A DNA stretch of 40,815 nucleotides from an uncultured Candidatus Kuenenia sp. (GCA_964578555.1 CAZODJ010000005.1:1-40815); one strand, 5' to 3'; counted from the stretch's first letter, positions 1-40,815 are shown. The notes: generated from the letters alone by a model not told the origin. Program-made: numbers and translations.

Positions 1-2
1 AC

Positions 3-470
3 ATGCGACGGATCAAGCACTACTGGCTGCCGGCGCGGATCGAGAAGGTCGATCATAAGGGGGGCAGCGAAGGCGTACTCACCGTGACGCTGCTGGCGGG
101 CTGCGATCCAGCGCTCTACGAGGCCTTCTTCGACAACGGCGGCGTGCCGGGCCGGATGAGCACGGGTGTGAACGTCGCATCTGCGGAGCCGACGCTCCGC
201 ACCTGGTGGCAGAATCATGATCTCGCCTGGGGATCGGTCGTGAAGCGGCGGACGAGCGAAAATCCGCCCCCCGGCAGCAGCGGCATCGAACTCGACATCT
301 CCACGCCGGTGTTGCTGGAGGGATTTCGGCCGGGGCGGTTTGTCCGGATCGGCTCGCAGACGGGCGGCTGGCCGAGAAGCAAGCCGCCACCGGAATGGCG
401 AATCAGGTCGATCGAAGAGCGGGAACGGGCTCTCTACGGTCCTGCGACCAATCAAGCTGCGAAACCATGA
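3..470 (+). CDS. Hypothetical protein, probably only the C-terminal part (5' end likely outside the window); first visible gene of the DUF1552 operon
   Basis: ORF with GC3-rich codons, followed by GGAGG and the DUF1552 start. Its last 46 codons recur at 7354-7494 with mostly synonymous changes, which supports real coding status. Confidence 0.7.
   Translation: MRRIKHYWLPARIEKVDHKGGSEGVLTVTLLAGCDPALYEAFFDNGGVPGRMSTGVNVASAEPTLRTWWQNHDLAWGSVVKRRTSENPPPGSSGIELDISTPVLLEGFRPGRFVRIGSQTGGWPRSKPPPEWRIRSIEERERALYGPATNQAAKP
329..470 (+). repeat. Left copy of a 142-bp imperfect direct repeat (3' end of ORF 3..470)
   Basis: Aligns without gaps to 7353-7494. The first 33 nt (gccggggcggtttgtccggatcggctcgcagac) are identical; 21 mismatches overall by hand count. 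Confidence 0.95.
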
Positions 471-508
471 ATCACAGACCGCGACCGCGATGAGTCGGAG
501 GTAATCCA

Positions 509-1915
509 ATGTTGCTGACCCGACGTTCACTGCTTGAATGCCTGTCGGCGACCGCCGTCGCGCCCTACCTCGCTCCGCTCGTCGCCCGAGCCGAGGCGGA
601 GGCGCGGGGCGGCAGGCCGCAGCGGTTCGTCTTCTTCATCGAGGGCAACGGCGTGCCGGCCACACACCTCCAGCCCGTCGGCATCGACCGCGTGGAGGTG
701 AAGCATCCCGCCCAAAATTCTGGCTCCGCGCTCGGAGCCACGGGCGGGATGAACGGCGCCACGGCGTTGATCGACCGGCCGTTGTCGGCCCCGGGCGTGA
801 GCCTGCCCGAGCCGCTCGCTCCGCTCGCACCGCATCTCAGGCGGGTGACGATCCTGCAGGGACTCTCCGGACGCGTATGCGGCGGAGGTCACGGCAACGG
901 CTTTGGCACGCTTGGCTGCTATCCGGCCAATGCCGGCGCCAAAGACATCACGATCGACGCAGCCCTCTCCCGCACGGCGCCGGCCATCCACCAGCACGTC
1001 GCCCTCGGCGTGAAGGACAATCCCGGATCGGCCGCGCCGCCGATCTTTACCAGTTGTTCGGCCTCGGGGCCGAACACGAAGGTTCCGCACTACCAGGATC
1101 CGGCGCTGGCCTACGACATGCTGTTCGGCCGGATCATGGCGGGCAATACCGCGGCCGCCCTCGGGTCGCAGGCGATGCTCCTCGACTTCATCGCCGGCGA
1201 CCTGGCCGCGCTGCAGCGACACCTGCCGCTGCCCGAGGCCGAGAAGATCGAACGGTATGCCGATGCGTTTGCCGCGATCAAGCAGCGCCGGGCCCGGCTC
1301 GGCGACATCGATCCGGGGCGGATCCCCCCGCGGCGCGGCGAGCTCTACGGGAGCGACCTTGAAACCAAGCGGCTCGAGGCCCACGTGGAAGTGGCGGCGA
1401 CGGCCCTCCTCATCGGCCTCACCAACACCGTCACGATCTGCTCCGGGGCGGGCAGCTACCCGACCTGGAAGGGGCTGGGCATCACGATCGACAACCATGC
1501 CATCGGCCACAACCAGGTGGCGGGCGCGGCCGAGATGATGGTCAAGATCCGGCAATACAACATGGGCCTCATCGCCAGCCTCGTCGCCCAACTGGAGGCG
1601 GTGCCGGAGGGGGATGGCACCGTGATGGACAACACGCTGATCGTCTACCTCAGCGACAGCGCGGAACTCCACCATTCGAAGTGCTATGAGTGGCCGATGG
1701 TGCTCGTCGGCAACCTCGGCGGGCGGCTTGCGGCGGGCGATCGGTTTCTCAACGTGCCCGGGTATGCGATGCCGGGGCATGTCACCGTGGCCCAGTTCTT
1801 CACCGCGCTGCTGCATGCCTCTGGTGCGCCGGTCAATCACTTTGGCATGATGGATCGCCTGCTCCAGCAGCAGGGGCTCGATCAAAAGCAGCCCTTCACG
1901 GAGATCCTGGCATGA
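509..1915 (+). CDS. DUF1552 (HXXSHH-type) family protein with Tat signal
   Basis: TRRSLL twin-arginine motif; RFVFFIEGNG; LEAVPEGDGTVMDNTLIVYLSD; HHSKCYEWPMVLVG; SD GGAGG upstream. Confidence 0.9.
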   Translation: MLLTRRSLLECLSATAVAPYLAPLVARAEAEARGGRPQRFVFFIEGNGVPATHLQPVGIDRVEVKHPAQNSGSALGATGGMNGATALIDRPLSAPGVSLPEPLAPLAPHLRRVTILQGLSGRVCGGGHGNGFGTLGCYPANAGAKDITIDAALSRTAPAIHQHVALGVKDNPGSAAPPIFTSCSASGPNTKVPHYQDPALAYDMLFGRIMAGNTAAALGSQAMLLDFIAGDLAALQRHLPLPEAEKIERYADAFAAIKQRRARLGDIDPGRIPPRRGELYGSDLETKRLEAHVEVAATALLIGLTNTVTICSGAGSYPTWKGLGITIDNHAIGHNQVAGAAEMMVKIRQYNMGLIASLVAQLEAVPEGDGTVMDNTLIVYLSDSAELHHSKCYEWPMVLVGNLGGRLAAGDRFLNVPGYAMPGHVTVAQFFTALLHASGAPVNHFGMMDRLLQQQGLDQKQPFTEILA

Positions 1916-3552
1916 GCCGCCCTGCCGCCGTGCTGGCGATGCTGGTCATGGCGGTCTGGGTGACCCCGCCGGCCGTCGCCGAATATCGGCATGCGCTCGT
2001 GATCGGCAACGCGGCCTATACCAAGGCACCACTCGCGAGCCCACCTCACGACGTGCGGCTGGTCGGCGACGCGCTCGAACGGAGGGGATTTACGGTCACG
2101 CGGGCCACAGATCTCGACGCCCCGTCGCTCGAACAGACGATCATCCGCTTCGCCCGCACGATCCCGACGCAGGGCACGGCACTCGTCTGGTACTCCGGGC
2201 ATGCCCTGCCGCACGGCACGATCGGGAAGCCCGACGCCGACACGCTCCTGCTGGCGATCGACGACAACCCATGGAAGACATCGCTGCGGGCCCTGCTCAA
2301 CTATTTCGTGGCCGAACACCGGCCGCCCGAGCACACTCCCACGAGTGGGGCGGGCCGCACCATCTTTATCCTCGACGCCTGCCATCAGCGACCGGGGCAA
2401 AGGCCCGATGGCCCGCGGGGGCTGATCCCGCCGATGGGCCTTCCTGCCGAGTCGCTCGTGATCTATTCGGCCCCCTTCGGCGAGCTCACGGAAGCGACTC
2501 CGGGCGAAAGCCCCGCCAGACCGTCGCCGCTGGCGGAGCGGTTTGCCGCCGCCCTCGACTCGGGGCGGCCGCTCGACGATGTGCTCGAAACGCTCGCCCC
2601 TACGAAGGTGTCGACGCTGCCCGCGGGAGCGCTGTTGCCACTGCAGCAGCCAGCCTCGCGGCCGGTCGCGGCGGCCGAGGCATTCCAGCCCGGCCGAGCG
2701 GCCGGCGATGAGTGGGTGAATCCCTGGGGGATGGTCTTCTGCTGGTGCCCCCCCGGCCGGATCGCGGTGGGCAGTCCGGACGACGAGCCCGGTCGCGACG
2801 ACGACGAGACTCGTGTGGAGACCGAATTCCCTGCCGGCTTCTGGGTTGGCAAATACGAGATTACCCGTCGGGAACTGTTTATGCTCCGCGGTGGCGCCTA
2901 TCTCTCCACGGGGGATCACAAACTCCAGCCGCTCAACCGCTGCGAAGAAAAAGTCTCAGCCGACATGCTTGCCCGGCTCAACGCGACGGCTCCTGACGGC
3001 TGGAGGTATGACCTGCCGACGGAGGCTGAGTGGGAGTATGCGGCCCGCGCGGGCACGCTCACGGCGTACTCGTTCGGCGCCGACCCGTCCGACCTCGTGC
3101 GGCACGGCAACTTTGCCGACCGCACGCTCCGCGAGAGCCTTTCGTTCGGCGAGTTCGCCAAGTCGTATCCTGCGAAGAGCAAAGAGCCCACCTATTTCTC
3201 CGACCGGCAGACCGGTCTCTTCACCTATGCCCACGCGGAGTGGAGCGACGGCGTGGCGGAGATGGCGGTCGTCGGCAGTTACCTCCCCAACCCCTGGGGG
3301 CTGCACGACGTGCATGGCAACGTGGCCGAGTGCACGCGCACGCTCTATGACGCCATCCGGCCACCTCCGGAAAAGGCCGACGAGACGCATGTCTGGGGCC
3401 GCGTCTGCAAGGGGGGCAGTTGGCTGAGCCTGCCGGCGTCGTGCCGCTCGGCGTTTCGAGGCTGGACGAAGATCGCCGAGAACGCGATCGGCATGCGGTT
3501 CGTGCTCCGGCCGGTCGGGCCGGACGAGGCCGTCGCGGAGGCAGGCAGATGA
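1912..3552 (+). CDS. Exported caspase-like (peptidase C14) + FGE-sulfatase/SUMF1-like fusion protein
   Basis: Start moved to ATG 1912 (ATGA overlap with DUF1552 stop). Signal peptide; ALVIGNAAY, WYSGH, ILDAC (C14); LPTEAEWEYAARAG, PNPWGLHDVHGNVAE, KGGSW (FGE-like). Confidence 0.88.
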   Translation: MSRPAAVLAMLVMAVWVTPPAVAEYRHALVIGNAAYTKAPLASPPHDVRLVGDALERRGFTVTRATDLDAPSLEQTIIRFARTIPTQGTALVWYSGHALPHGTIGKPDADTLLLAIDDNPWKTSLRALLNYFVAEHRPPEHTPTSGAGRTIFILDACHQRPGQRPDGPRGLIPPMGLPAESLVIYSAPFGELTEATPGESPARPSPLAERFAAALDSGRPLDDVLETLAPTKVSTLPAGALLPLQQPASRPVAAAEAFQPGRAAGDEWVNPWGMVFCWCPPGRIAVGSPDDEPGRDDDETRVETEFPAGFWVGKYEITRRELFMLRGGAYLSTGDHKLQPLNRCEEKVSADMLARLNATAPDGWRYDLPTEAEWEYAARAGTLTAYSFGADPSDLVRHGNFADRTLRESLSFGEFAKSYPAKSKEPTYFSDRQTGLFTYAHAEWSDGVAEMAVVGSYLPNPWGLHDVHGNVAECTRTLYDAIRPPPEKADETHVWGRVCKGGSWLSLPASCRSAFRGWTKIAENAIGMRFVLRPVGPDEAVAEAGR

Positions 3553-5618
3553 CAGCGTCTGCGATCTCCATGATTTCCGCGCTCTGGGCCGCTGCGACGC
3601 GGGGCACCGAGGCAGTATTTCGATTCGCAGCGCCGGCCGCGGCGCGGGCGATCCTCCTGATCATGATGGGGGCCGCCGTTTCGCCCGGACCTGCCCGCGG
3701 CGAGGGGGGCTTTCTGCCGGGGCCGATCCTTGCCCGCTCGTGCGGCGAATGCCATGCCGACGGTGCGGAGGAAGGGGGCGTGTCGCTCGCCGGTGTGACC
3801 GGCTTTGCGGACCTTCCGGCCGACATGTGGGGCCGGCTCCATGAGCAGGTGCAGCTGGGCCTGATGCCGCCCGAGGATGCCACGACGCCGCTCACAGCCG
3901 CCGAGCGGGAGCAGCTCATCGAGTGGATCGCCGGTTCGCTGCGGGGGGCGGGCGTGCATGTCGAGAACAAGCTCGACTGGCCGAACTACGGCAACTATGT
4001 GCCGCATGAGCCCCTGTTCGCCGGCCCGGCCGATCCAGCACCGGCCACGCTCATCCGCGTCTGGCGGCGGCGGCCGGAGGTGTATGCCGCCCGGAATTCC
4101 GGGGGCTTGCAGCCCTTTTCATTGCTCCCCGGCCAGCAGATCTCCGACTACGCCGCGATCTATCTCGTCGATGAGCCTGCCGCCGAGATCGTGCTCGAAA
4201 ATGCCCAGCGGCTCGCCGAGGCCTGGACGAGCTTCGACCGTCGCGATGGCAAACGCGTGCCTGGAAAACAGTCGCTGTTTTTTGCCCCGTCGCTCATCGA
4301 CGAGACCGCGACCGTCTCGGCCGAGGAATTCGCCAAGGCCCTCAATGAGGCCTTTCGCCGATCACTCGATCGTGATGCCACGCCCGACGAGCAGGAGCGG
4401 CTCCGCGGGCTGTATGACCGCGTGTCTGCGGTCCACGGGCGGATGGCGGCGGCGCGGGCGGTAGTTGCCGCGCCGCTGCTGATGCCGGAGGCCGTGTTTC
4501 GCCTCGAGCTTGGGGCCGGCCCGCTCGACGAGCATGGCCGTCGCCGGCTCACCAAGACCGAGATCATCGAGGCCCTGCGGCAGACGCTGGCCGGCGGTGA
4601 TCGATCGCCCGAGCCGCTCGCGCGTGCCCGTGCCGACGTTACCCAAGAACTTGCCGACCGCGATGCCGTGGCGGGGCTGGTGCAGCAGGTGCTTGCCGAG
4701 GGCTGGCCCCAGCCGCAGGTGCTGCGGTTCTTCGATGAATATTTTGGCTATCGCAAGGCGCAGGACGTGTTCAAGGAGGTGCCGGTGGGCGTGGCGTTTG
4801 CGGCCCCGGCCCTCGTCATCGAAACGGAGCGATTGATTCGCGAAATCGTGGCGGCCGACAGGGACGTGCTCCGGCGGCTGCTCACGACCGACGAGGCCTG
4901 GCTGCGGTCGCCCTGGCGAAGTCATGAGGGGCCGCCGACGCACACCATCTATAATCTCCCCGCCGACTTCAAATGGCGGGGGGAGATCGGAAAGGTCAAC
5001 GGGCCCTACCGGCTCGCGGCAGACGAACGGGCGGGAGTGCTCACGCAGCCGGCATGGCTGGTGGCCCACTCGGGCAACTTCGACAACGATCCGGTGCGGC
5101 GGGGCAAGTGGATCCTGGAACACCTCCTCGGCGGCACCGTGCCCGACGTGCCGGTGACGGTGTGCGCCGTGGTGCCGGAAGACCCGGCCAAGACGCTCCG
5201 CGAGCGATTCGCCGTGGTCACCGACCAGGCCTCCTGCTGGAACTGCCATCGGCAGATGAACCAGCTCGGCATGCCGTTCGAGGTCTACGATCATTTCGGC
5301 CGCCACCGGCTTCGGGAACTCGGGGAGCCGGTCGATTCCAGCGGAGCCGTGGTGGGGATCGACGACGCCGAGGTGGCTGGGTCCGTGGCCGGCCCGCTCG
5401 AGCTGATCCGGCGGCTGGCCGAGTCGAAGCGGGCCCGGCAGGTGTTCGTTCGGTATGCGTTCCGCTACTTTCTGGGCCGCAACGAGACGCTGCGAGACGC
5501 GCTCACACTGCGGGAGGCCGACGCCGCGTTCGTCGCCTCGGGCGGCAGCATGCGGGCACTCGTCACGGCGCTGCTCTCTTCGGATTCAGCTCTCTACCGG
5601 ACGGCCGAGACGCGGTAG
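3549..5618 (+). CDS. Planctomycete cytochrome c / DUF1588-DUF1585 (DUF1592-cluster) protein
   Basis: ATGA overlap start at 3549; CGECH...MPP; RAGVLTQPAWLVAHS; DPVRRGKWI; CWNCH; FVRYAFRYFLGRNE. Confidence 0.88.
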   Translation: MTASAISMISALWAAATRGTEAVFRFAAPAAARAILLIMMGAAVSPGPARGEGGFLPGPILARSCGECHADGAEEGGVSLAGVTGFADLPADMWGRLHEQVQLGLMPPEDATTPLTAAEREQLIEWIAGSLRGAGVHVENKLDWPNYGNYVPHEPLFAGPADPAPATLIRVWRRRPEVYAARNSGGLQPFSLLPGQQISDYAAIYLVDEPAAEIVLENAQRLAEAWTSFDRRDGKRVPGKQSLFFAPSLIDETATVSAEEFAKALNEAFRRSLDRDATPDEQERLRGLYDRVSAVHGRMAAARAVVAAPLLMPEAVFRLELGAGPLDEHGRRRLTKTEIIEALRQTLAGGDRSPEPLARARADVTQELADRDAVAGLVQQVLAEGWPQPQVLRFFDEYFGYRKAQDVFKEVPVGVAFAAPALVIETERLIREIVAADRDVLRRLLTTDEAWLRSPWRSHEGPPTHTIYNLPADFKWRGEIGKVNGPYRLAADERAGVLTQPAWLVAHSGNFDNDPVRRGKWILEHLLGGTVPDVPVTVCAVVPEDPAKTLRERFAVVTDQASCWNCHRQMNQLGMPFEVYDHFGRHRLRELGEPVDSSGAVVGIDDAEVAGSVAGPLELIRRLAESKRARQVFVRYAFRYFLGRNETLRDALTLREADAAFVASGGSMRALVTALLSSDSALYRTAETR

Positions 5619-5727
5619 GCTGTCCGAGAACCGTGCGGCGAGATTCGGCCTCGACGCGGCCGCCTCGGGCCTGACATCCTCAGACATCGTAATCACGCCC
5701 GACGGGAGCGGCCTGCACCGCACCGGG

Positions 5728-5797
5728 CCCCGGGTGGTAGCCCGGGGACGGTCTGGTGGGCCCCCGCATTGATCTTCCGGTTTCCACCGGGGGGCTA
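5728..5797. repeat. Degenerate REP-like hairpin doublet
   Basis: ccccggg-tggtag-cccgggg (5728-5747) and ccggt-ttcc-accgg (5777-5790) followed by ggggcta; the two units are roughly inverted copies of each other. Confidence 0.45.
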
Positions 5798-5855
5798 TTT
5801 GGGGAAACCCGCTCCCGTTCTCGGCGACCGTCTGCCACCGTTCTCAACCGGCCTT

Positions 5856-5884
5856 TTGCATTCGCGTTGATTATCGTCTATGAT
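5856..5884 (+). promoter_or_regulatory. Sigma70-type promoter of the abiE operon
   Basis: TTGCAT-17 bp-TATGAT in an AT-rich patch. Confidence 0.65.
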
Positions 5885-5908
5885 ATTCAACGCATATGAA
5901 AAAAGAAC

Positions 5909-6550
5909 ATGAAATATGACCAGCTTGTTGATGTCGTGAGCGGTTTGGTCTGCTTTGACCTGCCTCTTTTGGTCCAGGCGTTTCCGGATCGCCGGCCGGC
6001 AATCCTGTTGCAGCTTTCGCGCTGGGTGACGCGAGGGAAAGTGATTCCCCTCCGCCGCGGCGTCTACACGCTCGCGGATCGCGGCCGCAAGACGCCGCTC
6101 GATCCGGCGCTGCTCGCCCAGCATCTGTGCCGGCCGTCTTATCTGAGCGGACTGTGGGCCTTGGGCTTCCACGACATGATCCCCGAACGCGTCGTGGTTC
6201 ACACCAGCGTCACGACGCGGCAGCCGGCGCGGTTCGACAATGCCTGCGGGGCGTTCGAGTACCGGCACATCAAGCAGCCATGTTTTTTTGGATACGAGCA
6301 GGTGGTCTACGGCAGCGGCACGATCCTGGTGGCCCGGCCGGAAAAGGCCCTGCTCGATCATTGGCATCTTGCGGCCGGCGAGTGGACCGACGACCGCCTC
6401 GCCGAAATGCGGTATCAAAACCTGGCCGCCGTGGATTCCCGACGCCTACAGGAATACGCCGCCCGATTCAAACGGCCCCGACTCGATCGGGCAGTCCGCC
6501 GCTGGCTGCGGCTCGCGCTGGAGTGCGATGCTGGAGAACTGATCCTATGA
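5909..6550 (+). CDS. abiEi: Type IV TA antitoxin / transcriptional regulator, AbiEi-like
   Basis: QLSRWVTRGKVIPLRRGVY, PSYLS..WAL.FHDMIPE, ARPEKALLD; coupled to the AbiEii gene. Confidence 0.85.
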   Translation: MKYDQLVDVVSGLVCFDLPLLVQAFPDRRPAILLQLSRWVTRGKVIPLRRGVYTLADRGRKTPLDPALLAQHLCRPSYLSGLWALGFHDMIPERVVVHTSVTTRQPARFDNACGAFEYRHIKQPCFFGYEQVVYGSGTILVARPEKALLDHWHLAAGEWTDDRLAEMRYQNLAAVDSRRLQEYAARFKRPRLDRAVRRWLRLALECDAGELIL

Positions 6551-7347
6551 AGGAGCAGGCCCTCGCCCTGGCCCGGGCCGCCGCGAATCGCGGACAGGCG
6601 CTGAACACCTTGCGGGAATACCTGCAGGCGCTCGTGCTGCGATCGTTCCATGAGGCGGAGGCATTCCGGTGCGTCGCTTTCGTGGGCGGCACGGCCCTGC
6701 GGTTTCTGCACGGCCTGCCCCGGTTTTCCGAAGACCTTGATTTTTCACTCGTGTCTCCGGATGGCTACGCGGGGCAAGCCTGGATGGCCAAGGTGAAGCG
6801 GGATCTCGCCCTGGCTGGATTTACGCCGGAGGTGACCTGGAACGACCGCAAGACCGTTCACACCGGGTGGGTTCGCCTCCGCGGCCTCCTGCATGATGCG
6901 GGTCTATCTCCCCTGGCAGACGAGAAGCTCGCGATCAAGGTGGAGGTGGACACCCGCCCTCCTGAAGGCGGCCGTTGCGACCGCCAGATCGTGACTCGCC
7001 ATCTTTCGTTTCTGCTCCAGTATTACGATCCGCCCTCGTTGATGGCCGGGAAACTGCATGCCCTGTTGACCCGCCGTTATGCCAAAGGCCGCGATTGGTA
7101 CGACCTCGTTTGGTACCTGTCGCAGCGGCCGCCCCTGACGCCAAATTTGACGCTGCTGCAAAACGCGTTGGATCAGACGCAGGGAGCCGGTCGGACCGAT
7201 GCCCGGCGCTGGCGGGAGGAGGTGAGGGATCGGCTGGCGGCGATGGACATCAAGGCTCTTCTCGACGACGTCGGCCCGTTCCTGGAACGCCCCCAAGACG
7301 CGACGATGATCACTCGGGACAATCTGCTGAGTCTTCTGCACAGTTGA
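6547..7347 (+). CDS. abiEii: Type IV TA toxin, AbiEii nucleotidyltransferase family
   Basis: ATGA overlap start at 6547; FVGGTALRFLHGLPRFSEDLDFS; KLHALLTR; KGRDWYDL. Confidence 0.9.
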   Translation: MKEQALALARAAANRGQALNTLREYLQALVLRSFHEAEAFRCVAFVGGTALRFLHGLPRFSEDLDFSLVSPDGYAGQAWMAKVKRDLALAGFTPEVTWNDRKTVHTGWVRLRGLLHDAGLSPLADEKLAIKVEVDTRPPEGGRCDRQIVTRHLSFLLQYYDPPSLMAGKLHALLTRRYAKGRDWYDLVWYLSQRPPLTPNLTLLQNALDQTQGAGRTDARRWREEVRDRLAAMDIKALLDDVGPFLERPQDATMITRDNLLSLLHS

Positions 7348-7352
7348 CCGAA

Positions 7353-7494
7353 GCCGGGGCGGTTTGTCCGGATCGGCTCGCAGACAGGCGGCTGGCTGAG
7401 AGTCAAGCCGCCACCGGAGTGGCGAATCAGGTCGATCAAGGAACGCGAGCGGGGTCTCTACGGCCCAGCCACTGAGCAGGCCGCGAAGCCGTGA
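7353..7494 (+). pseudogene. Start-less duplicate of the 3' end of ORF 3..470 (right copy of the direct repeat)
   Basis: Reads PGRFVRIGSQTGGWLRVKPPPEWRIRSIKERERGLYGPATEQAAKP*; 41/46 aa identical to the left copy with the same stop position; no start codon between it and the abiEii stop. Confidence 0.9.
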
Positions 7495-7533
7495 ACTGTC
7501 CGCCCCGGTCGCGAGCCGAGGGCATGAACACCT

Positions 7534-7562
7534 TTGACCCAGGTGTGTCATGTCTATAGCAT
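7534..7562 (+). promoter_or_regulatory. Sigma70-type, probably leaderless promoter of vapBC
   Basis: TTGACC-17 bp-TAGCAT, then 6 nt to ATG 7569; repeated CATG units overlap the -10 (candidate operator). Confidence 0.7.
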
Positions 7563-7568
7563 GGATAC

Positions 7569-7844
7569 ATGCAAAAGATTCAGATCCTTTTTCCGGATCC
7601 TGTGATGGAACGGCTCCGGGCTATTGCCCGACAGCAGGACCGCCCCGTCAGCGAACTGGTGCGGCGGGCCGTTGACCGCCTCCTCGAGCAGGTCCCGGCG
7701 CTACCGCCGAAGCGGGCCGCACGATTTCCCACGTTTCATGGCGGAGGTGTGCTCGTGGATGCCGATCGACTGAAGGACGTGCTCCACGGTTTGGATGACG
7801 AGGTGCGGCCAACAGGCCGCCTTGACTCGCGGCCGACTCGCTGA
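7569..7844 (+). CDS. Ribbon-helix-helix (CopG-like) antitoxin
   Basis: MQKIQILFPDPVMERLRAIARQQDRPVSELVRRAVD is an RHH pattern; directly upstream of a PIN toxin. Confidence 0.85.
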   Translation: MQKIQILFPDPVMERLRAIARQQDRPVSELVRRAVDRLLEQVPALPPKRAARFPTFHGGGVLVDADRLKDVLHGLDDEVRPTGRLDSRPTR

Positions 7845-7845
7845 C

Positions 7846-8283
7846 ATGAAGAGCCTCGACACCAATATTCTGCTGTATGCCGCCGACAAGGATTGTCGCG
7901 AGCATGAAGCTGCGATCAGGCTCATGAACGAAGCCCTGCGTTCGCCGGCCGAGTGGATGCTGGCCGACCAGGTTCTCTTCGAGATGTACGCAGGCCTGCG
8001 GCATCCGGGTGTCTTCGCCAAGCCTTTGTCAGCGGCGGAGGCCGCCCGAACGGTGGCCTTTCTCCGCGACGAGTCGGGGTTTTCATTCTGTTGCTACGAA
8101 CTGCGGTCATGGCCGACGATCCACGCCAGCCTGGCCACCCCGGAGTTTCCGCGACGGCGAACGTACGACCTCGTCCTCGCCGTAACCTTGCGAAGGAATG
8201 GAGTCACCGAGTTTTACACGCGGAACGTCATGGACTTCCGGACCGCCGGATTCACGGCAGTCGTGAATCCGATCGACGATTGA
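7846..8283 (+). CDS. vapC: PIN-domain VapC-family toxin
   Basis: Start MKSLDTNILLYA (ATG 7846); conserved acidic PIN residues; YDLVLAVTL, FYTRNVMDF, VVNP. Confidence 0.9.
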   Translation: MKSLDTNILLYAADKDCREHEAAIRLMNEALRSPAEWMLADQVLFEMYAGLRHPGVFAKPLSAAEAARTVAFLRDESGFSFCCYELRSWPTIHASLATPEFPRRRTYDLVLAVTLRRNGVTEFYTRNVMDFRTAGFTAVVNPIDD

Positions 8284-8357
8284 TCTCGCGCCGTCGATGA
8301 CGGGCTTGCTCCGGCCAGATGCGGTGGCTGCAGCCGCGATGGTGTTTGCACGAGGCC

Positions 8358-11300
8358 TTATTTCTTCACGACGAGCTCGTCGATGTCGATGAAGCCCGGT
8401 GACCAGTCGCCCCAGCCGGGGCCGATCACGAGGCCGCCCCCGTCGGTGACGTCGGTCTCGCCGCTGAAGAGTTCGACATCGTCGATGGCGACCGTGTGCT
8501 GTGTGCCCACGACCTTGAGCGAGAGCGTGTGCCACTCGGTGTCGAGCGGCACGAGCCGGCCGGTCTCGGTGAGCCGATCGATCGAGACCGTGGTGAACGG
8601 CACGATCTCTCCCTCCCGCCGCGTCGCATAGGTGAGCGCGAGCGCCGGCTTGCCATCCTTGCCGTTTTGAATGCCCAGTTGCAGGGTCTGGCCGTTCTGC
8701 TTGGGCCAGTTGCCGACCTGACGATGCAGCATTTGCAAAACGCCGTAGAACTGCGGATACGGCGGCTTCGAGGTCAGCGGCGGCAGCCGGAAGCGGAGGC
8801 TGAGCCCGTAATCACCGGCCGTTGTGCCGCTCACCACATTTTGCGATGGATGGCCTGGCGTGACGCGCAGCACGTGATTGGCCGAGTCTTCTGGATCGGT
8901 AACGATCTTCGGCGCCGCCTCCCCCTGGCTCTTCCAGCCCGGTGGGAGCCCGAGTTCAAAGTCACCCCGCAGCGTGACGCCCTCGCCCCACGCCAGCGGC
9001 ACAAGCCGGCTGCGGTCGCCGAGCAGGACAAGCCGCGTGCCGTAGTCGGCCGCGAACAAGAGCGGCTCATCGGCCGCCGCCAGCTGTCGCGTGAACAGAT
9101 CGAGCATCGCCGTCCCCGGTGGCAGATCGAGCGTGGTTGAGCAGGCCTCGGCGGAATAACTCTGCAGCAAAACAAGCACCGGCGCGCCCGGCCCCGCCGC
9201 GGCTTGCTCCAGTGCGATCCAGGCGATCTGTGGATTGGCCACCCGCAGAAATGGCTTTTCGTCCCAGTAGTTGTGAACCCGTGTCTCGGGCGTGCCATAA
9301 CCAAACCGGGCAAAGGCGGCTTCCATTGTGCGGATCGCGTCATGGTCGTAGCCGCCCGCCCCGCCGCGGATCTCGTGGACAAGGTTCATCGCCTTGTCGG
9401 AGAGGCGGCGATGATACGCGACATCGGCTGGCGGCTTGTCGGTGGAGCCATAGCCGACCCCCAGCCCGCCGAAGGCATCGTCGCTCCGCAGCGAATGCCG
9501 TGAGTGGGAAATCAGCCCCGCCATCCGGCCCATTTCCATCGCCCGTAGGTAATCGCGGGGATAGGGGAGCGGCTGGCCGGGATTGTCTTTGCTTGGGCCG
9601 CCCAAGACAAGAAACCCTCGCTTCTCGATCCGCTGCTGCTCCTCGGCCGACCATGTCGGAATCGTGTCGGGCAGCCACTGCCCGGGTGACTCGACACCGA
9701 GCGTCGCGTCCCACCAGGTCGTGAACGGGATCACCTGACAGTTTGTGACGTGGCCGACGATGTGCAGCCGCATCGGCCGCGGGTCGGCCGGGTCGTAGGG
9801 ATCGATCGGCGTGAGGCCCTTGGCCATCAATTCGCGGCTTCGCTTCCAGACCCGGCGGAAATACTCGCGATGCCCCCAGAGGCTGCTCTGCCAGTCGAGA
9901 CCTGGCCGCTCCTGTCGCAGGGTGAAACGGTTGCGATCGGTGTGCGGCATCGTGTTGTCGTAATAGATGCCGACGCCCCGCTTCATCCATTCGTCCGCGT
10001 AATAGACCGCGAAGTCTCGCCAGCTCTCCTGATTGGCGGTGCGGGCCTCGGGCCCCCACCCACGGCTATCGGGATAGGGCTTCCCGTCGTAGTTGAACTT
10101 GCGAAACCGGCACCAGCTGCCGAGATCCCATTCGTCCATGTACTCGACGCTTTCCGGATGAGTGCCGTTGGTCTGAAACTCCTCGTAGTAGACGGTGATG
10201 CCGTTGCGGTGAACCCGTGAGCGGGAGGCAAAGCCAAGCACACTCTTGAGCCAGCTCTCATGGCCGAGCACCGTCAGTTCAGGAAACTGCCGCTGCGTGT
10301 CGAGCTGCTCGAAAAACGCCTTGAATTCTCCCTGCCAGACATTCTTGTTCACCTCCGGATCGCGAGCCGACACGATCTTCTCCACGATCCGCCAGTCTTT
10401 CGGGTCGGGGTAGTGGGAGGAACAGTTGTAGCCCCCCCACACCACCACCTGCATGCCGCCGCCACCGGGCACCGCATAGCCTCGCCAGCCGTCCATCATC
10501 GGCTTGGTGGGGCTGCCCTGCAGGCCGAATACAAACGTCCGCGCCGCGTCGAGCATCACCGGCTGCTGGATCAACTCGACATGCAGCACGACCTTGCCCG
10601 GTTCGATCCGCAGCCGCTGGATGCCGCGCTGGCCGTCGGTTTCGTAGCCGGCGGTATGGTCACCAAACCACGCGATCCCGCGCTCCTCCGCCCCGAGCCA
10701 GACATACGGAGCGAAATTCCAAAACTCATTGCCCCAGTGCATCAGCTGCCGGCCGTCCCACACCTCGTATTCCGCGGGCGCTTTCCCGACAAAGGGCTCG
10801 ACCTCGAATCGGGCCGGACGCCACGGCTGGTTGATCCAGGTGATTCTGCCGCCGCGGGGCACCTGGCCGGCGTAGTTGTGCCGCATGGAGTTCATGCCAA
10901 CCATGTGACAGAGCGGCGACTCCGATTCCTTCACGGCCATGCGCAGCCAGGCCCGCTTGATCGCCACGCCTTTTCCATCGCTCGCCGTCGGCCCCAGGTT
11001 CATCTCCACCTTCGCGCAGCCGTCCTCTTCGACCGTGATGCGGCTGCGGAGGTCGAGGCCGTCGCCCCAGGCCGCGGTCTGGAAGACGGCCGTGTCGGGA
11101 TGGGTCGCGCGGCCACTCACGCCCCCGCTGGGTCCCGCCGGTTTCCAGGCGACCTGACGGTTGTCAGCCAGTTCGACTACCAACTGCATCGGTTCGGCCA
11201 GCAGCTCGCGGCCCTTGGCGACCATGCTTGCGAAGAGCCCCTGCGGGTTGAGCGTGTACGTGCGCTCGACGACCGAGACGGTGGGGCCGGTGACCTCGAC

Positions 11301-11921
11301 CGGCGTGAACGGGGCGAAGACCTCGTGGGTCTTCCCGATATCGTTGTGCTCAAACTCGAAAAAGCTGCGGGTGAGAAGCCGGTTGGACCCGATCACGCGG
11401 CCCCCGCCGAGGTCATATTCCACGCGGTAGGTGCCCCTGGCCAGCGTCGGCAGAGTAAACAGGCCGTAGCCCCGGCCGGCGGCGTCGAGCGGGATGGCCT
11501 GCGTGAACACGGGCTCGCCACCGGCGGCTGGCCGCACCCGCAGCGTCACCATCGCCGGCGGCTCCTTCGGAAGATCGGGGGGCAGCGTCTTGACCAGATC
11601 TTCGGCGTCAGCCTGCTTCATGTTTGGATGGTCGTGGATCGTGTCCGGGAGGGGCTTGATGATCTCGGCGTAGTCGAAGAGCAGTTCGATCTCGTTGGTG
11701 TATGGGTAATAGGCATAGGAGCCGCGGGCGAGAATCCTCTGCAGTTCGTCAAACCGCCGACTGTCATGGACCTGAGGGTTCCAGCCCATCTTTTCTCGCC
11801 AACGAATATCGTCTTCGCTGAGGGCTGCGGGCTCGGCCGCTTCAACGGCGGTGCAGCATCCCGCTCGCAGGAGGAGGAGCACGACCGGAATCCATCGACG
11901 GAACGGGAGGGGTCCGTGCAT
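8358..11921 (-). CDS. Large exported glycoside-hydrolase-like protein (DUF6067-like core) with C-terminal beta-sandwich lectin-like domain
   Basis: Signal peptide; WLGAEERGIAWFGD, FVFGLQGSPTKP and GIYYD motifs, which I associate with DUF6067-type proteins; C-terminal EWHTLSLKVVGTQHTVAIDD strand pattern. Family call is by recall. Confidence 0.6.
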   Translation of the reverse strand: MHGPLPFRRWIPVVLLLLRAGCCTAVEAAEPAALSEDDIRWREKMGWNPQVHDSRRFDELQRILARGSYAYYPYTNEIELLFDYAEIIKPLPDTIHDHPNMKQADAEDLVKTLPPDLPKEPPAMVTLRVRPAAGGEPVFTQAIPLDAAGRGYGLFTLPTLARGTYRVEYDLGGGRVIGSNRLLTRSFFEFEHNDIGKTHEVFAPFTPVEVTGPTVSVVERTYTLNPQGLFASMVAKGRELLAEPMQLVVELADNRQVAWKPAGPSGGVSGRATHPDTAVFQTAAWGDGLDLRSRITVEEDGCAKVEMNLGPTASDGKGVAIKRAWLRMAVKESESPLCHMVGMNSMRHNYAGQVPRGGRITWINQPWRPARFEVEPFVGKAPAEYEVWDGRQLMHWGNEFWNFAPYVWLGAEERGIAWFGDHTAGYETDGQRGIQRLRIEPGKVVLHVELIQQPVMLDAARTFVFGLQGSPTKPMMDGWRGYAVPGGGGMQVVVWGGYNCSSHYPDPKDWRIVEKIVSARDPEVNKNVWQGEFKAFFEQLDTQRQFPELTVLGHESWLKSVLGFASRSRVHRNGITVYYEEFQTNGTHPESVEYMDEWDLGSWCRFRKFNYDGKPYPDSRGWGPEARTANQESWRDFAVYYADEWMKRGVGIYYDNTMPHTDRNRFTLRQERPGLDWQSSLWGHREYFRRVWKRSRELMAKGLTPIDPYDPADPRPMRLHIVGHVTNCQVIPFTTWWDATLGVESPGQWLPDTIPTWSAEEQQRIEKRGFLVLGGPSKDNPGQPLPYPRDYLRAMEMGRMAGLISHSRHSLRSDDAFGGLGVGYGSTDKPPADVAYHRRLSDKAMNLVHEIRGGAGGYDHDAIRTMEAAFARFGYGTPETRVHNYWDEKPFLRVANPQIAWIALEQAAAGPGAPVLVLLQSYSAEACSTTLDLPPGTAMLDLFTRQLAAADEPLLFAADYGTRLVLLGDRSRLVPLAWGEGVTLRGDFELGLPPGWKSQGEAAPKIVTDPEDSANHVLRVTPGHPSQNVVSGTTAGDYGLSLRFRLPPLTSKPPYPQFYGVLQMLHRQVGNWPKQNGQTLQLGIQNGKDGKPALALTYATRREGEIVPFTTVSIDRLTETGRLVPLDTEWHTLSLKVVGTQHTVAIDDVELFSGETDVTDGGGLVIGPGWGDWSPGFIDIDELVVKK

Positions 11922-11957
11922 GAGATCTCCTCGAATGCCGCGTAGAGATCGCGCAGC

Positions 11958-13625
11958 TTATTGAAACTCAGCCCGGCCCCAGGTGGCCGCGCTCTCAAAC
12001 GGATAGATGGCCGGCGGCTCGCCAGGGTTGCGAACCTCGATGATCTGGTCACGCCAGAGGCGGCCTGTTTCATCGCTGAAGTGCAGCTCCCAGCAGGTTG
12101 CCAGCTGGTCGCCCGGCTGCGGCGGGTCATCGGCCACGCCGAGCGTCTCCCACGAGATCCGATACTCGAGCACATACCCACGGCCATCCGCTGCCGGGAC
12201 GAAGCGGCCCGTAAATCCGTCCGTGATCTCGGCGGCATCGGTGCCGAGGGCGGAGTTGAGGGCCAGTCGATCGGTGCCGGACGGAGCGTGGTGCCAGAGG
12301 AAGAGCGTGAGTAGCCGCGGATTGGTCGCCTTCACCTCTTCAGCCAGCGGCGGCTGAATGTGGCGGCAGTTGTAGTAGGCGGGGGCCTTGCCCTCGGCCG
12401 GCCAGCCGAGGCCGCGATCGAGCGAGAGAAAGAGCTGCAGGGCACCGCCGTGCCAGAGCGTTTCGAGACGCGTTTCAGGATCGACCGCATTGCGAAGCGG
12501 GTGCGGATCGCCGACGCGGGCTGCGACATAGAGCCCCGCTGCGTCATAGAGCATCCAGCCTTCGAGCCACTCGGGCCCTGACCCATCGGCTGATCGGGCG
12601 GCCCGAAACGCCGGCTCGGCCGGCCATTCATCGAGTTGGCCATCGATCACGACCGGTTCGTTGGTCCGTGGGACCGACATCGCCTCGACCTGCGGCCGAC
12701 CGAACGAGCGATAGAAGCCCTCCGTGCCCGGCGTGGCCCGTCGCGGCATGCCTGGCGACGCGGGAAGCCGCCGCAGAAAGCGGCCCGCGTCGAAGGCGAG
12801 CGTCTCGTCGCTGGGGGCATCGCCAGGCACGATCCGCACGGCCGTCTCGGCATCGAGACGGAGTGGAAATCGGGCGATGTCACGGCTCACGAAGGCGTGG
12901 CCGGTGTAGTTCTGGACTTCGGTCACGAGTGCCTCCGTGACAGCGATGCCGCATTCACCACGGTCAATCGTGACCGTGGCAGCCGGCGTTTCCACGACGC
13001 ACTGTCGGCCACTGTCCGGCTGCCGCACCACCATGCTGCCCCGATGGAGAAAGGCTGAATGGTCAGTCAGCAGGTCGAGTTCGGCCGGCCCTTCGACCAC
13101 GAGCACGCCGCCACTGCGCAGCGTGATCTCGATGCCGCCGGAATCGAGTGTGAGCCGCTCCCGGGCGAGCAGTCGGCCGACTGCGACTGACTCGGCGTTG
13201 CCGCCAGTAGGCAGCATCGCCAGCCGCGTGTTGCTGATCTGGCCGAGGGCGGCGGCCTGCTGCATGCTGGCAATAGCCTGCCAGGCGACGGTGCCGCCAA
13301 GGCCGCCAAGGAGTGCGATGACCATCGTCAGTGCGGCTGCCAACCGCCAACGCCGCCACTGTCTTCCGTCACCTCCCGGCGCATGCGCGAGGAGATCGAC
13401 CACGTCGCCAACACCGGTGCCGGCATGGGCGTCGGCCAGATCGGCCTCCAGGAGCATCGCCTCGATGTACCACCCGCGGGCTTCAGGATCGGTTGCCACA
13501 GCATCGGCGATCTGCTGACGGCTCTCCGCCGCATCGGCCGCGTCACCTTCATCGAGTGCGCGGCTCACCGTTTCGAGAAAGTGATTCTTTCGTTCGGCGA
13601 AGTCGTGCGAGTGATCGATGGTCAT
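11958..13625 (-). CDS. FecR-like anti-sigma factor with C-terminal CBM9-like sugar-binding domain
   Basis: N-terminal anti-sigma helix (DPEARGWYIEAMLLEADL), one TM helix, FecR region (VVEGPAEL, VETPAATV), then VVIDGQLDEWP, YDAAGLYVAARVGD, GYVLEYRISWETLG. Confidence 0.75.
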   Translation of the reverse strand: MTIDHSHDFAERKNHFLETVSRALDEGDAADAAESRQQIADAVATDPEARGWYIEAMLLEADLADAHAGTGVGDVVDLLAHAPGGDGRQWRRWRLAAALTMVIALLGGLGGTVAWQAIASMQQAAALGQISNTRLAMLPTGGNAESVAVGRLLARERLTLDSGGIEITLRSGGVLVVEGPAELDLLTDHSAFLHRGSMVVRQPDSGRQCVVETPAATVTIDRGECGIAVTEALVTEVQNYTGHAFVSRDIARFPLRLDAETAVRIVPGDAPSDETLAFDAGRFLRRLPASPGMPRRATPGTEGFYRSFGRPQVEAMSVPRTNEPVVIDGQLDEWPAEPAFRAARSADGSGPEWLEGWMLYDAAGLYVAARVGDPHPLRNAVDPETRLETLWHGGALQLFLSLDRGLGWPAEGKAPAYYNCRHIQPPLAEEVKATNPRLLTLFLWHHAPSGTDRLALNSALGTDAAEITDGFTGRFVPAADGRGYVLEYRISWETLGVADDPPQPGDQLATCWELHFSDETGRLWRDQIIEVRNPGEPPAIYPFESAATWGRAEFQ

Positions 13626-14167
13626 GCTGTCACCTCCCCGGCCAGACGCCGCTCGATGCAGGCCAGCAGGGCCGCGCGAATCCGATAGAGCGACTGCCGC
13701 ACGGAGCCGACCGGCCGGCTGACCCGCTCGGCAATCTGGGTGACGGAGATCTTGGGGCCGTACCGCAGTTCCAGCAACTGTCGCTGGGGAAAAGGGAGCT
13801 GGCCGAGACAGGCCTGAAGGGCATCCTGGCGGGCGTCCACTCGTTCACGCACCGCGTCGAAGTCAACGGCGATCGATTCGAGTGTCGCGCTCGAAAACAG
13901 CACCCGGCTCCGCTTCAGTTTCTTGCAGTGCGTGAGCACCTGATAGCGGGCGACTGCGCTCGACCAGGCCCAGAAGTCCGTGCCGGGTCGGAATTCGCCG
14001 GCCTTTTGGATGAGCAACACATTTGTGTCCTGCCAGACGTCTTCGACGTCCTTGGGCTCGAAAAGCAGGCAGCGGATGAGACCCCGCAGACGGGCCTGGT
14101 GGGCCGTGAGGTCGCGAATAAATGCCTCCGACGGCCCGCTGGTCAGTTTGGGTGGCTGGTGATCCAT
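13622..14167 (-). CDS. ECF sigma-70 factor (Rhodopirellula/Verrucomicrobium type)
   Basis: DVEDVWQDTN, FRPGTDFWAW...ARYQV, SVRQSLYRIRAALLACIERRL; stop overlaps the FecR start. Confidence 0.92.
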   Translation of the reverse strand: MDHQPPKLTSGPSEAFIRDLTAHQARLRGLIRCLLFEPKDVEDVWQDTNVLLIQKAGEFRPGTDFWAWSSAVARYQVLTHCKKLKRSRVLFSSATLESIAVDFDAVRERVDARQDALQACLGQLPFPQRQLLELRYGPKISVTQIAERVSRPVGSVRQSLYRIRAALLACIERRLAGEVTA

Positions 14168-14257
14168 AATGCGTCGTCGGAAAATGGCGCGACAGCCGAA
14201 ATTATCACCCCGGCTGCTGCCACGCCGGGTTCAGCCCCCGAAAAGGCCGGGAACACA

Positions 14258-14286
14258 TTGACATCCGTATAGTTGTTTTGTATCCT
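14258..14286 (+). promoter_or_regulatory. Sigma70-type promoter
   Basis: TTGACA-17 bp-TATCCT, 12 nt before ATG 14299; no SD. Confidence 0.7.
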
Positions 14287-14298
14287 GTGTCCACCGTC

Positions 14299-15054
14299 AT
14301 GAACACGTTTCAAATCTACGAAGAGTTTCGAGATTCGCTCGGGGAACCGGCGGCGCGGGCGCTCGCCCATCGGCTGGGGGCGATGTTCGATGAGCTGCGT
14401 GACGCGGTTACGAAGGAAGATTTCCGCAGCCTGCGGGAATCGATTGACGCCGACGTCTCCCGCCTCGACTCTGCCCTTGTGGAACTGGCCCAGGCACAGA
14501 AGCAGACAGAGCAGCGACTCGATGAATTGGCCCAAGCCCAGAAGCAGACAGAGCAGCGACTCGATGAACTTGCCCAGGCCCAGCGGGAAACCCAGCACGA
14601 GCTCAAGCTCCTGATCAAAGTGGTGAAGCGGCAGGCGGATCGGCTCGACAAGACGGTCGGCCGAGCAATGGAGATCGACTTCCGGGACCGGATGCCAAAC
14701 CTCCTGTGGCGGTTCCTCAAGCAGGCGCGGCCGGTCACCCTGCCGGAAATTGCCGATCAACTGGAGGCTGCGCTCGAGGAGTCGGAGCTGGAAGACATCG
14801 CCCGGGCCGACGCCTTTGCCGCGGGGTTGATCGATGGCAAGCCGGCCTTTGTCGTGGCTGAGATCTCGTTTACGGCCGTTTCCAACGATGTCCGTCGGGC
14901 GGCCCGCTGGGCGGCGCTCTTCAGGAAAGCCGGGCTGCGGGCGATTGCTCTCGTGGCCTGCGACGGCATTTCGGATCGCACGCTGCGGCTGGCGGAGAAG
15001 AAAAACGTGCGGGTATGCCTGGGGGGCCGCCTGCTGGCCGACCCTGCGGCATGA
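14299..15054 (+). CDS. Coiled-coil repeat protein with putative C-terminal PD-(D/E)XK-like fold (paralog 1)
   Basis: Start MNTFQIYEEF matches the paralog at 17599; VTKEDF neck; ELAQAQKQTEQRLD repeats; RAD...VVAEIS...DVRRA. Confidence 0.8.
   Translation: MNTFQIYEEFRDSLGEPAARALAHRLGAMFDELRDAVTKEDFRSLRESIDADVSRLDSALVELAQAQKQTEQRLDELAQAQKQTEQRLDELAQAQRETQHELKLLIKVVKRQADRLDKTVGRAMEIDFRDRMPNLLWRFLKQARPVTLPEIADQLEAALEESELEDIARADAFAAGLIDGKPAFVVAEISFTAVSNDVRRAARWAALFRKAGLRAIALVACDGISDRTLRLAEKKNVRVCLGGRLLADPAA
14482..14607 (+). repeat. Intragenic 42-bp tandem repeat, about 3 units
   Basis: gaa(c/t)tggccca(g/a)gc(a/c)cagaagcagacagagcagcgactcgat twice, plus a diverged third unit. Confidence 0.9.
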
Positions 15055-15115
15055 CACGCGGCCCCACCGGGTATCACTTTTCCGGCGGGCGGCACATTGT
15101 CTCTTGAGCCGAGCA

Positions 15116-15730
15116 ATGAATGACCCTGCCGCCAACACCCGCCGCAGTCCACCGGATGCCGAGGTTTATGAGGCATTTTTGGGCCTTTATTCCCGCGAAC
15201 AGGCCCGGATCCAGGCCTTCATTCGCTCGCTCGTGCCCGACCCCGCCGATGCCGACGACCTGTTCCAGAAGACGAGCCTCGTGATGTGGCGGAGCTTTGC
15301 CACGTTTGACCGGGAAAAGCCGTTTTTGCCCTGGGCCCTCGGCGTGGCCCGCCACCAGGTGCTCGTCCACTGGCGGACCCGCCGTCGCGACCGGCATGTT
15401 TTCAGCGAGGCGTTTCTCGTCACGCTCGCCGACGAGATGACGGAGCGGCTGGTCGTGGAGGGGGCAGACCGGCCGACGCTCGCCGACCGGCAGCGGGCTC
15501 TCGATGCCTGCGTGGAGCAGTTGCCGCCGCGGCAGCAGGAGCTCGTCCGGCGGTTTTACGGTGGTAATGAGCCGGCTGGCACGATCGCCGCCTCCTGGGG
15601 CCGCAGCGTGCATGCCGTCTACAAGGCGCTCAAGGTGATGCGCAAGGCGCTCGAAGAATGCGTCGAGCGGCGGCTGGCCGCGCTTGGCGACGATCTGCCT
15701 CCGCTGGCCGACGGGCTCGCGCCCGACTGA
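15116..15730 (+). CDS. ECF sigma-70 factor (Rhodopirellula/Verrucomicrobium type)
   Basis: Start moved to ATG 15116; DADDLFQKTSLVMWR, FLPWALGVARHQV, AVYKALKVMRKALEECVERRL. Confidence 0.9.
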   Translation: MNDPAANTRRSPPDAEVYEAFLGLYSREQARIQAFIRSLVPDPADADDLFQKTSLVMWRSFATFDREKPFLPWALGVARHQVLVHWRTRRRDRHVFSEAFLVTLADEMTERLVVEGADRPTLADRQRALDACVEQLPPRQQELVRRFYGGNEPAGTIAASWGRSVHAVYKALKVMRKALEECVERRLAALGDDLPPLADGLAPD

Positions 15731-15808
15731 GAACGGTTGAGAACTTCACCAACGACGAAAACATCCCGATCGCAACCCCCTACTGCCAATTGAATAATCG
15801 ACTCATAG

Positions 15809-15876
15809 AAGCCCGAATCGCAAGCGAGGGAAAATGTGTTCTCCGCCCCGGACTCCCTCGCTTGCACTACGGGCTT
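15809..15876. repeat. REP-like inverted repeat between sigma and anti-sigma genes
   Basis: AAGCCCG-aatc-GCAAGCGAGGGA ... TCCCTCGCTTGC-acta-CGGGCTT; outer arms GACTCAT (15800) and ATGAGTC (15885). Confidence 0.8.
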
Positions 15877-15918
15877 GCATGGAAATGAGTCAACCGCACT
15901 TTTCAAAGGTCAATAAAC

Positions 15919-17547
15919 ATGGCCCCCCTCCCCTGCCACGCCGACGACTTTGATAGCCTCGTGGCCGATATGCTGCATGGCACCGCGTCGGCTGCAACAG
16001 CCAGTCAGTTGGAGTCGTTGCTCGCGGCTGATCCTGGGAAGCGATCGATCTACCTCGATCGCGCGATGCTGCATGCCCAGCTTGCCGCCACGCCGCTGGC
16101 GTTGGGGCTGGCCGGGCGAGTGCATCCACCGATGCAGTTGCCGCCAATCGACCTCTTCGCGGCGGAGCAGCGGCCTGTTTCATGGGCTGGCAATCTACTG
16201 CGGGGAGGGCTCGCAGCGCTGGCGGCGGCCGCGATTGTCGCGCTCACGATCACCGGTCGTGATGCCGCGGTCGGAATAGCCGCCGGCAGCTACGACACTC
16301 GCCAGCTGCCCAGCCAAGCCGTCGGCACGCTCATCCAGCCTGCGGCGGCGGGCTTGCCGCTCGTCCGCACCACCCTGTCGGCCGCAGGGCAATCGAGTCG
16401 TCTCCGAACCGTGGCGGGGGCCGATGTCGAGCTCGCTGCCCCGAGCGTCTTCGGGCTGATGTCGGGGGATGCCGGGGCGCTCTTCGAGGGGGGCGTGCGG
16501 GCCCGCGTGACCGCGCCCGAGCAGTCGTATTCGGTGGAGGCCGCCAACCTCCGGGTCGTCGATCTTGGTACGGAATTCCGTGTCGATCGGATTGATGGCG
16601 ATCGCATTGCCGTGACCGTGCTCGACGGCGAGGTGGAGGTGCAGTCGCGGCTGCGGCTGCCGCTGGTCCACTGGTCGTTCGACGATCTCAAAGACGAGGA
16701 GCAAACGGCAACCGACGCCATCCAGTCGCTCACCGCCGTCGCCGGGCCGGCGGTGAGGCCCGTTGCAGGCGTGGTGGGCGGTGCTGCGTTCTTCGACAAC
16801 TCGAGCGGGGCCTTCCTTCGTGTCGAGGGAGGCACGGGCGACAAGGTCGGTGCGGGGCTCCTCTCGTTTTCAACCGGCATCTCGATCGAGGCGTTCATCG
16901 CGCCGCAGTGGAGCGGCGAGCCCTTCGACTACGACGAAATCTGGCGGAAGGAAGACGGCAACAGCCGGGTGCTGCTTTCGTTTCAGAACGACCGCACGAA
17001 ACACGCCGGCTTTTCTGTGCCGCCTGTCGCGGCCGGTCCCTGCCTCTCCTTCGGGCTGCAGGTGACGGCCCCCGGGGCTAGCGGTCCACGCTACGACGAG
17101 CTCGACATGCCGCTCGACGGTGTTGACGGCCGGCCCACGCTTGCCGAGCTGACCGATGGACGCCCGCACCATGTGGTGGCCACCTTCGACAGCTTCACCG
17201 GAATGAAGGCGATCTTCATCGATGGCTCGCTGCGATTTACGCACACCTATGCTGCCGGCAGCCTGATCGTGAGCGGCGGGCCTGAGCCTGCCTTCATCGG
17301 CAGCAGTCGGGGAGCCGAAAACTTCACTGGCTCGATCGACGAACTGAGCCTGTATGACTTTGCCCTCACGGCCGAGGAAGTCGCCGAGCACCGCCGCCGC
17401 CTGCTGTCTGGCCAGCCGGCGATTCCCCCGGCGGCCTTCGTGCGGAGCGATTCTGGCGATCGGCCCATTCACTGGCAGGGCGTCACGCGGCTGGTCGAGG
17501 GCCAGACCCGCGTGTTCGACCAACGTTCCGGACTGCCGGTGGAGTGA
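15919..17547 (+). CDS. FecR-like anti-sigma factor with LamG/concanavalin-A-like domain
   Basis: LESLLAADPGKRSIYLDRAMLHAQL, TM helix, VVDLGTEFRV, VLDGEVEV; LamG motifs HWSFDD, ISIEAFI, HHVVATFD, FTGSIDELSLYDFALTAEEV. Confidence 0.85.
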   Translation: MAPLPCHADDFDSLVADMLHGTASAATASQLESLLAADPGKRSIYLDRAMLHAQLAATPLALGLAGRVHPPMQLPPIDLFAAEQRPVSWAGNLLRGGLAALAAAAIVALTITGRDAAVGIAAGSYDTRQLPSQAVGTLIQPAAAGLPLVRTTLSAAGQSSRLRTVAGADVELAAPSVFGLMSGDAGALFEGGVRARVTAPEQSYSVEAANLRVVDLGTEFRVDRIDGDRIAVTVLDGEVEVQSRLRLPLVHWSFDDLKDEEQTATDAIQSLTAVAGPAVRPVAGVVGGAAFFDNSSGAFLRVEGGTGDKVGAGLLSFSTGISIEAFIAPQWSGEPFDYDEIWRKEDGNSRVLLSFQNDRTKHAGFSVPPVAAGPCLSFGLQVTAPGASGPRYDELDMPLDGVDGRPTLAELTDGRPHHVVATFDSFTGMKAIFIDGSLRFTHTYAAGSLIVSGGPEPAFIGSSRGAENFTGSIDELSLYDFALTAEEVAEHRRRLLSGQPAIPPAAFVRSDSGDRPIHWQGVTRLVEGQTRVFDQRSGLPVE

Positions 17548-17561
17548 GCCTGTGACGACAC

Positions 17562-17590
17562 TTGACGCCATCTTTATACGCCTGTACACT
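17562..17590 (+). promoter_or_regulatory. Sigma70-type, probably leaderless promoter
   Basis: TTGACG-17 bp-TACACT, 8 nt before GTG 17599; no SD. Confidence 0.7.
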
Positions 17591-17598
17591 CTCTTCCC

Positions 17599-18498
17599 GT
17601 GAACACCTATCGGATCTACGAAGACTTTAAGGCGACGCTTGGCGATGCGGCCGCCAAATCCCTCGCGCAGACGCTCGGCGCGATGTTCGAGGAACTCCGG
17701 GACACGGTCACCAAGGAGGATTTCCGGATTCTCCGCGAGTCGATCGACGCAAACGTCTCCCGGCTCGACGGAGCGATTACCAGGCTAGCCGAGGCCCAGG
17801 CCCGGACCGAAGTAAAGGTCGGTGAGCTTGCTGACGGCCAAGCTCAACTCGCTGCTGCCCAATCCCGCACGGAAGTGCAGATGAAGGAGCTTGCCCAGGC
17901 CCAGGCCCGCACGGAAGTGCGGATGGACGAACTTGCCCAGGCTCAATCCCGCACGGAAGTGCAGATGAAGGAGCTCGCCCAGGCTCAATCCCGCACGGAA
18001 GTGCGGATGAATGAGCTTGCCCAGGCCCAGGCCCGCACTGAGCAGCAGGTCGGGAGACTGGCCGAGGTGACGCAGCGGCTTTCGATCCGTACCGACGAGG
18101 TTGTCGGCCGCACGTTCGAGCTTCAGTTTCGTGACCGTCTCACTTCCTATCTGGGTCGGTTTCTGCGGCGGGGCAAAGTGGTCGGGAATGACGTGCTGCT
18201 CGATGCGATCGAGCCCCACGTGACGACGGACGAAATCGATGATTTCCTCCGGGCCGATATCGTTGCCAAGGGGCTTGTGGACGGCGTGGAGACGTATGTC
18301 GTCGTCGAGGTTTCTTCGACCGCCGATATGAAAGACATCGTCCGCGCTGAACGCCGGGCCACGATTCTCCGCAAGGCGGGGCTTGCTGCCATTCCGCTTG
18401 TGGCATGCGGGGCCATCCCGCCGGAGTCAATTCAGTTTGCGCACCGATCTGGCGTGCGGGTGTGGTGCGATGGATCACTCGTGGAAGCCGCAGCCTGA
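17599..18498 (+). CDS. Coiled-coil repeat protein with putative C-terminal PD-(D/E)XK-like fold (paralog 2)
   Basis: LGAMFEELRDTVTKEDFRILRESIDA nearly identical to paralog 1; ELAQAQ(A/S)RTEV(Q/R)M repeats; RADIV...VVVEVS...DIVRAERRA. Confidence 0.82.
   Translation: MNTYRIYEDFKATLGDAAAKSLAQTLGAMFEELRDTVTKEDFRILRESIDANVSRLDGAITRLAEAQARTEVKVGELADGQAQLAAAQSRTEVQMKELAQAQARTEVRMDELAQAQSRTEVQMKELAQAQSRTEVRMNELAQAQARTEQQVGRLAEVTQRLSIRTDEVVGRTFELQFRDRLTSYLGRFLRRGKVVGNDVLLDAIEPHVTTDEIDDFLRADIVAKGLVDGVETYVVVEVSSTADMKDIVRAERRATILRKAGLAAIPLVACGAIPPESIQFAHRSGVRVWCDGSLVEAAA
17782..18054 (+). repeat. Intragenic 42-bp tandem repeat, about 6.5 units
   Basis: Units start at 17887, 17929, 17971 and 18013 (gagcttgcccaggc...cgcacggaagtgc), with diverged units and one extra heptad upstream. 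Confidence 0.9.
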
Positions 18499-18565
18499 CC
18501 CGAGAAAGTCGACGAAAAGATCCGTGGCGGCTTCGGGCGGCTGCAATGAGCCGGTTTTTGACGGT

Positions 18566-19912
18566 TCACGCAAGTTCTGAGATTGGGCCGATGCTGTCGC
18601 CGAACGACGGCGTTTCGATCCCGAACCGCTGAGCGAGCGTGAGGAGCAGGTCGTTCATCGGCCGCTCTTCGCGGTATTTGAAATACTGACCGTGCCTGAG
18701 GCCGAGTTTCGCTCCGCCGGCGAGCACGAGCGGATAATTCTTGTGGATATGGGTGTCGCTCGTACCCGACCCGAAGAGGCAGGCCGTCGTGTCGAGAAGC
18801 GTGCCGTCGCCGTCGGGTGTGGCCGCCAGCTTCGTCAGAAACTTCTGGAACTGCTCGACCAGGAAGCGGTCGTACTTCGCCCACCGCTCGTAGCCCCCGG
18901 GGCTGCGATTGCCGTGGCTGAGGTTGTGGTGGGTGTTCGTCAGCCCGATGGCGGTGGGGAAGGAGTCGCCGATGCAGGTGCCCTCGCAAGCGATCTGGTA
19001 GGTGACCACGCGGGTCGAGTCGGTCTTGAGCGCGAGATACATCAGTTCGAACATCGAGTCGAGGTAGCTCTGCGGCCCTTGTTTCGGGAAGCCGTCCTGC
19101 ACGACGGCGGTGGGATCGATCTCGGGCCGCGGTACATTCGCCCACTGCTCGGCCCGGTCGAGGTCATGCTCGAGTTCGCGGATCGACTGGCGGTAGTCGT
19201 CGAAGGCCCGCTGGTCCTCCGGGTTGAGCCGATGGATCAGGCTCTGCGCACTCTCCATGGTGACGTCGAGCACGCTCCGCCGTGGCCGCAGGGCGGCCGC
19301 ACCCCCCTCTTCGACGCCGAAGAGACGGTTGAAGATCTGTCGCGGCTCGGAGAGGGCCGGCACGAATTTGCCGTGGCGATCGACGGAGATGGTCTGTGCC
19401 ATGAGCGGCACGCCCACGCCGCCGCCCGAGGAAAGCACGAGCGAGGGGAACCGCGTTTCCCCCTCCATGTGCGAGGCGATCAATTGATCGACGCTCACGA
19501 AGTTGGCCGACCCCTTGACGATATTGGCGCCGTTTAAAAACAGCCCGCCGTTGCGGTGGCCCGTGCCGATCACGCGGTAGTGCGGATGGGAGAGGCCGGA
19601 GAAGACGGTCAGATCCTGCTTGAAAGGCTCGAGTGGTTCGAGCGTCTTGCTCAGCCGGTAGTCACGGCCGCCATCGCCGTCGGGAAACCAATTGAAGTTG
19701 TCGTAGTCAGGGTTTTTGCTCTCGGGGTTTTTCGGGTCGGTGAGCCGCGGCGGCAGCGACACACCGAACGGAAAAAAGATCGCACAAAACCGCTTTTTCC
19801 GCTCGGCAGGATCGGGCCCGGCGGCGCCGAGTTTCTCGAGCGACGCAAAAAACGGCAGCGCAAGCGTCGCGCCCGACCCCACGAGAAACGCCTTGCGACT
19901 GATCACCTGCAT
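18566..19912 (-). CDS. DUF1552 (HXXSHH) family protein
   Basis: SRKAFL Tat-like signal; LTVFSGLSH; VSVDQLIA; THHNLSHG; DGDGTLLDTT; YPLVLAGG. Confidence 0.92.
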   Translation of the reverse strand: MQVISRKAFLVGSGATLALPFFASLEKLGAAGPDPAERKKRFCAIFFPFGVSLPPRLTDPKNPESKNPDYDNFNWFPDGDGGRDYRLSKTLEPLEPFKQDLTVFSGLSHPHYRVIGTGHRNGGLFLNGANIVKGSANFVSVDQLIASHMEGETRFPSLVLSSGGGVGVPLMAQTISVDRHGKFVPALSEPRQIFNRLFGVEEGGAAALRPRRSVLDVTMESAQSLIHRLNPEDQRAFDDYRQSIRELEHDLDRAEQWANVPRPEIDPTAVVQDGFPKQGPQSYLDSMFELMYLALKTDSTRVVTYQIACEGTCIGDSFPTAIGLTNTHHNLSHGNRSPGGYERWAKYDRFLVEQFQKFLTKLAATPDGDGTLLDTTACLFGSGTSDTHIHKNYPLVLAGGAKLGLRHGQYFKYREERPMNDLLLTLAQRFGIETPSFGDSIGPISELA

Positions 19913-19967
19913 GATGCTGCCCTCTGAGTTTTTGGTGTGCGGATCCCCCGGGTGTCACCGGGCTTTG

Positions 19968-22757
19968 TCATTCGGGCAGACCGGTGAACGACGCCGATGC
20001 CGCCACCGCCTGCACGAGGGTCTTGAAGTCGTATCCCGCATCGATGAACGCCCGGGACGCCTGCTCGACCGACCGCTCGTCGGCCAGATCGAGCCGTCGG
20101 CCGATCGCATACTGCACGAGGCTTTCGACAAAGCCGCGGGTGAAGGCGTCGAGCCGCCGCTCGAGGATGTACTTTTTCAGATCGGCGACGCTCGCGATCA
20201 CGGTGCCGTCGGGGAGCCGGCTTTCGATGTTCACCGTCTCCTTCGTGTCGCCGGCCGGCACGGCATCCCGCCAGCCGCCGGCAGCATCGAAGTTTTCGAA
20301 CGCCAGACCGAACGGATCGATCCGCCGGTGGCAGGCGATGCAGGATCCGCTCGACTGCGCATGCTGGGCGATCCGCTCCCGCAGCGACGCCCCCTCGATG
20401 ATCCCCTGTTCCTCCAGCGGCGTCACCTTCGGCGGGGGCGGCGGCGGATCGAAAAGGATCCGCTCGAGCACCCAGGTGCCGCGGCGGACGGGGTGGGAAT
20501 CGGCGCCGTCGGAGTTCATCTTCATGATCCGCGGCTGCGTGAGGATGCCGCCGAGCGGGCTCGTCTCCGGCAGCGTTACCTTCACGAACTCGCCGGTGCC
20601 CGCGTAGCCCTCGGCCCGGGCGAGTTTCGCCAGCCGGGGCGTGAGCCAGAGCTGGTCGGCATCGATCAGGCTGCGGACGTCGGACGGACCGTCGAGGCCG
20701 AGGGCCCCATGCACCGTCCGGCGAAATTGCTCCTTGATCTCCGCCTCGAGTTCCTCGTCATAGAAGGGATACCGCGTCTTGTCGATCGCCACCTGGTCGA
20801 ACTTGTCGAGGTGCCAGGCCTCGTGGATGAAGCGGTCGACGAATCGCCCGGCTCGTGGGTCGGCCAGAAGCCGGGCCGCCTCGGCCCGGAGCATGGCCGG
20901 AGCGAGCAGCGTGCCGTCAACGCCCGCTGAGAGGAGTTTTTCGTCCGGCGGCTCGCCCCAGAGCCAGAACGACAGCTTGGCCGCCACGAGCAGGGCGTGA
21001 GACCGCTCGCTCGCCGGCTGCTTGAAGTCGTCGAGGAAAAGATGCTTGGGCGACACGAGCGCCGACGCGAGCGCCTCGTGCACGGCCTCTTCGAAACCGA
21101 GCCCGTCTTTCCGGAGGGCGGCGTAGAGATCGGTGAACGTCCGCCGGTCGTCGGCCGTGGCGAAGCCGCGGAAGGCCGCATCGACGAATCGGCCGATCAC
21201 CTCGGCGGCGTAGGCGTCGGTGGGGCTGCGATTTGGCGACGCGAAAAAGACGGCGTTGTGCGGCGGCACGTCGTTGAGCGTGAGCTCGGCCCAGTCGATC
21301 TCGATCGCCGGCGCCTTGCCCGCGAGCGCCTCCTGGTTCTGGCGGAACACCTCCACGAGATCGGAGTCTTTCATGTAGTAGTTGGGCAGCGTCTTGGCCC
21401 GGGCCCGCTCGTAGATCTCGTCGTAGGAGCCGATGTGGATGTTGCCGAGGGCGTAGCGATGCTGCCCCGGATCGAGCGGCAGCCCCTCCTCGTGGCGACC
21501 GGCGTTCTCCACCATCACGATGAACAGCGCCGCCATGCAGTCGTACCAGTCGTTCGTGGAAAACGCCGTAAGCTTCGGCACGTTGCCGTCGCGAAACGTC
21601 CGTTCCGGGGGCACGTTGTCGAGGTAGGGGAAGTCGCGGACGTTGCCGGAAAACTCGAGCACTCGCTCGGCGGGAGAAAGCCGCACCTCCGCGAGCGTGC
21701 GGAAGTGGTTGGCGAAGACGTCGAAGCAGCCCACCTTGACCCGCAGCAGCGGGAGCACGCCATCGGCCCCGGGCTTGCCCCGCACCCGGAGGCGGAAGTC
21801 GAATGTGCCGCGGGAATACATCTGGCTCGCCGGGAAGGCCACGGCGTTGGCGAGTAGCAGGTCATTGTCGAAGTTCTTCAGTTCGCCAGGCTTGAACGGA
21901 AACAGTGCCGGGCCGAACACTGCCTTGTTCATGGGGCGATTCAGGAACGAGTTGCCTTTGAGCCCCTCGATCTCACGGCGGGTCTGAAACTCCGCCTCCG
22001 TCAGCGGGTGGGCCACGTTTTTCACGAAGTCGAAGACGTGATCTTGCGTGGCCCGCGACGTGTAGCAGTGCTCGCCGTGATAGAAATACCGCAACGGGCT
22101 TCGCGGCTCTTCGACATAGGGGGCAAACTCGCGGAGGGCGGCGATCGCGGCCTGCTTGAAAGCCTCGAGGTGGGTCTTCGTGAGCGGGTTGGCACGGACG
22201 TCGTTGGAAAAACCGGTCGGGTCAACGGCGTCGGTGGGGATGCTTTCTTCGGCGGCGAAGTCGCGGAGCGACGATGGAGCCCCCACGAGCTGCAGAAGCG
22301 ACCGGTTAAACTCTCGGTTCGTGAGCCGTCGCGTCACGAGCCGGCTCGTCGCCACGCGGAGCCGCTCGGCCTCTGCCGCGAAGGATCGGTCGATCCAGGA
22401 AGTGAGTGACTGGATGTCGGCGTCGGAGAGGGGATCGGCATCGGCGGGGGGCATCGTCCGCGCCGTCATGAGCCGGCGGACCTTCTTCCAGAGGGCCACC
22501 GTGGCGGCTTGATGCATCGAGCCGTCGAGCGTCGTGAGCACCACGCCCCCTTCCTGCGTGTCGGGGTCGTGGCAGGTGCCGCAGGACCGCGCGAGCAGAG
22601 GCGCGATCTCCCGGCGGAAGCGGTCGGCATGAGGGTCGGTCGGGGACGGTGCCGGAGAAGCCACCGAGACAGCAGCAAGCGACGGCGCGGACTTGGCAGC
22701 CGGCAGGGGCAGCGCGACCACCGCGAGAGACGCCGATAGCATGGCAGTCCGATACAT
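19968..22757 (-). CDS. DUF1592-cluster protein (cytochrome c, DUF1587/1595/1592/1588/1585) with a long central insert
   Basis: CGTCH...MPP; RRLTNREFNRS; KLSFWLWGEPPD; SHPVRRGTWVLERI; CIACHRRIDPFGLAFENFD. Confidence 0.92.
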   Translation of the reverse strand: MYRTAMLSASLAVVALPLPAAKSAPSLAAVSVASPAPSPTDPHADRFRREIAPLLARSCGTCHDPDTQEGGVVLTTLDGSMHQAATVALWKKVRRLMTARTMPPADADPLSDADIQSLTSWIDRSFAAEAERLRVATSRLVTRRLTNREFNRSLLQLVGAPSSLRDFAAEESIPTDAVDPTGFSNDVRANPLTKTHLEAFKQAAIAALREFAPYVEEPRSPLRYFYHGEHCYTSRATQDHVFDFVKNVAHPLTEAEFQTRREIEGLKGNSFLNRPMNKAVFGPALFPFKPGELKNFDNDLLLANAVAFPASQMYSRGTFDFRLRVRGKPGADGVLPLLRVKVGCFDVFANHFRTLAEVRLSPAERVLEFSGNVRDFPYLDNVPPERTFRDGNVPKLTAFSTNDWYDCMAALFIVMVENAGRHEEGLPLDPGQHRYALGNIHIGSYDEIYERARAKTLPNYYMKDSDLVEVFRQNQEALAGKAPAIEIDWAELTLNDVPPHNAVFFASPNRSPTDAYAAEVIGRFVDAAFRGFATADDRRTFTDLYAALRKDGLGFEEAVHEALASALVSPKHLFLDDFKQPASERSHALLVAAKLSFWLWGEPPDEKLLSAGVDGTLLAPAMLRAEAARLLADPRAGRFVDRFIHEAWHLDKFDQVAIDKTRYPFYDEELEAEIKEQFRRTVHGALGLDGPSDVRSLIDADQLWLTPRLAKLARAEGYAGTGEFVKVTLPETSPLGGILTQPRIMKMNSDGADSHPVRRGTWVLERILFDPPPPPPKVTPLEEQGIIEGASLRERIAQHAQSSGSCIACHRRIDPFGLAFENFDAAGGWRDAVPAGDTKETVNIESRLPDGTVIASVADLKKYILERRLDAFTRGFVESLVQYAIGRRLDLADERSVEQASRAFIDAGYDFKTLVQAVAASASFTGLPE

Positions 22758-22865
22758 GGATCATCCGCGGGGGCCGTGACACCTCGCTCCTCTTCGGATG
22801 ATGGTATGAAAAAACTGGTGCCTGACAACAAAGTCAGGATTGTTGCAAAAAAACAGTGCTGAAAA

Positions 22866-22895
22866 TTGGCCATTAGTGATTCGTAGTGGTAAAAT
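22866..22895 (+). promoter_or_regulatory. Extended -10, probably leaderless promoter of the AraC gene
   Basis: TTGGCC-18 bp-TAAAAT with TGn immediately upstream of the -10; 6 nt to ATG 22902. Confidence 0.65.
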
Positions 22896-22901
22896 CGTCT
22901 C

Positions 22902-23708
22902 ATGTCCGCTACGTGCCCCCTGTCTCCGGCCGTTGACTCATTCTTGGTGCAGGCCCGTGAGGCCCGCGACGTGCTGGGGCCGATTGCGTCGCTGCCGGGC
23001 GTGATGTTCTTCATCAAGGACGCCGACTATCGCTACGTGTTGATGAGCCCGGCGATCCGCGAGTCGATCGGTCTGGCCGCTGATGACGACCCGGTGGGCC
23101 GCACCGACTTCGACCTTTTTCCGCCGCTTATCGCCGAGAGCTTCCGCGTGAATGACCGGCGGGTGATCGAACAGGGCGAGACGCTCCTCGATGAGGTGCA
23201 CGTGGTGGTCACCCGGACCCGCGGCACGCAACTGGCCTATTCAAGCAAGTGGCCGATCCGGAACCGTGCCGGTGCGATCATCGGCCTCATCGGCACCAAC
23301 CGCCCGCACGAGTCGGCCGGTGGCGTGGCGGTCGGCGACGAGGCAGCCCGCGTCCTGCCGGCTGTCACCAGGATGATTCGCGACTACTCGCAGCCGCTGC
23401 CGATCGGTGAGCTTGCAGCCGCCTGCCGGCTCTCACCGAGCCGGTTTATGCGTCTCTTTCGTGATCAGATGGGGGTGACTGCACACCGGTTCCTGGAGAA
23501 GGTGCGGGTGTCGGAAGCAGGGCGGATGCTGCGAACCACGAGCCTGCCGATCGCCGACGTGGCGGTGGCCTGTGGCTTCTACGATCACAGCGCCTTCATC
23601 AAGCGGTTTCGGCGGCACACGGGTCTCGCGCCGCTCGCCTACCGCAAGAGCGGCCACGCGATCCTCTCCGGCGACCTGGCCGCGACCGTGAGCAAAAGGT
23701 CCCAGTGA
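22902..23708 (+). CDS. PAS-domain AraC-family transcriptional regulator
   Basis: FFIKD, GRTDFDLFP, GAIIGLIG (PAS); ELAAACRLSPSRFMRLF, CGFYDHSAFIKRFRRHTGLAPLAYRK (AraC HTH). Confidence 0.93.
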   Translation: MSATCPLSPAVDSFLVQAREARDVLGPIASLPGVMFFIKDADYRYVLMSPAIRESIGLAADDDPVGRTDFDLFPPLIAESFRVNDRRVIEQGETLLDEVHVVVTRTRGTQLAYSSKWPIRNRAGAIIGLIGTNRPHESAGGVAVGDEAARVLPAVTRMIRDYSQPLPIGELAAACRLSPSRFMRLFRDQMGVTAHRFLEKVRVSEAGRMLRTTSLPIADVAVACGFYDHSAFIKRFRRHTGLAPLAYRKSGHAILSGDLAATVSKRSQ

Positions 23709-23771
23709 ACGGATTCGGGTACGATGCAGCCCCGGGTCTTGATTTCCCCCCAAATGTGACAAGGATCACCG

Positions 23772-25160
23772 ATGCCCCATCCCCGCCGTTCGTTTCTGGC
23801 TGGTTCCGTGGCAGCCGCTGGGGCGGCTCTCCTCCCTCGCGTGACCAGCGGCCGTGGCCCCGGCGGCCGTCTCCACGTTGCCTGCGTCGGCGTTGATGGA
23901 ATCGCGAAGCTCGACCTGCCGAAGATCGCTTCCCATCCGGCCGTCACGGTGGTCGGCCTTTGCGATGTCGATGCCCGGCGGTTCGCCGCGGCCGACGCTG
24001 CGCATCCCGGGGTGCGTCACTTCGCTGACTACCGCGAGATGCTTGCCACGCTCGGCGACACGCTCGATGCCGTGATCGTCGACACACCTGACCACATGCA
24101 CGCGCCGATCGCGGTGGCCGCGATGCAGGCCGGCAAGCACGTCTACTGCCAGAAACCGTTGTCACACACGCTCTGGGAGGCCCGGCAGATGCGGCTCTGG
24201 GCCGAGAAGTCGGCCACGGTCACGCAGATGGGCAACCAGATCCACTCCTCGGCCGAGTATCGCACCGCGACGAGACTCTTGCGCGAGCTCACGATCGGCA
24301 AGGTCCGCGAGGTCTATTCATGGGCGGGCGTCACCGGCAACGAGCGCACACGACTCTTCACCGCTCCCGCTCCGGCGCCGGTGCCGGAGGGGCTCGACTG
24401 GGATCTCTGGATCGGCGCGGCGCCGATGCGCGACTATGCGCCGGCCTACCATCCTTTCACCTGGCGTGACTGGCAGGATTTCGGTGGTGGGGCGCTCGGC
24501 GACTTCGGCTGCCACATCCTCGACCCGGTGTTCACCGGCCTGGGGCTCTCCTTTCCGAGGTCGGTGCAGGCCCGCAACAGCGGCGCCAACGACGAGATCT
24601 GGCCGACCCAGGAAACCGTGAAGTACGTCTTTCCCGGCACGCGGTGGACCGCCGGCGAGTCATTGAAAGTGACCTGGATGGACGGAGGACTGAAGCCGGC
24701 AGAGTCGCTCGCGCGAATGCCGGGAAATGTCGACCTGCCTGGGGCAGGCAGCCTGTTCATCGGCGAGGATGGCTGCATGGTGCTGCCGCACGTCGGCATG
24801 CCGCGGCTCTATCCGGTCGAGAAATATGGCACCGCGGTGAAGCCGTCGGTCGCGCTCCCCACGGAGGAGGCCCGGAACCACTGGCACGACTGGGTCAATG
24901 CCTGCCTCTCCGGCACCAAGACCACCGACGGCTTCGACTACGCCGGCCCGCTCACCGAGACGGTGCACCTCGGCAATATCGCCACGCTGCTCGCCCGGCC
25001 GGTGCGTGATCCGCTGACCGGACGGCTCGCCGAACCGGGGCCGCTCGACTGGGATGCCGTCACGATGCGGTTCTCGGGTCCTTGCGCGGCCGATGCCGAT
25101 CGGCTCGTGTCAAAAGGCTATCGGAACGGCTTCGCTGTCACGGCCGCGGAACAAGGTTGA
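23772..25160 (+). CDS. Tat-exported Gfo/Idh/MocA oxidoreductase
   Basis: RRSFL; TPDHMHA; GKHVYCQKPL; LDWDLWIG; GALGDFGCHILD. Confidence 0.93.
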   Translation: MPHPRRSFLAGSVAAAGAALLPRVTSGRGPGGRLHVACVGVDGIAKLDLPKIASHPAVTVVGLCDVDARRFAAADAAHPGVRHFADYREMLATLGDTLDAVIVDTPDHMHAPIAVAAMQAGKHVYCQKPLSHTLWEARQMRLWAEKSATVTQMGNQIHSSAEYRTATRLLRELTIGKVREVYSWAGVTGNERTRLFTAPAPAPVPEGLDWDLWIGAAPMRDYAPAYHPFTWRDWQDFGGGALGDFGCHILDPVFTGLGLSFPRSVQARNSGANDEIWPTQETVKYVFPGTRWTAGESLKVTWMDGGLKPAESLARMPGNVDLPGAGSLFIGEDGCMVLPHVGMPRLYPVEKYGTAVKPSVALPTEEARNHWHDWVNACLSGTKTTDGFDYAGPLTETVHLGNIATLLARPVRDPLTGRLAEPGPLDWDAVTMRFSGPCAADADRLVSKGYRNGFAVTAAEQG

Positions 25161-25454
25161 CCTTTGCGGTGTGTCGGCCACGAAGTACCGGGCAAACGTC
25201 CGCTTGCCGTCGCGATCCCAGGCGATCAGGCCTCCCAGGATGCCACGAGCACCGAGCGGGGAAGACGTCACCACTCTTGGCGTTGCTGTCCGTGGCGAGG
25301 ATCGTAGTCAGGATCTCAAAGACCAGGATGGAACGGGTGATGTTCATGGGCGGCAACTCTCGCGTGGCCCCGCCAAACCATCTCCGGGTTTTCGCCCGGG
25401 GTTCCATGAAGAATGGAGACCCGCGATCTCGCGCGTGCCACGGGTGCCCATGCG

Positions 25455-26915
25455 TCATGTGAGCAACTCCTCGATCACCCTCCCCTTCACGTCGGTGAGC
25501 CGCATGTCGCGGCCGCCGAAGCGGAACGTCAGCCGCTTGTGGTCCACGCCGAGCTGCCTCAGGATCGTGGCGTGGATGTCATGGATATCGAGCGGATTTT
25601 CGACCGCCGCCATCCCCATCTCGTCGGTCGTGCCGAATGCCATGCCCCCCTTGAAGCCGCCGCCGGCGAGCCACACGGTGTAGCCCGAGACATGATGATC
25701 GCGGCCGTCAACGCCCGAGGAGTGCGGCGTGCGGCCCATCTCCCCCGCCCAGAGCACGATCGTCTCGTCGAGCAGGCCGCGCTGGGCCAGATCGGTCACG
25801 AGCGCCGCCACCGGCTGGTCGGTGATCTGGGCGTTTTCGGCGTGATACTTCTTCATGCCGCCGTGCTGGTCCCACGGGGCGTTGTTGGAGTGCGTGAGCG
25901 GGCAGGTGATCTCCACGAACCGCACCCCCGCCTCCACCAGCTTCCGCGCCCGCAGACACTGCAGCGCGTAAAACTTCTCGTAGTCGGTGCCGCGGTCGAG
26001 GCCGTAAAGCTTGCGGGTGGCCTCCGTCTCGCTTGCCACGTCGCAGACATCGGGAATCGTGGTCTGCATCCGGGCCGCCGTTTCATACGTGCGGATCGCC
26101 GCTTCGACCGCCGCCGCGTCACCCGGGCCGGCCGATGCGAGCGAATGCGATCTCAAAAACTCGAGTTTCGCCCGCTGCACCTCCGGCGGATCGGCCGCGA
26201 CGATGTTGTCCACCGGCGCGCCCTTGCTCCGCACGGTCGTGGCCTGGCAGGTGGCCGGCAAGAAACCCGACGCAAAATTCTGAAAGCCGCCGTTGGGCAC
26301 CCAGTCGTTGTTGAGCAGCACGTAGCCGGGAAGGTTTTCGTTGTCGGTTCCGAGGCCGTAGCTGATCCAGGCCCCCATGCTCGGTGCGGCGCCGACCGAC
26401 CGGCCGGTATGCAGCAGCAGATTCTGCGCCCCGTGCAGCGGCGTCTCGCCGATGAGCGAGCGGACCACGCAGAGCCTGTCGGCGATCGCCGCCTGGTGCG
26501 GAAAGAGATCGCTCACCCAGAGGCCCGACTGGCCGCGCTTCGAAAACGGCCACAGCGAGCCGAGCCACTTGCGACCTTGGCCTGCCCCCTGCGACCGCTT
26601 GTCGGCCTTCCACTCCGCCGGCTGGCCGCTGCGCTTGTCGAGTTCGGGCTTGGGATCGAACGTGTCCACATGCGACACGCCGCCATCCATGAAGAGGAAG
26701 ATCACGTGCTTGGCACGCGGCGCGAAGTGCGGCGCGATCGCGGCGCCAACACTTTGCGCGGTGTCGGCCGGCGCGGCCCATGCGGTTGCGAGGCTGCCGA
26801 AGGCGGCCCAGCCGAAGCCCATGCCGCTCGCCTGCAGGAGCCCGCGGCGCGAGAGGGGCGCCGGCGCGAAGCCGGGACAACGCGGGTCGCGGGTGATGCG
26901 CTCTTCACTCGACAT
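25455..26915 (-). CDS. DUF1501 family protein
   Basis: SRRGLL; HFAPRAKHVIFLFMDGGVSHVDTFDPKP; ARKLVEAGVRFVE; GEMGRTP; RLTDVKG. Confidence 0.93.
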   Translation of the reverse strand: MSSEERITRDPRCPGFAPAPLSRRGLLQASGMGFGWAAFGSLATAWAAPADTAQSVGAAIAPHFAPRAKHVIFLFMDGGVSHVDTFDPKPELDKRSGQPAEWKADKRSQGAGQGRKWLGSLWPFSKRGQSGLWVSDLFPHQAAIADRLCVVRSLIGETPLHGAQNLLLHTGRSVGAAPSMGAWISYGLGTDNENLPGYVLLNNDWVPNGGFQNFASGFLPATCQATTVRSKGAPVDNIVAADPPEVQRAKLEFLRSHSLASAGPGDAAAVEAAIRTYETAARMQTTIPDVCDVASETEATRKLYGLDRGTDYEKFYALQCLRARKLVEAGVRFVEITCPLTHSNNAPWDQHGGMKKYHAENAQITDQPVAALVTDLAQRGLLDETIVLWAGEMGRTPHSSGVDGRDHHVSGYTVWLAGGGFKGGMAFGTTDEMGMAAVENPLDIHDIHATILRQLGVDHKRLTFRFGGRDMRLTDVKGRVIEELLT

Positions 26916-29900
26916 GCGAAAACTCCTGCATCATGAAGACCGTGTGGGCGACATCCCGCCAGAGATCGCGGGAGGTGACCCGGGCTTCCGGCGCCACGCC
27001 GCGAGCCGTCGCACAGCGTTCGGCCACCGCCACGAGCCGCGCCACCTCGGCGGGATCCGGCGCCCGCGAGAGTGCTGCGCCGAGCATCGCCGTCACGCCA
27101 GCCTGCACGCTCTGCGGCGGCTCGGCCACAACGCGGCCGGCCCACTGCTCGGCCATCGCGAGCACGAACGGATCGTTGAGCAGCGCGAGGGCCTGCTCCG
27201 GCACCGTCGTGCGATCGCGCTTGCCGACGGTCACCCGCGGTATCGGCTGGTTGAAGATCGCGAGAAACCGCGGCGGCTCCATGAGCGTCATCTTGATGTA
27301 GAGGCTGCGGCGACCTTTGCCATCCACCGGCCCGCTCACGAGCCGCTTGGCCGCGTCTTCCTTCGGGCGGTGCGGATCGATTGGCGGGCCGCCGAGCGCG
27401 GGGTCGAGCCGGCCGGAGACGGCAAGCATCGTGTCGCGGATCGGCTCGGCCTCCAGCCGCCGCCGTGGGTGATGGTGCCAGAGCCGGTTTTCCGGATCGA
27501 CGGCGACGTTTTCCGCGCGGGCGGCGCTTGCCTGCCGCCAGGCCGCCGACCGCACGATCTCGCGGACGAGCTTCTTCGTCGACCAGCCCTCTTCCACGAA
27601 CCGGCTCGCCAGATGGTCGAGCAGCGGGCCGTGGACGGGCGGCTCGCCCAAGTGGCCGAAGTCGTCGGGCGTGCGGACGAGCCCCTCGCCGAAAAGGTGC
27701 TGCCACACGCGATTGACATAGACGCGGGCCGTGAGGGGATTGCGGGAATCGGCGATGCTCCGGGCGAGTTCGAGCCGGCCGCTTGACTGCGCGGCGGGCC
27801 GGGCCGGATCGGCGAGCGCGTCGGCCAAAAACCGGATCGTGCCCCGCGGCACGGCGTCGCCCAGGTCGGCGGCGTCGCCGCGGATCGCGATCCGGGCATC
27901 CTGCCCTTCGGACCACTCCTCCATCGAGCCGATCGTGCGGTCGGCGACGAGCAGTTTTTCGGCGGCGCGGTAGGAGGCTACGGCCTCGGCCACCGCCGGA
28001 TCATCGAGCACTGAATTGGCAAGCCACTTCTCCCGGAGCGACTCGTTGATCGTCTTGACGGCGTCGGCGTCGCAGGCCCCCGCAGCCCATTTCTCCACCG
28101 CGGCGAGCACGTGATCGGCGACCCGCGCCACCAGCGCGGCCCTGCCCGGCTCCCCGGCTGGCAGGCTGCCGGCCGCGAAGAGCGGCGCGAGGCCGCCCAC
28201 CTCGTCGAGCGGCCCCTTGCCTGGCGGATGCTCGACGACCTGCGTCACGCCAAACCACGACCGCGGATCGTCTTCGTCGGCCTTGGTGACGCCGCCGAGA
28301 CCGGTCCGTGGCGGGAAATAATTGTCGAGCGACTTCGTGACGAGTTCCAGCGACACACGGCGCGGGCGGGTGTCGGGTGGGCCGGTGAGCGACCTGAAAT
28401 CACCGGCCGTTACGGCCAGCCACGACCCCGGCTCGTGCTTGGCGTAGGCGATCCGCTCGGAGTGAAACGCGCGGTCGACGAGCACGGCGTTCGAGGCCTT
28501 CATGCCGCCGCCGTAGCCGACGGCGAAGTGCCGCGGCGGCCGCGCGAAAAGCTCCGGGCTGCGAACCGCGCCGGCCAGCCGCATCGAGTAGACGTGCGAC
28601 CAGCGGCCCGCCGGGAGAAGATGCAGAATGGCCGCGTCGCCCTCTGTCGGCACAACGATCTCGCCGTGGCCCACGAGGCCGTGATGCATGCCCCGGCCCT
28701 CAAACCGCCAGCCGCTCCAGTCTGCCGGGTCGGCGGAAGCGAAATCGGCGACCTCCCGCAGGTGCTCGCGGTTGTGGGCGATGCGGCGGTCGCGCTCGGC
28801 GGCAAAGGCCTCGGGCGTGGGCAGGGCCGCGGCCGGGAGCTTGAGGACCGCGGCGAGCGATTCGGGAAACGCCTTCGCAGCCGGATCAATGGCCACACTG
28901 CCGAGCCGTTCGACGAGCCCCGCGCGGTCGGCCCGCCAGCGGGCGGCGAGCGTCTTCACGAGCCGTGGCTTGATCCCGCGCAGTTCGGCGATTGTGGCAA
29001 CGTTTGGGTCGGAGGAGTCGGCGCACCGCGGGCTCCACCGCGTGCTCATGAAGATGCCGGTCAGGCGGTAGTAGTCGGCCTGGGCAATCGCATCGAGCTT
29101 GTGGTCGTGGCAGCGTGCGCAGCCGACCGTCGCGCCGAGGAAGGCCTTCGTCGTCGTGTCGACCATGTCGAAGACGTTTTCCTCGGTCACGTTATCGATC
29201 AAGGCGCTGTCGCCATGCCGCCGCTCGCCCATGCGGAGTGCCATCGGGCCGATGATCGACTCGTTGAGTCCCGAGGCGGGATCGACCCGCGGCTCGAGCA
29301 GGTCGCCTGCGATCTGTTCCAGGATCAGCCGGTCGAACGGCACGTCGGCATTGAACGCCCGCACGAGATAGTCGCGATACATCCAGGCGTTCTTGGCGGG
29401 CGTGTCCCATTCGTAGCCGTGCGTGTCGGAATAATGCACCACATCCATCCAGTGGCGGGCCTGCCGCTCGCCGTAGTGCGGGCTTTCGAGGAGCATTTCG
29501 ACGAGCCGGTCGTAGGCCGCGGGCGATGGATCGGCGATAAACGCGGCCGCGATGGCGGGGTCGGGCGGGAGGCCGGTGACCACGATCGCGAGTCGGCGGG
29601 CGAGCGTGGCGGCCGCGGCCTCTTCGGCTGGCCGCAGCCCTTTGGCCTCGAGCCCGGCGAGGATGAAGCGGTCGATGTCGGTCTGCGGCCACGAGGTGTC
29701 ATTCACGGCCGGCGCGGCGGGCCGCACGACGGGCTGGAGGCTCCACCATTTGAGCCGTTCGGCGTAGAGCTTTTCCCAGGCATCGGCGGCGGTGGTGGTT
29801 CGCGGATCGACCGCGCCGCGGGCGACCCACTCGACGAGCGTCGCGATCTCGGCGTCGGGCAGTTTTTCATCGGGGGGCATCGCGTAGTCGGCCTTCGTCC

Positions 29901-30225
29901 GCCGCACGGCCGCGACGAGCAGGCTCTCGTCGGGCTTGCCCGGCACGATGGCGGGGCCGGAGACGCCGCCCTTCTCCCAGCCCGAGCGGACGTCGAGGGC
30001 CAGGCCGCCGTTGATCTCGCCCTCGTGCGAGTGGCAGTCGAAGCACCGCTCGCGAAGGATCGGGAGCACGCGGTCGTTGAAGAACGCAGCGTCGTCAGGG
30101 GAGGCGGTGAAGGCGGCCGCTGCCGTGAGACCGAGCAAAGCGGCAAGGACTGCGCTGAAGACGTGGGGCCAGCCCGCTGACCGCGTGCTGAATGGAGCCG
30201 AGAAAATTCCGAGAACTCTCCGCAT
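26905..30225 (-). CDS. Planctomycete cytochrome c + DUF1549 + DUF1553 protein
   Basis: CFDCH; SPHYGERQARHWMD; CARCHDHKLD; NPLTARVYVNRVWQHLFGEGLV; RRLEAEPIRD. Confidence 0.93.
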   Translation of the reverse strand: MRRVLGIFSAPFSTRSAGWPHVFSAVLAALLGLTAAAAFTASPDDAAFFNDRVLPILRERCFDCHSHEGEINGGLALDVRSGWEKGGVSGPAIVPGKPDESLLVAAVRRTKADYAMPPDEKLPDAEIATLVEWVARGAVDPRTTTAADAWEKLYAERLKWWSLQPVVRPAAPAVNDTSWPQTDIDRFILAGLEAKGLRPAEEAAAATLARRLAIVVTGLPPDPAIAAAFIADPSPAAYDRLVEMLLESPHYGERQARHWMDVVHYSDTHGYEWDTPAKNAWMYRDYLVRAFNADVPFDRLILEQIAGDLLEPRVDPASGLNESIIGPMALRMGERRHGDSALIDNVTEENVFDMVDTTTKAFLGATVGCARCHDHKLDAIAQADYYRLTGIFMSTRWSPRCADSSDPNVATIAELRGIKPRLVKTLAARWRADRAGLVERLGSVAIDPAAKAFPESLAAVLKLPAAALPTPEAFAAERDRRIAHNREHLREVADFASADPADWSGWRFEGRGMHHGLVGHGEIVVPTEGDAAILHLLPAGRWSHVYSMRLAGAVRSPELFARPPRHFAVGYGGGMKASNAVLVDRAFHSERIAYAKHEPGSWLAVTAGDFRSLTGPPDTRPRRVSLELVTKSLDNYFPPRTGLGGVTKADEDDPRSWFGVTQVVEHPPGKGPLDEVGGLAPLFAAGSLPAGEPGRAALVARVADHVLAAVEKWAAGACDADAVKTINESLREKWLANSVLDDPAVAEAVASYRAAEKLLVADRTIGSMEEWSEGQDARIAIRGDAADLGDAVPRGTIRFLADALADPARPAAQSSGRLELARSIADSRNPLTARVYVNRVWQHLFGEGLVRTPDDFGHLGEPPVHGPLLDHLASRFVEEGWSTKKLVREIVRSAAWRQASAARAENVAVDPENRLWHHHPRRRLEAEPIRDTMLAVSGRLDPALGGPPIDPHRPKEDAAKRLVSGPVDGKGRRSLYIKMTLMEPPRFLAIFNQPIPRVTVGKRDRTTVPEQALALLNDPFVLAMAEQWAGRVVAEPPQSVQAGVTAMLGAALSRAPDPAEVARLVAVAERCATARGVAPEARVTSRDLWRDVAHTVFMMQEFSHVE

Positions 30226-30462
30226 CGTCGGGCATCCTCAAACCGCGGTGGCAGCTGACTCGACGCTTCGAGACCGCTTTCTTAAAATAGTACGAAAAAG
30301 TCATCGTCCTTCCATCGCAAATTGATTTCATTCGCGAATAAATTCCTCCAATTCGTCAAAAAGTGAGACGAAATGGTAACAAAATACTCCAAGGACATGA
30401 GGACCAATCCCCAAACCAGCGCAGTGGTTTTGGTTGCTGCAAATTGTAGAGTTCCATGGGCA

Positions 30463-30500
30463 TTGACCCGCGATCGACGATTGGTTATACCAAAGGTATG
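30463..30500 (+). promoter_or_regulatory. Sigma70-type leaderless promoter with overlapping palindromic operator
   Basis: TTGACC-17 bp-TATACC, 6 nt to ATG 30498; ATACC-aaa-GGTAT palindrome spans the -10 and the start codon. Confidence 0.7.
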
Positions 30501-30734
30501 AAGACAGCTGTTTCGATTCCTGACGACGTCTTCGCGGATGCCGAGAGACTGGCATCTCGGCTCCGGACTTCCCGCAGCCAACTCTATGCCCGGGCACTCG
30601 CCGAGTTCGTCGCCCGCCATGATGACGACCGAGTCACGTCGCTGATGGATCAGGCCGTTCGAGAAGCGGGCGGTGATGCCGACGTTTTTATCCAGGCAGC
30701 TGCTCAGCAATCGCTTCAGCGGGTCGAATGGTAA
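30498..30734 (+). CDS. RHH-type antitoxin of a MazF/PemK module
   Basis: MKTAVSIPDDVFADAERLA...SRSQLYARAL; overlaps the toxin start. Confidence 0.87.
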   Translation: MKTAVSIPDDVFADAERLASRLRTSRSQLYARALAEFVARHDDDRVTSLMDQAVREAGGDADVFIQAAAQQSLQRVEW

Positions 30735-31072
30735 TCGCCCAATCTGAAGTTTGGTGGGCCGACCTCGCTGAACCCATAGGCTCAGCCCCGGGCTATTGCC
30801 GGCCGGTGATCGTCATGCAGTCGGATCCGCTGAACCAAAGCCAGATTGCGACCGTCGTATGTGTCGCCCTGACAAGCAACCTGCGTTGGTCTGTCGCCCC
30901 CGGCAATGTGCTTCTCAAGGCGAAGCACACTGGATTAGACCGCGATTCCGTCGCTAACGTGTCGCAACTTGTGACCGTCGATAAACGGCAATTGACCGAG
31001 CGAGTCGGCAAAATCCCCAAGCGACAGATGGAAGCCATCCTCTCCGGTATCGACCTTGTGATGGGCCGATAA
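30728..31072 (+). CDS. mazF: MazF/PemK-family endoribonuclease toxin
   Basis: EVWWADLAEPIGSAPGYCRPVIVMQSD; LTSN; DSVANVSQLVTVDK. Confidence 0.92.
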   Translation: MVIAQSEVWWADLAEPIGSAPGYCRPVIVMQSDPLNQSQIATVVCVALTSNLRWSVAPGNVLLKAKHTGLDRDSVANVSQLVTVDKRQLTERVGKIPKRQMEAILSGIDLVMGR

Positions 31073-31109
31073 GGTACCCCGCGCGGAGGGTGCAAGGCCC
31101 GCGGCGCTA

Positions 31110-32633
31110 TCACTCGGCGTAGACGTCGATCTCGCCGAAGAATGTCGTGAAGTTGAGTTCACGACCGTCGTGATTCATGCCCGGCGTGGGCTGCACGACG
31201 AAGAGCAGGTGCCGATAGTGGCCAAGCGTGCCACGGGCTGACGTGATCGACGAAGCCTGCTGCGCCGGCCGGGCGATGCCGGCCAGACCAAAATACTCGT
31301 CGGAGTTGACACGGGCGATGAGCGTCCAGCCCGCTGCGGGGGGGCCGTCACCAAGAGCAGGCGGTTCTTCATCCGCCGATCCATACAGGACATAATTTTG
31401 TGCGGCCCGCTCGCGATGAGCCTCGCGAAGACCGGGGTCGAAGCCCGGGTTGAGACAGCGGTGCCAGGAATAGACGTTGACCTTGGAAACCGTGATCGGC
31501 GTTCCGAGATCGAGGAGCAAACCCCCCGTTTCGTTATCAGCAAAGTAGAGCGACTCCTCCGGAGCATCCGGGTTCGACTGCCCTCTGCCATCGAGAAGGA
31601 TCGTGGGGGCCGCGCTGGCGATGCTCTTGCGGGGGTTCTCATAAAGCTTGCCAAACACGCGGCGGATACTCGCCTGACCGGAGTACGCATCAGCCGCATC
31701 ATCGGCGGTCGGTGGCTCGATCGTGGGAAATTCGAAGTCGGGAGTCTCGTCACCCCGCTCAATCCGTGTGATCACCTGGCGATGGCCCGGCTCGATCTCC
31801 ATCAATTCTCCGGCCCGGAGCAGGTGGCCGGTGTCTCGATCTCCGGCATGAAAACTGACCAGTCCCGAAGAGACGCCGATCCGGCAGCGGCCGTCGGGAA
31901 GCGCCTCGGCGACAAATTCGGTGCCGAGATCGACGATCCGGCCGGTACGGGTGCGGATGGTAAAACCTTTCGACTCCGGCGTATCGGCCGTCACGGCCAC
32001 ACGGCCCATCGTGAGGATCGCCGCGAGCGCCGACTCGGCCTCGAAGATGGCCGGGCCGATGAGTCGCACCGCGGCGCCGCTGGCGAAGTTGAGTCGCACG
32101 CTGCCACTAGCCAGTTCGATCCGTTGGCCCGATCGGAGCGGGTCACCCTCGCGGACGACCGTGTCGGCAGCCACCCACTGCGCTGCTTCGACACTGCCGA
32201 ATGAGCCGACCACGTGCGCGACGGGCGGCACGACCGTCGCGGCCGCCACCGCGGTTTTCGTTCCAGATGGCGGTGGCGGACTCTGGGAACCGTTCGTCAT
32301 CCAGAGCGTCGCGGCGATGAGGATACCCAGCACGACCACCCCAGCCCATGCGGCCGAGAGCAAGCCACCGCGACCTGCCCGAGTCGAGGCATGAGTGGCC
32401 GTCCGCCGGCTCCCCGGCGAAGCCAATTCCGCGATCACAGAGAGATCGACCGGATCGACGAAGTGGGGGGAGGTAAGCAGCGTGGCATGGAGTTCGGTGC
32501 GGAGCAGGTATTCGTCGAGCGCGGCGTCATCGGACCGCAGCAGTTCGCCGAGGAGGGTGAGTGCCTGCTCATCGGCTGTGCCGTGGCAGGCCGCCGCGAC
32601 CGCGTCGTCAAACTCCGGCGACGGAAACCTCAC
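31110..32633 (-). CDS. FecR-like anti-sigma factor with C-terminal discoidin/galactose-binding-like domain
   Basis: Start moved to GTG 32633 (GTGA overlap with sigma stop); LGELLRSDDAALDEYL, TM helix, GAAVRLIGPA, IVDLGTEF; then LLLDLGTPITVSKVNVYSWH...TFFGEIDVY. Confidence 0.78.
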   Translation of the reverse strand: MRFPSPEFDDAVAAACHGTADEQALTLLGELLRSDDAALDEYLLRTELHATLLTSPHFVDPVDLSVIAELASPGSRRTATHASTRAGRGGLLSAAWAGVVVLGILIAATLWMTNGSQSPPPPSGTKTAVAAATVVPPVAHVVGSFGSVEAAQWVAADTVVREGDPLRSGQRIELASGSVRLNFASGAAVRLIGPAIFEAESALAAILTMGRVAVTADTPESKGFTIRTRTGRIVDLGTEFVAEALPDGRCRIGVSSGLVSFHAGDRDTGHLLRAGELMEIEPGHRQVITRIERGDETPDFEFPTIEPPTADDAADAYSGQASIRRVFGKLYENPRKSIASAAPTILLDGRGQSNPDAPEESLYFADNETGGLLLDLGTPITVSKVNVYSWHRCLNPGFDPGLREAHRERAAQNYVLYGSADEEPPALGDGPPAAGWTLIARVNSDEYFGLAGIARPAQQASSITSARGTLGHYRHLLFVVQPTPGMNHDGRELNFTTFFGEIDVYAE

Positions 32634-33199
32634 GCTGCTCCCCCTGCCCGCTCGGCTTGTTCGATGCACTCCTGCAGGGCATGGCGAATCCGCTGCAGTG
32701 CCTTGTAGACGGCATCGACCGTGCGGCCGGCCTCGGCCGCCACACCCCCGACCGTCTGCTTGCGGAAGTAATAGCCCTCGATGATCGCCCGCTGGCCGGC
32801 GGGCAGTTTGTCGAGGCAGGTTTCCAGGTGCCTGAGTCGCTCATGGATGGCGGGCAGCGCCGCCTCCCGCCGGTCGGCGATCCGCTCAGCCAGACCGTCG
32901 GTGAGCAGCGTCCTCCAGCGGCGCTTTCGCTCGAGCCACTGTTTGGCCACGTTGAGAGCAAACCGGCAGGCGAGCGGCGTGAACGGCAGCGAGAGGTCAA
33001 ACTGCTCGAACTTTCGCCAGAGTTCCACGGCCGTCTGCTGCATGATCTCGTCGGCATCCTCGCGGGCCGGCGCAATCGCGCAGACATACCGGTACACCTC
33101 CCGCTCGCTGGCCAAAAAAAGCGACAAAAACCGCTCCTGGGACCGCTCTGGGGAGCGATCCTGCGGCGGTCGATCGGGGCTGGGCGGGGTGGCTGGCAT
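32630..33199 (-). CDS. ECF sigma-70 factor (Rhodopirellula/Verrucomicrobium type)
   Basis: DADEIMQQTAVELWRKF; AVYKALQRIRHALQECIE; TAGATT lies 6 nt upstream of the ATG. Confidence 0.92.
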   Translation of the reverse strand: MPATPPSPDRPPQDRSPERSQERFLSLFLASEREVYRYVCAIAPAREDADEIMQQTAVELWRKFEQFDLSLPFTPLACRFALNVAKQWLERKRRWRTLLTDGLAERIADRREAALPAIHERLRHLETCLDKLPAGQRAIIEGYYFRKQTVGGVAAEAGRTVDAVYKALQRIRHALQECIEQAERAGGAA

Positions 33200-33352
33200 A
33201 CGACAAATCTACCTCTCCCCCGACCGAGCCCCGCCGTTTGGACATCCGGCCGGAATCGGCCCCCCCAATGATGGCCTGGCCCGCTACCTCATGCCATGCG
33301 GAACGCCGGCTTTGCTCCCCTCGGGTGCGGCGAACGGAGTTAAGATGGAACC

Positions 33353-33952
33353 ATGGACACGATGCTTGAAATCGCCAAACGAGTGGACGACTTCATGATG
33401 GCACGGTCGCCAGTCCACGACACGATGCGCAGGCTTGCCCGGGCGTTGGCAGATCTTGGAATTCCCTTCGCGATCGCCGGAGCCATGGCCGCCAACGCCC
33501 ATGGCCACCGAAGAACGACGGCCGACGTGGATGTCCTGGTGCGACGGGAAGACCTTGTACGGTTCAAAGACCGATGGATAGGTCGCGGATGGCTGGATCT
33601 TTTCGAGGGCTCAAAGGGTTTTCGAGACGCGTCGAACGGAGTGAAAGTCGATGTGCTGATCGTGGGTGACTACCCGGGCGATGGCAGACCCAAGCCAGTG
33701 TCGTTTCCAGAACCGGAATCAGTGCGGGAAGTTCATGACGAACGTGTGCCCTACGTCAACCTTGTGTCCTTGCTTGAACTGAAGATCGCCAGTGGAATGA
33801 CGGCCGCCCATCGCCTTCAGGACCTGGCGGATGCAATCCAGTTGATCCGCGTAAACACGCTGCCCCAAGAGTACTCGGGAAAACTCAATCCGTTCGTCCG
33901 CGGCAAGTTCGATGAACTCTGGCACGCCGCACAAGTCTCGGAAGACTACTGA
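33353..33952 (+). CDS. Stand-alone nucleotidyltransferase-fold protein (AbiEii/MNT-like)
   Basis: IPFAIAGAMAANAHGHRRTTADVDVLV, LLELK, R.QDLAD motifs; TAAGAT lies 6 nt upstream of the ATG. Confidence 0.8.
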   Translation: MDTMLEIAKRVDDFMMARSPVHDTMRRLARALADLGIPFAIAGAMAANAHGHRRTTADVDVLVRREDLVRFKDRWIGRGWLDLFEGSKGFRDASNGVKVDVLIVGDYPGDGRPKPVSFPEPESVREVHDERVPYVNLVSLLELKIASGMTAAHRLQDLADAIQLIRVNTLPQEYSGKLNPFVRGKFDELWHAAQVSEDY

Positions 33953-33967
33953 GCTGGCGACGGGCGA

Positions 33968-34795
33968 TCACGGCCTTGGCGTGACCGCTGCCTGCCGCGG
34001 CGTGCGTGCCCGGCGGTATCCCGACGGAGTCAGCCCGGTGTGCCGCCGGAAGTGCTGCGTGAAGTTGCTCTGGTCGCAAAAACCTAGCCGCTGCGACACT
34101 TCCAGGATCGGCTCCGCGGCCGTCCGTAGCGCCTCGCAGGCGGCGCGGATGCGGCACTTCATCCAATAACTGCGCGGGCTGAACGAGAAGATTTCCTGGA
34201 ACGACCGCTGCAACTGCCGCGGCGACATGTCGCAGGCACGAGCCAGACGGGCCAAGGGGGGGAAACGCACGAGGTCGGCCTGCAGGAGCCTGACGGCCGG
34301 GGCCAGACGGCTGCCCACCGCGCCCGGTGGCATGCGGCCGCGGCAGGCCCGCAGCGTGCCCATCACGCCGATCACCTCCCCCGAGCGGTCGAAGATCGGG
34401 TATTTGTTCGTCTCGTACCAGTCGGGGATGCCCAGTTCGTCGAACCACACGTCGACGTGGCCCACCAGCGGCCTCCGAGTCTCGATCACGATGCGGTCGT
34501 CGGCGCGGTAGTGGGCGGCGAAGGGCCCGGGCGTGAGGTCGTCGTCGGTCGCCCCGAGCATCTGGGTGTCGTTGGTGAGCCCGATGTGCGGCAGGATGCC
34601 GCGGCTGAAGAAGAGCGTCTCGCCGGCGAGATTCTTGGCGAAAAACAGCGTGTCGCCGAGGCCGTCGAAGGCCCGATGGAAGTGGCTCTCCGGCGCGATC
34701 GCGTCGAGAAACGTCCGCTGTTCGGCGGCCCAGTCGCGTGCGGGCGTTTCGTTCGGGCGGTGGAATGTCAGGCTGTGGGAGGACTGCGTCGCCAT
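33968..34795 (-). CDS. PAS-domain AraC-family transcriptional regulator
   Basis: ATG 34795 follows AAGGAG; FFAKN, TNKYPIFDRSGEVIGVMG; GFCDQSNFTQHFRRHTGLTPSGYR. Confidence 0.92.
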   Translation of the reverse strand: MATQSSHSLTFHRPNETPARDWAAEQRTFLDAIAPESHFHRAFDGLGDTLFFAKNLAGETLFFSRGILPHIGLTNDTQMLGATDDDLTPGPFAAHYRADDRIVIETRRPLVGHVDVWFDELGIPDWYETNKYPIFDRSGEVIGVMGTLRACRGRMPPGAVGSRLAPAVRLLQADLVRFPPLARLARACDMSPRQLQRSFQEIFSFSPRSYWMKCRIRAACEALRTAAEPILEVSQRLGFCDQSNFTQHFRRHTGLTPSGYRRARTPRQAAVTPRP

Positions 34796-34906
34796 CGGGC
34801 GAGACTCCTTTCGGGCGTGGACCACCGGCGCGGGCTCCCCGCCCCGGGCGACATCATACGGGCGGGTCAGGCCGATGTGGACAGGGCCGACAGCCGGCCG
34901 ATGGTG

Positions 34907-35605
34907 TCACCCCGCCGCGACATCCTGGCCCTGGACCGCCTGACAGATGAGCCGCAGCGATCCTTCGAGATCGCCCGTCGCCGTCTTGAAGGCGTGGGCA
35001 TCGACCGTGAGCGGGGCGCCGAGCACCACCAGTGGCGCGCCGTACTGTGGGCAGCGGATTGCCTGCTCGACAGACAGCCCCCCCACCGCCTGCACCGGAA
35101 GCTGCACCGCCGCCACGACCTCGCGGAGCTGGTCGAGTGGGCTCGGCATCCGCCGACCGCCCGCGGCGATCCCGCGCCGCTCGTCGTAGCCGATGTGATG
35201 GATCACATAATCGCAGCCCAGGTCTTCGAGCGCCTTCGCGGCCGCCACCATGTCGGGGCAGCCAAGGTTGTCACCCATCACCTTGCAGCCGAAGTCGGCG
35301 CCGGCCTTGACGACGCATTTGATCGTCTCCTCGTGGGCCCTGGCCATCACCACGACATGCGTGGCTCCGGCCTTGGCCATCATCTCGGCCTCCAGGTAGC
35401 CGCCATCCATCGTCTTCAGGTCGGCCACGATCGGCACCCCGGGAAATGCCTCCCGCAGCCGGCGGACGCCGTGCAGCCCCTCGGCCAGGATCAGCGGCGT
35501 ACCCGCCTCCAGCCAATCGACGCCGGCCCGCATGGCGACCGCGGCCGTTTCGAGGGCCTCGCCGATGTCGGTGAGGTCGAGCGATATCTGCACGATCGGT
35601 TTCAT
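34907..35605 (-). CDS. 3-hexulose-6-phosphate synthase / KGPDC-like enzyme (OMPDC-HUMPS family)
   Basis: VQISLD, WLEAGTPLI, IVADLKTMDGGYLEA. Confidence 0.88.
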   Translation of the reverse strand: MKPIVQISLDLTDIGEALETAAVAMRAGVDWLEAGTPLILAEGLHGVRRLREAFPGVPIVADLKTMDGGYLEAEMMAKAGATHVVVMARAHEETIKCVVKAGADFGCKVMGDNLGCPDMVAAAKALEDLGCDYVIHHIGYDERRGIAAGGRRMPSPLDQLREVVAAVQLPVQAVGGLSVEQAIRCPQYGAPLVVLGAPLTVDAHAFKTATGDLEGSLRLICQAVQGQDVAAG

Positions 35606-35613
35606 CGGGAGCG

Positions 35614-35658
35614 AGATTACCGGCGGCGGGCGGCGGCCTTCTGTAGTGAAAGCGACAT
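35614..35658 (-). promoter_or_regulatory. Operator ATGTCGCTTTCACTACAGA plus -10 TAATCT
   Basis: The 19-bp site (35640-35658) lies 20 bp upstream of the -10 (35614-35619); 17/19 identical to the site at 38737-38755. Confidence 0.75.
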
Positions 35659-36611
35659 CACTCCATCGGAGAATTGCGGCCGGCCGGCCAGTGGGTGGCG
35701 ATCTTCCCTCGCAGGAAAGCCACGCTCCGTTCGAGCTGCTCCATGCCGTCGACGCCGTCCTCGATGCTGATCCAGCCGCGGAATCCTTTTCCGGCGAGCT
35801 CCGAGAAGATCGCGTCGTAGTCGTTGAGGCCCTTGCCGATCTCGCCGTGCTTCAGCCGCCGGGCGTAGCCCACCGAGCCCTCCTCTTCGCGCCGCAGGTC
35901 GGCGAGCGTGCCCGATACGAGCGACCGGTCGCTGGCGTGCATCGTCACCACGCGGTACGACACGCGGCGCAACAGTTCCAGCGGGTCGTCGCCGGCGAGA
36001 AACGCATTGCTCGGGTCGTAGTTGACCCCGAAGTGCGGGTCGTCGATCGCGTCGACGAGCGCACAAAACAGGTCGATCTTCTGGGCAAACTCGGGATACT
36101 CCCAGAAATCGTCCTTGTAGTGGTTTTCGAGGATCAGCGTCACGCCGTGGGCGGCCGCGTGGGGCAGGCAGGCCCGGATCGAGTCGGCCGCGAGTTGCAC
36201 GCCCTCGGCGGGCGAGAGCTCGGGTCGCCGCTGGCCCGAGAGCACCCGGCAGTAGGAGCCGCCGAGCGTCGCCGTCATCTCGATCCACCGCTTCTGCTTG
36301 GCGATTTCGCGGGCCCGAAACGCCGCGTCGGGATGCGTGAAATCGGGGGAACAGCAGAGCATCGGGATCGTCATCCCGTGCCCCTCCACCTCGCGGCGAA
36401 ACCGCGGCCAGTTGGCCTCGTCGGCCATCTCGAGGAATCCCGCATACCACTCGAGGCCATCGACGCCCAGCGGCGCGGCCAGCCGGATCCAGTCCGACAC
36501 GCTCATCCCTCCGTCCTTGCAAAGCGGCTGCATGAACGCCTTCGGGAAGGCGGCCAGCCGCGGGGCGGCGGTCGATGTGACGGAGGTGGCCGCAGAGGCG
36601 GATGGTGTCAT
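35658..36611 (-). CDS. Sugar phosphate isomerase/epimerase (xylose-isomerase-like TIM barrel)
   Basis: VDGLEWY, CRVLSG, LILENH, GVNYDPSN, MHASD, WISIED. Confidence 0.9.
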   Translation of the reverse strand: MTPSASAATSVTSTAAPRLAAFPKAFMQPLCKDGGMSVSDWIRLAAPLGVDGLEWYAGFLEMADEANWPRFRREVEGHGMTIPMLCCSPDFTHPDAAFRAREIAKQKRWIEMTATLGGSYCRVLSGQRRPELSPAEGVQLAADSIRACLPHAAAHGVTLILENHYKDDFWEYPEFAQKIDLFCALVDAIDDPHFGVNYDPSNAFLAGDDPLELLRRVSYRVVTMHASDRSLVSGTLADLRREEEGSVGYARRLKHGEIGKGLNDYDAIFSELAGKGFRGWISIEDGVDGMEQLERSVAFLRGKIATHWPAGRNSPME

Positions 36612-37426
36612 CGAATTGGGGGCGGCACGGTGGTGGCGTTTTTAGGGGGATTGCGGCCGATGAACGGATGCTGTTCAAGGTCGACCACCTGCCCGCTCAT
36701 CGGACCGCACTCGTCGGCGAGCCAATACACGGCCGCGGCGGCGATCTCCTTGGGTCGGATCAGCCGGCCGGCGGGACAAAACTCCCGCGGCAGGTGCGTG
36801 GGCCAGTCGTCGGCCAGGCCGTGGCTCCGCTTCCGCGCCGCCTCGTTCTCGGTGAGCACCCAGCCGGGATTGATCTGGTTGACCCGCACGCCTTCCTCGC
36901 GGAAGAGCGTATCGCCGAGGTTGCGTGTCAGCGTCATCAGCCCGCCTTTGGAGATCGAATACGGCAGCAGGTTCGGCTCGCCGCACCAGGCGTTGACGCT
37001 GCCGATGTTGAGCACGCTCCCCCGCGTCACCCGCAGGTGCGGGAGGGCCGCCTGGATGAGCCGCAGCGGTGCGAGCGTGTTCACCGCGAGCGTGCGGTCG
37101 AAGGCGGCCGTGTCGGTGGAATGGATGTCGCCGGTCGTGATCACGGCGGCGTTGTTGACGAGGCCGTCGAGGCGGCCAAACGCGGTGATCGCCAGCTGCA
37201 CGAGCCGCTCCGGGCAGCCGGGAGCGGTGACGTCCTCCACGTGGCCGACGGCTCGGGGACCCGCGGCATCGGGGGCGAGCGCCGCCACGACCTCGGCCAC
37301 GAGATCGGCCTCGAGGCCATGCACCACGACCCGCGCTCCCTCGGCCGCGCAGCGGAAGGCGATCGCCCTGCCGATGCCGGTGGCGCTCCCGGTGACGATC
37401 ACGACCTTGCCTGTGAGCCTCGTCAT
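36608..37426 (-). CDS. Short-chain dehydrogenase/reductase
   Basis: Start moved to ATG 37426 (MTRLTGKVVIVTGSATGIG); NNAA; YSISK; VNQINPG. Confidence 0.92.
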   Translation of the reverse strand: MTRLTGKVVIVTGSATGIGRAIAFRCAAEGARVVVHGLEADLVAEVVAALAPDAAGPRAVGHVEDVTAPGCPERLVQLAITAFGRLDGLVNNAAVITTGDIHSTDTAAFDRTLAVNTLAPLRLIQAALPHLRVTRGSVLNIGSVNAWCGEPNLLPYSISKGGLMTLTRNLGDTLFREEGVRVNQINPGWVLTENEAARKRSHGLADDWPTHLPREFCPAGRLIRPKEIAAAAVYWLADECGPMSGQVVDLEQHPFIGRNPPKNATTVPPPIR

Positions 37427-37629
37427 GATGTCGCCGCCGGAGCCTTTCTCCGGGTCGCGTGCAGCGCGTCGTCGTGCCGGCCCGATGACGGGGGCAGGTC
37501 GGCGGCCGACGCCTCCTCCCAGCCGCCGAATCCGGCGGCGGTGATGAAGTCGAGCCACTCGGCCTCGGGCACGTCGCCGAACTGTCCGCGAACGAGGCCG
37601 ATCAGGTGATGGGAGCGATGCCGTGTCAT
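37423..37629 (-). pseudogene. 68-aa remnant of a sugar isomerase/epimerase gene (in-frame internal deletion)
   Basis: ATGA overlaps at both ends; IGLVRGQFGDVPEAEWLDFITAAGFGGWEEAS resembles a TIM-barrel isomerase N-terminus and DLPPSSGRHDDAL a C-terminal tail. Confidence 0.6.
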
Positions 37630-38660
37630 GGCCGTTTCGCCGATGGTGAGAGCACGCTTTTGACGACGGCTCCGGAATGCATCTGCTCGAAGGCCGCGTG
37701 CCACTCCTCGATCGGCCACACCCCGCCGATGATCGGACGGACATCGAGGGCCCCGCCGGCCAAGAGCGCGATCACCCGCTCCCAGATCGGCCAGTTGTGG
37801 CTGAAGCTCCCCTGGAGCGTGACATTCTTCTGCACGAGCGGATCGAGCGAGAAGCCCAGCGGCTGCGGCCCCCAGCCGACCTTCGAGATCCAGCCGGCCG
37901 GCCGCACCAGATCGAGCGCGATCTTGAGCGTGGCGCTCGCGCCGGCGGCATCGATCACGCCGTCGCAGCCTAGCCCGTCGCGGTCAAGGGCCCAGGCCTT
38001 CGCATCGCCCACGATCGTCTCGCAGCCATACTGCTTCGCGACCGCGAGCCGGCCCGCGTCGGCCGCCAGGCCGACCACGGCCACCTCCGCGCCGCAGAGC
38101 CGGGCCATGGCCGCGCAGAGGATGCCGATCGTGCCGGGCCCGAGCACCACGACCCGGTCGCCCGGCTCGACGCGGGCGTTCTTCACCACGGCCGAGTAGG
38201 CCACGCAGCAGGGTTCGGTGAGGCAGGCCTGCTCGAAGGGCAGCCGATCGGGCACGCGGTGCAGGATTCGCGCGGGCACGCGGACAAACCGCGTCATCGC
38301 GCCGTTCACTCCGTAGCCGAATCCTTTGCGGGTGGGATCGAGGTTGTAGAGACCGCGGCGGGTCATGGGGTTGTCGGGACTGATGATCGCGGCCGTTTCG
38401 CTCACCACGCGGTCACCCTCGTGCCAGCCGGCGACGCCCGCGCCGACGCCGACGATCGTGCCGCCGAATTCGTGGCCAAGCACAACGGGATAGTTCACTG
38501 GCCAGGAATGGTCGCCGGTCCATTGGTGCAGATCGCTGCCGCAGACGCCGACGTTGGCCACCTCGAGGAGCACGTCGTCGGGCCCGATCTCGGGCGTGGC
38601 GACGTCGCGGAGCTCGACGGAGCCCCTGGCGGGCGCGAAGTTCACGACGGCGGTGGGCAT
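37626..38660 (-). CDS. Zinc-dependent alcohol/polyol dehydrogenase (MDR family)
   Basis: GVCGSDLH, LGHEFGG, LTEP, LGPGTIG; SD AGGAGG. Confidence 0.93.
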   Translation of the reverse strand: MPTAVVNFAPARGSVELRDVATPEIGPDDVLLEVANVGVCGSDLHQWTGDHSWPVNYPVVLGHEFGGTIVGVGAGVAGWHEGDRVVSETAAIISPDNPMTRRGLYNLDPTRKGFGYGVNGAMTRFVRVPARILHRVPDRLPFEQACLTEPCCVAYSAVVKNARVEPGDRVVVLGPGTIGILCAAMARLCGAEVAVVGLAADAGRLAVAKQYGCETIVGDAKAWALDRDGLGCDGVIDAAGASATLKIALDLVRPAGWISKVGWGPQPLGFSLDPLVQKNVTLQGSFSHNWPIWERVIALLAGGALDVRPIIGGVWPIEEWHAAFEQMHSGAVVKSVLSPSAKRP

Positions 38661-38710
38661 GCGGAGCCTCCTGGGTGCGGCGGCCCGGGACAGACTGAAA
38701 CCTACGCAAT

Positions 38711-38755
38711 ACCGTACACCCCGTCCGCCGCTGGGCTCTGTAGCGAAAACGACAT
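38711..38755 (-). promoter_or_regulatory. Operator ATGTCGTTTTCGCTACAGA plus -10 TACGGT
   Basis: The 19-bp site (38737-38755) lies 20 bp upstream of a TAnnnT hexamer (38711-38716), the same geometry as at 35614-35658. Confidence 0.72.
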
Positions 38756-38823
38756 GATCGCTTGGGTGTTTGGCCGGCGGCAGCGGTGGGGGCCGCCGTG
38801 CGGAGCGGCTTGCGCCTGCGGCT

Positions 38824-39036
38824 TCAAGCCCGTTGTAAGGCCTCGACTGCGTTGACGTGAATCAGGCTGCAATGCACGACGCGGTCTTCATCCGGATACG
38901 TGACAACGACTTTCGTTCTTGTCAGGGCTACGCACTCGGGATGGAGCACGTCATGGGCCTCGCCATTCGATAGCCGGATCACGAACGGCTCGAACGGCTC
39001 GCGTCGAATAAACTCGCGGATCGACTCCATTGTCAT
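38824..39036 (-). CDS. Small hypothetical protein (PFxPFxIxLxxG...HPE type)
   Basis: Strong SD AAGGAGGT and its own promoter; the pattern PFEPFVIRLSNGEAHDVLHPE is one I recall from small planctomycete proteins. Confidence 0.8.
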   Translation of the reverse strand: MTMESIREFIRREPFEPFVIRLSNGEAHDVLHPECVALTRTKVVVTYPDEDRVVHCSLIHVNAVEALQRA

Positions 39037-39068
39037 GACAGCACCTCCTTGGATGTGAACATGCGTGC

Positions 39069-39097
39069 ATACTAAGGACGCCGGCCACTGCCGTCAA
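39069..39097 (-). promoter_or_regulatory. Sigma70-type promoter of the 70-aa ORF
   Basis: TTGACG-17 bp-TAGTAT on the minus strand. Confidence 0.7.
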
Positions 39098-39254
39098 ACC
39101 GCTGGGGCGAGCATGTCCGCAGCAGCTGCGGAACCCGGTGCCTGGGCCGGGGCGTCGTCCGCGTCGGAAATTTTTCGGGGAAATGTCCAAAATGAGGATC
39201 CGGGTGGAGACTGATTAGAAATTTTTCGGTTTTCTCGTCTTTGGAGCAGCAGTC

Positions 39255-40658
39255 ATGCGTGATTTTCGCGACGGATGTGAGGGATTTCGCCACATGCCTC
39301 GCCGGGCTGCCCTACAGGTCGGCAGTCTCGGCGCCCTCGGCCTCTCGCTCGGCGACTTTTTCCGCGTTCGGGCCGCCCACGGCGAGGCGGCCTCCTCGAC
39401 CGGCGCCTACACAGTTCAGGCCGCGAAGGGCAAGCTCCCTGAGCGGATCAAGAGCGTGATCCAGCTCAACCTCGGCGGTGGCTTTCCGCAGCACGAGTCG
39501 TTCGACCCGAAGCCCGAGGCGCCAGTCGAATACCGCGGCGCCTTCGGCGTCGTGAAGACGAAGACCGGCGAGGTCTTCAGCGACAATTTTCCCAAGTCGG
39601 CCGAAATCGCCGACAAGCTCACGGTTGTCCGCACGGTCGTCGGCAAGATTCCCGACCACGTTCTCGCCAGCTATCACCTCTCGACGGGCTATCTGCCGAC
39701 CGCGGTGATCGACTATCCGTCGATGGGGGCGATCGTCTCGCACGAACTCGGCCCACGTGGCCTGTTGCCCCCCTCGATCGCGATCCCGACCAAGGGCGGC
39801 TATGCGGGCGGCACTGGCTTCCTGCCAAGCACGTACGGCGCGTTTGAGACGGGGGAGGATCCTGCCAAGGGCAAAAACTTCAAGGTCCGCGATTTTTCGC
39901 TGCCCGAAGGGCTCACGATGGACCGATTCGACCGCCGGCAGCAGGCGAGGAAGCTCGTGGAAAAGCGGATCCGCGCCCTCGAGGCCGATCCGGCGACGCT
40001 CGACACCATGGATGGCTTCTACTCAAAAGCCTACGAACTGCTTACGTCGGCCGACGCCCAGAAGGCCTTTACATTCGAGGGGGAGACCGACGAAACGTTC
40101 GAGCTCTATGGAAGCCAGACAACCGGTCGCGTCCGCGGCCCGGACGGCAGATATCACCCAACGGGCCTCGCCGAGCGGCTGATCATTGCCCGGCGGCTCG
40201 TCGAGGCGGGCACTCGCTTTATCACGATCAACTACGGCTCATGGGACTGCCACGTCGATGTCAAGAAGTGCTGCGATGAGTTCATGCCTCCTCTTGACCA
40301 GGCAATCTACGGTCTCGTTTCCGACTTGGACCGCCGCGGTCTTCTCGATTCCACGCTCTTCTGGGTGACGAGTGAATTCGGCCGCACGCCGAAGATCAAC
40401 TCCTCATCGGGCCGCGACCATCATGCCCGCTGCTACTCGATGCTCCTGGCCGGCGGCAGCTTCAAGCGGGGGCTGACCTATGGCATGAGCGACTCGGTGG
40501 CCAACGAGCCGATGCGAGATGGCGTGACGCTCGAGGACATCATGTTCACGGTGTACCACGAACTGGGCATCGATGCCGACAAGGAGCTCGTGGCCTTCGG
40601 GACTCGCCCGATCGAGATCATCAAGGATGGCAAGCTGGTCGAGGGTCTGATCGCATGA
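39255..40658 (+). CDS. DUF1501 family protein
   Basis: RRAALQVG; [16 protein letters not shown]; ARRLVEAG; WDCH; [10 protein letters not shown]; GRDH. Confidence 0.93.
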
Positions 40659-40815
40659 CAAAAAGGGGACGCAGCTTATTTCCGCAAACGGCCGCTGTCG
40701 CCGGCAGAGGCAGTGTCGCTTTTGGCGGCCGGGAAATAAGCAGCGTCCCCTTTTTTCTCATCTTTTTCATTGCGGCGATTGCGATCACCTCCGGGCCGCG
40801 GGCCGCTGGCGGCGC
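40655..40815 (+). CDS. Probable N-terminus of the next exported protein (runs off the window)
   Basis: ATGA overlap with the DUF1501 stop; frame open to the window end: [11 protein letters not shown]...[25 protein letters not shown], with a hydrophobic signal-like stretch. Confidence 0.55.
40660..40755. mobile_element. 96-bp palindromic REP/MITE-like element
   Basis: 24-bp terminal inverted repeats AAAAAGGGGACGCAGCTTATTTCC / GGAAATAAGCAGCGTCCCCTTTTT (1 mismatch) and inner arms CGGCCGC/GCGGCCG. Confidence 0.8.

Follow-up and report, generated by a model that had tools for sequence, protein, structure and literature searches.

How did the 3' end of one protein gene come to stand at both edges of a 7,024-bp block that carries an operon, a toxin-antitoxin pair and no recombinase gene? 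The window, meaning the whole stretch of 40,815 nucleotides that was analysed, is one complete contig and opens inside the gene concerned, here called X. The 3' part of X, 155 codons long, lies at 3..470 on the plus strand; the gene is truncated at base 1, its start being lost at the contig edge, and in a contig of metagenome run X1 the reading frame extends upstream of base 4. Gene X encodes an uncharacterised secreted protein of Pirellulales. Full-length genes of relatives encode about 430 amino acids with a twin-arginine-like leader, and the window copy (X1 when the gene is meant, run X1 when the metagenome is meant) is 81-86% identical to them. Searches of the Pfam and NCBIfam families returned zero matches for X, the protein atlas placed it in unnamed clusters only (at 0.89), and the structure predicted from eight sequences was of low quality (mean pLDDT 56.5). 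Neither the missing 5' part of X nor any extra tail was found on the other contigs of the genome, which is 51% complete.

The repeat consists of positions 329-471 and 7353-7495, 143 nt that align without gaps at 85% identity and a spacing of 7,024 (blastn E = 5e-41). The left copy (329..470, plus strand) is the working end of X, and the right copy (7353..7494, plus strand) is a displaced, start-less relic of the X 3' end. Both close with TGA at the equivalent aligned position. The right copy begins 5 nt past the abiEii stop, in the abiEii frame, and contains no in-frame ATG, GTG or TTG. The first 33 nt, which code for part of the motif PGRFVRIGSQT (329..361, plus strand), are identical to 7353-7385; over the whole of 329-470 there are 21 nucleotide differences, falling in 13 synonymous and 5 non-synonymous codons, and the boundary codon of the two copies is also different (CGG/AAG). 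Our recount agrees in all these points with the first-pass annotation, which had described the ungapped recurrence, the common stop, the numbers of differences and the lack of a start. The differences are clustered, with 5 in the 85 nt of 330-414 against 16 in the 56 nt of 415-470 (Fisher p = 4e-4), and the identity between the tails is 93% in 329-415 and 71% in 416-467. Base 362 is A, the right-copy state, in left-copy contigs of runs X1, X3 and X5, which may be plain polymorphism.

At the protein level the relic is 87% identical to the X1 tail. The synonymous share, 13 of the 18 changed codons, has a binomial p of 0.006 against an expectation of 0.4, itself a rough assumption, and each tail has states in common with different relatives. 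A decayed target-site duplication was rejected on this synonymous excess and these shared states, and the earlier claim that the tails are diverged working alleles is supported. The two tails are as distant as orthologues of different species. A transposon with a target-site duplication was likewise rejected: there is no transposase, and the repeat is 142 nt long and 15% diverged, mostly at synonymous positions.

The block contains the alternative X tail, a spacer of 38 nt, a DUF1552/caspase-FGE/cytochrome operon, a hairpin-bearing spacer and abiEi/abiEii, with all genes on the plus strand. The DUF1552 (HXXSHH) gene (509..1915; Pfam E = 1.3e-32) starts 38 nt past the X stop. It is followed by a Caspase (Peptidase_C14)/FGE-sulfatase fusion gene (1990..3552), assigned by Pfam with further caspase matches in NCBIfam and PADLOC, whose start is uncertain, the longest ORF running from 1690. 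The third member of the trio, a planctomycete cytochrome protein (3420..5618; PSCyt3/PSD2 and weak cytochrome c by Pfam), probably starts near 3720, and its orthologues align from residue 100 on. The spacer between operon and abiE holds a dispersed GC-rich hairpin element (5727..5805, no strand assigned) with nine matches of 79-84% in the relative G005; motifs resembling it precede abiE in G019:C152 and follow X in G067:C214. In 5619-5908 no 5' remnant of a second X was found, tblastn matches there being at chance level. The G+C content is 0.67-0.705 in the trio and 0.62-0.67 in abiE, vapBC and the flank, a difference too weak to argue origin.

The abiE module has a promoter-like site of its own (5855..5884, plus strand), at which homology to the abiE copy of G019:C152 begins; this homology extends from about 5853 to the abiEii stop codon and ends at the relic. 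The antitoxin/transcriptional regulator gene abiEi (5909..6550) matches PADLOC AbiEi at E = 4e-46 and Pfam AbiEi_4 weakly, and the nucleotidyltransferase toxin gene abiEii (6547..7347) matches Pfam AbiEii at E = 5e-27 and its PADLOC profile at E = 8e-67. The abiEii start is approximate, the frame being open from 6127, and abiEii deletion variants co-occur in run X1. The abiE pair is a separate, self-contained module, present in another context in G019. Beyond the relic lies a vapBC-type module on the plus strand, with a promoter-like site (7534..7562), a ribbon-helix-helix antitoxin gene (7569..7844; Pfam RHH_1/RHH_5) and a PIN-domain toxin gene (7795..8283; Pfam PIN). Homology to the vapBC of other genomes begins at 7534-7549, and run X5 has a loose end at 7549.

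No Pfam family of recombinases or transposases was matched by any of the six genes or by any of 50 further stop-to-stop ORFs of at least 70 aa in 300-7600, which bears out the earlier description of the block as integrase-less, and no such domain was found in the remaining window either. As to a recombinase acting in trans, also suggested earlier, the half-complete genome offers a single Phage_integrase match, on contig C81, and the window none. The Rfam scan of 1-12000 and the tRNA scan of the window gave zero matches, and therefore no attachment site in an RNA gene is indicated. A whole-window tblastx against relatives produced noise only, and targeted tblastn was used instead.

Metagenome contigs were used to compare the block with its flanks. 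The divergence figures come from contigs of at least 90% likeness, the 32 longest of 466 pieces, and stretches with no cover among the pieces listed, for example 399-605 in run X3, were left out. On this basis the pieces of run X3 inside 606-7422 carry other letters at 111 of 6,612 nt (1.7%), against 337 of 4,501 nt (7.5%) for those on 36-398 and 7393-11609. Run X4 has 92 differences in 5,692 nt (1.6%) inside 456-6641 and 130 in 1,681 nt (7.7%) at 8385-10095, again among the 32 longest pieces. The change-over falls inside both tails, on the left between 398 and 456-606 and on the right around 7353-7429. Divergence in run X5 is uniform, 2.0% vs 1.9% in the same set of pieces. The comparison supports the view of the block as a unit with its own history, distinct from that of the flanks.

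Contigs of four runs, which come from separate studies, span the joints of the block. The joint between the X tail and the DUF1552 gene is crossed in runs X1 (392-6202), X4 (456-1652) and X5 (412-1113), and that between abiEii and the relic in runs X1 (6779-7382) and X3 (5875-7422). The joints 7352 to 362 and 328 to 7386 do not occur among the contigs listed, and k=31 contigs break at the repeat. Two other joints, 5231 to 7515 (run X1) and 1218 to 8124 (run X4), were set aside as unreliable, the shorter side being 21-22 letters. In run X3 the contig depth, which is not a copy number, is 19-23 over the flanks and 9-10 over the block, and two contigs break off at matching points of the repeat, the one from the X body at 398 and the one from abiEii at 7422. 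Depths and contig ends would fit block-free chromosomes or a circle; they serve as a lead only, the k=31 graph leaving the pairing of paths ambiguous.

The same layout occurs a second time, in G070:C71. There a full-length X is followed by 2.4 kb with one unrelated gene of 634 aa and then by an X-tail copy of 165-190 nt (95% and 91% identity) with the same stop. In G067 the orthologous locus (96.5% identity over 6.4 kb) has a single X; its tail end and about 35 nt beyond it agree with the right copy of G070, down to the state of a 6-nt indel, and G069 has a hybrid X tail. By these matches, the right-hand tail seems to be the native one in the sister genomes of G070. The genomes G019, G067, G069, G070 and G072 belong to one genus; the cargo gene of G070 is also present in another genus (G170) with 90.6% nucleotide identity, the homology stopping exactly at the start of the right tail copy. 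A deletion through recombination between the repeats would yield the same pattern in G067 and G069, and the series may thus have arisen in either direction. In a scan of the genome collection, a displaced tail was found at 1 of 20 X loci.

The first-pass annotation had proposed that a circular cassette recombined in at the 33-bp core. The insertion itself gains from the separate divergence history of the block in runs X3 and X4 and from the recurrence of the layout in G070, whereas the core as its site is not supported. Positions 329-415 are conserved subfamily-wide, X1 being 91% identical there to three orthologues, against 79-84% over the body of the gene; given this family-wide conservation, the 33-nt identity is no evidence of a crossover. 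In the right copy, the strain of run X3 has two changes within the core (7364 and 7374) and a third 7 nt beyond it (7392), with an F-to-C change in the conserved motif of the relic, and in G070 the boundary of the repeat lies about 25 codons further upstream than in the window. Further copies of the 33-mer, for which the first-pass annotation had advised a search, were absent from the 1.87-Mb, 51%-complete genome, in which a search allowing up to 4 mismatches returned these two only.

The surroundings of X and of the trio in relatives were also analysed. Tandem arrangement of X is common to several of them, with two matches within a few kb in G019:C77, G019:C12, G067:C18, G072:C223, G012:C1 and G057:C12; G019:C77 has the order XB-PSCyt-XA, with similar arrangements in G067:C18 and G072:C223. 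In three of the loci fetched with X1-like genes (L020, L021 and L022), X closes the array. Variable toxin-antitoxin genes, or a remnant, lie 3' of X in L022 and G067:C18, comparable to the genes 3' of the relic in the window, and the DNA downstream of the X orthologues of L020, L022, G067:C18 and G072 is unrelated to both downstream regions of the window. The DUF1552/caspase-FGE/cytochrome trio stands alone and conserved in seven further loci with no X within the fetched range, and the joint between X and the trio is therefore derived. The empty allele that the earlier proposal predicted, X followed directly by this vapBC and the glycosidase-like flank, was not found in eight loci of six genomes, each with an X1-like gene (G019, two in G067, two in G069, G070, G072 and G174), or in five metagenome loci.

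We give an even chance to the explanation that homologous rather than site-specific recombination brought a unit of 7,024 bp into the X 3' end, displacing the lineage's own tail. The segment would be a horizontally exchanged unit lodged in the X 3' end, joined through homologous (RecA-type) recombination within the family-conserved stretch, about 329-415, with no part played by a dedicated recombinase at a defined core. X would then read through into the tail brought by the unit, and the recipient's own tail would have been pushed 7 kb downstream, where it would persist as a dead relic beside vapBC. The right-hand joint, made of the abiEii stop, 5 nt and the relic, would have to be the product of an earlier illegitimate event, most likely the insertion of the self-contained abiE module into a copy of X in some ancestor. 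A block with an X tail on either side could leave as a loop and return, or be brought in, through recombination between tails. That the event was an insertion and not a deletion, and that it may have passed through a circular intermediate, we infer, and a role of abiE in the retention of the block is conjecture.

A possible but somewhat doubtful alternative, raised already in the first-pass annotation, is that the relic is what remains of a resident tandem X paralog, of which abiE insertion, with an accompanying deletion, left the last 142 nt while no 7-kb unit moved. X is arrayed with cytochrome and DUF1552 genes in G019:C77, G067:C18 and G072:C223, and in G019:C12 and L021 a full-length X directly follows the orthologous trio, in part the finding that the first-pass annotation had named as one to refute its proposal; yet that paralog is a distant one, the G019 positional counterpart being 39% identical to X1 and aligning with the relic over only 27 residues (48%), against the 87% between relic and X1 tail, and an X beside the trio is absent in seven of the nine other trio loci examined. 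The autonomy of abiE, with its own promoter-like site and a homology to G019:C152 that ends right at the relic, agrees with such an insertion. Loss of X can leave 3' ends behind, as in G032, which has a decayed orphan X 3' relic with neither an X nor a cytochrome or DUF1552 gene in the roughly 9 kb around it. Against this alternative, the stretch from the cytochrome stop to abiE holds no trace of the 5' part of a second X, and the alternative does not explain the roughly four-fold difference in divergence between block and flanks in runs X3 and X4, which switches at the tails, or the series formed by G070, G067 and G069.

Quite improbable in our estimate is a single illegitimate or one-sided event, in which homology to X anchored foreign DNA whose other end was sealed by template switching or illegitimate recombination. 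It would have duplicated about 140 nt of the target, and the copies would later have diverged or been patched by conversion from other X alleles. Homology-facilitated illegitimate recombination is among the proposals made for T6SS effector displacement (PMC5361080), and right-hand boundaries that differ between the window and G070 are what illegitimate joints would give. In both cases, too, the cargo stops where the right copy begins. Against it, a fresh duplication would begin identical, while identity over the last 52 nt is only 71%, with mostly synonymous differences, each copy has states common to different relatives, and the abiEii/relic joint offers no useful microhomology (1 nt). Highly improbable is an assembly artefact, in which a chromosome with the X body, the right-hand tail and vapBC was mis-joined at the repeat to a separate 7-kb circular or tandem molecule. 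Only 328 nt of the contig precede the repeat, in all four runs the k=31 contigs stop inside it, none of those listed spanning from before 329 to past 416, and run X1 contains several X variants, with a summed depth of 99 at 1-400 vs about 17-29 over 401-12,000. An exact repeat of just 33 nt is nevertheless far below read lengths and usual final k-mer lengths and thus resolvable by an assembler, both the tail-operon and the abiEii-relic joints recur in runs of separate studies, and G070 has the same layout in another assembly.

If entry of the unit by homologous recombination is the true account, an operon and a defence module moved between related lineages by means of host homologous recombination and a conserved gene end alone, and the reading frame of X stayed intact throughout. 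The displacement model proposed for the toxin tips of rhs, CDI and T6SS would then extend to an ordinary secreted-protein gene and a multi-gene cargo, and the locus is a concrete place to look for the proposed circular intermediate in existing metagenome reads. A broader reading, which we hold to be unlikely, is that Pirellulales carry recombinase-less 'tail-swap' cassettes: DNA bracketed by X tails would circle out, cross between lineages differing by 5-8% and re-enter X by a single RecA-dependent crossover, giving a new tail and leaving the old one, while a toxin-antitoxin passenger penalises loss. Were this true, C-terminal displacement would not be peculiar to polymorphic toxins and would be a general form of integrase-free operon movement; were the relic that of a tandem paralog, the locus would be an ordinary gene remnant beside an inserted toxin-antitoxin module.

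The features of the locus can be compared with several known systems. For AbiE type IV toxin-antitoxin/abortive infection pairs the likeness is direct, the AbiEi regulator gene lying immediately upstream of the AbiEii nucleotidyltransferase gene with strong profile matches, a predicted pair by Pfam and PADLOC; here, however, the pair is only a passenger of the block, and a stabilising role is conjectural. In the lpl cluster of S. aureus, tandem paralogs undergo recombination within a conserved segment inside the gene (Tsuru and Kobayashi 2008, PMC2568036). As described there, lpl has in common with the window a tandem family (X is also tandem in relatives), a conserved ORF segment as recombination site and a unit composed of the 3' part of the ORF and intergenic DNA, and circle formation with re-integration is invoked for it too. 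The window differs in that its second copy is a 142-nt stump and not a full paralog, and in the unrelated cargo between the copies.

C-terminal displacement in rhs genes, and also in CDI and T6SS effector-immunity arrays (Jackson et al. 2009, PMC2935791; Kirchberger et al. 2017, PMC5361080), gives an intact gene a different 3' end along with cargo, and the former end stays behind downstream as a silent fragment that keeps a conserved upstream piece. A full gene with a new end and a start-less old end downstream are found in the window and again in G070. These papers propose that homologous recombination acts on the conserved part, by way of circular intermediates or of homology on one side; insertion of a circular intermediate is only a proposal there too (PMC2935791), and, as in the window, no dedicated recombinase takes part. 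The rhs tips are non-homologous toxin domains with immunity genes and form long arrays, whereas the window tails are homologous (87% at the protein level) and there is one relic. X has no toxin domain or recognised family, and what follows it is not an immunity gene but the DUF1552, caspase-FGE and cytochrome genes, a cargo made of a 5-kb housekeeping-type operon and the AbiE pair.

The e14 prophage of E. coli, like phage 21, sits in icd with icdC as the displaced fragment (PMC13626634). As that source describes it, the element occupies the 3' end of a protein gene and replaces its tail with one that differs from the native tail mainly by synonymous or conservative changes, and loss of the element recreates a chimeric gene. 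The window likewise has an insert between two target 3' ends, with the gene kept intact by the element's copy. However, e14 is a prophage with its own site-specific system and a defined attachment site, whereas the block encodes no tyrosine or serine recombinase, and its identical stretch is neither conserved between strains, the core being changed in run X3, nor at the same place in G070, where the boundary is shifted. The window locus, whose block has no recombinase gene, resembles the tail displacement known from rhs toxin genes and from e14.

The window opens with the last 155 codons of an uncharacterised secreted-protein gene, here called X (3-470; profile/ORF analysis), which is truncated at base 1 because the window is one entire contig; a contig of metagenome run X1 carries the frame further upstream. 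It is followed by a DUF1552 gene (509-1915), a caspase/FGE fusion gene ending at 3552 and a planctomycete cytochrome gene ending at 5618 (together, the trio), a spacer of 290 nt that carries a dispersed hairpin element, abiEi (5909-6550) and abiEii, which ends at 7347. Next come a relic of the X tail (7353-7494), an RHH/PIN (vapBC) pair (7569-8283) and, on the other strand, a large glycosidase-like gene. The X family has no match in Pfam or NCBIfam. Full-length relatives have about 420-490 residues and a twin-arginine-like leader, and the predicted structure (pLDDT 56.5) was too poor for use. The block between the tails is integrase-less, as the first-pass annotation had stated: none of its six genes, none of 50 further ORFs and nothing in the remaining window has a recombinase or transposase domain. 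Downstream, a second cytochrome/DUF1552 pair, a DUF1549/DUF1553 protein and a DUF1501 protein occupy 18566-22757 (-), 26905-30225 (-) and 39255-40658 (+), with ECF sigma and FecR-like genes intervening; this region is a typical planctomycete chromosomal neighbourhood without mobile-element genes. Two sets of 42-nt tandem repeats (14482-14607 and 17784-18067; 5-6 units, 62-93% alike) apparently encode repeats of 14 residues in which A, Q and E are frequent.

Positions 329-471 and 7353-7495 align without gaps over 143 nt at 85% identity (blastn E = 5e-41), with a spacing of 7,024 nt. Recomputation confirmed the repeat as first described: 33 identical nucleotides (329-361), then 21 differences in 109 nt, giving 13 synonymous and 5 non-synonymous codons, a stop at the same aligned position and a relic without an in-frame start. 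The boundary codon of the repeat also differs between the tails. The relic starts 5 nt past the abiEii stop and in the abiEii frame; read-through of that single TGA codon would yield AbiEii with a 48-residue X tail (7345-7494). A decayed target-site duplication, already rejected in the first-pass annotation, is unlikely given the synonymous excess (13 of 18 changed codons, p = 0.006 against an expectation of 0.4 that is our own assumption) and the states that the left tail shares with some relatives and the relic with others.

The differences are unevenly spread, with 5/85 nt in 330-414 versus 16/56 nt in 415-470 (p = 4e-4), and synonymous changes in 2/29 versus 11/18 codons (p = 1e-4). In alignments, the pattern is not confined to these two copies. 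When the window's X is compared with three orthologues (L020, L022 and G067:C18), identity is 79-84% for the gene body, 91% for 329-415 and 62-79% for the final 52 nt; against the relic, the latter two values are 93% and 71%. The relic is thus an X allele whose distance from the window's X is about that seen between orthologues from different species. Since 329-415 is conserved throughout the subfamily, the 33 identical bases offer homologous recombination a plausible site but are not themselves its scar. Moreover, run X3 carries relic changes at 7364 and 7374 inside this core, including F-to-C in a conserved motif, and at 7392, 7 nt past it, so the core is not maintained. The search for further copies of the 33-mer (<= 4 mismatches) suggested at first pass found none in the 1.87-Mb genome, which is 51% complete.

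Contigs of four metagenome runs from separate studies were placed on the window at >= 90% likeness, and the figures given here hold among the 32 longest of 466 pieces. They bridge the joints between left tail end and DUF1552, cytochrome gene and abiE, abiEii and relic, and relic and vapB, so the architecture is not peculiar to one assembly, and a mis-join is very improbable. Divergence in run X3 is 111/6,612 nt (1.7%) in the block and 337/4,501 nt (7.5%) in the flanks; in run X4, 92/5,692 nt (1.6%) and 130/1,681 nt (7.7%); in run X5, 2.0% and 1.9%. The switch in X3 and X4 lies inside both tails; thus a nearly identical block is present in two host backgrounds whose adjoining DNA is 5-9% apart. 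Transfer of a unit through the tails would predict this contrast, which would be hard to obtain by vertical descent of a relic. Contig depth in run X3 is 19-23 in the flanks and 9-10 in the block. As a lead only, this would agree with chromosomes that lack the block or with a circle, since depth of contigs does not measure copy number and the repeat interrupts contigs built at k=31.

A second instance was found on G070:C71, the only one among 20 X loci scanned in the genome collection. Here a full X is followed by 2.4 kb that contain a single unrelated gene, for a secreted protein of 634 aa, and then by the X tail again, as a copy of 165-190 nt that ends at the same stop. The orthologous locus of G067 (96.5% identical over 6.4 kb) has a single X, whose tail end, with the ~35 nt beyond it, matches G070's right copy and shares an indel state with it. 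In G069 the X tail is a hybrid, and a BNR-repeat gene stands between it and the 634-aa gene. This cargo gene also occurs without X in another genus (90.6% nt identity), where homology stops exactly at the start of the right copy. The series is compatible with either insertion or deletion. Recurrence of the layout with a different cargo and repeat boundary favours events driven by homology over site-specific ones.

Genes like the window's X (E <= 1e-30) are present in 9 of 176 family genomes, five of these carriers being among 20 genomes of one genus, and in none of the 11 remaining genomes of the genus that the window belongs to. They sit in arrays with cytochrome and DUF1552 genes, and X is the last gene of its array in L020, L021 and L022. 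What comes after X in L022 and G067:C18 is variable and consists of toxin-antitoxin genes or the remnant of such a gene: a DUF433/DUF5615 (PIN-like) pair with a Uma2 nuclease in L022 (812-2354), and a PIN fragment in G067:C18 (L026, 1483-1602). The array end seems to be a landing place for small defence-type modules. Identity to other family genomes is 81-86% for the X protein, 79-82% for abiE and 75-84% for vapBC, versus 45-62% for the intervening operon; together with the lack of X-like genes in those 11 genomes, this suggests either that the parts have different histories or that the bin assignment deserves a check. An orphan decayed X 3' fragment lies between short-chain dehydrogenase and Ser/Thr kinase genes on G032:C5 (L035, 9671-9799); the roughly 9 kb around it contain neither an X nor a cytochrome or DUF1552 gene.

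Both toxin-antitoxin modules are self-contained by homology. For abiE, similarity to the copy in G019:C152 (another context; 82% nt) begins at a promoter-like site near 5855 and ends with the stop of abiEii. For vapBC, similarity to copies elsewhere begins at a promoter-like site (7534-7549), and a contig of run X5 has a loose end at 7549. Beside intact forms, run X1 has contigs with 305-307-nt deletions inside abiEii (6855-7163; 3-5 differing letters where the ends meet) and with 282 nt missing from the PIN gene 3' end (8070-8353), so the toxin gene of each module shows deletion polymorphism. The GC-rich hairpin element (5727-5805) has nine matches (79-84%) on eight contigs of G005, with similar motifs preceding abiE in G019:C152 and following X in G067:C214, and looks like a dispersed intergenic repeat.

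There is about an even chance, in our estimate, that a unit of tail, operon and abiE displaced the X tail by homologous recombination. The first-pass annotation had proposed a circular DNA, stabilised by abiE, recombining at a 33-bp core; its tail displacement is supported by the divergence switch and the G070 recurrence, while a site-specific core conflicts with the conservation of the 33 nt, their alteration in X3 and the other boundary in G070. The joint of X with this right flank, the expected empty allele, occurs in no relative examined. A less probable reading is that the right tail is the remnant of a local paralog and no unit moved, much as in the deleted tandem paralog offered earlier as the alternative. 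The trio recurs as a conserved unit at 8 other loci from 5 genera (L039-L045, L017), and a full-length X follows it only in G019:C12 and metagenome locus L021, which keeps this reading alive; that X is a distant paralog, however, with no X near the trio in 7 further loci within the fetched range, and the nearly identical block in two host backgrounds is hard to reconcile with it. A one-step illegitimate event with duplication is unlikely. Under the displacement model, the unit's right joint would have arisen first, when abiE inserted illegitimately into a copy of X, and later homologous recombination would have moved the unit into X; the two earlier proposals may therefore be successive stages.

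For rhs C-terminal displacement, homologous recombination of circular intermediates has been proposed (PMC2935791), and the mechanism proposed here would be essentially that model. Related models are described for T6SS effector displacement (PMC5361080) and tandem paralog clusters (PMC2568036), and the block mirrors the anatomy of e14 in icd with icdC, as sketched in PMC13626634. Unlike in those systems, there is neither a recombinase nor a fixed core, the tails are homologous rather than toxin tips, and the cargo is multi-gene and of housekeeping type, with AbiE as a passenger.
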